The translations under genes and the position numbers were made by a program. DNA of 64,000 bases from assembly GCA_000091205.1 (NCBI GenBank), contig AP006500.2; one strand, given 5' to 3'. Below, one piece after another: positions 1-64,000 of the stretch; the first letter of the stretch is position 1; each line of letters begins with the position of its first letter. The notes under the pieces were generated by a model, which was given only the letters and a program-made list of their open reading frames with translations, had not been told where the DNA came from and ran no database searches. This stretch comes from Cyanidioschyzon merolae (taxonomy: Eukaryota).

Positions 1-804
1 TGCATCTGCGTACCTCAGGATTCAAAGCAATGTTTTTCTCAGTAAAAAATGCTGGATCCTGTGATCTTCCTGGGCAATAGGCACATCCCGGTTGCCTGCT
101 AAGACGCTAGATACGTCACTGCTGCCACTGCCGCCCAAGAGAGACAGAACAGCTTTCCAGTACCATGACAGGCTTCAGCTCATAGGCGGTGCCGACGTGC
201 CCCGATACCGATGAGCGTTGCCACGAGCGACCGACTCGGCAGCTTGCCGCCGCCCTAGCTCCCAATGTCTCGTTTCCGAGGTACTCTTTGGAACGCTGAC
301 GCGAGCCTACGCTAGCAAGATGCGCACATTTCAGGTCGATCTGGATGGAACCTGGGTTGCCACGCTCGCGCTTCCTCCATCCCGACATTCCCCATGTATC
401 AACAAGACAAAAAAGGTTGCGCTGTACACCGCTCATCGATCATGTACTGGACGCCGTCGAGCTGGTGCGCACCAGACTAGCCATCATACGCACTACACAG
501 AAACGTCATACGCGTGCACAAGCTTTGAGCATGATCTGCTCCGCTGCTGCCGGGACCTGCCCCGGATCCAGCGCTAGTCTAGTAGCAGCTGCATTTGCGC
601 CACGCTGTGTGCCAATGATGTGCTAGGTGCACCGCTCGAGATCACGCAAACACTCTAAAAATGAAGTACAGAGGCCTCCAAGGCTTGTCAGTTGCGCGCC
701 TGGCAACATCCTTGAGGATCCAGTACCAGCGCTGAGATCTGCAGCGAATCTCCCGGCAGCGCGCGGCGTCGAGACAGATTCCTCGTCTGAAGTACGGACT
801 CGCT

Positions 805-1479
805 GTGGGCCTTTCTGAGAATATGTTCGTTTTTGGAGCTTACTGGTTCGACTGTGGTGAAAGAGCGGTCTTACCTGCAAATAGCAGGGGCGCACTGCGC
901 CCACAGTGCACTAGGCTGCGTTTCTGGCGTGGTCGATACTGGCACCGCGGTGCTGTGTCCGCGTTGAGGCGCGTGCGGCCGCTCAGCGCTTCGACACCGT
1001 CGCCGCGGGTGCTCGACGGATCGCAGTCGTTGGCGGGTACCCCCGACGACGTTCAGCAGTTGTTGCAGCACATGAGTCAGGAGCTCGACAGCGTTGTTCA
1101 GAGTATGGTGCATCTCGAGGAGTACGCACTCGAGCAGGTCGAGAAGTTGAAAGGCGCCATGGAAGCGGACCTACGAAAGCTAGCACTTTACGAGGAGGAG
1201 CAGGCCTTTGCACAGAAACTAACTGAGCAGCTCCAGAAAAAGGAAGGTGCTGTTTTTGAGGCGATGCGTCATTTTCTCTTCCATGTCGTGGGCCTGCAGG
1301 AGCAGACGGTAGCGATTACCAATGAGCTGCAGGTGCTGCACGAATTCGTGAGCGAGAATCATGAACGAGTCGAGCTCGTTCTCGAGTCTCTGCGGGAAAG
1401 GGGCCTATTTGGATCGCGCCAGGACGTTTTCGAGGGCGAGGTCAAGAAGAAACTCGACCGATTCGACCCAGAAATATGA
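805..1479 (+). CDS. hypothetical coiled-coil protein. The first ATG in the conserved-looking part is at 1072 (MSQELDSVV...).
   Basis: Continuous 224-codon frame with heptad-like Leu/Glu-rich segments (LEEYALEQVEKLKGAMEADLRKLALYEEEQAFAQKL). No recognisable catalytic motif. Confidence 0.3.
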   Translation: MGLSENMFVFGAYWFDCGERAVLPANSRGALRPQCTRLRFWRGRYWHRGAVSALRRVRPLSASTPSPRVLDGSQSLAGTPDDVQQLLQHMSQELDSVVQSMVHLEEYALEQVEKLKGAMEADLRKLALYEEEQAFAQKLTEQLQKKEGAVFEAMRHFLFHVVGLQEQTVAITNELQVLHEFVSENHERVELVLESLRERGLFGSRQDVFEGEVKKKLDRFDPEI

Positions 1480-2968
1480 CGATCTGGCACTGAACGCCGC
1501 AGTTGCGCTGCGAATCGATGACGCTGCCAGCACCGGTACCGACATCCATCGAGGAGCCGTCCTGGAGCGCACGCTTACGACGGGAATGCACTGATCGCAC
1601 TATTGGATAAGCGCTCGCTTCGAGCATCCGAGAGCATCTAACGGTACGATGTGCGCTGGTGTACTGTGCAGCAAGCCACGCTGGAGCCCAGTAGCGGGCA
1701 CAAGGCAGCCAGCGGCTTGTCCGGACTACAGGGGCAGCGCGAGCGCCTGCGCAAGGCGATTCGTCGCTGTGTGCCGCCGGGCAATGCAGCCTATCGCCTG
1801 TGAAAGCAGCGAGTCGCAGGGCTGCCGCTTGTATGCAATATTTGCGCTGCGTTCGCTTGTAATGACCATGATAGCCTACTGAGGAGTAAGTGTCAGGTGG
1901 ATTACCTGGTAACAGGTGCTGGGATCCATTGGGCGACCATTAGGCTCAAATTTGACGTTTATGTGTCTCCAATGCGAACCTGATTCACAAACAACTGGAA
2001 AAGATGACTGCTCGTAGATATCCTTGCATCAGAGTGCTACTCTTGATTTACAATGTATGTAACATATGGGAAAGATGCTCCGCGGCAATCGTGGCTGCGG
2101 CGATCGATCGTGCAGTACCGCAGGTACGGGCGATACGTTCGCTCCGAGTGGCGGCTGCACAAAACTGCCCGGAGCATGTGCTTGCTCCAGTGCCCAACCT
2201 GGTGCTTTATTTGCGACCCTTTGGGCGCATTTTTAATGTACGCCAGATGCCAGCTACGCAGGATGGACGCGACGCCGTCCATTCTTCGACTTCGGACTCG
2301 TACCAGTGCACGCTCTCTACCATGACGTTTGTGTCGTGGCAACGCTGGATGCGCTGCGCAATCGCCATAGCGAGCTGCTCTTCGGAAGCCGACCAGCGTG
2401 CATCGTCCATGAGCTCGGGTACGGTTTCATCGATCCATTCAGACGTAACCTCTTCGAACACGTAAACGGAACGCATAGGGTATCGTGTGTCGGTTGCACT
2501 GTTCGAGTCCTCCAGGCGAAACGCTGTATACTGCATGATCTCGTGGTGTCTGTAGAGACGCTTCGTGCTGCGAACAACACCAACGCCTTATGGAGTGAGT
2601 CAGTACCCGTTGAGCAGCAACGCAAACCAGTCGAGCGATCATCTCGAAGAAAGCGTCAGTCAAACGTTCTGAACACACACTGACGACTCGTGTCAAAGAC
2701 ACTGCACTTTAGGAATCAGGCACGACCCGCGTGCCCTGTCAATCCAACAGTGCGCCGTTGATTCGGATGACTAGTCCAGCGGGTCAAGGGCGCTGCGATC
2801 GGAATCAACGCTTGACCGACAGTCGCTGCACGATGTAGTGCTTTTGCAGTTTCGCTCTATGAGTGACACAGGTGCGCTATGCAGTCCAGCGTCTTGAGTG
2901 CTTTCTGGAAATAGCGTGATACGGTTCAAGGAGCGAACAGACACGCTTGCGGCTAAGCTTGATCGTTC

Positions 2969-5032
2969 ATGGCGGAAGAGCCGGCGACTCCAGCAGACAC
3001 CGAGCTGCGGGACTCGCAAGGCGCTGACACTAGCCGGGAAGGGTCCTGGAGCCCCCACGAGTACCTCATTGAGCAGCCGCTGCACGTAAAGCAGCACCAA
3101 GGCGACGAGGCATCAGTTGCGGCCGACAGCGCACTGCCAACTGCCGAGACGGCTATGTGCACTGCACCAGCGCTGATGGAATACGAGGGTGATCGTCAGA
3201 GCAAAAGGGCTCGCGCCTCGGAGCTGGACTGGTCACCAGCGCTACCTCAAGGCAAAGATGAAGCATCAGCAACTGCTCACAAGACAAATAGTGAACATCT
3301 CGGGTCAGAGAGCCCCGACGATGTTGAGAAATCGAGTACGCCAGGTCATACGGACACAGAACTGGACAGGAATAGCACGTTAGTGTCGAACGCGGATCAC
3401 GCACGAGAACCCCTGGAGCGACGCCCTGGTGGTGACTATGACGAGCGCGACGCTTGTGCGACTACAGCTATGACAACGGGCGCTGCACCCCAAGACCCCG
3501 GGGACGAATGCAACGGCGACAGCGACGCTGCATCCACTGTCGACACAGAGCTCCTATTCGAGACACCGCTCGCCATCCTGAAAAAGTTCCTGGATGGCCA
3601 CTGGGTAGATGCCGGTCGCGGTCCAGTGCGCATTCTACGCCTACGCAGGTGCAGCGAGTCATCGGGCAACACAGAGACGTTTCTGCGCATGGACAGCGGC
3701 CTGCGCCCAGTGCTTTACCTCAGACTGGAGCACGAAACGGCACGTACTGCGCGATGGGAAAAAGTTCGCGAACGAAGTATCCGGTTTCTGTGTCCAGTCA
3801 GCGGGCAGGGCCCAGTGATGTGTGTGTTGCAGTTGCGCAATGCAGCGACTGCAGACAAGCTGCTGGCCCTGATCGAGCAGGTGGCGTTTGCTGCGGCCAA
3901 CAAGGCGCCAGTGGCATCGTATACTGAGCGTTCAACTGGCGTTCAGTACTCGAGTAGCTTTACTGAGCTGTGGACTAGATTCCAGGCAGACACAGTACCT
4001 GTTTTGGAGCAGCATCGAGAAAAAGCGCTCGACGATGACGAGACGGCTACTGCTCCTCGGGTTGTGCGCTTGGAGCAGCTCATCGATGCCTCACGCAAGA
4101 CGCTCGAGCTGCAGGACGCAGCGCAAGAGCGTCTCCTTCAGCTCCTAGAGGAAGCACGCGAGACTTGCACCCGGACAGAGCGCGAGCTCCAGACTGTGCA
4201 CCAGCGTCTGTGCCGGCGCATCGCAGCCGTGGAGCCGCAGCTCTCCAAGCTGAGGTCTAGTCTGGGACCCGTCGACTCGCCCGCACCGCTGACATCGGAT
4301 CCTGCGAAAGCGCTTTCCAACAATGACCTGATGATCACGTCGGTAGAGAGGCGTGCAGTGGAGGCATCCGCGTATGCAGATCCTGCCGACTTTCTTGGTT
4401 TCTGCGCGCGCTTATGCTCGTTTCGACCAAGCTGCTTCAAGCAGATGCGCTTAGAAGAGAAAGGGGCACAGGGCACGGGATATCCGCTTGTTATTGAGCT
4501 CGCACTTGGCGGATGGACGTATCTCTTGTCTGGGGCGTTGCACTGTGGGCGCTGCGGGGCCACATCAGCTGTCAGTGAACTCGTGAACGAGTCGGAATCC
4601 AGTGCACAGGGATGCAGACACCAGCCTGGGTGTCGCTGGCTCAGCGAGCGCTCTCCGACGACTTTTGCGTCGTTTCGTGCGGACTCGTCCACAAGTCGGA
4701 CGGAAGCATGCTGGGCACTGCACCTCGCTGACGCAGTCCGCTACTTGCGCGACGCACTGGAACGCTCCGCGTCTCCAAATGCCTCTGTTACTGAGCGTGT
4801 TGCATTTCGCAAGCTAGCCAGTCATGGTTGGGTATGCCAAACGCGGCAGGAGCGACTGCTTTTTTCCTGTATGTTCTGCGGGACACCGCGTTTCATGGCT
4901 CAGAGCGAGATCGAGCGTAGCCTCGACTCGACCGCAGCCGCAGGTCACCATCGCAGGTACTGTGCGTTCGCGGATACCACTGTTGCTGTCGATATCGAGC
5001 AGCAGCTACGAAATGGAACATCTGCAGCCTGA
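2969..5032 (+). CDS. hypothetical protein (687 aa): acidic/Ser-rich N-terminus, central coiled coil, C-terminal Cys-pair segment
   Basis: Long uninterrupted ORF in GC-rich coding-like composition. The C-terminal region has paired CxxC motifs (HCGRCG ... SCMFCG) that suggest a zinc-binding module. No confident family assignment. Confidence 0.4.
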   Translation: MAEEPATPADTELRDSQGADTSREGSWSPHEYLIEQPLHVKQHQGDEASVAADSALPTAETAMCTAPALMEYEGDRQSKRARASELDWSPALPQGKDEASATAHKTNSEHLGSESPDDVEKSSTPGHTDTELDRNSTLVSNADHAREPLERRPGGDYDERDACATTAMTTGAAPQDPGDECNGDSDAASTVDTELLFETPLAILKKFLDGHWVDAGRGPVRILRLRRCSESSGNTETFLRMDSGLRPVLYLRLEHETARTARWEKVRERSIRFLCPVSGQGPVMCVLQLRNAATADKLLALIEQVAFAAANKAPVASYTERSTGVQYSSSFTELWTRFQADTVPVLEQHREKALDDDETATAPRVVRLEQLIDASRKTLELQDAAQERLLQLLEEARETCTRTERELQTVHQRLCRRIAAVEPQLSKLRSSLGPVDSPAPLTSDPAKALSNNDLMITSVERRAVEASAYADPADFLGFCARLCSFRPSCFKQMRLEEKGAQGTGYPLVIELALGGWTYLLSGALHCGRCGATSAVSELVNESESSAQGCRHQPGCRWLSERSPTTFASFRADSSTSRTEACWALHLADAVRYLRDALERSASPNASVTERVAFRKLASHGWVCQTRQERLLFSCMFCGTPRFMAQSEIERSLDSTAAAGHHRRYCAFADTTVAVDIEQQLRNGTSAA

Positions 5033-6257
5033 CGCGTATCGTATGGATTGCGTAGAGCTCATTCGAACATGCATGGATACTTCGCAGGCAGTGCTCAGTG
5101 CTCTCTTGGATGGAGAGCAGGTCCCAAACGAGCGCACGTACCTGCCAGCGACGTCTAGACTGGAGCACCCGACAAGCAGCCGCACCAGATCACTTTTTGA
5201 CATCAAGGCAGCTGGCTGCGTACCATTCGCTGGCCTGTAAACAAGCATGGATGTAGCGTTGCAGAAACATCGACGATACGCAGCACCTCTCTGAAGTTTT
5301 ATGGATACCGACGCAAGCTGCTTCCTGGCGATGGCGAATGCAGGTGCCTCATGGACAAGCGTTTGATGCAGCGACAGACGCCACGGCAAGCGCGTCTACG
5401 CGGTATGCTAGGCCTCTGCTTGCATCGTTGAATGCGGGGAATGACGCTGAAACTGCGAGAGACTGGCACTTTCCATGGCCCAGTGTTCGCCTGTCGAGCG
5501 CGTGTCTTACAAGGCCCGGAGCAACCCCAGTTGAATTCGTGAGCAGAGTCAGTGCGGGGCAAGACTAGTAGACTCGATCGAGTGGGTACGTGACGGGAAG
5601 CTGGACGGCATATTGCGCAGGTGCGATAGCGTAGAAGTGGAGTCACACCATGGTGGTGCTCTGATAACCTGGTGTACCAAGATGGACAAGGGCACTGGGT
5701 TTGCGCTCTGGCTGAACAGTTGCACCTGATGTCGACACTGCGTTATGGGTACGCTGCAGTCGACTCTGGATTCAATACGTTATTCACCAAGTTTCGTTAA
5801 CATGTTGACCAGAGGAAGCAACATAGCGTCGCCTATCCGGATCAATCGACGATTGGTACCTCATTGCGCTTCAAGCGGCATACAAGCACGCAGGCGCTTT
5901 CTTAAACGTCGCCGCCGTCACCAGCGCAACCTGTTCCACGTCACGATACTTTGACAGACTCTGAGCACCCTTCCAGTCCAAGCGCTTCCCCGTAGACAGT
6001 GTAGTAGCAGTAGCGGCACTGGTATCGTCGCTGCCTGTCCTAAGCACTGGATACCGCTGCTCCTGCTTCTAGAATACCCAGGCAATGCTGCCTTCGCCGC
6101 TGACAACCCTCACCAATCGATAAGCAACTCGACGCAGCGGGCGCCTTGCAAGCCGTTCTGCGTACGGCTCCCGTCAAGGTTCCGTAGACGTTCGTGATAG
6201 GAGCTACAACGCTGACGTTACTTGTCTGCTGCACCAATGCCTGTCTGACGGTTACCA

Positions 6258-8075
6258 ATGTTCATAACAGCACACTGTTTTCGTCATTGTATACAGGGCG
6301 TCGGCTCAACGAGCTGGCACACCAGGGACTGCCCTCGGGGACGATCGAAAAGGTGCCGCCCGGTGTGCGCTTCCCGAGCACTCCCAGCGCTACGTGCCAC
6401 GCAGGATCGTACAGAGACTGCTGCGAAACTGACAGTGGCGAGTAATGGTGATGCTCCAGTTTACTGCTACATCACCAGCTCACCGTTCAAGAACGATTAC
6501 CTGGAGCGCGTCCTTAACGCCCGCGTTTACGAAGCGGCCGTTGAGACACCGCTTGACAACGCTCCGCTGCTGTCGCGTCGCCTTGGTCGACGAGTCCTGC
6601 TCAAACGCGAGGATCTCCAGCCAGTTTTCAGTTTCAAGATCCGTGGCGCCTACAATATGATCGCACTCACAGACATGAGCCAGTACGAAGGCGGAGTCGT
6701 TGCAGCCTCCGCTGGTAACCACGCGCAGGGCGTTGCACTGAGTGCGCAGCTGCTCGGGTTGCGTGCCACCATCGTGATGCCTTGCACCACACCGTCGATC
6801 AAAGTGAATGCGGTTCATCAACGAGGCGCTGAAGCCGTGCTCCACGGCGACACGTTCGATGACGCACAGGCACATGCACTGGCGCTGGCAGCGGAGCGTG
6901 GGGCGCTTTTCGTGCCCCCGTTCGACCATCCCGATATCATTGCGGGTCAGGGAACGATCGCTCTGGAGATACTTCGCAAGCATCCTGGACCCATTGAGGC
7001 AATTTTTGTGCCAGTTGGTGGGGGCGGTCTCATCGCTGGCATTGCTGTGGTTGTGAAGCGCCTTCGTCCCGAGATACGGATTATCGGTGTCGAGCCGTTC
7101 GATGCCGATGCCATGTACCAGAGCCTGCAGGCTAGTCAACGGGTCCGTTTGGCGCAGGTCGGGGTATTCGCTGATGGGGTTGCAGTGAAAGAGGTCGGCA
7201 CCGAGACGTTTCGCCTGTGTCGAGACCTCGTCGATGAGGTCATCCGCGTCGAGAACGACGAAATCTGCGCAGCCATTAAGGACATGTTCGAGGACACACG
7301 CTCGATCCTGGAGCCGGCTGGGGCACTCGCTATTGCCGGCTTGAAGCGCTACGCGCAGCGGAACATGGACACTAGCACTAGCACTAGTAGTAGCAGTAGC
7401 AGCAATAGCAATAGCAGTAGCAGTGGTACCCTCATTGCCATTGCGAGCGGTGCGAACACCAACTTCGATCGACTTCGACACGTCAGTGAGCGAGCAGAGA
7501 TCGGCGAGCACCGTGAGGCGGTACTAGCGGTTCGTATCCCGGAACGGCCGGGTGCCTTTCGGGCGATGATGAACGCACTCGGGCCGGGTGCCAATATCAC
7601 CGAGTTCAACTACCGCTACGCATCACCGGAAGTTGCGCATGTGTTTGTGGGACTCTCGGTCTCGGATCGACGCGGTGCTGCAGCAGCAATATCAAAGCTT
7701 GCCGCCCAAGGTTTTGCGGCTACAGATCTCACCGACAATGAGATGGCGAAGTTGCACTTGCGCCACTGCGTTGGGGGCATGGGTGGACCACATTTCGCCC
7801 CAGCGCACGAGATTGTCTACCGCTTTGAGTTCCCGGAGCGCCCAGGGGCGCTAGCACGATTCCTGAATGGTCTTCGTGGCTGGAATATTACCCTGTTTCA
7901 TTATCGGAATCACGGTAGCGATGTTGGTCGGGTGCTTGTCGGCTTGCAGGTGCCGCCATTGGAGCGTTCCACCTTCTTAGAGTTTGTGGAGCGCCTTGGC
8001 TACGCGTACGTGGACGAGACCCAGAATATCGCCTACCGGATGTTTCTGCGTCCGTTACCGAAGAACGAATCTTGA
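6258..8075 (+). CDS. ILV1: biosynthetic threonine dehydratase (threonine deaminase), PLP-dependent, with tandem C-terminal ACT-like regulatory domains
   Basis: PLP-lysine motif FSFKIRGAYNMI, the glycine-rich loop VPVGGGGLIAGIA, and two repeated C-terminal regulatory-domain segments (..FRAMMNALG..NITEFNYRY.. and ..LARFLNGL..NITLFHYRNHG..). Ends with TGA at 8073-8075. The N-terminal ~60 aa may be a targeting peptide, or the true start may be downstream. Confidence 0.9.
   Translation: MFITAHCFRHCIQGVGSTSWHTRDCPRGRSKRCRPVCASRALPALRATQDRTETAAKLTVASNGDAPVYCYITSSPFKNDYLERVLNARVYEAAVETPLDNAPLLSRRLGRRVLLKREDLQPVFSFKIRGAYNMIALTDMSQYEGGVVAASAGNHAQGVALSAQLLGLRATIVMPCTTPSIKVNAVHQRGAEAVLHGDTFDDAQAHALALAAERGALFVPPFDHPDIIAGQGTIALEILRKHPGPIEAIFVPVGGGGLIAGIAVVVKRLRPEIRIIGVEPFDADAMYQSLQASQRVRLAQVGVFADGVAVKEVGTETFRLCRDLVDEVIRVENDEICAAIKDMFEDTRSILEPAGALAIAGLKRYAQRNMDTSTSTSSSSSSNSNSSSSGTLIAIASGANTNFDRLRHVSERAEIGEHREAVLAVRIPERPGAFRAMMNALGPGANITEFNYRYASPEVAHVFVGLSVSDRRGAAAAISKLAAQGFAATDLTDNEMAKLHLRHCVGGMGGPHFAPAHEIVYRFEFPERPGALARFLNGLRGWNITLFHYRNHGSDVGRVLVGLQVPPLERSTFLEFVERLGYAYVDETQNIAYRMFLRPLPKNES
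7368..7428. repeat. imperfect (AGY)n trinucleotide microsatellite, in-frame in ILV1, encoding a Ser/Asn/Thr tract
   Basis: Sequence agcactagcactagtagtagcagtagcagcaatagcaatagcagtagcagtggt encodes TSTSTSSSSSSNSNSSSSG, between the catalytic domain and the regulatory domains. Confidence 0.8.
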
Positions 8076-9276
8076 GGAGCACACGAACAATTGTTTGTCC
8101 CGAAGCAGACACATCAGAATCTCTGTTAGTGCACATGTCTCGACACGATGAGAATCCGCCGATACCGTGGAGTCCTCTGATCCGAATATGATGCACGAGA
8201 CGTCGGGCCTTGTTTTCGCACGATCCGATCGAAGAAGGCAGTTGGGCTCCACTGCTTGCGCACCTGGTGCCGGCGACCAGGGAATGAACTTCAGTGCCGC
8301 CCCAGCGACGCTTCTGGGTTCCACGGGATCCAGATGAGGCTCGCTATTCGGCGCAGAGGCCCAATGGAGACCGCAATTCCTTGGGGTAGAGAGCCTCAAG
8401 CCAGCGCTTGCTCCCGCGCCCAAATACGCCGCCATGGTCGCTATCTGGACGCAGCACTGCTTCGCCAGTTTCTCGCTGGCGTTTGCTCTAGGTTCGCTGT
8501 ACTCCTCGCCTGTCATGAGAATGGAAGCGCTTTTTAAACCACTTTTGTGGAAGCATTGCCACTGCAAAAAAGACGCGACTTTGTTCACGTTGGACGACGG
8601 GCAACGCTCCAGAATTTGCCGAAGACGCATCCATATCGTATCGCTGACGCGAGCTAGATCAGCGGATCCACCAGCAAGTCGCTTTTGCGAGAAACGCATC
8701 CACATGACCCAGCTAATGATCCAGATGCAACGCTGTCCCGTGGATGCTCAACATCGCGTTCGTGGTAGACTTTTCCACGCGTGCACGCGAGACGCGAGCG
8801 ATAAAGTACCTCATAGAACCAGAGTCAGGTAAACGCAGTCCACAGTCGGTGACAGAATTCGTATCGTCCCGATTCTTTGTTTTAGAGATTGCTACCATAG
8901 ACCGGAGATGTCTGATTGTGCGCTTGCCATCGGCGATCGGGAAGGCTTCCATCGTTCCAGCCACCTGCTGGCTCCGCTATCCACTATGATCTTCAGAGAG
9001 ACGGATCATTTTCCACGTTCCTTCGCGCGTCGAGTCTCTGAGAAGCGTCCACCATCGTGCCTGTTGCGTCAGTCCGGGATGCAGCACGCATGCAGAGCGG
9101 CCTTGCTATACCACGGAAGCCGTCAGCTCGGAATTCCCGCTGATGTCGATGCATACCATAAACAGACGGAGGATGCGTTGTGCACCTCCAGAAACAGAGG
9201 CAACACGCTTTGCGTCCATACTCGAGTTTACTGCCAAGGTGCGCACTGATTCGCATCCATCCTAGTCTGAAACACT

Positions 9277-10215
9277 CTATCTCGGCCTGAAATCCGCGAT
9301 ACTCTCACAGTAAAAGTCTGGGATGACCTCATCCTGGCTGAAGAGACGTTCCTTCGTGGTGACACCACTCAAACACAGAACTGCTCTGGTACCGTTGCGC
9401 TTCCCGAACAGCACATCCGTATCAAGGCGATCGCCAACAACGCAAATCTCACTTTTTGGAATGTGGAATTTGTTTGCCAGATAGTCAATCATAAGTGGGC
9501 TCGGTTTGCCGACGACGGTCGGCTCCACCTGCGTGCAGCCACGGATAGCGCCAACCATGGTGCCGTTTCCTGCCCACTCCTGTGCATCTGTGAGATGCGT
9601 CACAGCGTCCGTGTTCGTCGCTATAAATTCAGCTTTGAGCTCTCGAATGCATACATTGGCGTACTGCGCTTTGTAATAGTTAAAGTAGCGATCGAACCCG
9701 ACCACGACGGCGCCGACCATGGGGTCAACCTCGAGTTTATCGCCGGGGCCCATACGCGGCTGCTTGTCCTTGTCGGCAGGACCTCCGATATGTGGAATCC
9801 CCAGTAAATCAAGTTCCTCCTCAATCCCGACTTCGCCGATGATATACACCTTCTTGCCGGTGGCCTTGAAGTTTTTCGATTCCAAGTATGCCGCTGCAGC
9901 AAAGGATGACGAGAAAATCTCTTCGGGACTAATTTTAAGCCCCAAGGAGGTAAACTTCTTCACATAGCCTGCCCGGGATTTGGTGGAGTTGTTCGTTACG
10001 AAGAAGCAGCGCTTGCCAATGCTGCGCAAGTAGTCGAGGGTTTCCGGCACTCCTGCGATCAGCTTATCGCCAAGCCAAATAACACCATCACAGTCAAAGA
10101 GAAATACTGAGGTCGAGTTCAGGAGCTCCTGCTCCGGATCCTGGAGCTTTCGAAAAACCGCTGTGCCGTTTTCTGCGACTGTCGTTGGTTGTGCGCTGCC
10201 TGTCGTTGTGCTCAT
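9277..10215 (-). CDS. HAD-superfamily subfamily IIA phosphatase (phosphoglycolate / p-nitrophenyl phosphatase, PGP/PHO13-like)
   Basis: Motif I FLFDCDGVIW (DxDGV), motif II FVTNNSTKS, conserved VVGKPSP and C-terminal GDRLDTDVLFG. ATG at 10213-10215 (MSTTTGSAQ...) chosen over the upstream alternative start at 10560. Confidence 0.85.
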   Translation of the reverse strand: MSTTTGSAQPTTVAENGTAVFRKLQDPEQELLNSTSVFLFDCDGVIWLGDKLIAGVPETLDYLRSIGKRCFFVTNNSTKSRAGYVKKFTSLGLKISPEEIFSSSFAAAAYLESKNFKATGKKVYIIGEVGIEEELDLLGIPHIGGPADKDKQPRMGPGDKLEVDPMVGAVVVGFDRYFNYYKAQYANVCIRELKAEFIATNTDAVTHLTDAQEWAGNGTMVGAIRGCTQVEPTVVGKPSPLMIDYLANKFHIPKSEICVVGDRLDTDVLFGKRNGTRAVLCLSGVTTKERLFSQDEVIPDFYCESIADFRPR

Positions 10216-12278
10216 GGTCAGCTGCGCGTTGACGTACGCGATAGATAGCGGACGGCGCCGCGCTTTCAGGGCAAAAGACTTGTTTTGACTAGTTCGGCAC
10301 GAATTTGCGTCACTGAGGTGCCTAGGATAGGCGCTATGTGTCGCAGAAGTGTGCAACACCGTGAATTTACTGCGGAGTGCGCACTGCACACTCTGGACGA
10401 AAGCGCTTCCTTGTGACATAACAGAACCGTTGAAATGCGAGACAGGCGGCTGAACTGTGCAAGCACGTGGCAGCGACCAAAGTCCTTTCGTATGAGAAGG
10501 CCAATTACTTGCCGCGATGTGGCAGACGACGACCTCAACGACAACGCTCTGGTGCCACAATGACGGAAGAGAAGCGCATCATGCGCATCGAAGGCTGCTC
10601 TGCGGTCTATGCGGCAGCGCTGTTGTGGTCGCCACGCATTCTCGCGCGCTCCGAGACTATGAATCGAACCCGAGTTTCATGGCGGTGCGCAGCTGCAAAC
10701 GTAACCTCTACATACAGGTATTCTCGTGCAGCTGGTCCAAGAGCGGCATATCCAAAAGTAATAGTGGTTAGATGTGGTAGTTTTGGCGGCTGTTGTTGAA
10801 GCATTTCATGAAGAGACGGAAAAAGCGTTCGACGCTTCGCTTCCCGTTTTCATCTGCTTCGTGGACTGCTTCGAGGCGCTCTTGGACGCAGTAACACTAG
10901 TGTTTCTTTGGGTGTTGCCATATGTGCACGTCACATACCTCGCTCGATCATTGTCCTGTGCCGCTTGAACGCTTGATTCACCGCTCGGTAAGGGCACTTG
11001 ACAGGCACAGCGAGCGCTCCTCGATACCGTCCCGCGTTTATGCACACCGGGGCTGTATCGTACGATTACGGGCTTCTTCCGGGAGATCCCGTCGGCAAAC
11101 ACGCTGTCCGCTGCACACAGGAGCGGACGCTCTTCCATTCGATAAAGTACTTGTGTAACATGATGTTGTCCATGATGAAGGAAGCGCGGGAAATAGAACC
11201 ACGCATCAAGAGCAAGTCGAGAAATTTCGATTTTTCTTTCGCTTTCTTCGGGGGAAACGGTGACTCAGTCTGCACTGGGAGCGACTGCTGTGATGACCCA
11301 CAACCGAGCCCAATACACTTTTCTATGCAAACGGAAGAGACAGGAGCACCCAAAGAGCATGACGTGTGAGAGATATGATGCTGCTGTGGAGTACTGTTTC
11401 GTCGACGACCAGACAGATATGTTGCTTTGCCTCTCGGCCTGAATTGTTTTATCGGTGGGAGAAATTCAATGAACTTTAGGAATGAGCTTGTGAGGAAATC
11501 CTTCAAGCACGAGCTCTATTCTTCGTCGTCGTCAGTCCAGCGGAGCGACTTGCTGCACCCCCAACTTGCCCGGTAACCGAAAGAACGAAAACTTGATGAG
11601 TTTGCGTGATTCGAGCAATGCTTCACCTAAGGAAACGAAACGAATGGATGCTTATACCTATGATTTAGATAATGATATCGGTTATTCATAAAACCCTATT
11701 TCGAGTGTATTGCGATTTAGCTTGATTCTAGTTCTGGTATACATGCCAGCGGCAAAGCGCCAAATGAGCCCTTCCAAAAATGCGACGAAACACATCAAAA
11801 TACATATGACTCGGCAATGCCTTATCGCTGCACATGTATTGTCGAGGCTGTCACTGTAAGAGAAAGCCCCTAACAATCGACACACAGGAACAGAGCGACC
11901 AGTTCAGTGTTCCACGGGAACCAGACGCTAGTGTAGCCGCGTGGCCCCTGTTAGCGTCCACGCGCCTGCAGAGCGCCATGCGCGATGCCACGTTCCCAGT
12001 CGGTGCACGATCCAGGACGGCCTCCTGTTTGTCCTGGTATCCTGCGAGACCTTGTAGCAGCTGCAAGGCTGTGCTTTCAGCTCAGGACAAGGCACGTGAG
12101 CTTCGAAATCCCCTTGAGGTGTGTGTGCTGCGTTTACTTGGTGAAGCTTCTGTTTCTCCAGAAGCATATTGAACGGGTAACTGGTGCAAAGCGGCGCCTT
12201 CATCTGAGCTCGCACTGGAGCGCAGGCTTCGACAGTCTTTTCTCGAAGCACCATACACAACTGAAATGCACTGCGCTC

Positions 12279-15047
12279 ATGAAGCCAATAGATGCGCACA
12301 CCAAATCTCCGAGGGCGCTCACAGACGATGCCACCGAAACAGCAGTGTCACAGAGCCTTCAGGCGAAGCGACCAAGAAGCTCTGGGCAAACGCTTGCACT
12401 GCACTGTACCACGCCGCCAGTGTCGAGTGCAAACGCTCTGAGCGGTGCTGACTTTGGCTTCCCATATCCGCAGCCATACGGGACTCAGCTTGAGCTCATG
12501 CGAGCGGTATATGAGACCATCGACCGTGGTGGAATCGGCGTGTTCGAGTCGCCAACAGGCACAGGCAAAACGCTCTCCCTTCTATGTGCAGCGCTTACCT
12601 GGATACGACAAGACAGGCATCGAATGGACCGTACCAACGACGTGCACGAGGAACCTAGTTCCCAAAGTGAACCAGACTGGTTACGGGACTACGAGATCGC
12701 CAGCAGCTCAGGTTCAAACTCGCCGATGAAGTACAATTCTTTCGTGAACAGCGGAACGCGAAGCGAGCCTACGCGCGTGATGCAGTTCAGCATAGGGCGT
12801 TATTCGCAGGGAACGCGAACCGAAGACCCCGTAATTTATTCACCAGTGCACTCACTCGATACGAACACCAGTGGATCGCTAGGACGAGCCAGTGCTGCCT
12901 CGTCTGGTTTGGTGCTTTTCGGAGATGACGACAGTGCGTTTGCCCCCGACATGCCGCGTCAAGGAATGCACCCCGGCCGGATGCCGCCGCCGTACCGTAT
13001 CCTTTACGCTTCACGTACGCACTCGCAACTTTCGCAGTTTATCAGTGAAGTTCGACGGACCGAGTATGCGAAGCAGGATCCGACATTGACGACAACCGTA
13101 CTCGCATCCCGAAAAATGATGTGCATCCATCCGAAGGTGCGGATGCTGCGCTCAGCAGCAGCCGTGAATGAACGCTGTCACGAGCTGAGGAACAACCAAG
13201 TCAAGACGGCAGCCGCTGAGCAGCAATCACAATGCCCGTTTTATCAGAAGGAGCGTATTCGCAATCTCGCGAATGTCATGCACCAGCAGGTTTGCGACCT
13301 CGAAGATCTGCTGGCGCTAGGGCAGCAACACCAGGCATGCCCGTACTATGCAGCACGAGCGTCGCTTGCGTGTGCGGAGCTCATCGTCATGCCGTATCAG
13401 ACGCTGCTGCACGAGACAACGCGCCAGTCGGCGAATGTGCCCGTAGACCAGCGCACGATTGTGATTTTAGATGAGGCGCATAACTTGGTGGATGCACTGA
13501 ATGAAATGCATACAACGAAGCTTTCCATAGCTGAAGTTACCGCAATGGAAGCCACCGTGAGTGAGTTTATCGAAAAGCAGAAGACATGGAAGCCGGACCC
13601 GGATCGGAGTTTCCATCTCGAGCAGCTGCGACGGCTGCTTGCGGCGCTGCGGCAGGGCATGCAGCCGGAGGACCTGTCTCGGAGGCCGTCTGACCCGACG
13701 CGAACGCGCCCACTGGACAAGGCGAGCGACGAGCACTCACCTGTAGTCCGTAGTGAAATACCAGAGCCTGGAAGAGACCTCCAGGATGACGTCATCTTGT
13801 CCGAGTTTTGCCAGACGCCGAGCGATTTTTGCTTTCAAATGAAAATTGAGCAAATGAATTTTTCCCAGTTAATTCGTTATTTATTCAGCACGAAATGCAT
13901 GCATATGTTACAGAGCCTTCACGAGTCGCGGCGGCGAACGGAGCGCTCGATAGAATCGTCCGCGCACTCAGTGCTGAGCGAGGTGGCGTCGGTTCACTCG
14001 AACGAATCTCCGACTTTGTATGGAACGGGCTTTTATGAACTGGCCTCCTTTTTGGCAGCGCTTTGTGAGCCACGCGCTTGTGGCAAGGTCCTAACGGCTC
14101 CGAATCGCCACATACGATACGTTCTGCTGGATCCGATACCCTACTTTTCCCCGATCTATCGCACAGCTCGGGCAACGATTCTCGCTGGTGGCACGCTCGA
14201 GCCACGCGAAGCGCTTTTGCCAAGACTCTTCGACGAGGAAACCTGCAAGCAAGTATACTTTAGCGCGTTTCAGCATGTTGTACCACAGGAGAATGTGCTC
14301 GCCCTGATCCTAGGCAAAGGACCTACCGGACTGCCGCTGGAGTTTTCCTTCTCCCAGCGGCAATGCATGGCGCAGATAGATGAGCTTGGTCATTGTATTG
14401 TGAACCTCTGCGCTCTCGTTCCCAAAGGACTCGTAGTTTTCTTTCCGTCCTATGCTCTGGAGCGTCTGGTATGGACGCGCTTCGCTGAAACGAATATAAG
14501 CGAGCGGATCGCCCGACGCAAGGAGGTCTTCCGCGAACAACGCGGCTGTGACGTGGACAAGCTCTTCAACGACTATCGTAGCGCAGTTACCGCGCTACCC
14601 GCCGCCACTGAGCGAGCGGAACTTGCGTCTCCCCAAGAACGAGACGGCGCCCTGCTCAGTGCAGTCATTGGTGGCAAGTTATCCGAAGGCATCAACTTTG
14701 CCGACGATCTCGGGCGTTGCGTGGTAGTCGTCGGCTTGCCGTTCCCAAACGCACGCCAAACCGAGACGCGCCTCGTCCTGCACTTTCTCCAGGAACGCTA
14801 CCCGAGTTCCGACCTAAGCCGCGAGTACCTCGAAAACGCCTGCATGATCGCCGTCAACCAGTCCGTAGGTCGAGCTATTCGACACGCCCGTGACTATGCT
14901 GCTGTTGTCTTCGTTGACCAGCGGTATGCAGCGCAGGAGCGACTGCGGTTCAAGTTACCGCGTTGGTTGCGCGGTCGCGTTCTCGAGCCGCGAACTTTCG
15001 GCGACGCAATACAGCAGCTGGCGTCGTTCTTCCGCAACAAGTGCTAG
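12279..15047 (+). CDS. CHL1: DDX11/CHL1-family (XPD-like) DEAH-box Fe-S DNA helicase
   Basis: Walker A FESPTGTGKTLSL, DEAH box ILDEAHNLVDAL, four-Cys Fe-S cluster region (C..CHEL...CPFY...CPYY), C-terminal helicase motifs (GKLSEGINF, VVVVGLPFPN, VNQSVGRAIRH). The ORF track frame opens at 11985. ATG at 12279 (MKPIDAH..) is the first ATG shortly before the conserved GADFGFPYPQPY segment. TAG stop at 15045-15047. Confidence 0.85.
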   Translation: MKPIDAHTKSPRALTDDATETAVSQSLQAKRPRSSGQTLALHCTTPPVSSANALSGADFGFPYPQPYGTQLELMRAVYETIDRGGIGVFESPTGTGKTLSLLCAALTWIRQDRHRMDRTNDVHEEPSSQSEPDWLRDYEIASSSGSNSPMKYNSFVNSGTRSEPTRVMQFSIGRYSQGTRTEDPVIYSPVHSLDTNTSGSLGRASAASSGLVLFGDDDSAFAPDMPRQGMHPGRMPPPYRILYASRTHSQLSQFISEVRRTEYAKQDPTLTTTVLASRKMMCIHPKVRMLRSAAAVNERCHELRNNQVKTAAAEQQSQCPFYQKERIRNLANVMHQQVCDLEDLLALGQQHQACPYYAARASLACAELIVMPYQTLLHETTRQSANVPVDQRTIVILDEAHNLVDALNEMHTTKLSIAEVTAMEATVSEFIEKQKTWKPDPDRSFHLEQLRRLLAALRQGMQPEDLSRRPSDPTRTRPLDKASDEHSPVVRSEIPEPGRDLQDDVILSEFCQTPSDFCFQMKIEQMNFSQLIRYLFSTKCMHMLQSLHESRRRTERSIESSAHSVLSEVASVHSNESPTLYGTGFYELASFLAALCEPRACGKVLTAPNRHIRYVLLDPIPYFSPIYRTARATILAGGTLEPREALLPRLFDEETCKQVYFSAFQHVVPQENVLALILGKGPTGLPLEFSFSQRQCMAQIDELGHCIVNLCALVPKGLVVFFPSYALERLVWTRFAETNISERIARRKEVFREQRGCDVDKLFNDYRSAVTALPAATERAELASPQERDGALLSAVIGGKLSEGINFADDLGRCVVVVGLPFPNARQTETRLVLHFLQERYPSSDLSREYLENACMIAVNQSVGRAIRHARDYAAVVFVDQRYAAQERLRFKLPRWLRGRVLEPRTFGDAIQQLASFFRNKC

Positions 15048-15079
15048 TGCGCTGGTTTGCTCGTTCACTCGCTCACCTC

Positions 15080-15712
15080 ATGTCGGTCGGTCGTAAAGTC
15101 TTTCTTTGGTTGAGGAAGTATCTCATGTTCTTTATCGCTGGGTTTGAGGCGGTGAATGTCGCGCTCATGTTGGTAACACCTGCGGGCGGACCAAGTTTTG
15201 CGGCAACTGCGGGCTTGTCCACGCTCCACAACCCGTTTCCGTTTCTGCGGAACCTCGTCGCACCTCTCCCGTACATGCGGAAACACTTTTGGCCTTGCTT
15301 GGTTGCTTCAGCGAAAACGAGGACTTTCTGGTTCTACTATTTAGAGTACGTGGTATTGTTGTTAGCGTTACCGTACTTTGTGGCGTTCATCTTCAACCTG
15401 AATGCACCCGAGTATACCCCGCTCACCGTCTCTCTATCTCGCATTGGGTTGCTTTGGGTATTTGGAGACTTTGACGTTGTAGGGAAGTTTATGACGCACC
15501 TCAGTAGAGATATACTTTACCTGAACAGTGCTGTTGTGGTCGTCGTCGAGGTCCTCTACGTCTTGTTCTTCTGCGAGTCGTGCCACCTGCCGATGGCGCC
15601 CTGTCGAGCGTCTTCCAAGGCGCGTGCAGGGAGCGGCACGGAATCCCCCAGAGAGCCAGAGACATCGAGTGCGAATGTGTCGCTGGCGGCAGGTCATGCC
15701 AAGGCTGCATGA
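15080..15712 (+). CDS. hypothetical multi-pass membrane protein
   Basis: Several hydrophobic helices (MFFIAGFEAVNVALMLVTPAGG, YLEYVVLLLALPYFVAFIF, SAVVVVVEVLYVLFF). No conserved motif. It overlaps the antisense ORF 15501-16136, so it is uncertain. Confidence 0.25.
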   Translation: MSVGRKVFLWLRKYLMFFIAGFEAVNVALMLVTPAGGPSFAATAGLSTLHNPFPFLRNLVAPLPYMRKHFWPCLVASAKTRTFWFYYLEYVVLLLALPYFVAFIFNLNAPEYTPLTVSLSRIGLLWVFGDFDVVGKFMTHLSRDILYLNSAVVVVVEVLYVLFFCESCHLPMAPCRASSKARAGSGTESPREPETSSANVSLAAGHAKAA

Positions 15713-17378
15713 GCAGGCATCTGTGCTCGTGGTGGTACTGCGTACCGCTTGCGTTATGCGAGAAGGAGCGATCAAAACGAACCGCGCGGTGTCGTATCAA
15801 GGACCTACTCGCAAGGGCGGTTGCATTCGGGTCGCTTAGAGTCAATGCATCGGGGAAACTGGGCAAGGGTCCAGGGGCAGGGTGCAATGTACTGCTGCTC
15901 GGTGGAATCGCGCATGCGTAGCCTACTTTAGAGGTAGTAGTAGTAGTAGTAGCAGCAGCCTTGACGAAGCCCCAACTGACGCTCCAGCATGCAGTGACGT
16001 GGATACTGGGCGACGTAACGGAAGGCTTATGCGCATGTGCTGGTGACCGACGAGACGAGGGCAGTCCGGAGGAGTCCAAGGCGTACGCACGCTTACCTGC
16101 AACGTGTAACGCGCACGCTACTCGACAGGGATCCACGTGGTGCCGCGTACGCTACCGGAAGCGTTGCGGTGAACATCGACACACCAGCTATCGATTGAGG
16201 GCATCGGTGTTTCCCGGTCAGGTTCTCGAGGGTATGTGTGTGATCCTCGTATGTCGCCACAAGTTACATGGCATCGTGGTGGCATTGCGGCACACGATGT
16301 CCTTATGCCGTTTGTTTCCTTGCAATGCCATCGTGGAAACACGCATCTTGCTGTGTCTCTGTTCACGACAAGGGAAAGGAGAATAACGCGCATCCTGCAC
16401 GACTGAGCGTGCCTCTGGTAACATCCGATAGTGGCGAAGCAGGTATGACAAGGATTGGAACCTATCTGCAAACCTGCTGGCAAACATAGCGCGTTGTCAG
16501 CCTGGTGTAGCGTCGCTGGTGAAGAGCGTCTGTGCGCTCGCGTCTCGCGATACCGCTGGTACCCGGAATCTGATGGACGTTTCCACATCGACTCTGGACG
16601 TGCGCTCTCCCGGACTTTGAAAGTCGCGTTGTATGTCGTGCATTAGCAAGGCATCGGGGTCGTTTCTTGCGCAACCGGATCCGGTGCACTTGTCTCGGTG
16701 ACAGGCATTTCATGGAGGCTGGCTGAGCACGTCGGAGGCACCACGTCGCTTCCCGCTGAACAAGATTGGTCGGGCGTTTCAGCGTAACTAGGGCGTTTCG
16801 TGTCGGTTCGGTTCGTTGACGTGTAGTGTCTGCTCGATGCGCACGTAGCACAGGAGAGGTATCCGGAAGCTAGATGACGAGTGCCGGCCTTGTCCGTGCA
16901 ACCGGCTGCCGTGCCGGGCCACAGATATTGCACGCCGCACATTTCATGGAATGTATCTTCGATCGTTTGGGTCATGCTGGAAGCGATCACAGATGCAGAT
17001 GAATCAGGTAGCCACGTCGAAGAAATAGCTCTTGAAATGTAAAGGCATTGTCTGGGCAGAAGAGTGCCGAATCACGGAACTAGTGATGCTCTATCGCATC
17101 CGAACAATTCAGTTCATCCACCCTGCTTCCGTTGCTTCGTTCGGCAGCTACGCGGTGCTGATCCTGCTGAACCCGATATCGGAGACGATGCGCTCTAACG
17201 ACCTGCATCGCGGTTACCGGCGAGGTTGCAGTCAAGGGCGTCTTCGTGGCGCATGTGCCGGGCGACATTGTCGTCATGGTCGACGTCGTCCCAAGGTTCA
17301 CGGACGACCAGAGCATCCTCATGGGCTCTACAAAATCCAGCAGGGCTTCGGAAGAAGCTGCTCAGCTCCATGTGCCAT

Positions 17379-18407
17379 TCACTGGGGCCTGACAGTCGCT
17401 CGTGGCGACTCAACAGCGCATCGGTTCACTGTGGCGGGGCCACCGTCGCTTCGCAGCGCGACCTGCACTTGCCGGTAGGCTTCCCAGAGGGCAATGGCGG
17501 CGCTGGTCGATAGATTGTACGATCTGATACCGGCATCACCGGGACACACCATTGGAATCGCAATCGTCCGCTCCCGAGGAATATCCTCGGGCGGAATGCG
17601 TTCGAAACCATCTAGCTCGTTCCCAAATATTAGCGTGATCTTCGTTGCAAGAACCTCACTTCCTTTCTTTGATGAGACAAGGTCCGCGTCCAGCAACGAG
17701 CTCTGTGCGAACTTGGTGAAGTAAAAAACGTTACCCAACTGGGGCAAACCCTCGTCGCGAAAGGCCTGCCAACTCGACCATACACGCAGATCAACGAAAG
17801 GCCAATAGTCAAGGCCAGCCCGTTTCAGGTGGCGATCACTCAGAGAAAAACCCAGCGGTTCAATGATATGAAGCCGTGCTTGAAAACCTACTGTAGTTCT
17901 GGCGGTATTCCCGGTATTCCAGTGAATAGAGGGTGCGTAGAAAACAACGTTCAGTAGGGGCTCGCCTGTGCCCGTGTGACGCAGTGGCGCGCTCACAACG
18001 CCTGGGCCATAGCTCGCGCGTACGCACTTGCTTCTCGAGATGCACTGTCGAGATGCTCTACTGACGCCTGCGAAACAGGGCAGTTCTGGTGACCACTCGG
18101 TAACAAAAACGAACTCGAGTGCGCGCATAAGCGCCTGGCGTCGGTACCAGGTTCCTGTGTCCATACAGAGCGCGCAATATGAGGAATACTGGGGTGTTCG
18201 CCCTGCGGCGAGTGCATTTCTTTGTGGTTCTTTGAGAGCACGTTTCCTCGAACAGGGAATCGTCATCATTGCTGACTTGATACCAGCAATGGGAGAGCGT
18301 GCATGTATCCACGCCTTTCCTCCAACTTCTGAGACCCATATTCCCCGTCGCAGGTAGTGGTCATTTCGTGCGTTCCGCAGTGCGCCGAGTCTGCCATGAG
18401 CGTCCAC
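17379..18407 (-). CDS. SPOUT-class RNA 2'-O-methyltransferase of the bacterial TrmL (YibK) type, with a ~130 aa N-terminal extension
   Basis: TrmL-like block LNVVFYAPSIHWNTGNTARTT...RLHIIEPLGFSLSDRHLKRAGLDYWPFVDLRVW, then the C-terminal SPOUT knot motifs LIFGNELDGF and IAIPMV..IRSYNLSTSAAIALWE. The true start is probably an internal ATG (e.g. MDTGTW.. near 18164). The extension may be an organellar targeting peptide. Confidence 0.8.
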   Translation of the reverse strand: MDAHGRLGALRNARNDHYLRRGIWVSEVGGKAWIHARSPIAGIKSAMMTIPCSRKRALKEPQRNALAAGRTPQYSSYCALCMDTGTWYRRQALMRALEFVFVTEWSPELPCFAGVSRASRQCISRSKCVRASYGPGVVSAPLRHTGTGEPLLNVVFYAPSIHWNTGNTARTTVGFQARLHIIEPLGFSLSDRHLKRAGLDYWPFVDLRVWSSWQAFRDEGLPQLGNVFYFTKFAQSSLLDADLVSSKKGSEVLATKITLIFGNELDGFERIPPEDIPRERTIAIPMVCPGDAGIRSYNLSTSAAIALWEAYRQVQVALRSDGGPATVNRCAVESPRATVRPQ

Positions 18408-20290
18408 AATCGTGCCTATAGCTTCGATACGAGCGCAACAACGAGAAAAAGGCTATTCCCTACCACTGGCGGTGTTTGCGCTGCTGCCCACGCATCGTTT
18501 GCGTGACGGCAACTTACACACTAGCCTTCCGTACCGCCATGCTTGTCTTGTGCATGCGTCCTGCTTGCTCGACTATCGTCCGAGTCTTATATGCGGAAGC
18601 AAAGGCATGCGGTGCTGCGGACATAAGCGATATGGCGCAGTCGAGGTAGCTGAGCGTTGCTCGTCTGCTGGACTGCCTCCAGAGACTTGGACTTATGCCG
18701 CAATCTGGTGTACCTGCAGCTCGTCAACGGCTGCAGCGAAGTTTGCTCGTTTTCGGATCCGAAACGGATCCCATGCTGGTCACGATGCCACCTGAGCACA
18801 CTGCGACGTTCCGGACGCAATGTCTAGAATCCAGCACTCGCTCTGTTGTCGACCGAGACGCCAGGAGCCAAACTCGTGCTAGGGTGAGTCCACACAGGAC
18901 GCCTGTGAGGCCGCTCCACTTGACTCGGCGGTGAGTGTAGAGGTTCGTATGCGGAGCGCATGTCGAGCGCCACTCGGAAGGTTTGCGAAGGTTTGGTTTG
19001 CATTGGTGACCAGCAAAGCCTCTGAAGCCTTTATGGGCGATTGCCTATCGATTCGTTGCCACCGCATTGGGCACCGACGCGCTGGCGAGTGCTCCTCGTC
19101 GACATTGATGCCTGCTGCATGTGCTGCCACCACCCGGGCAGTGCTGGTTGTCGTCGCTGCTTCTTTACCAAGTACAAAATGATCGAGGATTTTATGCAAA
19201 GCTCCGAATACGCTCTGAGAGATGCCGATGTTGATGATCACCGATTTGATTTCCGATTACACCTACGTGAAGGTCAGTGGTGGTCAGCACCCGCGCTGCT
19301 GCCAAGGTGTATTCGGTGCTCGCACACAAGCGCATGCAAGTATCATGCACACCCAGTACCGCCGATACCTGCATGTACCCGCTTCGCGGTTTGTCTTTCG
19401 CCGGAGTCGCTCGTCATGAAACGTGGCTTGTCTCAAGCGTGCGCTTTACAAAACGATGATCCCGAAATCGTTATATCCATATGCTGTGAACCGAAACGAC
19501 CATGGAAACAGCGACGGCTCATCCCGGTCACACCAGCACACTGGGAGACGCTCGACATGCTGAGCACCGCCGGCTGCGATGCCTCTGGAGCGCAACCACC
19601 CGCACGTTCGCCTCATCGCGTTTTTCTGCGCCATATAAAGTCTATGCATTGACCCAGAATTACCCGAGCGCACACCATATCTTTCAGCGGCAAAAGAAGC
19701 GACCACTACTCCTCTTCAATGAATTTTGTTAGCATACGAGCCTCAGGCGATTTTCCTGGTACACAACCCGCTCGCAGGCAACAGAGCGAGCCGTTCTCTA
19801 GTCAAGGACTGGCGGCACGAACATGCCCGCGCTCAAGCAGCCGTCCCCGATGTGCCAGCTGTTCGCGCGAACGTGCGAGCATGCCATGGACAAGGCGGTT
19901 TTTAGCGCTGCCGCTGCCGCTGCTGCTACCGGGGCTGTGCTCTAAGGACAGCTGGTTTCGATAGTCGCCGTGGGAGAGATTCGGTTCACTGGCGCCCTGT
20001 TGCGGGAGCGCGTCTGCACAGTGTTGTTTCGCTGAGCGCCTTGGTGACGAAAAACGCAGGTGTCGCTCACTGGCGTCAACCGGTGCCCGTACTCGCTGTA
20101 GTGCCCCGTGTACCGCCAACGGAGACTTGCTGAGGCCTTTGGGTGAAACCCGTACGTGATCTCGCTTCGATTTACGGTGCAGGTATTCGTTTGTGCAGGA
20201 GGACGGGGAACGCATCGGGATCGAGGAACCTCTTTCTCATTGGACTGCAGCCAAGCAGTCTGGAAGAGGTTCACCTTCTCGTCTTCCCCC

Positions 20291-22792
20291 ATGGCTACGG
20301 AGCAGGATGTTGGTGCTGAATTGCTTGCGTCGTGCAGAGAAAACTGTCGTGCGCTGAAGATTGCTCTTTTACAAACTCTGGCGTCACGAGAGCGCGGAAC
20401 GCATAGCAAGAGTGCTGATCCCAAAACTGAGCTTGTTCAGGAGACGCTACGAAGCATCTTCGATATCTATCGACACAATACCAGTGCCGAAGCATCCTCG
20501 AACAGTACGCGGAATGCATGGGATGCATCTCCTGTTGACGACTCGCTTGTCTGCATCCTGTTCATAGCAGTGGGGCTCCTGGTTCGAACCGAGGGTCTGA
20601 TGCTTGACCAGCCATTCCATGCGATGTTCAGGTCCGTGACGCGAAAGATTCATAGCTTATGGTTTCAGGAGATCGGCAGTGCCGGGGATTCTGGTGTGGA
20701 TATTGAAGCACGAAGTCTTCCCGACACCAGTTGTTTAGTCTACGGCAGTGCACGTGTGGGGAGTCCGGTGTCAAGTAAGCCTTGTGAGGATCATCATGTG
20801 GTCGAGCGTCGCCCCCTTGCGGACAAGCAAACCCGTGCAACGTATGGCCGAGAGACACTGCTGGCAGCGCGCATCAGCAGTCTTGACTCAGCAGATGAGC
20901 CTCAACATGATCCTCGGTTTAGGAGACTGGACCTTGGCACCGCGAGGGATCACGGGGAGTCGAGCTTGCGACGCCGCGGGCGAACTGGAGCGCTGCTCGC
21001 GAGGCTGGGACACCATGGCGAGACGAGTATGCCCCAGTTTCTGACCAGGAAGCTTGTAGCAGATAGAGATGTACTTACCGGCAGCATAGTCGACGCGGAA
21101 CGCGCGGATGCGGCGGTAACTGGAGCACACGCGACATGCACGCCTTTGGAGAAGCGCGTGTCCGAGCCGCATGAACAGGATATACCAGAAGCGCCCGAGT
21201 CCGCAACGCTCCCTCGACAAGCACCAGCCAAACTGGACGGCTTGTTGCAGCCTTGCGATGCGGCATGCGATGAACCGCGCTTCCTGCCAATGAGGAGCAG
21301 CGCTCCACTCGTGGATGCTTGTTCTAATGATGCGTTCAGTTCAGCGCGTCCTCAGCGACTGGCATTCGCTAATCTGTTCCGTGAGGCAGTCGAGCTCCTC
21401 GCTGTCATGTACAAGCAACTCGTGCGCGACATGTATCCGATTTTAGCGACTGCGATGCTCGAGCGCCTGACGCGAAGCCTTCCGTTCGACCACCCCAAGT
21501 GTCGATGCATGCTGCTTCGACTCTTACTCCTGCACGTTGACTTGAATCTCACGGACGACAACCACGACGACAACGGGTTCGCTCTATCCGAGCTCGTCAG
21601 CGGAGCACGCCCATGCCCGCAAGCGAATGCCCGCATCACAGAAGCAGGGGCACCAACGACACCGCCGGGAGCGCAGCTCTTATCTCCGGAGTATGACACA
21701 TGCATCAGCAAACAGATGATGCACCACAGCCACTTCCTGAGCGAGCTGTGGTACTCCTTGGAAAAACATCGCACACGCCTATTGAAAAGCGGTCCACGGA
21801 TCTCCCGGAGCGCCCAGCGAATCGCCGCGAATGCACTCGCCACCCAGTCCGCCGTCTTGTTTGGCGTCGCAATGCCACTCGCACATGCCTATATGCACTG
21901 GCTCGCCAGGTACCTGGACAAGCACCCGTCAGCGGCATTGAGATCTCGTCAGCGATCACGCATCCTGCGTGCGCTGCTGCCTGCATGCATGCAAGTGACA
22001 CGTGTCGCCGTGCACTGCATGACCTCCAGTGCAGCGGCTACACGTGTCACTGCAGTTGGCGGGAGATCGCGAACAGCATCGCCCTCGCCGATCGCCGTGG
22101 ACATGCTTGCGAGCACGCTCCGTATGCTCATCGACTGGAGTCATGCGGAGCCCGGGGCCTCCAGCGATCTGTGTCGCGCTGGCATCTGTGATACGCTGCG
22201 CACGCTCTGGGGCCTCGACCTCTGTTCCATGATCAGTAGGGTCGAATCACCGGCTAGCAGTGTGCAGGCGCTGGGCTTGCCCTATGACTTGCGCATTCTA
22301 TCTCTTGCGCTGTTGGTGAACCTTGTAGAGCAGAGTTCCGAGGCTCGTCATATGCTGTTTGGTCAGTCGCAGTCTAGACCAGGGCTCGAAACGCTCCACG
22401 GGGCTCGAGTACCCGTTCTTACGTATCTGTGGCTGCTGGTGGCTGCATCTGGTACCGGGCTGGAGCACGCCGGCGCACCAGCGGAGGCTTCATTGCCTGA
22501 GGCGGCAACGTTACCTGAAAGCGCGATAACTGCTGCATACAGTGCGCTCGCAGTGGCCTGCGCCGTGGTCCAAGATAGCAACTTGACGGCGTTCGCAAGT
22601 CGTGAGATACCTGAGCTCTCTTTACCTGTTTTGACTAATATTCTGGACAAGTTCGTGCAGCTGATGGAAATAGTGGATGCGGCTGCGGGCTCGTCGACGG
22701 ATCCCGAAGCCGGTCTCCATGAAGCCCTGCTGCGTTTGCTGCAAAGATTGCGTTCGCTGGAGACGAGCGCTACCGACGTGGTGTCACCTTAG
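20291..22792 (+). CDS. hypothetical large protein (~830 aa), low-complexity, Leu-rich helical C-terminal half
   Basis: Continuous frame 20156-22792. The first ATG is at 20291 (MATEQDVGAELL). No recognisable enzymatic motif. Confidence 0.4.
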   Translation: MATEQDVGAELLASCRENCRALKIALLQTLASRERGTHSKSADPKTELVQETLRSIFDIYRHNTSAEASSNSTRNAWDASPVDDSLVCILFIAVGLLVRTEGLMLDQPFHAMFRSVTRKIHSLWFQEIGSAGDSGVDIEARSLPDTSCLVYGSARVGSPVSSKPCEDHHVVERRPLADKQTRATYGRETLLAARISSLDSADEPQHDPRFRRLDLGTARDHGESSLRRRGRTGALLARLGHHGETSMPQFLTRKLVADRDVLTGSIVDAERADAAVTGAHATCTPLEKRVSEPHEQDIPEAPESATLPRQAPAKLDGLLQPCDAACDEPRFLPMRSSAPLVDACSNDAFSSARPQRLAFANLFREAVELLAVMYKQLVRDMYPILATAMLERLTRSLPFDHPKCRCMLLRLLLLHVDLNLTDDNHDDNGFALSELVSGARPCPQANARITEAGAPTTPPGAQLLSPEYDTCISKQMMHHSHFLSELWYSLEKHRTRLLKSGPRISRSAQRIAANALATQSAVLFGVAMPLAHAYMHWLARYLDKHPSAALRSRQRSRILRALLPACMQVTRVAVHCMTSSAAATRVTAVGGRSRTASPSPIAVDMLASTLRMLIDWSHAEPGASSDLCRAGICDTLRTLWGLDLCSMISRVESPASSVQALGLPYDLRILSLALLVNLVEQSSEARHMLFGQSQSRPGLETLHGARVPVLTYLWLLVAASGTGLEHAGAPAEASLPEAATLPESAITAAYSALAVACAVVQDSNLTAFASREIPELSLPVLTNILDKFVQLMEIVDAAAGSSTDPEAGLHEALLRLLQRLRSLETSATDVVSP

Positions 22793-25294
22793 CGAGACCG
22801 GAACGATTGCGTTTGCTCAACACAGACTCGGCATCAGCTCGTTAAAAGTGCGACCATATTCATGTGTGTCACATGTTTCCGAACGACCAGATTTGCGATG
22901 CCTAGTCGCCTGCAGGTGTCCCGATGCCCCCAGTGAACGACACACGACTGATACTGAGGCGACAAGAAGCATGTGTTGCTGCGTCTGACATTCGCGTAGC
23001 GGTGGCTGCGGCTCAAGGCTTGTCCAGAAAGCGCTCGAGCGTCAAAGCGTCTGCAATTTTGGTGCAGGTTGATCGCGTGTAAACTCTGCACAGGCACGGA
23101 GTTGGTCAACGATAACGTGTTTCCGGACACAGTTCTCGGCGCTTTTTCGGTGCACGGTAACGGTGCGTTCTGCTTGTATGCGAGCTGCAACGCCCCGAGA
23201 AGCGTAGGGCGTAGCACTCAGTGTTTCTAGGATTGAAAATGGTACGGTTCTGGAAACACGTTGTACCTGCCGGTGGGCTTGTAAACGGAGTGCGATGGCC
23301 TGATTGGTAGCCCTGCACCAGAGCATACGCTGTGTGTCGGTTGTTGGCACGGGCCGAAGCCGAACCCAGCACCTGCACTTTTATCGTCGTTACCGTCGCT
23401 CATGCATCACTGGAGATCAGATGGCTATGATGCGTGTAAGCACAGCAATGCCGCTTTTCGACAAGTCGTTCTCTGCGCTCACCAGTCCTGGACTGCTGTG
23501 TAGCATCTCTGCTCATACGTAGGCTGGAGCGTAAAATCCGCGCGCTAGTCCATAGGCGTGCTCGTGACGGTAGTAACGAAAATGAACCTATGGCATACCA
23601 GGTACATAGAAAGAAAAGGCGGGTTTCGGTTCCAAAGCCAAGGAGAAGGCGAAGAATCCCGAAGGCGACGATTAGCAGACGGATCTTCTCGAAAAGAAAC
23701 CCCCGAGAGGCATGAAGGAAAAACTGTCGGGGCGGATGGATCAGTCTAAGACCGCTGCCATGGCATTCTTCATGGGAACATATCAAAGGATAGACCCTTT
23801 TAAAAAGTGAGGCACAGGGCGTTATCACGGATCATGTTGCTCCAAATTTGAACGAGACACGTCTGGCTTTTCTCGCCTTGAAGAACCTCGTTAAACAACT
23901 GCCTGTAGGAGTTGCGGACACAGGGTTCCCAGCTGTCGTCATTCATCGGGAAGCCCTGGGTCAAAACTCGATGGGACTAGTGCTTTACAGGACAGGAGCT
24001 GCAACACGGCCTGATCGTGGGTCCCAGGTTTTGCACACACGCTTCGCAGCATACCTCGACGCATCGCTATGCCATATCGGTCATCGGGACACCTAGAGCG
24101 CATGTGCCAAAGGGCATCGACATAAGCTCCCGGAGCGTATGGGTGTCGATGTCCAGCGTCTCATGAAGCGCACCCTGTGGGCGTCGTCGAAGTCTCTCCC
24201 TAATGGACCAGAAAACCGGGACTCAAGGAACCGATTCTACGCTTCGTGGAGTTTACAAGCGTCCAAGTGGCTCATGCGGACGATCTGTGACTAGGCTGCA
24301 TGAGACTGCACTAGGCCCGCGAACGATTTCATTTACACGAAAGCAATGAGCGTGTACACACCGAGCTATTGAATGAGGTGGCAAATGGAATGACCGCCAA
24401 GTCGCCTTATTTTGTGGCCGCCCATCGCGCTCGACGTATGGCAGCGAGCATGGGCTACACGCCCGCTTTTTGGCGATTGCGTACAATGAGTCCAGGAAAC
24501 GATTCTGCGCGATTTCCGAGGACACCTTCAGGACGGCATAGAGGCATCACGAGCACGGGTGCTTGCTGAAACTGCCAACGGAGAAGCGCGTAGAACAGAG
24601 ACGGATGCACGGGATAGTGTGCGGTACGCTGAGCGAATGCCAAATGGCGAGGCAACCGGAGATGAGCGGCGTCGCCTGGGTCGGATTCCACCGGTAACCC
24701 TGCGGGCAGGCAGTCTCTGCATCGAGACTTGAGCGTCACCGTCAACATTCGACAATGTCTCGCGTATCCGGAGCGTCCAGCGGATTTGTGTAGAGCGACC
24801 TTTCAAAGGAGTCGTTTCGTATTCAGCACGGGTATTTCGCTGAACCGCTGAAGACTCTGGATGAAAAAATACATGCAGTCAGGGTAGAACGCGTAGTCCA
24901 TGCTCGACTGGATCAACGCATTGGTATGGTGTGGTTCAGGGATCGGGCAAGGTCGGAACACCAGACGTGCAATCAACGGAAATGCTTTTCCTGTTCATTG
25001 ATAAACGATTTCAATGTTGCATTTTCCGATCATATACCGGACACCTGTCAACCGACACCCAGGCTCTGGGATACAGCGATTTCGCCATCGCGACGGGGAA
25101 GCGTGCTTCGGCTCGCTTCTCAAGCGCCGTACGCTGGACCCAGACTTGGATTCGAGTCTGAGAATCCGTCCCCGAAGTGAACAAGCGCCCTGGTTCCATT
25201 TCAAGCTAGCGTATGGGTAAAAATTCGCGTTTTACATCGATGCGGCCCGTCACACCCATTCACATACGAGTCGGCGTGAACGCGGCGATCCGAG

Positions 25295-27844
25295 TCAAAC
25301 GGATGCTTGGTTATCTGTCTCGTCCCAGAGCGGTACACGCAACACCGGCTCTATCAAAACAACCCAGGGCTGTAGCCCCGACTGCTCTTTGATGATATCG
25401 CTGGCAGGCCGCTCCGCTCGCAGATCATCACCCCAGGATGCAACCAGCAGCACATCGATCCACACAAAAGGCATGGTGAGCACATATCGAAGCGACTGGG
25501 AGAACGCCTCCACTCGCTCTGGTTCAGCCGTTGACCAGCTCATGTTCGTCCCAGTGCAGAGCGTTGTCAGATCCTCGTCAAGTACCCAAGCCGAAATCAC
25601 CGTCGGCGCAGAAGCGATTATTTTCCGATTTTCGAAACGCAGGTCGTCATTTAGAAACGGCTGATTTTCCACCGCTTCTTTCGATCCACTCGGGCACTGG
25701 AATGGCAGATCTGTCAAAAGCAGCTGCAGCATGTGCCGCGAGTCAGCGTCAACGATCCAGTGCACGTCGCAGACGCAGGCGTACACGCGGTAGAGCCGAT
25801 GCATTGGAGTGTCGGCGCGCGCGCACGCATTACCCGCTGCACGCATCGAGCGCAGTGCACGCATGTCATCCAACATATGCGCAAGCGACTGAGGGCGTAG
25901 CGCTTGCCAGGGTATGCTCATCGTTGAACTTGTCTGTAGCAGCGGTGGACCACTACAATGCAGGCAGCTGGGGTGCTGTACAGGACCCCGTTTGACAATT
26001 CCTGTCTCTGCGGACTCGATATTAGTCGTTGTATGGGAGGTGGTGGTGTAGGCAACGCGTTCGCGATTCAGTTCGGTGCACGGGGCGCTGAGTATGGGAT
26101 AGGCAGCAGCGCTCATTTGTTCCGGTGTATTTCGGGTGCCAAGCGCACGCTGGTGAGCAACGGGCGCTGCTTCGTATGCGCTTTGCGAATCGGTCCGACA
26201 CGTGGGATCAGTCAATGCTGCTCCCAAGTGCTGCATGCGACTTTGCACCTCGGGCATCCATTGCGGGAACTTGTAAATCGATGAACCCTCATTCATGGTC
26301 AGGCGCAAAGGCAGACCCGGGCGTCGATCGAGGCGTACATCGCGAAGCCGGAACCAGTTACCGCGAAGGTGCGGCTCCAGTCGATGTGTGAGCCGCGTCC
26401 AGCACTCTGCGGCAATGGAGACCGTCACCAAATCGGAGATGCTTCCGTCGGTGACTTTGAGCAGGAATTCGTACGGGGTTTTCTCCAAGTCCCGAATGAG
26501 CACCACCAGATCGTATCGTAGCCGTTGCATGGCGCTGCCGTTTGCTGAGTCGACCACAAGCGAACTTTGCAGAATGTCTCGCAGGGTGGCGGAGAACGCC
26601 TTCGAGCCGAGAAAGCCGCTTTGCGACAGGAGTGCACGCGCCCAACGTAGCAACTCCATGGCGTAACATTTTTCACTATTGGTGATCACGATCGATTTCG
26701 TGTTTGACGGGTAAGCATATATGAGCGGATCGGGTAAATGATTCATTTCTTCGAGATGAGTGGCGGTCGCGGCTCGCAGACCGGACAAGTCTCCGGAAGC
26801 GGAAGCCGACGAGCGTCCCAAACCAGCTCCCTCATCATGCTGAGCAAGTGCAGGCCAGAGGCACATAGAAGAGAGCGAATTTGTCTTCAGCTCCAACGTC
26901 TCCGTCTTCGAACCACTCGGACTCTGTTGGGGAAACCACCGCAGCTCGGCGCGATGTACCCGGACGACGTCTCCTACCCCGATGTACGGAACGCAATCGC
27001 TAAGACGGCTACTGAACGAGGTAAGCATGAATTGGGGAGGTGCGAAGCTCACCAGCCGCCCATCAGAGTCTGTTACGACGATGCTTGGATCGATGATCTG
27101 CAGCTCAGTGAGCAGTTCTCCGGTACGTACCAGGCGAGGCGCCCGGACGTCGACGATCACCCCGTAAACGTCATACGTGCGACCGGACATCTGGCCGGGG
27201 TGTCGCAACTGCTCAAGCGTTAAGTAGTGATGTTTTGAGTCCAGGGGCACTACAGGCCTCGGAACTGGTTCGCAACTTTCGTGCTGTGCGACGGGGCGTC
27301 CACTGGTGTCCGTCCCTGCACCATGCTCTGTGACGACCAGAGTTTGCCCTATAGACTCCGGAGACAGCTTCATGATACGTGCGTTTGCAAGTTGGGATAG
27401 ATCGTTGCACTTGCCGGCGTCTTTGAATATGGTGAGCGCGGGTTTGCAGGCTGTTGCGTCTGCGGCACCAGCACAGCAGGCCTCTCGCTGGTCAGGACCC
27501 AGTACCACCGCGTACTCGTGTAGTTCCAGACACGAGTCCAACAGTCCATGGTCCCTGGCCTCACAAATGTCGCCCAGCGGTACGACCTGTGCGTTCTGAA
27601 CCTCCACAACGTCCCAGTGTGCTAGGGCGGTGCCCGCGGCCGTCCAGTCGCCGGTGCAAACAAGCACAACCACGGTCTGCTGTGGAGCAGGAACACTCGG
27701 CCAGGGCTCAAGTAAAGCAAGGATCGCTCTACCTGAACGATTTTCAACTAATGTTCGAAGGACTCGCCCTCGTAGACGAAATGGATGCTCAGCGTTGCAG
27801 GTGTAGGGCTTGAGGCTCCGAAACTGCACGAGACGCAGTTCCAT
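25295..27844 (-). CDS. hypothetical protein (~850 aa). Possible OB-fold-like segments; function unknown.
   Basis: Long uninterrupted minus-strand frame 25295-27979. The track start at 27979 overlaps the 3' end of the Fanzor-like frame, so the downstream ATG at ~27844 (MELRLVQF) is preferred. Segments such as TYDVYGVIVDVRAP..TGELLTELQIIDPS resemble ssDNA-binding OB folds, but only weakly. Confidence 0.4.
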   Translation of the reverse strand: MELRLVQFRSLKPYTCNAEHPFRLRGRVLRTLVENRSGRAILALLEPWPSVPAPQQTVVVLVCTGDWTAAGTALAHWDVVEVQNAQVVPLGDICEARDHGLLDSCLELHEYAVVLGPDQREACCAGAADATACKPALTIFKDAGKCNDLSQLANARIMKLSPESIGQTLVVTEHGAGTDTSGRPVAQHESCEPVPRPVVPLDSKHHYLTLEQLRHPGQMSGRTYDVYGVIVDVRAPRLVRTGELLTELQIIDPSIVVTDSDGRLVSFAPPQFMLTSFSSRLSDCVPYIGVGDVVRVHRAELRWFPQQSPSGSKTETLELKTNSLSSMCLWPALAQHDEGAGLGRSSASASGDLSGLRAATATHLEEMNHLPDPLIYAYPSNTKSIVITNSEKCYAMELLRWARALLSQSGFLGSKAFSATLRDILQSSLVVDSANGSAMQRLRYDLVVLIRDLEKTPYEFLLKVTDGSISDLVTVSIAAECWTRLTHRLEPHLRGNWFRLRDVRLDRRPGLPLRLTMNEGSSIYKFPQWMPEVQSRMQHLGAALTDPTCRTDSQSAYEAAPVAHQRALGTRNTPEQMSAAAYPILSAPCTELNRERVAYTTTSHTTTNIESAETGIVKRGPVQHPSCLHCSGPPLLQTSSTMSIPWQALRPQSLAHMLDDMRALRSMRAAGNACARADTPMHRLYRVYACVCDVHWIVDADSRHMLQLLLTDLPFQCPSGSKEAVENQPFLNDDLRFENRKIIASAPTVISAWVLDEDLTTLCTGTNMSWSTAEPERVEAFSQSLRYVLTMPFVWIDVLLVASWGDDLRAERPASDIIKEQSGLQPWVVLIEPVLRVPLWDETDNQASV

Positions 27845-27920
27845 AGATTCCGTCGCACCAACAACGCCGTTCGAAAGTCGAACGACGCCAACGGTGTACA
27901 GTAGTGGCGGGAAAACCGTC

Positions 27921-30423
27921 TTAGAGAAGATGTCTCCAACTGACGTGCAGACACCTCCCCGCCTTTTTGGACCGGCCACCCACTACTGCTTCCAACTTTT
28001 TCTCATCTAGTTCGACTTTGATAGGTTGTCCAATAAAGTTCTCTCTTGTCAGCTCTGGAGGTCTCGTCTCCAGGACCGCACATCTCCGTACATTGATAGC
28101 GGCATTAAAGTCTCGGTTCACAAACTCCATACGTTTCTTCCCGTTGCGAGTTGTACTCACTATTGCGAGTAGCCCTCGAACTTTCGCCCTCCTTTCCATT
28201 TGCTCCTCCGTCAGCGGTCCGTACTTTGCTATTTCCTCAGGGCTCCTCTGGCACTTTTCTATCTCCACGCTCTGAAGTGTACAACCCAGTTCGTGGTATA
28301 TATACGATGTTCGGAACTCATCTACAGGTATCGTAACAAAACGCCTTGCGCACTGTTTGTGCACCCTCGTCGTTGGAGCTGGAGTAGTGCCTTTCTTGGG
28401 CGCCCAGCGCCCTGCCCCATACGCTACTACGAGCCTTTGACTTTCATCCTCCTTCAAGGCGCTCAACTGATTGAAAAAGTTGGCAAACGCCCGCTGCTTC
28501 CCACCGTATAGATTCATTCGCAAACGAGCCCACCGGGGCTTCGTATACTCCTCCCACAGCGCATCCCAATGCGCCATGCGAACTTCCATGAATTTCCGAA
28601 AAGCTTCAAATTTCGCGCTTCGGCTAGTCACCTTGCTCAAAGCTTCCAGGTGATCCTTCATCCCTGAATTCCAAGTCTCGATTTTCTTCCTTGCATTCAT
28701 GATTCCCGATTCTCGATAGTATCTCGCTCTCGAGAACGTCAAGAGACGCATGTCTTTCTGACGTAAGTTGCCGTCAGTACAATCTTCCGCCCGCTTCGGT
28801 GCTGCGATGGTGATGATATTTGAGTTTCCGGTGTCCGCGCCAACGACAAAGTCGTTATCTTGCACTTTCTGCTTCTCAGAACCGGGCTTCTTGTTTTCTT
28901 CATGGTTCGTCGCGTCAACGACAAAGTCGTTATCCTGCACCTCCTGCACCAGAGGATCCGCTTCCTTCCCATCTTCATCCTTCGTCACGTCAACGACAAG
29001 GTCGTTATCCTCCACCTCCTGCATCGCAGGTTCTGCCTCCTTCTCATCTTCATCGTTCGTCACGTCAACGACAAAGTCGTTCTCTTGCACCTCCTGTGTC
29101 GCAGGATCCGCCTCCTTCTCATATTCATCCTTCGCCACGTCAACGACAAACTCGTTATCCTCCACCTCCTGCATCACAGGATCCTCCTCTTTGTTTTCTC
29201 CATCCTTCGCGACGAGCGCAGCCGAGGGCGGAACTGGCCGACCTTCCTTCAACCGCCGATAGTGTACACACAAGGGTACTCCATCGGTTTCGATCAACCC
29301 AGTAAATACCTTTTTTTGCTGACTTTTAGACGTTTGAAATCGAAGATACTCTTCCAGTACGTCTCCCGGTGTTCGCCGGAGAACTCCTCCCTGCTAACAT
29401 CGAACTCCGGACAGATCTCCCTCATGATGCCGTAAAGGACGCCGGAGTCGATAGTTACAAAATGTGACTTGACTTTCCACATTGGAACCACGTTGAAGCG
29501 CTTCCCCATTAGGAAATTCTTCCGTCTCTCCCACTGTTCATTTGTCTCTTCACTCAGCTTCACCTCCGCTTTGCGTGCGAGCTCTCGGTCCAAAAACACG
29601 AAATAGCGCAGGATGAGGCGGTAGTATCTTTCCTTATCTTTTTTCAACGGTGATATCTTGTCTGTTGGATTCACCAACCCAGTGCCGCACGGTGCTCTTG
29701 TATAGCCGCACGGATCACAGAAGCTTCATTCGTGCTCCTGCGTGATGTCTTCATATCGACAAATTCGATCTCATCTTCATACTTTCGATCGTTCGTGATG
29801 CCGTTGATCATCGCCCATATTCCTTTGCGAGAGATGCCCGGGTAGAGTGCAAACACGGCGCGTTTCATGAAACGTTCGAGGTTCTCTGTCAAATGCTTCT
29901 TCAGGTTCGTAATGTACTTCATTACCCCGTATGTGTAAATATTTCCGTCACCCTTGTATCGGGTACGCTCGAAGCGGTATTCGGCGTAGTTTTCGTGGAG
30001 AGCGTGCACTAGCACATTTTCCTTCCGCGCTTCCCCTGTACCAAGCATCAGGTGACGAATAAAGGTCTTGTGGAAAAACTCGTCTGGAATCTCGACCGTT
30101 TCCATGTGCGTCACGTCGCGATACATCTCCCTCGCCAAATGCATCAGCCCTGAAGACGCCTTGACAATACTCTTGGAGTGCGAGTCGACACGTTTTTCGA
30201 TAGCGTCTCGCAACTTTTCCCTGTAGGGATCCTTGATATGTCCAAGAAGGAAGGCTTTCACCACCATCTCGTCGTACAGTCGTCTTTCTTGCCGCCTTCG
30301 ACGTAGGGCGTCCACCTTTCGATTCTCCTTCACTTCCTTTTCTTCTGGACTCGGCACTGTATTTGTTTTTTTTCTGGCAGCCGGCGACACTGGGCCTCCA
30401 GGATCGTGGACTTGCTTTTTCAT
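27921..30423 (-). pseudogene. TnpB/Fanzor-like RNA-guided RuvC endonuclease homolog (OrfB_IS605 family). The frame of about 835 codons is split into three ORF-track segments (30423-29671, 29677-29294, 29297-27921) by two +1 frame changes.
   Basis: Middle segment: RuvC-I-like ..[16 protein letters not shown].. (Asp codon ~29436-29438). 3' segment: TnpB-type ..RRFVTIPVDEFRTSYIYHELGC.. (the 'VDP.YTSQ.C' block) and RuvC-III ..EFVNRDFNAAINVRR.. (Asp codon ~28110-28112). The CxxC zinc ribbon is mostly missing, and the canonical RuvC-II Glu position reads ..RLVVAYGAGRW.. (substituted). The middle and 3' segments begin with TTG in the ORF track, and their frames stay open upstream and overlap. One junction coincides with the A7/T7 run at 29311-29317. 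Confidence 0.7.
28847..29192 (-). repeat. five tandem 75-bp repeats encoding an acidic 25-aa unit (consensus ~QEVxDNDFVVDVTxDEDxKEADPxx) inside the Fanzor-like frame
   Basis: The period is visible directly in the DNA (gtcaacgacaaagtcgttatcctgcacctcctgc... recurring every 75 nt) and in the translation (PVMQEVEDNEFVVDVAKDEYEKEADPATQEVQENDFVVDVTNDEDEKEAEPAMQEVEDNDLVVDVTKDEDGKEADPLVQEVQDNDFVVDATN...). It sits between the RuvC-I and RuvC-II regions. Confidence 0.85.
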
Positions 30424-30780
30424 AGCTTTCCTTTTTTAGTTTTTTTGAGAAAGAACGCTCTTTGAACCCTTCTGTTATATACTGCGAAAAATTAATCGAA
30501 TATTTTTACTTGAGGTTTGAAGCACAATCGAACTGAAAGACTGTACGTTGCTATGACCTGAACGAAAATACAACGTTTACAATAGATCTACATGCTAGAG
30601 ATCAGGATCACGTTCCCCTTCAAAAACGGCATGTGCGTCGTGTCTCATGCCTGCCTGATCTCCGAGGTGCGCTCACTGAGCGCGATGCAAACTAGTCACA
30701 AACTATTTATCAAAGAACAACTATCTTTAAGCCCAACACACCACGCCCGCATAAGAGGTCTAGTTTTTCCGGAGAAGCTC
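30424..30780. promoter_or_regulatory. AT-rich (~35-40% GC) spacer directly upstream of the Fanzor-like frame start; putative promoter or element end
   Basis: Sharp drop in GC (tttttttagtttttttgagaaagaacgc...ttatatactgcgaaaaattaatcgaatatttttacttg) compared with ~60% in the flanks. It lies between divergently oriented mobile-element reading frames. Confidence 0.3.
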
Positions 30781-31289
30781 TGAAAGTGGGCGAACGCGGG
30801 GTGCTTGGGCGACGGCGAAGGAAGCCCACGACAGGGACGTTGACCGCAACGAACAGAGGGGCGCAGACAGTGGCAGCAGAAAATATTGACGAGGGTTCTG
30901 AGCAGTCATCCGCTGCTCTCGAAACAACGCTGCAGGCTCCGGCGCAAATCCTGGATTCATTCTTGAACTCGGGCTCAGGATTACCTCCTACATTGGTTTC
31001 TACCTCAACTCTGGAAACAGTCTCGGCGGATACTTTGGAAGACGGCTGGCAGTATGTTCGCGGTCGAAGCTGGAATAAGCGACTTATCCGCCTATGTGTT
31101 TGGGGAGCGGATACGAAGCCGCTGAAAGGGTAGTTCGTAGAGTATCCGCTGTGGTTGCGGGTAGCTTCACGCGTCCGGCAAGATAAAGGTCGCATTCGAA
31201 TCGACCTTGACTAATGTACTTCTGATTTTACGCTAGCACTGCGGCAAGCACTCAGTGAACGACTGGAATGCAGGAGGCAATGGTGGCGT

Positions 31290-34200
31290 GTGCGTTCTCA
31301 CACCCTGGGGAGGGTGCATCTAAATCGACGACGTATCTCTGGAGTACCGCAGCGTTACTCCTATTCCCTTATGCGCTACGACTCGATAGGTTTCGCATCA
31401 TGGAATATTTGTGGGATAGCCTCGATACTAGACGACGAGATATCGAATTACCAGTACAGTAATGAAGAACTGATACAAGTCGTTGACTGTACAATGGGTA
31501 AAGAGACCCAACCAGATACGGAGAAGGAGACACAGAAACCTCATGATCCACCTAGATGCAAAATATCCAGAGAAAGCAGCTCAGGAAAGAGCCCGAAGAA
31601 GAAGAAGACCAGCAAGAAAAAATAGATGAATAGAAAGAAGAACTCCCAAACGAGCCCATCACAAGTCATCCCCCGAAAGGGCACCCCAGCGGGATCTCAA
31701 GAAAGCTGTCACCAAACCCAGGCACCTGCTCACAGCGCTGAAGATCCGAAAAGCCGTGAATACAAATCTTCAGACCAATTGGCACGCGAGTTTGTAGATG
31801 GGAATCAGAAGATTGCCAGAGAACTGGGACTGCTTGCACCTGAACACAACAGTAGCAAGCCGCAGTACCTCAAACGACGTACCAAAACTCGGATTGATGA
31901 ATGCCACCGACTCCATAAGATCGTCAACCGCACCGCCATACGCGCCAACGCCGGAGACAAGGAAGCGAAAGCAGCGCTACCGGCGCTACAGGCGCAACAT
32001 GAAGAAGCTATCAAAAGAAAGAAGAAACTTTCCAGAGAAGACAAACGAGAGGATCGAAACCGCAAAATGGCCTCCCTGACGGAATTTATGCTCGAGAGCA
32101 CCAACGAAGATGAGACCTAGCGCTCCATTCGATCGAGACTGGACCCACCAAAAAAGTGCTTGGGGCTCACACCAATCGTTTATGAGGAAGCGCTGAGGAC
32201 GGAGCGTGCCTCAGGGAATGAGGCCTGGATAAACCACGGGATAGAGCTGCATGAAGACGCAACTGGGCACTGCCGAAACCGAAACTATTGGCAACAGTAT
32301 GCATCAGAACTACTACGCCTCGACCCGGTACCGGAATGGAACGACCCAATCTTCTGGACTGAATCTGTTCGGACCCTGCTATGCTCAAGCAACCGCAAAA
32401 CACCTGGCTTTAACGGTATCCCTGCGGAGTGGATGAGACTGGCGATTCCAAAAGACGGGACAACAGGGACACCATCGATACCAGATGAACCTGACACAAT
32501 CTTAGGCAAACGCCTTGTGGAGCTCATCCAACGCATGTTCGAAGAGGCGTACATCCCGGATGTATGGAGGACTGCCGAGGTCGTACCGATCCTCAAAAAG
32601 GACTCCCACACAGACATGAACAACTACTGGACTATGCGCCTCATCCCGTCAATCATGAAGCTACTTTGCGCCATCCTCACGAACCGGATCCAGACGCGCT
32701 TCGAGGAGCGCAAGTTCTTCGCCTCAGAACAGGCTGGATTCCGGAGCCGCAAGGAGTGCATGAGCCATGTCCTGACCCTCATTGGAGTGGCGCAACGTCG
32801 CTTCATTAGCGACCAACAACCAACTTACGTATGCTTCGTCGACTTTCAAAAGGCTTGTGACACGTTCCCGCATGAGGCTCCATTTCTGAAGATGGGACGA
32901 TCCGAAGTCTCCGGAAAGTGCTTGGCGTTCTTCCGTGCGCTCTATGCAGACTCATGGATGCGCATCCGACTGGGCGACAGCTCAAGAACCCCTTGTATAC
33001 GAATCCACCGTGGACTGCGACAGGGCGACCGCGCATCCCCGCTCCTTTTCAACATCTTCATCAACGATCTGCTTAACAACTGCAGACAATACGGGCTTGA
33101 GGTGCCGTGGATAGACTGTGGAGATGCCCGATGAGGAGCGCCCATTTGGGAACCGCCTCGCAGGCCGTTTAGTTGCGGACGATGCCGTGCTGTTGGCAAA
33201 CGCCCCGGAAACGCTTGCTGCTAGCATGGAACAAGTCAGCGCCTGGGCCGATCGCTGGGGTATGAGCATAGGAGCATCGAAGTGCGGCGTCATGCTCATC
33301 CATGGAGACTCGCAGAGCATTCGCAATCGCTCGTGGCGGTTGCAGAATCAGGAAATTCCGATCGTGGAAACATATCGCTACCTGGAGGGTCTGTCGCACG
33401 CCGACGCTCGACGAAAAGGCACACGTTAACGAGATGATCGCCAAGATGCATAGACGTACAGCGATCGCACGCCCATTCCCATCCGACCCCTCTATCCGCT
33501 TAGCAATCCGTACGAGGGCACTAAGGATGTGTATCATCCAGCCTGCGACCTGGGGTACTGAATGGTGCGGCATGAAGCACGCAAATGCCTCGCGTCTGCA
33601 GACAGCCGCCAACAGGGCAATGCGACTCGTTGTTGTTGTTGGATGCTCAATGCAGAGCAGAGCAACCAACCCGTTGACACTCGGACTTGAACTCCAAATA
33701 CCCTCGATAGAAGCGATAGCAGCAGGTTGCCGGGTACGTATATGGGCCAAAGGGCCCGCCATGCGCACCTCTTTGAGTCGGAGTTTCATGCAGACCCCAA
33801 CGCACCGCAAGAAAACTTGGATGAAATCGACGCAGATTTGGCAGAAGCGCCTCTTGGGCGAAAACACGCTCCCCAATCGTTCCCCAGAAATATAGAATTC
33901 TCCCGTCGCCTGAAGCGAACGGTCCAAACGCCAATATGGGAAGGTAGACATGGTACCAGTCGCGCTAGTAACGCCGGCTTGACTCTATATCGGAACTACA
34001 ACCTAGCATACACATGCAAGTACTGGTGGGAGGCGCTGGAATTCCCGGGACTTGCTCGCGGTACCCTGTGGCTTGCCAAAATCCGTGTTAGTGGCATCTG
34101 GCTACCAGCACCGGCTCTAAGCCGTACGGGAACACTGGAACCGCACTGGGAGTCACACTGTCCCTGCTATCGAGAAGAGACCCCTCGAGACGCTGACATA

Positions 34201-34900
34201 TTTGGGCTTACAGTGCCCGCGCTCGAAGCAGGAGCGCAGCGAGCTCCTTGGAGGACACCAGCAGCTGGGCATCACCGTGATAGTCGAAGGCCGGACACTC
34301 ACTCTGAGTATAGCACCGGCAACTGATGGTCCGATAACCGAGCCTCAGCGCTCATCAGTGGCGAACAAACTCACATGCTACCTTCTAGGCATGAGGTCCA
34401 GCGTATCGGATGCGCACACGGGTTTAGTGCACTTTCTGCGCCTACCCACTGTGGTGGGTGTCAAGCACAAACCCGCATTGCCAACCTACAACACATTCAA
34501 TGCATGATCACGAAGGAGAGAGGCGGCTCCCAGGATTCAACCTAACAGCCAAGTTTCTACAGCGTGTATTGCGGCGAAGGCAAGCCTGCATTTGCAGACT
34601 ATCCGAGCACAAACTGACGACGAGACCCGATTCTACGTCGGGTGAACCACACCTCGAGCCGACGCCCTTTGTGGTATAGAAAAGCTGTTCTAGCTCTATG
34701 AGCTATCTGCTCCAGCGTTCAAGTGCAAAGGCGAATACGGAACGGCAGGTACTAGGCACACACGATAGGACGTATGAAACGACCAGAATATCCGAGACGA
34801 AGTATAGCTAATGTAACATGGGAGTAGGGGGTTGATGAATACCTCACCTCGCACTGAAAAAACAAACACACAATAAAAGTAGGAAAAGAAGAATGCGCAT
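31290..34900 (+). mobile_element. degenerate non-LTR (LINE-type) retrotransposon copy. One long frame holds a basic N-terminal region and a reverse transcriptase. Two in-frame TAG codons and frameshifts inactivate it. A-rich 3' tail region.
   Basis: Frame 0 is continuous from 31290 to 33134 except for TAG at 31623-31625 and TAG at 32118-32120. The RT motifs are listed under the next feature. Later parts shift to other frames (33118-33429, 33302-33895, 33727-34326). An A-rich stretch ctgaaaaaacaaacacacaataaaagtaggaaaagaag lies near 34850-34900. No APE endonuclease domain was recognised. Confidence 0.75.
32160..33429 (+). pseudogene. LINE reverse-transcriptase domain (frameshifted near 33118-33134)
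   Basis: RT motifs 0-7 are listed below with a VADD variant of YADD. The 32160 start is a TTG artefact of the ORF track. Confidence 0.8.
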
Positions 34901-35357
34901 GATCGGAGAACGCTGGCCTAAGTAAACGTTTTGTCCATGAAAACAATCGTAGCTTCAGCAACGGTGAAACCGGGGCTCGGCGTTCCGCGGGGCATGCTCC
35001 ACTGACTTGTCGAATATGCACGAAAATTGTCGAATTCATTGCTGATGACGCTGCTACTGTGTTGCAGTAGTACGCAGTGGACCTGTCTTCTGCGAGTCTC
35101 GAGAACATTTTGCACTCGAACGGAAACCTGTACGTTCGGACGCTTAGACCATTCGCGTCAGAGGATGCTTTTCAAAATGCATTCTTATCGGGAAAACTCG
35201 AACGTCTCCGCGCAATACCCAGCCATATTACCGGCACTAGCGTGGCCGATTGGCCCCCTTCGACGCCGCTGGCTACAGAGCACTAGTAACCGAGACGCTC
35301 TGGGCATCTCGCAAGCATCGCGTTGCCAATCGCATGGATAAGCTCTGGAATGCCAGC

Positions 35358-35507
35358 GGATACAATCGATCATTCGCTATTTGCTCCGTGTCAACGATGA
35401 GACACACCCAGCAATCGTATGCACCGAGTTTCGGATACAATCGATCATTCGCTATTTGCTCCGTGTCAACGATGAGACACACCCAGCAATCGTATGCACC
35501 GAGGTTC
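35358..35507. repeat. near-perfect tandem duplication, two copies of 75 bp
   Basis: Unit ggatacaatcgatcattcgctatttgctccgtgtcaacgatgagacacacccagcaatcgtatgcaccgag occurs at 35358 and again at 35433 with a single-base difference at the unit end. The small ORFs on both strands that translate as GYNRSFAICSVSTMRHTQQSYAP x2 are probably spurious. Confidence 0.9.
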
Positions 35508-35693
35508 CGGGAGCTTTTATCCAAGGCGAAATGACAAAACGCCCTCATATTGGCATCTTGCGTACCCAGAGCCAGGCCACAAGGAGGCGTCTCTCCTCGG
35601 GGGCGACGATGATGGCCTGCAGGGAGGCGTCGGCTGTACGCCCAGTCGCTTCAACTGCTGTGCTGCTGTTGTGGTCGTTGTGCAGGGCGCCGC

Positions 35694-38600
35694 ATGGGAC
35701 AACACTACTGTGGAGCTTTTCGTCCTCAGTTGTGGATACTTGATGACGACTTGTCTTCGGAGACACGAACATCTGAGAACTTTACCCCCAGCGAGCGAAC
35801 CTATGGCACAGAGCAGAGCACGTGGTCTGTGTCGACTCGAAGCGGTGCGTCTGATGGAACGCAGGCTTCCCCGATGGACACCTCGCAAGCTGCAGCAGAC
35901 GACGATGAGGACGCACTGGAGTTTGAACAACAAAACATAGAAGAGCGACTGGAGGGTTTTGAGGCCTTTGCTGACCAGTACTGGCGGATCGTGGTGTACA
36001 TCCTGCTCAACCTGTTGACGTGCGGTCTTGTCTACGCCGCGTTGCAGAGTTTCCCCAGCACCAAAGTGCGTCTGCTCTACAGACGTGCAACGAATCTGGC
36101 TGAAGCTACTATGTTGCTCGTGACGTTTCGAAGGAAAAGTCGCCAGAATAAGGGCCATTACTTTGTGATCCCGTCCGAGCCGCGTGCTCGTGTGCCGAGC
36201 AGCGTCCTCAGCGCGTACCTGGGTCGACTCTCTACGCGCACGATTTTGGGACAAAGTGCGCGTGGTCGAGAAACGTTGCGGCTTTTGAGCGAACCCGTTG
36301 AAACGGTGCTTGTGATCGAGGCTCGCCAGCGTCGGTATCTCCTCATCCAGTTATCAGGGTGGCGACACGCCGGTCAACGCGGCATGCACCAGCGTTTTAT
36401 CTGCTTGCGCATCCACAGTGCGTTTATTCCGGCATTTGAGGAGTACTATCGATTACCCACAGACGAGAGCTCTTTGATAACACCCAGCATGCATCCTATT
36501 CCTGAGCATGAAGTCGCACTACCGGTTGCCGGCTTCCACGAAGAGGACGAAGCAGCTTGGGATCGACCGAGCGATCCCCGTGGAAACCAAGAGTCTGCCG
36601 TGGCGGACGTCGAGGATCCCGCTGCCCCCGAGGCTGAAGTACAACCGGCGTCGCTGGTGCTTCACCGACCGCTGGGCATCGACCTGCTAGAGGCAGATGT
36701 CATCCGGGCGATCGTAGGCGACAACAGTATCGAGGTAGAGATGGCACCCTTACTCAGGCTGTTCCTGCAGTCTGTCACACATCCATTCTTCCTCTTCCAA
36801 TTCTTTTCGATTGCGTTGTGGATTCTCGAAGCGTACTACTACTATTCAGCGACAATTGCATTCGCCTCGTTTATGAGCGCCCTCCTGGAAGCCATGGAGA
36901 TGCGAAGCAATGCGGAGCGACTTGCTCGTATCGCCGCCAGCGAAGGAGATGTGCTAGTGATCCGTCGGTCGCCTACGAATCGCTCTTGTGACTGTTGCGA
37001 GCGCATTTCTTCCCGGGAGCTTGTTCCAGGAGATGTGATCATCGTCGAGAGTGGCATGGTTATGCCGTGCGATTGTACGCTGCTGCAAGGCTCAGCGGTC
37101 GTCACGGAAGCGAATCTCACGGGCGAAGCGGCGCCGCTTTTCAAGTCCTCCTGGCACAGTGCATACGAGGAGCCCAGCTCCAGGGTACCCCCGCGAATTC
37201 CCATCGAGTCTTACCAGCACAGTTCGGGACTTGCAGCGGTATCCGAGGTGACCACGCAGGAAGCTTCTGCACACCAGGGCGCCGAGTCTTCTGCCCATTT
37301 CATCAACATGGAAGAAAGCGAAGGCAACGAAGAGGATGAACAGTCATCTGGCGAAAGTGAGGGCTATTTTATGGGCGCCTATTCGGCATCGAATGAAGCG
37401 GAGGATCTGCTTCCTACACCGGCATTTCACCACATGTCGGTAGGTGGCCTCAGCGCCTGGCTGCAACCCGCATCGGCCGCAGAAGCGTCCGCCGTCGGGA
37501 GCGCGCTGGACGCTTCCGTGGAACACTCGTACACCACCGCCGCCGCCACCACTGCTGCTGCTACTGCTCCTGCTGCTGCTGGCGCTGATGCAGACGTAAA
37601 TGTGCGGCAGGTATCTCGAGACGGAGAACGCTATAGACGCGAGCGCGGTGCCCGGAGCGTACCAAGGATGATGACTGCAGGGCGCCAGCACCAGGCGCCG
37701 GCTGCGCATCATTTAGCCTGGGATCAGGTCAATCATGTGCTATACGCTGGAACGAGAGTCATCGAGGCTCGTCCCGAACGGAGCGTGCCGAGCACCCAGC
37801 AGAGCACGGCGGCAGCAACGGATGCTGGGTTTTCCTCAGCGGGAACTTGGCAGGGTACTGGGATCACTGGTGCCGACAACGGAGCCTCCGCTACGCCCGC
37901 AACAGATGATCAGATGCAGTCGCTGGACAGCGCCGTCCTTGCACTTGTCATTCGAACGCGACTCGATACCGCCAAGGGGACGCTCCTGCATCAGATTTTG
38001 CTCGCAGATGACCAGACCTCGAGCTACGAACGCGGAAATCCGGGGCCGCGTGACACTCGCGACACCAAACTCTCGGTGTGGGCGGCGCTTTGGAGGCGCT
38101 TGCGCTCCAGGTCACCGCCTGGCGACGCCCACTTGGGCGATGGCGAACTCGATGACCCCGAGAGCAGTGACAAGCGACTCTCGCAAATGTATCTGGACGC
38201 GTACAAGGCCATGGTTGTGCTGCTGTTCGGTGGCGTCCTCGCTACGGTCTATTCTTTCACCCTGTTGCGTCCGCTGCTCTCGTTTCGAGAAGCCCTACTC
38301 AGCGCACTCGATGTGTTGACGATTGTGGTACCACCGGCACTGCCAGCGGCGGTTACCTTTGGGATTGTGTTCGCACTGGAGAGGCTGCTTGCGGCCCAGA
38401 TATACTGCATTCGTCCGCCGGCGGTTCTTATTGCATCTGGGATCGAAGCGCTCTGCTTCGACAAGACGGGAACCTTGACGGACCTGGGCCTGGACATTCA
38501 CGAAATCCTCCCGGTAGCGTCGATGCCGCTCGCACTGGAAACATTGCCCGGGATTCAGGTCTCGAGCGACCCGCCTGGCGGCATAACCACGGCTGCAACA

Positions 38601-41600
38601 GAGGGCACCATTGCCCTCTTCGATACGGAGCACGTCATCCGACGTCACGACTTGACAGAGGAGGGAGCAGCACCGGAGCACCAGCCGGCGCCCAGCGGGT
38701 ATGCAGCGCGGCTACCAGCGGGCCTAGCCCTGGTCATGAGTTGCTGTCATACGCTTACAGTGGTGCACGGCCAGGTGCTGGGCGACGAGGTGGATTCGCG
38801 TCTCTTCGAGCTCACCGGATGTGAACTGAGGCCAACTGCGAGCCCCGCTGATAGCCGTCGTTGGCAGGGCATTCATCCAGCTCAGACACTGTTTTATGTC
38901 GCTGAACGTCACGCGGAGAGCTCTTTTGGGCGAGTCGTGAAGATCTTCGCTTTTAGCAGTGAGTATGCGCGCATGGGTGTCATTGTGCAGCGACTGGTGA
39001 CTCCGGAGAGCGAGCAACCACCGCAGGTGGAGTGGTTATTTTTAGTCAAGGGTGCCCCCGAGGTGGTGGTGAACTTTTGCGATCGACGCTCCGTACCGAG
39101 CGATTTCAGTCACCAGGTGCAGCTGTACACATCACAGGGCCTGCGGGTACTTGCACTTGCCGGGCGACGTCTGCTGACAACGGACGCGCGTGCACGTCGA
39201 GTTCGCCTGGATGCCGCTGCGCAGGCACTCACGAAGCGCAACCGCAGCCTTGGTACACGAGAAGGAGCACCAACAGCACCAGCAGCAGAGCCACCGGGGC
39301 GTGCGCAAACAGCCCGCAATGCCACGCCCCTGACCTGGAGCAGGCAACGCTTAGAGCGCTCACTCACCCTGTACGGATTGGCGGTGCTTGAGAATCGCCT
39401 CAAACCCGATACAGCAGCGGCCTTGCATGAGCTGCGGCATCGCGCCGACCTCCACTGCCTCATGGTGACTGGTGATCATATTCGCACAGCAGTGAGTGTC
39501 GCTCGCCAGTCGGGCATGATGGACCGCGACGCCCGAGTCATTATCGCTGACGAGCTGAACGCTCAGCTCGTTCAGCGGAGGCGTCAATGCACACGCTTGT
39601 CCTCGTTCGCTTCCGCGAATGCACAATCAGCAGTACCGGGAAATGCTGGTGGCGGTAACGTTGTGGTGCCGGTGGACACCACCACGAGTCAGGTAGTCTT
39701 CTCCGACAGCATGCATGTGCAGAAACGCTTCAGCCGGATGGAGGTGTTCAGCTTGTTGGCTGCATCACCCTGCTCTGCGCGTCTGAATCGCCTCCTGAAC
39801 CGGAGTAGTGCACTGGGGGTGCGGATCATGGAGCGTGCTCCGCTCGTTGCCTGGGAAGCAGAACAGCCTGCTGGCTTTCCAGGAGCGGTGCCCGAAGATG
39901 CACCGATGACGAGTTTCCAGGGCACGACGCATTCTACGGAAGCTACCACAGAGGCAGGTGTATTTCGCTCACGCACGCGCTCGTTACGGAGCGAAGCAAT
40001 GCTGCGCGATACCAGAAGCGCTCAACCCGGATACGGACGGCGAACTGCGGGTAGTACAGCGGCAGCCGCTGAGCAGAGCGATGAAGGGCTCGTCGGTGCC
40101 ACGGGTGTCTCTGCGGGAACAAGCGGCGCTGAGGTCACGACCTTGGCGCGTGGTCGCCTTTCAGAAGCGAAGACACATCCAGCGTTGTTGCTCAGAGAGG
40201 CGGAGGCGGCAGAAGCGGCACCTTTGGAACAGCACGCTGCGGTCGCTGATGAAGCCGCTGTGCCGCCACTCCCGAATCGACGTCATTCTCTTTGGACTGG
40301 AGAACGTGCTGGCACCAGCGCTCTATCCTCGGTTGCGACGGCAAGGGTGGCGTTGCCCCAGGATGAGCCCGTTGCCTTGGCGATGACCGGAGCTGCGTTT
40401 CGTCTCCTGCTTCGAGAGTTTCATCGTTTGTCGGGGAGTCTCGCACGCAGTCGCACGCCAGGTGCTAGCAGTGGTGTTGGTGTTGGTGGTGTTGGTGGTA
40501 GTTGTGGTGGATCTCGAACGTCATCACGTCGCTACCATTTCCTACGACAGGTGTTTTTGCGTTGTACAGTGTACGCGCGTATGTCGGCAGCCGACAAAAC
40601 CGCCCTCGTGCATTTGCTACGAAGCCGTTTCGGCCTCTGTGTCGGTATGTGTGGAGACGGTGCGAACGATGCGGGCGCGCTGCGGGAAGCTGACGTTGGT
40701 GTCGGTCTCGTGGAACGACGCGTTTGGAGTACCAGCGAGTCGCAGGCCTCTGGCGAGGCACCCCTAGAGCGCATCCGGATCGAGAAACCTGATGCTCTGG
40801 CGCGGGAGTATGGCGACTCGCGCGCTCCAAAAGCCACCGGTACGAAGCGGGACTTGCTGCTGCTGCAGCGTCTCCGACCAAAGTCCAGCTCTTCGGCGGT
40901 TGCGGGTGACGACGAGGACGCAGTGGCATCGCTTGCAGCGCATTTTACCAGTCAGGTGACGAGTATTCGGGCGGTGGTCAAGGTACTCACCGAAGGCCGC
41001 GGTGCAGCAGCTGCTTCTCTGGCTTGTTTCAAGTACATGGGCATCTACTCGCTAACCCAATCGATCAGCACGCTATTCCTCTATCGCATCGGTACGGTGT
41101 ATTCCGATGGACAGTTTCTTTTCCAGGATCTGGTGCTCATCATGCCGCTGGCGTTGACCATGGGTCGAACCGCCTCCCAGACGCGCCTCAGTCGACATCG
41201 TCCACCGGTGCGACTAGCTAGTGCTCCCGTCTGCTGGTCGATGGTGCTCCAGAGTCTGGTGCAGGCCAGCTTCCAAGCCGCTGCCGTCTATGCGCTGACA
41301 CAAGCGGATACCGTACCTGGAAGCGTCTTCGGGATGACGTGTCGCTGGAATGCGCCCTGTCCGGCTGCCACGGTGCTCTTTCACGTCGTCAACGCGCAGT
41401 ATATCTGGTCAGCGATCGCGTTCAATATGAAGTCTCCGTTTCGACAGTCATGGGAACAGAATCCGTGGTTCCGCACCACCCTGGCCCTGCTCTCGTTGCT
41501 CTGTTTGAGCGTGATCGAGCCTGTCGTTCCGCTCTTGCAACGGATGCTGGCCTTGGCACCGCTCTCCACGAGCATGCGAAGATGGCTATGGGTCCTTATC

Positions 41601-41690
41601 GCTTTGAACGGTCTGGCGACGCTTCTGGTGGAGGCTGTTCTGAATTGGTACGAACACGGACGTGTAAGGGTGTCTGTCGAAGAGTATTAG
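35694..41690 (+). CDS. P5B-type P-type ATPase (ATP13A2/Ypk9-like cation/polyamine pump), 1998 aa, with very large low-complexity insertions
   Basis: Phosphorylation motif CFDKTGTLT, P5 signature VVPPALPAAV (PPALP fits the P5B subtype), hinge motifs MVTGDHIRTA and GDGANDAGALREADVGVGL, N- and C-terminal transmembrane segments. Start is uncertain: the first ATG in frame is near 35872 (MDTSQAAADDDED). Stop at 41688-41690. Confidence 0.9.
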   Translation: MGQHYCGAFRPQLWILDDDLSSETRTSENFTPSERTYGTEQSTWSVSTRSGASDGTQASPMDTSQAAADDDEDALEFEQQNIEERLEGFEAFADQYWRIVVYILLNLLTCGLVYAALQSFPSTKVRLLYRRATNLAEATMLLVTFRRKSRQNKGHYFVIPSEPRARVPSSVLSAYLGRLSTRTILGQSARGRETLRLLSEPVETVLVIEARQRRYLLIQLSGWRHAGQRGMHQRFICLRIHSAFIPAFEEYYRLPTDESSLITPSMHPIPEHEVALPVAGFHEEDEAAWDRPSDPRGNQESAVADVEDPAAPEAEVQPASLVLHRPLGIDLLEADVIRAIVGDNSIEVEMAPLLRLFLQSVTHPFFLFQFFSIALWILEAYYYYSATIAFASFMSALLEAMEMRSNAERLARIAASEGDVLVIRRSPTNRSCDCCERISSRELVPGDVIIVESGMVMPCDCTLLQGSAVVTEANLTGEAAPLFKSSWHSAYEEPSSRVPPRIPIESYQHSSGLAAVSEVTTQEASAHQGAESSAHFINMEESEGNEEDEQSSGESEGYFMGAYSASNEAEDLLPTPAFHHMSVGGLSAWLQPASAAEASAVGSALDASVEHSYTTAAATTAAATAPAAAGADADVNVRQVSRDGERYRRERGARSVPRMMTAGRQHQAPAAHHLAWDQVNHVLYAGTRVIEARPERSVPSTQQSTAAATDAGFSSAGTWQGTGITGADNGASATPATDDQMQSLDSAVLALVIRTRLDTAKGTLLHQILLADDQTSSYERGNPGPRDTRDTKLSVWAALWRRLRSRSPPGDAHLGDGELDDPESSDKRLSQMYLDAYKAMVVLLFGGVLATVYSFTLLRPLLSFREALLSALDVLTIVVPPALPAAVTFGIVFALERLLAAQIYCIRPPAVLIASGIEALCFDKTGTLTDLGLDIHEILPVASMPLALETLPGIQVSSDPPGGITTAATEGTIALFDTEHVIRRHDLTEEGAAPEHQPAPSGYAARLPAGLALVMSCCHTLTVVHGQVLGDEVDSRLFELTGCELRPTASPADSRRWQGIHPAQTLFYVAERHAESSFGRVVKIFAFSSEYARMGVIVQRLVTPESEQPPQVEWLFLVKGAPEVVVNFCDRRSVPSDFSHQVQLYTSQGLRVLALAGRRLLTTDARARRVRLDAAAQALTKRNRSLGTREGAPTAPAAEPPGRAQTARNATPLTWSRQRLERSLTLYGLAVLENRLKPDTAAALHELRHRADLHCLMVTGDHIRTAVSVARQSGMMDRDARVIIADELNAQLVQRRRQCTRLSSFASANAQSAVPGNAGGGNVVVPVDTTTSQVVFSDSMHVQKRFSRMEVFSLLAASPCSARLNRLLNRSSALGVRIMERAPLVAWEAEQPAGFPGAVPEDAPMTSFQGTTHSTEATTEAGVFRSRTRSLRSEAMLRDTRSAQPGYGRRTAGSTAAAAEQSDEGLVGATGVSAGTSGAEVTTLARGRLSEAKTHPALLLREAEAAEAAPLEQHAAVADEAAVPPLPNRRHSLWTGERAGTSALSSVATARVALPQDEPVALAMTGAAFRLLLREFHRLSGSLARSRTPGASSGVGVGGVGGSCGGSRTSSRRYHFLRQVFLRCTVYARMSAADKTALVHLLRSRFGLCVGMCGDGANDAGALREADVGVGLVERRVWSTSESQASGEAPLERIRIEKPDALAREYGDSRAPKATGTKRDLLLLQRLRPKSSSSAVAGDDEDAVASLAAHFTSQVTSIRAVVKVLTEGRGAAAASLACFKYMGIYSLTQSISTLFLYRIGTVYSDGQFLFQDLVLIMPLALTMGRTASQTRLSRHRPPVRLASAPVCWSMVLQSLVQASFQAAAVYALTQADTVPGSVFGMTCRWNAPCPAATVLFHVVNAQYIWSAIAFNMKSPFRQSWEQNPWFRTTLALLSLLCLSVIEPVVPLLQRMLALAPLSTSMRRWLWVLIALNGLATLLVEAVLNWYEHGRVRVSVEEY

Positions 41691-43438
41691 ACAGGTGCCC
41701 TGGAGGCAACGTCGTCGAACGGTTTCGATCACCGCTGCAACAGACAACATTGAATAGGACTCGTTCGTGTCGTGAACGAATGCGTTCCTGGCAATGTTTG
41801 AAATGTACGCGTGCATGCATAAAAGCGCAGCATTGTTGTCTACATGAACAGAGACCTAGCACAAGGATATGCAAGTCGAGGTGACCGAATGCTCGATATT
41901 CGAGATTCCGCATCACAAAGCAGCACATATATCTGGTGGACTTGCAGGTTGCGCTCACAAACGCGGATGCATTCCAACCGGGCAAGGATTGCTCTCGTGG
42001 TGACGCTCGACCTCTAGTTCCGTTGCCAGTTGTCGAAGGATATCGGTGAGCGTACTCAATTCTCGAGTCGGCGCTTTCGAATGTTGTAAACCGATTCCAC
42101 GGTGGCACGGAAGTTGCGGTCAAAGCTTCGCTTGACAATCCTGTCTTGTTTGTTCGCAGTCTCGGGTTGCGCTTGGCAGCAAAGGCGTTCGACTTTTGTC
42201 TGTTGTCGGAGAACGAGAGAGAATCCACAATATCTGCTGCACCGACGATTGCCCTGCGGCGTCAGGAGGTCTGTTTCATCGGGCGACGCTTCCCCATAAC
42301 TAGCAGAGAGAGCGCTTTCTTCGAATGCATACTACGTTTCTGCTCCCGGTGCAATACCCGACGATCACGGGCTGCCTCTGGGCTGTTTCTGCGGCGAGTA
42401 CCCAGAATGCCGCACGTACAAGAGGACGATGTTCTATTCGATCGGCGAGTTATGGAACGATATGTTATCCGCGATGATGCACGAACTGGAACGAAAACCC
42501 AGGTCGGACGTCGGACGTCGAGATACTTGGATCCCTCTATGCAACCTTCGGGTAAAGCGGTAACGTACCCTAGACTAGACGCGATTGCGAGGATGACTGA
42601 AATCCAAAACCCTGTTCCATGGAGCCAGCGGATACGCGAGCTTATGGGCGTTTATGGCGAGAATGCTCATCATGCTGCTATCGAATGCGGTCTCTTCTAC
42701 GCAAACAAAGAGCGGAGTGCTTGTTTGTCGAACGGCATCGATGATGGAACATGGCACGTTCAGTGAACGTTCAGTATGAATTGGTGGTCGAGTCGTCTTC
42801 GGATGACGTCGAGTGTTTCTACGTCAATGTGGCAGCGTGAATAGCTGAATCCTTGTGTCGCCTTGAACCAGTAAAATGGATATCATGAAGAATTTGTGAT
42901 TCGAGTACGCAAGCCGTATGAAAAGGAGAAACCTTGAGGCCACTACGCAGGCAGTGGGCGTTGCTGTCGATGGTAGTACGGAGCAGAATTCGCGTGCCTG
43001 GCAAAGCGTCTTGATACAGGCGACGTTACGAATGCCCAGTGCACAGCTTCGACGCAGTCACTCTGAAAGAAAAACGACCGAGAATCCTGTATCTATTGAT
43101 GAATTCGTAAGCGCTGCTTGCCGCACTTCAGATGTCGAGGCAGTACATGTGACGAAATTTCAAGAAAAAAAAACATCATCAATTCAGGAACAGATCGCGT
43201 AGGTCCATGTCCCATTTTAAGCTGTCGTCGGGTATATCGACAAGTCAGCGTTTCTGAAACGTTGTTTTTCGCGCCAGACTGCAACAGAAAGGCAAGCATC
43301 CAACAGTTGCTTCAGAACAAGTTCAGCGGGCATGGATCCCCATCCCCCCTGGAGAGGTTCATAAAGCGATTCCACGAAATTCCAACCGAAATCAACGCAG
43401 CGTTGACCATTGCACACGCTACTCCACGAGTTGAAGGC

Positions 43439-46400
43439 CTAGAACATCGTCTCTTCGATCGATTTATCCGAGGCGAGCTCATGCTGCGCGTGTTGCAGTG
43501 CACCCTGCAACGCAGCTGTTGTCGGTGCCTCAAACCACAGGTACAAAGGCCTTTGGATCTCGGGCATCGCGTGAAACGTTGCTCGAGAGCGTCGCTCTGG
43601 CAGGTTGCGCTGATACGCACCCTTGACCAACACCCGACAACCGTGTTTCTCGAAAATATGTCGCAGAAACGCTGAGCTGGTCACGCGTTGGCGAACTGTT
43701 CCTGGATAACCATTGATCACAAGGATAGCGGTACATTCGTCCGCCCATAATACCGCGTCTTTGGCGCTGCACGCGTCGAGCTGGTGCTGCTCCACCAGAG
43801 ATGAATCCGCCCCAGCACCGAGTAGAATGCTATCCGTAGTCGCTGCCGGCACGAGACGACGCCGAAGGCGCTCCAGATCACGCGTGTCGAAAGTGAAGCC
43901 GCGGCCTCGGTACTCTGGTGGACGCCACTCCACCCGTCGACAGCGATGCCCCGAGGCACTCGGAATCGACTGTTGTTGTTGTTGTTGTTGCTGTTGCTGA
44001 GGTGCCGCTGAAGCTAGTCCCGTCGAATAACCACAACCGTGCATGCTGCTCGAGGCATGCGAAACCGTCCGGGCACCGTCACCGTCGAATGATGCAGCTG
44101 GTGGGTCATCGGTCTTCGGGGATCGCCCCACATGCCGCGTTGCAGGGCGACTCGCTTCAACTGGCGACATTGGCGGATAACTTGCCACGTCTCCAGAGAC
44201 GCTCCTGGTTTCCCTCGATTTCTCGATCGTTCTTCGGGTTGCAGCCGGCGCAGCGACATGTGAACGAGTCGCGCCGCATTCGATCATAGGCATCTGTGCT
44301 CCTTGCCGGGCGAAGCGGGGCCGCTTGGTACCCATCCAACGTTCCCGGGCCGTCGCCAACGCAGACGGCACCTCTTGACCCGCTGCTTCCAGACACTGGA
44401 CCAGGAACGGCGCCGCAAAATCATCCTGATGCGGCACGAAAAGCGTATACGCTACCCCGAGACGATTTGCTCGACCTGTCCGTCCAACACGATGCACGTA
44501 GTCCTCGAGTGATCGAGGAGCGTGGAAATTGACGACCACATCCAGGTCTGGAACGTCGAGGCCACGGGCAGCCAACGATGTCGCCAGGAGCAAACGACAA
44601 CTTGCGTGTGAGCCTGCGTCCGCCGATCGTTTCAGTGGATGTCGAAAGAGATCCCAGGTGTCGTCGCGATCGCCTTGATCAATACCACCATGGAGCGCCA
44701 ACATGTGCTCTATTGCCTCGTTTGCGGCGCGTCGCAACGCCGGAGCACGCTTCGACGCCTGCTGCTTCTCCTGTCGATGCCATTCTACGAGTCGTTGAAA
44801 GAGCAGGTCCACCTGTTCTTGACGGGAAACGAACACCAGCATTCGAGCTGTTGTATGCCTGTCCAGAAGATCCAATAGCGCCGCAAACCGAGCCGCTTCA
44901 CCCTGCTCCACCGCTTGCGGTGGGTCCGTTTCCGGTAACACGTGTACACGTTGTTGAATGGTTAACGGAATGCCCGGTTCATACGCTGATCCTGGCGACT
45001 GCGGCATGGTTAACGGCCGTGTCGTACACCGGATAAGCACCAGTCGACGACGTGCCCGATAGCGCTGATGATGCGATCCATCACTGGCGATCGCTGCCTG
45101 TCTCTGCTGCGATATGAGTTTGCGAATGAGCTTTTCCATAATTGGCGGCAATGTTGCCGAGAAGAACGCCATTTGGACCTGCGTTGAAGTCGCAGCGAGA
45201 ATGCGTTGGATCTGTGGCGCGAATCCCAGATCCAGAAGCCTGTCGACCTCATCCAAAACCAGAAGCGCCGTACCACGTAGATGCAGGAATCTCCCTCGGT
45301 TCAACTGGAGAAGGGATATCAAGCGCCCGGGTGTTCCGATGAGGACCCGAACGCCGCGGCAGAGCGTCGCCACATTGGCCGCCAAGTCTGCACCGCCGTA
45401 GGCACATAAACACCAAGACTCGGGCATCGCAGGCACCGCGATATCAGGGTCAGCAACGCTAGCACGAAAACTAGCATCAGCAGCGTATCGCTCGGGTTCC
45501 AGCGCACTGCACGATGGCCAACTGAGGTGCTGCAGCAGCGTCACCAGCAACTTGTGTACCTGCATGGCTAGTTCACGGGTTGGTGTGATGACGACCGCAA
45601 CCGGACACGTTCGTCGGCGTCCTCTATCACGCCATGAGCGAATGAGGTACCGCACAAGCGGCACCAGGTACGCCAGCGTCTTACCGGAGCCGGTTTCGGC
45701 GACGCCCACACAATGGTGACCACGCACCAGCACCGGAATGCAAGCACGTTGCACCAGCGTGGGGTGCCCCATGCCCAGACCGTCTTTCAACCAGTCAAGG
45801 ATCGTGGTAGGGAGTCCGGTCTGTTCCCAGTTGTGCAATAGCGATACGCCGAGCAGACGATGCGGCTGTTCGAGGTCGCGAACGAGAACACCCGGCGCTT
45901 CGGATACCGTTCGATGACGACGATCTGCGGTAACGCCCTCGACCTGCATACTGCCAGAAGCGGCATCGTTATCTTCGGTATCCGAGGACGCTGGTACGGA
46001 AACGGTATCGGCGTTGTCTGGACGACTGCTAGCCGGCAGTGAGCTCAAGCACGGTTCCGAGCGAGGCTGGAGTGCTTGCACTTGTCGAGTGCGATCGGCA
46101 AGGTGTGCGGTTCGGGAAGCAGCGCCCCAATGGCGTTGTCGTTTGGCGGGCTCGTGTCGAGGCGAGGTCCCCGGTGTGCCGTTCCCCGTTCCAGAGAATG
46201 ACGGCTCAGCGGCCGAGGGCCAGCTTCCAGCACTCCGGTGAAGCCCGTTCTTCTCTGAAGCGCACAGGTGCTCGATTTCATGCCCGTCGGAGACCAAACC
46301 GGTTTTCGTTGGGGATCCTGGCTCCGCCTTTGGACACGGAGAACGACGTGGTTGTTGCTGGATGTCGTGGCTTTGGGCAACAGGGTCCAGTTCGCAAGCG

Positions 46401-46522
46401 CTACCGTTTCGCGAATACGGGACAGAAAAACTCAAACACTCGTGCCTGTTCCCAGCAACTGGTCCACTGAGCGTGGCCATGAACGCGTCCAGTGAGTCCG
46501 TAGCAGTTCCCAGTTGCTCCAT
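43439..46522 (-). CDS. DEAD-box-family ATP-dependent RNA helicase (motif II is DEVD), 1027 aa, with polyGln tract and C-terminal extension
   Basis: Q-motif region, motif I AETGSGKTLAY, Ia PTRELAMQ, II LVLDEVDRL, III FFSATLP, V ARGLDVPDLDVVVNF, VI HRVGRTGRAN. A Q10 tract lies near codons for ..APQQQQQQQQQQSIPS... Confidence 0.9.
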   Translation of the reverse strand: MEQLGTATDSLDAFMATLSGPVAGNRHECLSFSVPYSRNGSACELDPVAQSHDIQQQPRRSPCPKAEPGSPTKTGLVSDGHEIEHLCASEKNGLHRSAGSWPSAAEPSFSGTGNGTPGTSPRHEPAKRQRHWGAASRTAHLADRTRQVQALQPRSEPCLSSLPASSRPDNADTVSVPASSDTEDNDAASGSMQVEGVTADRRHRTVSEAPGVLVRDLEQPHRLLGVSLLHNWEQTGLPTTILDWLKDGLGMGHPTLVQRACIPVLVRGHHCVGVAETGSGKTLAYLVPLVRYLIRSWRDRGRRRTCPVAVVITPTRELAMQVHKLLVTLLQHLSWPSCSALEPERYAADASFRASVADPDIAVPAMPESWCLCAYGGADLAANVATLCRGVRVLIGTPGRLISLLQLNRGRFLHLRGTALLVLDEVDRLLDLGFAPQIQRILAATSTQVQMAFFSATLPPIMEKLIRKLISQQRQAAIASDGSHHQRYRARRRLVLIRCTTRPLTMPQSPGSAYEPGIPLTIQQRVHVLPETDPPQAVEQGEAARFAALLDLLDRHTTARMLVFVSRQEQVDLLFQRLVEWHRQEKQQASKRAPALRRAANEAIEHMLALHGGIDQGDRDDTWDLFRHPLKRSADAGSHASCRLLLATSLAARGLDVPDLDVVVNFHAPRSLEDYVHRVGRTGRANRLGVAYTLFVPHQDDFAAPFLVQCLEAAGQEVPSALATARERWMGTKRPRFARQGAQMPMIECGATRSHVAAPAATRRTIEKSRETRSVSGDVASYPPMSPVEASRPATRHVGRSPKTDDPPAASFDGDGARTVSHASSSMHGCGYSTGLASAAPQQQQQQQQQQSIPSASGHRCRRVEWRPPEYRGRGFTFDTRDLERLRRRLVPAATTDSILLGAGADSSLVEQHQLDACSAKDAVLWADECTAILVINGYPGTVRQRVTSSAFLRHIFEKHGCRVLVKGAYQRNLPERRSRATFHAMPEIQRPLYLWFEAPTTAALQGALQHAQHELASDKSIEETMF
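43971..43998. repeat. (TGT/TGC)n microsatellite. It is the plus-strand view of the (CAA/CAG)n that encodes the polyGln tract of the helicase.
   Basis: tgttgttgttgttgttgttgctgttgctg. Confidence 0.85.
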
Positions 46523-47580
46523 TCCGTCCTGGGCTTGTTCCTAAACGTACAGCAGCTCACGTCTGTATCCAACGCTGGAGATGCCAATGGTCATTGTTGA
46601 GGGTGCTTGAGTGCGCGAGCAGTCGCGTCGTTCACGTGCGTTGCTCGACAGTCGATGAACTTCATGGTGTCTTCTGAGAAGGGATCCGGGATACTTCGAT
46701 AGATGTCGAACGCTTTTCGATCGACGGAATGTCTGCAATGATCAGGGGTGGTCTTTTTGTATATGGGACACGTGAGCCTGATCGCTCGTGGTCCACCGAA
46801 CGTGCGATCGTTGTAGACAGCCAAGGAAAGCGACCAGGGCTTGGCTCTCGAGACGCCAAGTTCCGAAAATCACCAATCAGACTTGTCTGCGAGGGTCACG
46901 AAGCTTTATACGATGCCCTGTCTGCAGATATTATCGACGGTATGTGCTACAGTGGCTCGAGGCTGGTGCATGCTCGTACGGGGTCCAGCGTCTTCGCAAT
47001 GAGCGATCTGTGAACGCCATCACGACAGAGAACTTGTCGTGGGTGACTGGGGAGCAGACCCCAGACAACCAGAGTACCTGGTATGGAATGAATCGTGACG
47101 CGTTTCCCGACTGGACCGAACGTTTGGTAGTAAGCTGGATCCCGGCTGGTCGCGGCAACTCGCCTGCCGTAGACGGGTGTCTAGCGCTCTGAACCCAGCG
47201 AACTTGCTCGTTGCGTACCACTGGGATCCCGGGGGGAGAGAGCGCGCGCGCGGGCACGCGGTCGATCCTTTGTCTCTCTGCAACCCGACGAGAGCAGCTT
47301 ATCCTAGAGTGGCTATGAGCGTTTCGTAGCTGCCGTGGTTTCCAGCATTCGAGTTGTGCGGCAAAGAACCCTAGTGGATACGCGTTTCGAAGCGTCCTCA
47401 GCGGCTGCATCTTCGCATCTTTCGTGTTCCGTTCAGCGTCTGGATACGTGCTGAAGCGGTTCGAGGACGCACGAACTCGCCTCCGTTCCTAGACGATGCG
47501 ATATTGGACACAATTGCCGCTGAACCGCAGCCTGGACCACGGGTGTGCGAAGATCATCAGCAACTGCTACAGAAGACTGG

Positions 47581-47606
47581 GCAGCAGCAGCAGCAGCAGC
47601 AGCAGG
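47581..47606. repeat. (GCA)n microsatellite, intergenic
   Basis: gcagcagcagcagcagcagcagcagg. Confidence 0.85.
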
Positions 47607-47940
47607 ACACATACCATCAAAAAACCGATCCCCAGTTCCAGAATCAGCAGACCAGAACGTGAATGCGTACTTTACGGGCCTCGTGCTCGTGGTTCATGGG
47701 TGAACGCGTGGTGCACCATGCTCCTGGCGATCCACAGCTGCACCAAGCGCCACATGGTAGCTCGTATCGCTGCTTGATGGGATGCTTTCGACAAGATGCT
47801 GCCTCTGCTGAAAGGCATGCGCAAACGCCCATGAACCAACTCCCGCTTTCCATTCCATTCATGCACGACACAAAGGCGCGTGCTCAACTCTACAATGCGG
47901 ACAGAGCGCGGTGCACTTTCCACGGCAACTAGCAGTAACC

Positions 47941-47968
47941 CGTCGTCGTCGTCGTCGTCGTCGTCGTC
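47941..47968. repeat. (CGT)9 microsatellite, intergenic
   Basis: cgtcgtcgtcgtcgtcgtcgtcgtcgtc. Confidence 0.85.
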
Positions 47969-48083
47969 CACGTCACCGTCATTCGCCATCTTTCACAAGC
48001 TCGATAACATCCCTGCAAAAACTCGTCTATCCGAGCGCCTCGCGCTGCACGCAACCGGCAAGACGGTAACCATGTATCCACAT

Positions 48084-48099
48084 ACACACACACACACAC
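48084..48099. repeat. (CA)n dinucleotide microsatellite just downstream of the LRR gene
   Basis: acacacacacacacac followed by gtacacacgtaca. Confidence 0.8.
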
Positions 48100-48113
48100 G
48101 TACACACGTACAG

Positions 48114-51100
48114 CTAGCTTCCCGGTTGGTCCGTTTCCGCTCCGAGAATCACCAGACCCGGCCGCATCCGTTCCAACGATTGTACCGATACCGCCGAAAA
48201 CGAGTCCTTATTGCAGCCGCGCACACACAGCAACCGTAAATACGGCAACGTCGGCAACAATACCGCGAGCCCGCGCCACGTCACCGCTGTGAACGCCAAG
48301 TTCAACGTTTCCAACAAATGCGGCTGCCCGAGATCCTGTTGTACCTGCGCAAGCCGTGCATATTCCCGTAGACCAGCATCAGAAATACGCATATTCTGGC
48401 TGATATTCAGCGCTCGCAGATACGGCAAGTGTTGCGCGATCAGGCGCAGCGCGGCATCGGTGAGCGCACCGCTGCAAACTTCCAAGCTTTCCACATATGG
48501 ACACGCTTGTACAAGATAGGACATTCCGCGATCCGTAATGTGCGCACCGAACAGGTCCAGGTGCCGCAGGTGCCGCGGTAACCCGATGCGTCGATGCAGG
48601 TGCACTGCTACCGTCGCTGAGGACAGCGCTGGAGCCGCCACATCCCTACTGCTGACAGGCTCTGGACTGGCTTCGTTCTCTTCTACCTGGAGCGCATCAT
48701 CGCTGATGAGTCGAGCGTCCAGTCCCAGCCATTCTAACTGCTCCAGCGTGGATAAACTCTTTGTGATGTTGCTCTGAACGGCTGTGTATGAGAGATCAAG
48801 CCGCCGTAACTGACGTAAACGCGCGAGCAGACTGGCTCCGACGGCACTCGTGACGTTGGTATCCGCCAGGTCTAGTTCACGTAATGACTTGAGCGACTGC
48901 AGATGCTCCAGACCAGCATCCGTGATCAACCGGCACTGCGATAGATCGAGTCGCTCCAGGCCCTGAAACAAGCGTACGTAATGACTGAGCGAGCGATCCG
49001 TGAGACGGCAGCCATGCACACTCAGTGAGCGCAGCGTGTCGCGGCTCGAATAGACGCCGTGTGTCGCGTGCACGAGGCGCTCGACGGCAGCAGGGTTCTG
49101 CTGGTACTGCTGGCGGTTGTATTGGTGGTGCGTGCGGCGTCCGCTCGCTAGCCCTGCCAGAGCTGCCAGAAAGCCGTCCGTTACCAGTTGAGCACACTTG
49201 CCCAGGTCCAGGTGCACGAGTTGCTTACCAGGGAGCGCGAGCTCTTCTCCGAATCGCGTCGCTGCATCGGACTCAACGGACAGCGTTTCTCCGCATCCGC
49301 ACAACGACAGTGACTGCAACTGTGGCAGAGCGCCCAGTTCCTGCAGCACTGCCCCGGTGATCCGCGTATACGAGAGGTCGACAACGCGCAGGCTCTGTCG
49401 ATGCTGACGAAGCAGCGGCCTCAACGAACGATCACCGAGACGGAAACAATGCGCCACCGAGAGTGTCTCCAGGGTACCGCTGCTGCTGCTGTTGCTGCTG
49501 CTGCTGTACAGTAGCGCTTCAGTCGTCAGCGGTGCAACGAGGCCCGCAGATGCTTCGGTGGTGGCAACGGATTCAATTGCGGTGTCTTCCGAGTCGCCAG
49601 CCTTTGCCTCTGGTGTCGACAGTGCAGCGACCAGCGCACCCAGGCCTTCATCCGTCAGATGGATGCACGAGCTCAGATCCAAGTGTTTCAGCGCGAAGCG
49701 TCCAGCAGACGTTCTCTGGCACGGTCCACGAGCGACTCCCGACGCCAGCCCCTGAAATGCCTCGTCGGTGAGCGAGCGGCATCCCGCTAGACTCAAGCGC
49801 TCCAGTTTCGAGCACAATCGAAGCAGAGCGCGCACTCCCGGACCCCAGATGCCAAGACAGCCATCCAGAATGCACTCCTTGAGTTGCCTCAGATGGGGTG
49901 CCAGGCCTATCAGACCGCGATCCGTGATATGACTGCAGCCACTGAGGTCGAGCGTTTCCAACGTTGCGGCTCCTGCTGCTGCTGGGGCGAGTGCCAACAA
50001 CCACGTATCCCGTATGCGAGTCCGGTACGGTGCCGCTACTCGAAAGCGATGCCCCAGCGACACAGGGGCAGGTCGAATCTGCAGTCCCGGTCCGATGTTG
50101 GGCCAGAGGCCGGAGTCCGCTGCTGTCAGGGTCACCTGCGGCGCCACCCGCTGGGCATAGAATCGCAGCAGAGCGGGTGTTGCAATGCCGCTGGCGACAG
50201 CTGCCTCCCAACACAGTGCGAGCAGCGGTTCAGGTAAGGAATCCCAGGCGGCAGCGGCAGCAGGTGCTGCAGCAGCCCGCTGGACACCGTCCAGCAGCGA
50301 AGCAGACATACCAGAGGCGTCGACGCCGAGCCGCACAAGAGCCCGAGCCTGTTGCCGCAGGTGTGCTTCCGCTGTCCACGACGATGCCATGAACGTGTTC
50401 ACTGCGTCGGCGGCATCCATCGACTGGCATTGTGGATACCTGTCCAGGTGCGAATCCGCATGCTGGCCATCAACGGTGTACTGGACGAAGCACTGGGCGC
50501 AGAGCGTCTGCAACGACGCAGGCACTGCACCGAAACCGAGGATCGTGACGCTATCACCAATGTCCGGTGGCAACGTCCGTCGAACGAGTTCACGGACTCG
50601 TGGATGACTCGATGCGTTCACAGCGAGCAGCGCTTCACAAAATGCCTCGCTCCCGCTGTCAGCAGCACCAGACGCTGGACTCGATACGAGCCGCTGGACG
50701 CGCACCCAGGTGCTGTTGCGAGGCAGCGGATCCTGCCAGATACCTGCCTTGGGGCCGTCGTTCGGAGACGCGCTGTTGTCGAGACGCAGCAGAGCGCACT
50801 GCGCCTGCTGTTGTCCCGCACGGGCAACGCCGGCGTCCTCACCAGACCCAGTACGCATGGAACGCGGACCGCTCATACACTGGCGCCCTCGACAGCTGTT
50901 TCCAGCAACCGCATCCTGCTCTGCGTCGTTTCTCGCGCGCTCTGATAGCGGACTTGCGGCTCCGAGCAGCTGATGCAGCGCTGAGGTCGCTGCATGGAGT
51001 GTCCGTTTGGCGAAACCAGAGTTGTGTGCATCCGGCTGGTGCGTCGCTGTGGACAGCAGCGCGTCCATCGCATGACGTCTTGGAAACGCCTCAGAGGCAA

Positions 51101-54100
51101 GCTCTGCTGGCGGTGAGTTTGCATCGCTGCAGCGCTCAATGGAGGCAGCAGCGTCCACCGAAAGACGGACTGATGCGGAATCCGCTGCGATAAACGCTGC
51201 ATGATCGATCCTTCCTCGATAGGTGTGAACGTCCACAGCGGGCGTCACTGGTGATGAGAAACCCGCTGACGACGGCGAGCTCGTGCGACGCGGTGTTTCG
51301 AATCGCTCATCAGTCGCTTCTGTGCTGCTTGGTCTGCGTTCGGGCACGTGACCAGCGGGAAGCGCGCAGACACTTGACGCTGAGGCACCAACGACGTCGC
51401 CATAGCGCTGCAGCAATGGTGATGCCTCCAGCATCCCAGCTGGTACAGACTGTAGCTGGCGCTCATCGGAAGCAGTACACGGGCTGTATGTGGCAAACCT
51501 TTCCCCCAGTGAGGTCGGCGACATTCCGGGCTCGCGCTCCAGGGACGACACCAGCGGTACTGCTGCTGCTGGCATGGGGCGCTCACCGTCCCTGCTCAGC
51601 GAGGCACTGGGATGCAGGTCCGCGTCGGCAGCAAACATACAAGGCAGCGGGTCTGTTCCGCGCCAGCGATACAGCAGGGTATAGCCGCGACACGCTACCG
51701 GAGAGCGCGTCGTTTGCCCAGGTACACAGCGATACGCATGGGCGTTCACCAGAACGATTTCAGGAGAACCAGCAGCACACACCGACTGGATGCGATGACT
51801 CGGGTAACGCTCGGGGATGACACCCGAGCGCCGAGTCCAAAAGCCGCCCTCGGAGACGCTGCTCTGCGTTGCTGCATCCGGGCGTGAATGACGCGACCTC
51901 GACCCGTCGTTTTGATGGAAGCGTTCGGCATCCATTCCAGCTGAGCTCGCTAGCGACATCCAATATGAGTGCAGGGCCGTCGTAGCGGAACTCGCCAGCC
52001 ACAGCGACGCTCGAAGCGATGCACGTCGCTGGGGCCTCGAAACACTGCGCTCTGGTGACGCAGCGTCAAGAACGCGTGCACCAGTGGGTGACGCAGTAGT
52101 AGCAGCAGCACCAGCAGCAGCAGATGCCTCTCTTTGGAGCAAGTTCCCGTCCTTGGGGCTAGCGCAGATTCCTTGGTTGCCCGTGGAACTGCCACTGAGT
52201 ACCTGCAGGAGTTCGCTTAACAACGGATGCCGCGCCCCCGCTCGACTGAGCGCCTGCTGGCGTTGGTGCAGAAGCGTGAAGCGTCGCCCAGGTTGCGGCT
52301 TGGAAGGCATCTGCATGGCATGGAGAGCCCAGCATTGCAGCTGCTCGTTGCCGTCGTATTCATCATAGCCACGGTCATGATGATGATGATGATGATGATC
52401 GTGGTGCTGATGATAGTGGGCACGTGGATTTTGGCCAAAGCTCGGGTACGACGCACAGCGTGGATAGCGAACGGATCGCCTATACGGCAATACACTCGTG
52501 CTGGCTGCACGTCCAGTGGCAGAAACACTACTTGCGCTAGCCTCAAGCGATTCGAGGACCTCCTCCAGCGCTTCCACATACCGTTCCATGAGATCGAGGT
52601 CGGTGGTAAGCGGGTCCTCGCCCTCATCTGGATACCTGGCAAGCGGTGCTACTCCAGTGGAGCCATCGCATAACGTTCGGGCGCTCTCGCCTGCCTCGAT
52701 TCCAGTCGAAGGCGACGAACGGTCACCTCGTGGGGATTGTTGACGCCGGACTGTGCCGCCGAGTGACGCTGAGCCAGCGTCTTGACGATACCGTTTGTGA
52801 TCAGTGAACGAGCTCGCCCGCAAGCGGCACCTGCGTTCGTTATTGATGAAATCCTGGAGCGACAGTGCACTTTCCCGAGCCAAAGTCGATCGATTTGTCC
52901 TTTCAGAGCCGCTGGCTGTGAACGATGCGTTTGGCGACTGCAACGAGCCCGACGAGGAGCACGAGGAAAACGCACCAGCCCCAGTTGCATGACGAAAGCC
53001 GCCGTTGATAAACAGTCGCCGTCCGTCCAGAGAGGTATCGGTCTGGAGGCTGGACCTTGACCGCTGCATATCTTCATCGCGAGGTGGTAATGGTGGTGGT
53101 GGTGGTGGTGGTGACCGCGCCTCCAGGCATGTCGTTCGGCTCGAGCTGCACCCGTGTATGCAGGATATGCTGCGACTGAATTTGTTGGGCACTGCAGCAG
53201 CGTTCGTCGGACACTCCTGCAGTGAGCCTTGAATGTTTGTTTTCCGTTCGAGTGCCTGGGTATCGAGTTGCTGGGTTTCCTGGGTCTGTCGCTGGCGGGC
53301 AGTATGTGTGCGCAAACTACAACCGCCAGACGCATTGAGGTCTCCGCTTACCAGGTCCGTCGGCAGCGCGGGGCCCGTATGTCGAGCAACGAGCGCTGCC
53401 AGCGACTCCAGCAATGCATCAATATCAAAGAGCGTCTCGAAAGGCACCGAGATCGACCCGTCAGCGAACAGATCGTGCTGGAAAGGATCATAGGACAGGC
53501 CTTCGAGGCATCCGGTGCGACGCTGTTGCCAACGATGCCAGAGCGCTTCGTCGCTGCTCTGGGATCGCTGTTCAGGAAGGGGCAGCTCATTCGCGACAGG
53601 CGCTGCCATGGAGGCCGCAGCACTGGCATCTACGCAAGCTGGTAGCTCAGGAGCATCAGCTGCTGCCACCAAAGGCTGTTTTGGGGTGCTGTCGAGTGCT
53701 CTGCAGGGTTTCGGTGCTGGAAGCGTCGACAGCGTCGTCGCGTTTGGTGCATGCTGGCGACCGCCGCGTTTCAGCTCGTGCAGCGAAGCGCCATGCTGTC
53801 GTTCGCCAACCAGTACAGGGAACGGTTTGTCGCTGGAATTCGGAATCAGAGAACGAAGGATGTCGTCAACGAGTCGCAGCGAGTCCCTGCCAATATGTAG
53901 CGGCAAACTCGCCGACCAAACTGACATGCGCTGCGGCATCTGTTGATCCTTATCCTGGTACTCAGCGCACAAACTCCACAGACACAACCGAATTAACGCC
54001 ATATCGCGTCGCATACGCAGAATGAATCGCTTCTGCAACCATGAACATAGTGCGCAACAACGATTCGACAGATACTCCGCGTCCTCTGGCTCAGGTCTGG

Positions 54101-55133
54101 GCGCGCTTGCGCAATGACGCTGGATGCGCGGTGGGCCTTCTGTTGCTGTTGTTGTTGTTGTTGTTGCTGCTGCTGCTGCTGCTGACGCGCGAGTCACGGT
54201 GTCCATGACGCTTGCGCCCAGCCGACGGGACGCATACCCGCGTGTCGACGATGTCGTTGACGAGGCGGGCGGTTGTACGCCAACCTCGCACGGCGATGAG
54301 GCATCAGCATCCCCGCAAGCCATGTGGATGCAGGGCGCGTACGCTGATGCGCACAAAACGGCTAAGCAGAGCTGCCACACCTCTCGACGCGTCAGCGCTG
54401 AGACTCCTGTCGTTGACCACCGCGCATCTAGAGCGGACCAAACGGCCTCGTTCGCCAGAGGATCATGATTCGCATTTGTATCCGAGGGTGTCCAGATCAA
54501 GTGTAACAAGAAGGACAAGAGTGCCTCTTCGTGTGTGATGCAGGTATCAAGCGGGTGTAGTTCACAGGAGCGCTTATTCGCAGCGGAGGCGGCTGTGGTA
54601 GGCGTCTGCTCCGAGACCGAATAGGACGCCTCCAGTAAGTCCAAAAACTGTACCTGTTTGAAGCCATCATTCAGTTTTCCGCAAGGTGTGTTCGATATTG
54701 TCGTCAGTTCCGGCACAACGACGGCGCTCGTACGCTGACGCGCAGCATCGCCGCGCTGGCCCAGCCAGCTGGTGCGTCGCGAGGTGTCGGCACCCTCGGG
54801 AAGCTCCCCGGAGACCGTAAAACGCGTCCCTGGTTCCAATACGGCACTCCACGGACCGGACAACGACAACGATGGAGATTCTTCGTAGCTGTCCAGCATT
54901 GGACCCTGTAGGTCTATGTGCGGCGCCTGTACATGCACACTTGCCTGCCGCGCAACAGTCGGGTGGTACTCGGCCCAGGAGCGCAGCGAACGCTCTGCGT
55001 CAGTGCGCGCCGAGGCATTCCCACGTTCCACAGGAGAAGCGACGTTGTCGGTCCGATCATCCGGACGAAAAATGCTGACTGTGATGCCCATGACACAATG
55101 CACCACAACGCTCTCTACGAAGAGCCAAAACAA
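48114..55133 (-). CDS. giant (2339 aa) leucine-rich-repeat protein. C-terminal array of cysteine-containing LRRs (FBXL/AMN1-like); N-terminal two thirds low-complexity (polyPro, polyHis, Ser/Ala-rich).
   Basis: Repeated units of the form LxxLDLSxCxxITDxGLxxL (e.g. LETLDLSGCSHITDRGLIGLAPHLRQLKECILDGCLGI, LERLDLSQCRLITDAGLEHLQSLKSLRELDLADTNVT, LRALNISQNMRISDAGLREYA) across the last ~650 aa. PPPPPPPLPP and HHQHHDHHHHHHHD tracts upstream. No stop in 7 kb. Confidence 0.8.
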   Translation of the reverse strand: MFWLFVESVVVHCVMGITVSIFRPDDRTDNVASPVERGNASARTDAERSLRSWAEYHPTVARQASVHVQAPHIDLQGPMLDSYEESPSLSLSGPWSAVLEPGTRFTVSGELPEGADTSRRTSWLGQRGDAARQRTSAVVVPELTTISNTPCGKLNDGFKQVQFLDLLEASYSVSEQTPTTAASAANKRSCELHPLDTCITHEEALLSFLLHLIWTPSDTNANHDPLANEAVWSALDARWSTTGVSALTRREVWQLCLAVLCASAYAPCIHMACGDADASSPCEVGVQPPASSTTSSTRGYASRRLGASVMDTVTRASAAAAAATTTTTTATEGPPRIQRHCASAPRPEPEDAEYLSNRCCALCSWLQKRFILRMRRDMALIRLCLWSLCAEYQDKDQQMPQRMSVWSASLPLHIGRDSLRLVDDILRSLIPNSSDKPFPVLVGERQHGASLHELKRGGRQHAPNATTLSTLPAPKPCRALDSTPKQPLVAAADAPELPACVDASAAASMAAPVANELPLPEQRSQSSDEALWHRWQQRRTGCLEGLSYDPFQHDLFADGSISVPFETLFDIDALLESLAALVARHTGPALPTDLVSGDLNASGGCSLRTHTARQRQTQETQQLDTQALERKTNIQGSLQECPTNAAAVPNKFSRSISCIHGCSSSRTTCLEARSPPPPPPPLPPRDEDMQRSRSSLQTDTSLDGRRLFINGGFRHATGAGAFSSCSSSGSLQSPNASFTASGSERTNRSTLARESALSLQDFINNERRCRLRASSFTDHKRYRQDAGSASLGGTVRRQQSPRGDRSSPSTGIEAGESARTLCDGSTGVAPLARYPDEGEDPLTTDLDLMERYVEALEEVLESLEASASSVSATGRAASTSVLPYRRSVRYPRCASYPSFGQNPRAHYHQHHDHHHHHHHDRGYDEYDGNEQLQCWALHAMQMPSKPQPGRRFTLLHQRQQALSRAGARHPLLSELLQVLSGSSTGNQGICASPKDGNLLQREASAAAGAAATTASPTGARVLDAASPERSVSRPQRRASLRASLWLASSATTALHSYWMSLASSAGMDAERFHQNDGSRSRHSRPDAATQSSVSEGGFWTRRSGVIPERYPSHRIQSVCAAGSPEIVLVNAHAYRCVPGQTTRSPVACRGYTLLYRWRGTDPLPCMFAADADLHPSASLSRDGERPMPAAAVPLVSSLEREPGMSPTSLGERFATYSPCTASDERQLQSVPAGMLEASPLLQRYGDVVGASASSVCALPAGHVPERRPSSTEATDERFETPRRTSSPSSAGFSSPVTPAVDVHTYRGRIDHAAFIAADSASVRLSVDAAASIERCSDANSPPAELASEAFPRRHAMDALLSTATHQPDAHNSGFAKRTLHAATSALHQLLGAASPLSERARNDAEQDAVAGNSCRGRQCMSGPRSMRTGSGEDAGVARAGQQQAQCALLRLDNSASPNDGPKAGIWQDPLPRNSTWVRVQRLVSSPASGAADSGSEAFCEALLAVNASSHPRVRELVRRTLPPDIGDSVTILGFGAVPASLQTLCAQCFVQYTVDGQHADSHLDRYPQCQSMDAADAVNTFMASSWTAEAHLRQQARALVRLGVDASGMSASLLDGVQRAAAAPAAAAAWDSLPEPLLALCWEAAVASGIATPALLRFYAQRVAPQVTLTAADSGLWPNIGPGLQIRPAPVSLGHRFRVAAPYRTRIRDTWLLALAPAAAGAATLETLDLSGCSHITDRGLIGLAPHLRQLKECILDGCLGIWGPGVRALLRLCSKLERLSLAGCRSLTDEAFQGLASGVARGPCQRTSAGRFALKHLDLSSCIHLTDEGLGALVAALSTPEAKAGDSEDTAIESVATTEASAGLVAPLTTEALLYSSSSNSSSSGTLETLSVAHCFRLGDRSLRPLLRQHRQSLRVVDLSYTRITGAVLQELGALPQLQSLSLCGCGETLSVESDAATRFGEELALPGKQLVHLDLGKCAQLVTDGFLAALAGLASGRRTHHQYNRQQYQQNPAAVERLVHATHGVYSSRDTLRSLSVHGCRLTDRSLSHYVRLFQGLERLDLSQCRLITDAGLEHLQSLKSLRELDLADTNVTSAVGASLLARLRQLRRLDLSYTAVQSNITKSLSTLEQLEWLGLDARLISDDALQVEENEASPEPVSSRDVAAPALSSATVAVHLHRRIGLPRHLRHLDLFGAHITDRGMSYLVQACPYVESLEVCSGALTDAALRLIAQHLPYLRALNISQNMRISDAGLREYARLAQVQQDLGQPHLLETLNLAFTAVTWRGLAVLLPTLPYLRLLCVRGCNKDSFSAVSVQSLERMRPGLVILGAETDQPGS
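52378..52399. repeat. (TGA/ATG)n microsatellite, the plus-strand view of the (CAT)n encoding the polyHis tract in the LRR protein
   Basis: atgatgatgatgatgatgatgatc. Confidence 0.85.
54140..54184. repeat. (TGY)n microsatellite inside the LRR-protein coding region
   Basis: ctgttgctgttgttgttgttgttgttgctgctgctgctgctgctg. Confidence 0.8.
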
Positions 55134-58100
55134 CGTGTTCCAGAGGTACTCGTCTCGCCGCGGAGCTGTTTGTCACGGCATCCAGTAGTAGAGCTGCTGC
55201 TGCTGGTGCTGGTGCTGGTGCTGGTGGTGCTGCGAGATTGCCGGCCTCGGAGCTGTGGGCGGAGCGCGCGCGCGCCCCCCCCGGAAGTCCGTTGGCGACG
55301 GCGGCGGCTTTGGCTTTGGCTTCGACGCCATGCGGGCGATGCGCAAGCCATGACCGTTTTGTACGCAATTGTCGTGACTAGATATTTTTGTTCTTCGAGG
55401 CTGAGCGGCCGCATGAATCGCCTGTCGATTCGTTGCGTGACGCCCGTACGCAGTCATCACGAATCATGGAACATTTTATGGGTCTGCGGTGACGCCCGGA
55501 GACCGTTCGCTGTATATCCATACAGCGAGCTGGTCTTCCTGGATTATTGATCGTACCATATGAATGTCTCGCACAAGGTGGCGATGCATCTCGCGGAGCC
55601 ACGGATTTATTTTTCATGGAAAGTATCCTGCATTTCAGCAACATATCAGCACGACGTACGCAACGATTCCTTCGAGCGTGCGTTCGATACAGAACCAGTA
55701 GACGCTTTGGAAACAGACGATATTTCCGAAGGTTGATTGAGGCGTTCAGATCTCGGTAAGGAAAGTGCTTGTGCGCTCGGTTGCTGCTGGTGGCAGCAGA
55801 CGCTAGCGAGCCGCTCACTTTCGATTTTTCGCGCCATTCGACTTTCGGTTAACGGTTCGTGCACCAATCTCGGACATCTGTCTCTGTTTCACGCACTGCT
55901 TACCGAGTTGTTTCAAGGTGCAAACCTGCCCATGATTCGTGGACGGCACCCTCAACGCATCGACGGGAATCGTGTAAAATCGATGACTGCACTTGTTGGA
56001 TACGCGCTTATCATAGAATCAGGAGTGCTGGCTCTGCGCGCTCCAGCATGTCCAGCGCCATCAGCTACGATGGGAGAACGCGAGTTATCAGCGATCTCCG
56101 TTTCCAACTCGAAGAATCATTTCGTGAGCACGCGCTCCTTGACGCGATGCTACCGAAAATCGTCGACGACCGCAGCGCGGTCTCATGGACGCACCCTGAA
56201 TACAGCGCAGAAAGACTCGCTTCTCTTAGATACTGTGCTGAGAGCGTCGATATGGATGCGGAAGTCGGTATTCCATTCACTGGCATGCCGCCGGACGCCC
56301 GAAGATAACGAGCCCCGGAAGAATTGAGCAGATCCGATTACTCTCCATCCAGGCGTTGGATCTCTCCTCCGGATGAAGAGGTACAGCGTTGGCCACGGGG
56401 AACCGGCCGTACCTGGAATCGACGATCACCACTGGTCGAAGCACGATTTGCGGAAGACCGGTGTTCGGGATGCGAAGTGCTCGTGCATTGATCCGTGAAC
56501 GCAAACATGACATTTGATCACCACGAAGACGCCTCTGACTTGACCGACGCAGGGAGCATAGGCAGGCACGAGGAGCGGCTCAACGCCAGTCTCAGCTGCG
56601 TAGTTCGTGACCGCTTTTGAATGAGAGAAGCCGACGTTGTCAAAGAGCACGGCTGACGAATGCGTTGCGGAGAAGCCGCAAACGTGCCTCGACCAAGGAT
56701 GTCGTATCGAATGATCCTGTTCGTTTTTTTTCGGATTCGTCAGCGAGCACACCACTGACCCACTGATTCCGGCTCGAGTCGTCGTCACGCGTTCTTGTCT
56801 CCTGTTTACCGACAGAACGCGGGCTTCTCTTTGTGTGCCCCCGTATAACGCTACCGCTTCTCTCTCGAGTCAGACGACTACCCGTGGATCCTGTACCAAC
56901 TGCTCGCATTCCAGGTCGACCCCGATCGCGTACTGATCAACGCGAGACGGTCTCCCGTGGACGCATGCGTTTCACTTCTTCCGGCCGAGTCTCTGCTTTA
57001 ACGCTCGCATCAACGGTACGGAAACTTTACATTCTGTGGCGTTTTCGTGGTGACCTGCCTTTGGAATCGTATAAAGTTGAATCGATTGACGACGAGATCT
57101 TCATGTAGATGGAGCTGGATATGTTCTCTTTCGGGTGCATGACGTCCAGGATACGGACGACGAGATGGACCATTCGTGTGCCTGCTGACGGTAATCCATC
57201 TGACTTGCATCAATAATTCCGTACAGCCTCAGATATTCCAGAATCCACTGCACTGGGCGGAACCTGAATCCCCTTGGGATGCTTTTCGTGCTACCGCTGG
57301 CACCCGGAGAACTGCCAACAGCGCCTTCGTAGATACCTCTTTCTTCGACTGACTCCCTACCCGTTTTCTTCCGTCTCGAATAGATCCTGCGACGTGATAA
57401 GTGTGTCGTCGGCAATGATGCAACTGTACTTGACGATGCTGGATGTGCTGATACCGTCGTCTGTGCGGGGCAACGCCTCCGACCTTACCGTGCATGCGGA
57501 GACGACTGCCCAAGGTAGCGGCGTCTGAATGTGCGCTCCGGGTAGCGAGCGCCGGTGCCTCCGCTCTACGGGAGACACACGGTAGCAGTCGGGTGCTGTC
57601 CGTAGCGGTTAAGGGAACTTGCCATGCTGTCGTTTCAGCCAGTGCTGGCTCGTACCTTTACTGCTGCCAACTGGCAGCGCTCTAGTCTCAACTCAGGAGC
57701 TGACGCGCACGCGAGGACGTTCCTGAAGAGAAGCACGTACCCAGCGACTGCTTCGTGTACACGCCGAGCACAACCGAGCCCCACGAGCACCGTCCAGTTC
57801 CTGATGTGTAAGGGTGATGAAAAGCCAGCGTACTTGCGGTTCCCGATACCCGCGTATGGTTATCTCGGCATTTCGAGCGTACTGGCGATTGCGGCAATAG
57901 GTTCTGTGTTCGAGCTCAGCTCCGGGAAGCCGCAGTACGGGGTCGTGTTCACCGCGAGCGTGTTGGCTCTGAGCCTGCCCGGGTTTCTGGCCACCTTCTG
58001 GCTCGCTTTGGAAAAGGGACGAGACGAGTCTGACCAATAGCTTTCAAGGGTTTGGGAGTAGGAGGAGCCCCGCCCTGGCATCGCTTGCAGGCTGGAGAGA

Positions 58101-59074
58101 GAGGCGAGCGCTTCACCAGCACGATCGCGTTCGCGACCGAGCTCGCCTCGCGTCTCTTGGCAACGGTTGCGCTACTTTGGCCTGTTGCCGGCAGCAAACA
58201 TGTACCCGTGGGAGTTCTGGTGCCAAATGTCGATCGTATACCATGAACAAATGCGTACGTCGACTTGAATAAGAACGGACTCTGGCTTCTGAGTGGAGTG
58301 GTTTTCGCCTCATCGGAGGCGAGCTGCACAAGCCTGTCGGAAAGGGAGCGGGAATGCCGAGTTTCGTGCCGCCAGCGCAAGTGCACCGTGCGACACGTCA
58401 TTAGATGCAGCCATCAGGGCCTTGACTGAAGACCATGGGTCGAAATACCATGATCACATTCGGGATACAAGGGCTCTACCTGAGTCGCTCGGGTGCACGC
58501 AACGCGCTTGGCGACGACGACGACACCAGCGCACAAGGCGCGACGTCCTGCCACCAAAGGATCGATACGCAGCGCCGCCTTACAGACGTGCATATCTGAG
58601 GAAATACCGCCAATACGAGGGGTCTCTTTACCGAAGATGCATGTCCTGCAGCATGCCTGCACAGGCTGCATTCGTGAAAGGCATGCAGAAAATAGGTTAA
58701 CGGCCGTCAATAGTATGATTGGAAAGGAAGCGAGTTCGCTGAGCATCCCAGCACGAGATCAATGGGTGCGTAGCAGCGGCCTGCATGAACGCTGTACTGT
58801 GCGACAAGCGACGCGATTTGCAGCATCCCAGGTTATCGCTGAGGCCAGTGCCTGGGGTATATGATTCTAGATGCTTTCATCGCGTGGTCTTGTACCATCG
58901 GCGTACTCAGGTGATATGGGTGTTTTCCGGGTGTTCAGTGCCGGAGCGCTCCGTGGCTTATCGGCTGAGCGCCCAGCCAGCCGAATTTGGCGACCTACGC
59001 GATGGCGCCTGTGCGTATGCCCCGAAAGCTTCGCGTACGGAATTCATTGTCTATGTATGTGTTTGTGCTCGTAC

Positions 59075-59095
59075 GTGTGTGTGTGTGTGTGTGTG
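59075..59095. repeat. (TG)10 dinucleotide microsatellite
   Basis: gtgtgtgtgtgtgtgtgtgtg. Confidence 0.85.
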
Positions 59096-59170
59096 CCCCA
59101 ATGGTGATGTGTGCATTGCGCGAGCGACGAATGACGCCATATCCCGGGGCTTGATCGTCGACCAGCGGAC

Positions 59171-60088
59171 TCAAATAAGATTACGATGCGTTTGTTGGGT
59201 CTGGTTGCAAGTCAGCTTAGCGTGCGTTTGCTGGAGCGCATTGTCAAGAACACGAAGCTCATCGATCCACTCCAACCAGCCGATGTTGTTCCAGTAGCGA
59301 TACTGGAGGCGCCAGCCTCTCCGAACGCCGTCACTGACACTGGCATCCGGATACGCCCAGGCTTGTAGAACCTGTTGTGGGCTCAGCGGCATCGTACGCC
59401 AATGGGCGCTAGCTAGTCCTTCAGCTGTTGGTGCTGGTTCTGCGTTCTTTGACGCGTCTTGCGGAGGTTGCACGCCCATTGCCTGCACCCATTCGAGTGG
59501 CACGCGATAGCCGTAGCAGGCTCGGCAGAGGCCTTCCCCGAGGTATCGCCTTCGAGTCACTTCCATGGCCAGCTGGCGAACGAATTTCTCTAAAGAGCCC
59601 ACACAATCCCAAAAGACATGCTCGCTCCAGTGCATCTCGTGAAGAAGCGTTGTCAGGTTCGACCGCACCGGTCCGTCGAAGGACGTCACAAGCTGCTCAT
59701 TGAGTTCGAGCACGAGACGATCGCCCTCGTGGACTGCCTCCTGCATCCGAGTCAGATTTTCAGCGATACCTTGTAGTGCCTCCTCTATACGCGACGTTTC
59801 CCTTTCTTGCACTTTGTCGAAGGCCGTCCCAGACTGACCCGAGACCGTCACAGGAGAAGCTGTGCCCGGGACGTCGAGGACTTCAAAAACCCAGTGGTGC
59901 TTGCCCAGGACACGAACGGCCTCGATGCACTGGCAAGCCTCTGCTGCGGTTGCAGCGTGCTCGAGTGCCGCGAGATCAGCCTCATGAAATCGTTGACCGA
60001 GAGGCGCAGCAGCTAAAAGAACTCTAACGAGACGGAGCGCCAGACGCAGGGCACGTTTACGCTCAGATCGTTCCCGAGGAGGTCGCAT
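59171..60088 (-). CDS. hypothetical protein (305 aa)
   Basis: Uninterrupted frame with coding-like composition, starting with ATG (MRPPRERSERKRALRLALRLV...). No family recognised. Confidence 0.35.
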   Translation of the reverse strand: MRPPRERSERKRALRLALRLVRVLLAAAPLGQRFHEADLAALEHAATAAEACQCIEAVRVLGKHHWVFEVLDVPGTASPVTVSGQSGTAFDKVQERETSRIEEALQGIAENLTRMQEAVHEGDRLVLELNEQLVTSFDGPVRSNLTTLLHEMHWSEHVFWDCVGSLEKFVRQLAMEVTRRRYLGEGLCRACYGYRVPLEWVQAMGVQPPQDASKNAEPAPTAEGLASAHWRTMPLSPQQVLQAWAYPDASVSDGVRRGWRLQYRYWNNIGWLEWIDELRVLDNALQQTHAKLTCNQTQQTHRNLI

Positions 60089-61589
60089 GAAGCCGCGAGC
60101 TTTTCAACGGTCGATAACAGCTAGGGTTATGGAACGTCGTGCGTCACGCACGCATCGCCTATTCGTTTCGTTGTAATTTCATTGGTAGCTTCAGGTCGAC
60201 GACGCTGAAACGCAACCGGGGCACAAGCAGGAAAACGCCGAGCGCCTGTACGAGCAGTTCGAACACCTCGACTGCGCAGTGGAGACGCGTTGCGGTTTCG
60301 GGACGCGGTTATGGTGTTGGTGCAGGGACCACTACAGTCGCAGAATCGTTGTTTTGGGGAAACGAGAATTGAGGCTCTGCAAAAGCAGTTTGTATTTTCT
60401 ATACGTGTCCAAATGAAACATGAAAGATCTGTTTGAGAAAGAGCGTCACTCATGAGAACAGCGAATCGCGCAACCGCTTACAAACGTTCATCGAGCCAAA
60501 CCCGACCAGCGCAGGAGACGTCTTGCCGAAGCACGGAAGAGGGCGCACGCGATTAGCACGAGTCATTCTCTCTCTGGGAGATGCTGCTGGTGCCAAACCT
60601 GAGAACTTTTTTCGAACGACGAAGGGAAACGAAGTGGATTGGAACTTTTTGAAAGAGAGCGTGAGCGAACGCGGATATTCTCGCTGTGAAAGCTCTATAG
60701 GATCTTCCGAGGAACTAGAGGGTGATCCAGGTCCGAGGCACGGATGTCCAACGTACTGATCCTGAATCAGGCAAAGATGACGATGCTGAAGTCGCCACTT
60801 AGGCAACAGGTACGGTACTGGATCGGCTGCGATGCCCTGGACGTTTCTGCAAACATACCGTTGGCGCGTCTGCTCGTTGCGAAATCGGTATATGAAGTTG
60901 CGAGATGTTTGCATTGCGAAGATGTGCAAACCACCCTCTGAATGAGTTTACAACGCACCAAGTAACTTCAGGCAGGCAGGCAGGCAGGCGTTGGAAATAT
61001 CTGCGCCTGGCGTCACGCGTGCGAAAAGAACACTGCTCCATGGCGCGCTCGATAAACATGGAAGCGGAGCAGCGTATGCCAGGCTGGGATTCGTCGAGCC
61101 ATATTGCCCCGTCAGAGGAGCTGAGATCGATTCCACCGTTGCCAACAGCATCCGGTTCATCTAGGGCAGGATACTTGTATGCAACGCTGCTGCAGCGAAA
61201 GAGGGCGAGATCCTCTCACCTGCATGCGATGCCTCACCTCCGTGCGAGTGCTGTCTTCGCTTGCCGACAAGAGTCACAACTCCGTTGTTTCGCCTGCACA
61301 CAATGCGGATCACCCAGTGACAAGTTGCGCATGTTTGCAAGTACGTGTCAGGGCAGCGGCGTGCTTCTCTGAAACCTGGTGCACCAACGCTCGCTGCGGT
61401 ATTCGCGAGCAGCAACCTGCACTAGCGTTCGCTACTCCTTTCCGTTTCTTCCGCGAATCACAGAGCATTGCAGCATTATTCGGTGAGAATCTATTCTTTG
61501 TACATAAAACGGGCGCCAACAAACCTTCCCAGCGGTCACATATCGATCTGTTGTCCATGGATCAATGACACTCATGCCCTGTAACGTTA

Positions 61590-61740
61590 CGTCTTGCCTC
61601 TAGTGCACCGCCTGCCCACCTAGTTACCTCGCTACCTACGTTCTTACCTACATATTTACTTACCAACATACCTATTTACCTACTTACCTACCTTCTTACG
61701 TATCTACTCACCTATCTACTTCCGTTTGTACCTGCCGATC
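61590..61740. repeat. pyrimidine-rich degenerate short-period repeat (TACCTAC / TTACCTA-like units), ~150 bp
   Basis: ctagttacctcgctacctacgttcttacctacatatttacttaccaacatacctatttacctacttacctaccttcttacgtatctactcacctatctacttcc, lying 180-330 bp upstream of the CysJ-like gene start. Confidence 0.6.
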
Positions 61741-61920
61741 TAGCTGCCAGGCCGCCACGTGGATACGTTGTCCAATGGCGGCAGCGATCGACGGCCGATC
61801 GTCCACAAATCGACGGTGGCATTCGTCTGGGGCGCGCGGCCTCACAGCGCGGCGCCTACTGCCTCGTCAACGGCGTTACATTTCTAACGGTTTACGCTCA
61901 CGCTACCAGAGCCACGGATA

Positions 61921-63891
61921 ATGCTAGGTGCAATTCTTCTAATTGCGGCTTTTTGGGTGTTGCTGCGTTCGCTGCGCTCTGTGTGGACAGGTTTCTCAGG
62001 TTCGAGTGCAGCGACAAAGAAGAAACTAAAAGCCGCGAAGAGGAATCGCTTTGAGGACTTTCTCCTCGACGATAAGGTGCGTGCTGGATCGAGTGGCTTA
62101 TCGAATGGCGTTTCCGCTGCCCCAGTTACCGCATCCGACGCTGCAGCTAGCATTATTCAAGAGGCGTTTGAGAACGCTACCACAGGCGGCTTACCTGTGC
62201 TTGTTCTCTACGGAACGGAATACGGCTTTTCCCGTCAGGTGGCGAAGCACGTGGCAACCGAGCTATCGCAACGTCTCCAGGGTCGCGTCTCGCCGCGAGT
62301 GCTAAACATGCTCCACCACGATGTGGTTGATTTTCGGCGTGAACCGATACTGTTGGTGGTCTGCTCCACCACCGGTGACGGGGTCGTTCCGAGTGACGCT
62401 CGTGCGTTCGCAGACCGCCTGGAAGCACGCTCGCTCCCGGTGTCAGCGGATACGCGCTATGGTGTGCTTGCTTTAGGCGACCGCGCCTATCCTCACTTTT
62501 GCCGCGCCGGAAAGCTCCTCTCCGAGTGGTTCCAAACGCTGTGTCCGGGACCAGGTGCAGCGCTCGCCGAAAGGATGGATGTGGATCAGGAAGACTGGAC
62601 AGCCATCAATGCGTGGATTCACGCAGTGGTTTCGGCACTGGAGAAGGAACTGTCGAAGCGCTCCCTGCCTGTCCCGGAATCCGACTATCTTCGAGCCAGT
62701 ATTATGCAAGGAGGAGCCCTGCTTGCCGAATTAGCAAACGATATGAGTCGGCGATATTCGAAAGAGGCACCGTTTCTCGCCCGGATGGTGGTGAAACGCC
62801 TGCTCACGCGCCTGGTGGAGCCCGGTGACAAAGAAACCTATCACATTGAACTAGACATTACTGGGTCAGATCTGAACTATCTTCCAGGGGATGCGCTCGG
62901 TGTGATTCCACGGAACGCTCCCGATATCGTTCGAGAGACGCTGGCGGCGTTGCGTATGCAGGGCTCCGAGCCCCTGGACGACCAAACTTCGGTGCGTCAG
63001 TGGCTCGAGGAGCGCGCTGATCTCAAACATGTACGCGGTTCAGCGCTGATTGCTCTGCTTCGGAAATCTCTCGACAAGAGTACCGCTGCGGACGAGTGCG
63101 AGCTTGCGGATACGCTCCTTCACGACGACCAAACGATGCAAGCGTTTCTCTACGGACGCGAGCTCGCAGATGTGTTGCTTGCGTTCCCATCGGCGCGTTT
63201 GGCGCCGTGTGAACTCACCCAAGTCGTCCGCTCGCTGCAACCTCGCTTCTATTCCATTGCGTCCTCCCCGACAGCACACGATCCGCAGAAAATCGCGCTC
63301 ACTGTGGCCGTCGTACGGTATGCATGTCATGGGCGCAACCACAAAGGAGTCGCAACGTGCTACCTCGCAGATCAGGTCCAGCCCGGAGATCTAGTGCCTG
63401 TGTTCCTTTCGCGCAACCCGAACTTCCGCCTGGTCTCTGATCCCCAGCGCCCCGTCGTGATGATCGGACCTGGTACCGGTGTGGCGCCTTTCCGCGCATT
63501 CACTGCCGAACGCAGAGGTTGCACGGGGCGAACGCTGTTGTTCTTCGGCAGTCGCCATCGTGATCGCGATTTCCTCTACGGAGACGAGTTCGAAGCGTTG
63601 GCTCAGACCGGTCAAATCGAGCTGTACACCGCGTTTTCGCGAGACCAGTCCGAAAAAATATACGTACAACACCGCTTGGTGGAACGGGCTCGTGATCTGT
63701 TCGACTTGATTTGGCGGCACGGCGCCTATATTTATGTGTGTGGAGATGCCGCACAGATGGCGCGTGATGTCGACCACGCCATACGTAAGATATTGGCCAC
63801 CGAAGGATCACTCAGCACTGATCAGGTCGACGCATTCATGCAAAAACTGGAACGCGAGCAACGCTACCAGCGGGACGTCTGGGTGGAGTAA
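61921..63891 (+). CDS. NADPH-dependent diflavin reductase of the sulfite-reductase flavoprotein (CysJ/Met10) type, with an N-terminal hydrophobic anchor
   Basis: N-terminal TM helix MLGAILLIAAFWVLL. Flavodoxin-like FMN domain (VLVLYGTEYGFSRQVAKHV, VVCSTTGDGVVPSDARAF). FAD motif RFYSIASSP. NADPH motif MIGPGTGVAPFRAF. CysJ-like C-terminus LYTAFSRDQSEKIYVQHRL...YVCGDAAQMARDV...EREQRYQRDVWVE*. Confidence 0.85.
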   Translation: MLGAILLIAAFWVLLRSLRSVWTGFSGSSAATKKKLKAAKRNRFEDFLLDDKVRAGSSGLSNGVSAAPVTASDAAASIIQEAFENATTGGLPVLVLYGTEYGFSRQVAKHVATELSQRLQGRVSPRVLNMLHHDVVDFRREPILLVVCSTTGDGVVPSDARAFADRLEARSLPVSADTRYGVLALGDRAYPHFCRAGKLLSEWFQTLCPGPGAALAERMDVDQEDWTAINAWIHAVVSALEKELSKRSLPVPESDYLRASIMQGGALLAELANDMSRRYSKEAPFLARMVVKRLLTRLVEPGDKETYHIELDITGSDLNYLPGDALGVIPRNAPDIVRETLAALRMQGSEPLDDQTSVRQWLEERADLKHVRGSALIALLRKSLDKSTAADECELADTLLHDDQTMQAFLYGRELADVLLAFPSARLAPCELTQVVRSLQPRFYSIASSPTAHDPQKIALTVAVVRYACHGRNHKGVATCYLADQVQPGDLVPVFLSRNPNFRLVSDPQRPVVMIGPGTGVAPFRAFTAERRGCTGRTLLFFGSRHRDRDFLYGDEFEALAQTGQIELYTAFSRDQSEKIYVQHRLVERARDLFDLIWRHGAYIYVCGDAAQMARDVDHAIRKILATEGSLSTDQVDAFMQKLEREQRYQRDVWVE

Positions 63892-64000
63892 GCCAAGAAA
63901 CCGTGGTGAAGGCAAAGCGCGTCCGAGTCGGACCGGCGTCTCGACGCCAGTGCGTTCCCGGAAGGAGTTCGCTGCACGGTGTTGGATTCCAATTCCCAGG

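Follow-up and report, generated by a model that had tools for sequence, protein, structure and literature searches.

The non-LTR retroelement described here is very probably a decayed copy from a family of APE-type LINEs, belonging to a subfamily from which 774 bp of the apurinic/apyrimidinic endonuclease (APE) have been deleted, and is separate from the Fanzor element that it adjoins. It lies in a window of 64,000 nucleotides (the whole stretch of DNA analysed) from chromosome 18 of Cyanidioschyzon merolae 10D, as seen from proteins identical to CMR418C and its neighbours on this chromosome of 1,253,087 bp. This is mostly a clarification, in that what looks like a 'LINE without endonuclease', in an algal genome that is well studied and very small, would turn out to be the derivative of an ordinary APE-type LINE. 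In addition, more of the sampled loci belong to a nuclease-less subfamily that keeps its reverse transcriptase (RT) than to its parent, and this in the sole free-living protist that is reported to be without classical NHEJ. Since C. merolae is genetically tractable, it provides a natural setting in which endonuclease-independent retrotransposition can be tested, and the repeated fusion of LINEs to the exact 5' terminus of Fanzor1 hints at where the moves of the poorly understood Fanzor elements cut DNA.

Extent, coding anatomy and decay of the LINE copy

The element that the initial annotation placed at 31290-34900 is real, but its bounds had to be redrawn to 30688-34949. The 600 bp of 5' end outside the earlier span comprise the 5' UTR, an N-terminal ORF of about 100 codons and two more stops. 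The terminal sequences of the LINE, CAAACTAGTC (5') and ..GTC(N)ATGAAAAAAA (3'), are common to many loci, and full-length matches with unrelated flanks were found in L006, L012, L018 and L032. The LINE-type RT that had been proposed was borne out by Pfam (RVT_1, E 3.5e-20, on the plus strand at about 32595-33318), while the low-complexity stretch and linker upstream of it gave no Pfam domain at E<=10. Once repaired, the family consensus is a single frame of 1107 codons from stop to stop, or about 1055 from the first Met. The short N-terminal ORF is homologous to the APE-fused N-terminal region of two relatives, P0072 and L064 (hhalign E 1.6e-5; hmmsearch E 1e-4). Its closing TAA is present in the family consensus and in every copy read in frame across the region, and the TAG at 31131 within it is the window copy's own stop.

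Table 1. Features of the LINE copy and of the neighbouring Fanzor1 element in window coordinates.
Feature	Position	Strand	Remarks
Whole LINE copy	30688..34949	+	4262 bp, APE-deleted subfamily
Short N-terminal ORF or domain	30906..31214	+	Ends at TAA 31212
Main ORF start MRYDSIGFASWNICGIASILDD, the APE motif I remnant	31371..31436	+	About 90% nucleotide identity to L065 where its complete APE begins
Deletion junction	31437..31438	+	774 bp (258 codon) APE core present in L065-L068, missing in the window and 16 other copies
Lys/Ser/Thr-rich low-complexity stretch, then linker upstream of RT	31440..32594	+	Holds TAG 31623 and TAG 32118
Reverse transcriptase domain	32595..33318	+	Pfam RVT_1 E 3.5e-20; 1-nt insertion near 33125 breaks the frame
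CCHC zinc knuckle	34159..34216	+	Interrupted near 34186 by a 1-nt insertion; the earlier 'CPCY..RDADIF'
C-terminal tail	34217..34507	+	About 95 codons, 'LLGG' motif, then stop; common to the 31-36% relatives
3' UTR	34508..34949	+	Short A-rich tail CATGAAAACAATCG at its end
Separate Fanzor1 element, CMe-1A-like	27855..30686	-	2.83 kb (2832 bp)

The two in-frame TAGs on which the copy had been judged inactive are located at 31623 and 32118, and several of the suspected frameshifts could be placed near 33125, 33385, 33872 and 34186. In total the coding path of the window copy is interrupted by four in-frame stops (31131, 31212, 31623 and 32118), one of them family-wide, and by four frameshifts, and the copy is therefore dead and unable to move. 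For the RT region, frameshift polymorphism was seen among family copies. Diversity was equal at all three codon positions and no selection on the ORF was found, a pattern that suggests neutral decay of the family copies.

The endonuclease deletion within an APE-type family

Sixty related loci were fetched from hot-spring metagenomes, and further copies were thus found for what had been taken to be a transposable element. Most of the approximately 60 loci are 87-92% identical across the LINE (87-93% for LINE copies), with defined ends and unrelated flanks. The dispersed copies share a common 3' end, vary in their 5' truncation (starting at window-equivalent positions 30821, 31439 and 33741) and have no LTRs. 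The target-site duplications that were to be looked for at 31200 and 34900 were not seen at the true ends, 30688 and 34949, and no duplication of at least 5 bp was seen in the window, L006, L012, L018 or L032, where an A-rich leader makes the precise position of the 5' end ambiguous. Four full-length copies with no duplication seen are a poor fit with a staggered APE cut. Some APE clades yield short target-site duplications or none. No AATGGGGGG repeats occurred in any locus, and an association with telomeres was rejected since no LINE copy adjoins telomere repeats.

The family itself is not new. The accessible text of Nozaki et al. (2007, PMC1955436) counts 26 non-LTR 'class I elements' in C. 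merolae 10D, three of them with an intact RT ORF, and describes them as few in number and for the most part defective; domain anatomy, ends or an endonuclease deletion do not appear in that text. The window LINE belongs to this family, as do the 'retroelement, alive' genes of the same organism, and is among its dead copies. The window RT shares 84-85% identity with two annotated RT fragments of 348 aa, P0002 and P0004. A literature search returned no earlier record of the APE deletion and no paper that assigns the C. merolae LINE to a clade, and the source label 'jockey' is an automatic name. The nearest outside relatives, which carry APE domains, are 31-36% identical over at least 90% of the RT and C-terminus; the closest APE-type sequences are metagenome LINEs and LINEs of the early-diverging fungi Smittium and Synchytrium, and APE is present in the distant relatives P0027, L063 and L064.

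No APE catalytic core exists in any of the six frames of the window, in agreement with the initial annotation. A remnant of the APE is present upstream of the RT, however: motif I ('FASWNICGIAS') remains at 31392-31424, and the deletion junction, 31437|31438, follows directly. The relevant comparison is with the metagenome copy L065, whose positions 517-1267 correspond to window 30688-31437 and 2042-5431 to window 31438-34821, both at 89.8% identity. The in-frame 774 bp between these blocks encode the full PF03372 / Exo_endo_phos domain (profile 1-225/225, E 1.9e-10), are bracketed in L065 by the imperfect direct repeats AGCCTCGATACTAGATGAC and AGCCCGGATACTAACCGAC, and gave no match when the L065 core was searched in the window. 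All 17 copies that span the junction, the window included, are without the core and keep only motif I (ASWNICGIAS), with a junction interval of 485-559 nt (533 in the window). As the family has APE while the window retains only motif I, the window copy appears to be a deletion derivative of an APE-type LINE. The initial annotation had regarded an APE-bearing RT clade together with an upstream APE remnant as evidence against its reading, and it is this combination that was found, by sequence identity, in the APE-bearing relatives, in L065 and in motif I.

A second motif had been considered, with 'ASWNICGIAS..GKETQ' read as APE motifs I and II; judging from L065 only motif I is APE, and 'GKETQ' lies beyond the deletion, inside the low-complexity region. 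The stretch aligned with the APE start of relatives at hhalign E 0.011, while pairwise BLASTP of it returned nothing significant. A rough HMM of the APE, derived from four distant matches, was too weak for use, and sequence searches of the PDB did not place the APE.

In the sampled loci APE-deleted copies outnumber APE-bearing ones by 17 to 3. L065-L068, in which the APE core is present, come from metagenomes. The APE-bearing lineage seems to have moved too, judging from L025/L046 and L027, whose 5' truncation falls within the APE core. The 5' flank of L065 recurs at L012, yet the two have different 3' flanks and only one of them has the APE, so metagenome contigs may be chimeric across the LINE repeat.

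With the APE restored, the family follows the order of the L1 / I / Jockey / Tad-like supergroup, i.e. APE, linker, RT, CCHC knuckle and C-terminal tail, and shares its A-rich 3' end and 5' truncation; the window copy differs in the loss of its APE core and in that no target-site duplications are seen. Internally deleted, non-autonomous LINE derivatives include RIME from ingi, NARTc from L1Tc and HAL1 from L1. The window subfamily likewise consists of deletion derivatives, and here the derivative outnumbers the full-length parent at the sampled loci. However, RIME, NARTc and HAL1 (the last mentioned in PMC3627910) lose the RT, whereas in the window subfamily the loss is in frame and confined to the endonuclease, and the RT ORF is kept.

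The motif 'CPCY..RDADIF' downstream of the RT had been suggested to be the remnant of an R2/NeSL-style endonuclease. The letters exist, but they are the frameshift product of a CCHC zinc knuckle (consensus HCPCCGDETPETLTYLGLQCPRW) that intact copies encode as HCPCCG(D/N)ETPETLT(H/Y)LGLQ(C/W)PRWKQER, with His in place of Tyr in P0020, and that relatives carry as CP(F/S)C..ET..H.L..C. That the element is an R2/NeSL-type LINE with a downstream restriction-like endonuclease (RLE) is extremely improbable, and the APE that family member L065 carries already refutes this reading. A single long ORF is a trait in common with R2, NeSL and CRE. The reading can draw on the Cys-rich motif after the RT, since R2 too has a CCHC before its nuclease, and on the best PDB matches of the RT, where R2 and L1 ORF2p score equally (E about 1e-19; R2 E about 4e-19). 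Yet the alignments to R2 in the PDB end within the RT, and the approximately 95 residues after the knuckle show no RLE motif by inspection and no Pfam match at E<=10. The approximately 16 different 3' flanks speak of varied insertion sites rather than the single target of R2-like elements, and both the family and its relatives have an N-terminal APE. Of the two endonuclease types for which other copies were to be inspected, APE was found (in L065-L068) and the R2/NeSL type was not.

The Fanzor element at the LINE 5' end

The neighbour of the LINE is apparently the Fanzor1 element CMe-1A. Its ORF is broken into three pieces, in which the RuvC-like motifs DEFRTS and NRDFNAAINV were recognised by eye, while searches by sequence in Pfam, NCBIfam and the PDB returned nothing; palindromes adjoin both termini. 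Full copies of the element are present in L034, L052, L018 and L065. CMe-1A has been described as an element of about 3 kb with about 150 copies, about 80% identity and no TIRs, whose 5' 635 bp constitute TE-N2_CMe (Bao & Jurka 2013, PMC3627910). The window neighbour is alike in size, in its many copies (76-88% identical here) and in the absence of TIRs, and a solo 5' piece of 634 bp in L025 matches the published TE-N2_CMe.

The head-to-head arrangement held up, with the Fanzor-like ORFs on the minus strand, while the 'AT-rich spacer' of about 1.2 kb between the two genes did not: the Fanzor 5' terminus at 30686 touches the LINE 5' end at 30688, leaving no room for a spacer, and the GC content of the supposed spacer, 0.49-0.51, compares with about 0.56 across the window. 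This direct contact, the identical head-to-head junction in L001 and L007 and the recurrence of further LINE/Fanzor junctions would be expected if the two were halves of one composite mobile element, as the initial annotation had wondered. It is nevertheless highly unlikely that they are. Full-length LINEs without a Fanzor neighbour occur in L006, L012 and L032, the LINEs of L030, L033, L035 and L038 have an unrelated flank at least on their 5' side, and in L034, L052 and L004 the Fanzor element is bounded by termini of its own. The two were observed in at least five different arrangements relative to each other, the Fanzor copies are older than the LINE copies by their identities, and in L007 the Fanzor part is only 73% identical to that of the window against 88-92% for the LINE part. 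Since each occurs alone, LINE and Fanzor element are independent repeats that merely adjoin.

Two other relations between them were considered. The Fanzor element as a retroposon mobilised by the LINE was rejected on its 3' end, which has a palindrome and no A-tail. Insertion of the Fanzor element into a pre-existing window LINE is disfavoured, as no LINE leader was found past 27855 and the Fanzor copies are the older ones. The contact is not confined to the window, however: within 2 nt of the Fanzor 5' terminus, LINE ends are found repeatedly and in either orientation, and in L034/L052 a 4-nt overlap, ATCG, joins the LINE tail to it.

Possible routes of spread for an endonuclease-less subfamily

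The ancestral family would have had a short N-terminal ORF and a long ORF encoding APE, linker, RT, CCHC knuckle and C-terminal tail, followed by an A-rich end. In a single master element, the putative ancestor of the APE-deleted subfamily, an in-frame internal deletion close to the short imperfect direct repeats would have removed nearly all of the endonuclease core, leaving motif I as its sole part. Copies in unrelated flanks, some of them 5'-truncated, show that RNA with the deletion reached many new sites through 3'-initiated reverse transcription. The RT was presumably supplied by the element's own still-open reading frame and the DNA nick by another source. Whether APE-bearing sister elements provided this nick in trans is close to an even call. 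LINE proteins are usually cis-acting, and supplying nicks in trans to an element that encodes its own RT is not a textbook route. The window copy would have decayed later, lying against the 5' terminus of an older Fanzor element.

The main competitor of trans-acting sister elements, possible though clearly the less probable, is a spread without element-encoded endonuclease, in which the RT was primed on pre-existing 3'-OH ends as in EN-deficient human L1. Endonuclease-independent L1 insertions are often 3'-truncated, whereas most copies of this family have an intact 3' tail. The nicks could have come from APE-bearing copies, which this family does have, no copy lies beside telomere repeats, and the few junctions sampled are all on metagenome contigs. 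In favour of break priming, C. merolae is reported to be without c-NHEJ (PMC6635534), and EN-deficient L1 retrotransposes in p53/NHEJ-deficient cells (PMC12871754). Endonuclease-independent L1 (Morrish 2002) and the telomeric endonuclease-lacking Penelope-like elements (Gladyshev & Arkhipova 2007), both summarised in PMC12871754, likewise encode an RT without a nuclease and share the NHEJ-deficient background. Penelope-like elements are telomeric, whereas the window family is without a telomeric location and has potential APE-bearing helpers. The in-frame deletion that left the RT ORF open and the absence of target-site duplications are also compatible with priming on breaks, as are the LINE ends at the Fanzor 5' terminus in both orientations, which resemble capture at a break there, and the ATCG overlap.

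A narrower version, and an unlikely one, is that the endonuclease-less subfamily multiplied alone by RT priming on DNA ends whose preferred source was the CMe-1A/TE-N2 5' terminus. The ends at this Fanzor1 terminus would be, for example, nicks or breaks from transposon processing. If true, the fusion of both LINE heads and LINE tails to the Fanzor terminus, in both orientations, would be accounted for, and a LINE would have spread naturally without an endonuclease in a manner tied to a DNA transposon's activity.

Extent and coding anatomy of the LINE

Five long open reading frames (ORFs) in the window match annotated C. merolae 10D proteins exactly (CMR418C and its neighbours). Introns are almost absent from this red alga, which is why the ORFs of the window are long and uninterrupted. 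The annotated 10D 'alive' fragments are 348-aa reverse transcriptase (RT) pieces with 84-85% identity to the copy studied here, and the literature counts 26 non-LTR elements in 10D, three of them with an intact RT ORF (PMC1955436).

Scanning metagenome contigs with the RT protein of the family yielded 60 loci (L numbers), mainly from hot-spring samples, and the alignment of window positions 25000-38000 to these loci separates two repeats, the LINE and a Fanzor-carrying element. The LINE is bounded by the recurrent termini CAAACTAGTC (5') and ..GTC(N)ATGAAAAAAA (3'), and its copies are 87-92% identical to that in the window, several being 5'-truncated (at window-equivalent 30821, 31439 and 33741). 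The initial annotation had let the element begin at 31290 and thus missed 600 bp, the true start being 30688. Most full-length copies (L038, L035, L033, L051, L018, L032, L006 and L012) carry a variable 15-25 nt A-rich 5' leader, e.g. AATGAAAAGAAAAACACAACAAAA, that starts like the LINE's own 3' tail (AATGAAAAAAA) and is missing at window 30688; it may belong to the transcript, reflect a target preference or be left over from tails. Just 3' of the LINE (35357-35507), a 75-bp unit is present twice with 98% identity, and about four copies of it occur in the orthologous contig L026.

Features of the LINE and of the Fanzor element, with the loci at which they adjoin
Feature	Position or loci	Strand	Remark
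LINE	30688-34949	+	ends shared by many loci whose flanks are unrelated
Fanzor-like ORF repeat	27855-30686	-	second repeat in the alignment to metagenome loci
Head-to-head junction	window 30686/30688, L001, L007		
Tail-to-head junction	L034/L052, L025/L046, L013 and L065		
5'-truncated LINE at Fanzor terminus	L061		

The LINE-type RT recognised at the outset is confirmed, on the plus strand (Pfam RVT_1, E 3.5e-20). The two in-frame TAGs (31623 and 32118) are present as well, and there are frameshifts near 33125, 33385, 33872 and 34186. Altogether the coding path contains four in-frame stops, one of them family-wide, and four frameshifts, and the window copy is therefore dead. Diversity among copies is equal at the three codon positions in every segment, which is what neutral decay after insertion yields. 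The window LINE belongs to a known LINE family and is an ordinary, dead representative of it.

About 60 fragments were merged into a majority consensus, which, once repaired at two sites where the copies include framed and frameshifted variants, reads as a single frame of 1107 codons from stop to stop (about 1055 from the first Met). This main ORF starts with MRYDSIGFASWNICGIAS, followed by a Lys/Ser-rich low-complexity stretch, a linker, the RT, a CCHC knuckle (HCPCCGDETPETLTYLGLQCPRWKQER; the protein match P0020 has His at the Tyr position) and a tail of some 95 residues that contains the motif 'LLGG'. The 'CPCY..RDADIF' stretch, previously taken for an endonuclease remnant, is this knuckle read over a 1-nt insertion, and nothing similar to a restriction-like endonuclease was seen in the remaining ~95 residues; the R2/NeSL-type reading is rejected. 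Upstream of the main ORF and in the same frame lies an N-terminal ORF of about 100 codons, closed by a TAA (31212-31214) that the consensus shares with every copy readable in frame there (L018, L013, L002 and L065 among them). Relatives carry a homologue of this ORF's region in their N-terminal part, fused to an apurinic/apyrimidinic endonuclease (APE; hhalign E 1.6e-5, hmmsearch E 1e-4), and two of them, P0072 and L064, have the regions homologous to both ORFs in one continuous ORF. The family-wide TAA could be a true two-ORF layout, a site of readthrough or a defect inherited from a master copy.

The missing endonuclease

The absence of an APE domain noted in the initial annotation holds: no APE core was detected in the window in six frames by Pfam (E<=10) or by an HMM from close relatives, nor by nucleotide match to the family's own APE segment. 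Relatives at 31-36% identity have APE domains 5' of the RT, as seen in the motifs GDFN..SDHLPV of Smittium P0027, GTWNIRS..LQET..GDWN..SDHWPV of the P0017 contig and PF03372 in a neighbouring copy on the P0026 contig. A search with the family's own N-terminal profile found an APE-bearing member, P0161, in which the C-terminal half of an APE (IIMGDFNM..SDHWPI) is joined to the low-complexity region of the family, and its contigs L065-L068 carry this LINE complete with an APE. L065 matches the window in two blocks, 517-1267 with 30688-31437 and 2042-5431 with 31438-34821, both at 89.8% identity. The intervening 774 bp (258 codons, in frame) are flanked by imperfect direct repeats and encode the whole Exo_endo_phos domain (PF03372, E 1.9e-10, profile 1-225 of 225). 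Each of the 17 copies that cover the junction, that of the window among them, measures 485-559 nt over the interval that is 533 nt in the window. They hence share a single deletion, and this internal deletion explains the missing endonuclease of the window copy.

'ASWNICGIAS' (31395-31424) is a genuine relic of APE motif I, and together with the APE-bearing family copy this sequence argues against the R2/NeSL-style endonuclease initially suggested. 'GKETQ' is not the APE QET motif. Two loci (L025/L046 and L027) hold 5'-truncated copies that start inside the APE core, which shows that retrotransposition took place in the APE-bearing lineage too.

Some metagenome contigs may be chimeras joined within the LINE repeat. 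The APE-deleted L012 (7560-8071) and the APE-bearing L065 (1-516) share a 5' flank at 98.4% identity while their 3' flanks differ, which points to ectopic recombination or chimeric assembly. Likewise, identity between L026 and window 33316-36500 is 99.5% in the flank but falls to 96.7% over the LINE's final 449 bp and to about 90% deeper in the element, which suggests gene conversion among copies or a copy-switching assembly.

Supply of reverse transcriptase and nick

The deleted RNA was copied from its 3' end into many sites. The element probably made its own RT, since the in-frame deletion kept the RT ORF open, but the nick would have to come from outside the element. APE-bearing sister elements acting in trans would be its simplest source, because they are present and were formerly active. 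Alternatively, the RT may prime on pre-existing DNA ends, as endonuclease-deficient human L1 does in p53/NHEJ-deficient cells (PMC12871754); among free-living protists, C. merolae alone is reported to lack classical NHEJ (PMC6635534). Target-site duplications were not seen at the window copy or at four full-length copies, which is weak evidence without empty alleles, and telomere repeats adjoin no LINE copy.

The LINE and the Fanzor element

A composite of the LINE and the Fanzor-like gene, entertained in the initial annotation, is rejected. Each is found without the other, their mutual arrangements number at least five, and Fanzor copies are more diverged than LINE copies; the two are therefore distinct elements, of which the LINE was the later to arrive. 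Nor is there a 1.2-kb AT-rich spacer between them; they touch, and the GC content there is 0.49-0.51. In several junction types and both orientations, a LINE end sits no more than 2 nt from the Fanzor 5' terminus, and Fanzor sequence makes up five of the ~16 distinct LINE 3' flanks. This clustering far exceeds random insertion; breaks at the terminus, shared ancestry through duplication and 3' transduction are all possible causes. The identity of L007 to the window, 73% in the Fanzor part and 88-92% in the LINE part, argues for independent junction events.

The Fanzor repeat, 2832 bp here, fits the description of CMe-1A, an element of ~3 kb with many copies ~80% identical and no TIRs, whose 5' 635 bp also occur solo as TE-N2_CMe (PMC3627910); a comparable 634-bp solo piece (30053-30686 equivalent) is present in L025. 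The window element likewise has no TIRs and carries a short palindrome beside each terminus, GCGCTCACTGAGCGC near the 5' end (30669-30683) and CGTTCGAAAGTCGAACG near the 3' end (~27868-27888), which recall the subterminal hairpins of IS200/IS605 elements. The Fanzor ORF, on the minus strand, contains 4.9 tandem copies of a 75-bp (25-codon) unit (28841-29209), which encode an acidic D/E-rich stretch, and BLAST offsets suggest that the copy number differs between loci. Beside the 3' end of the element, a minus-strand ORF (25295-27979) has a weak match to the telomere-binding OB fold of POT1/CDC13 (PF02765, E 1.3e-5, under the curated cut-off), and its longest reading frame runs into the end of the Fanzor element.
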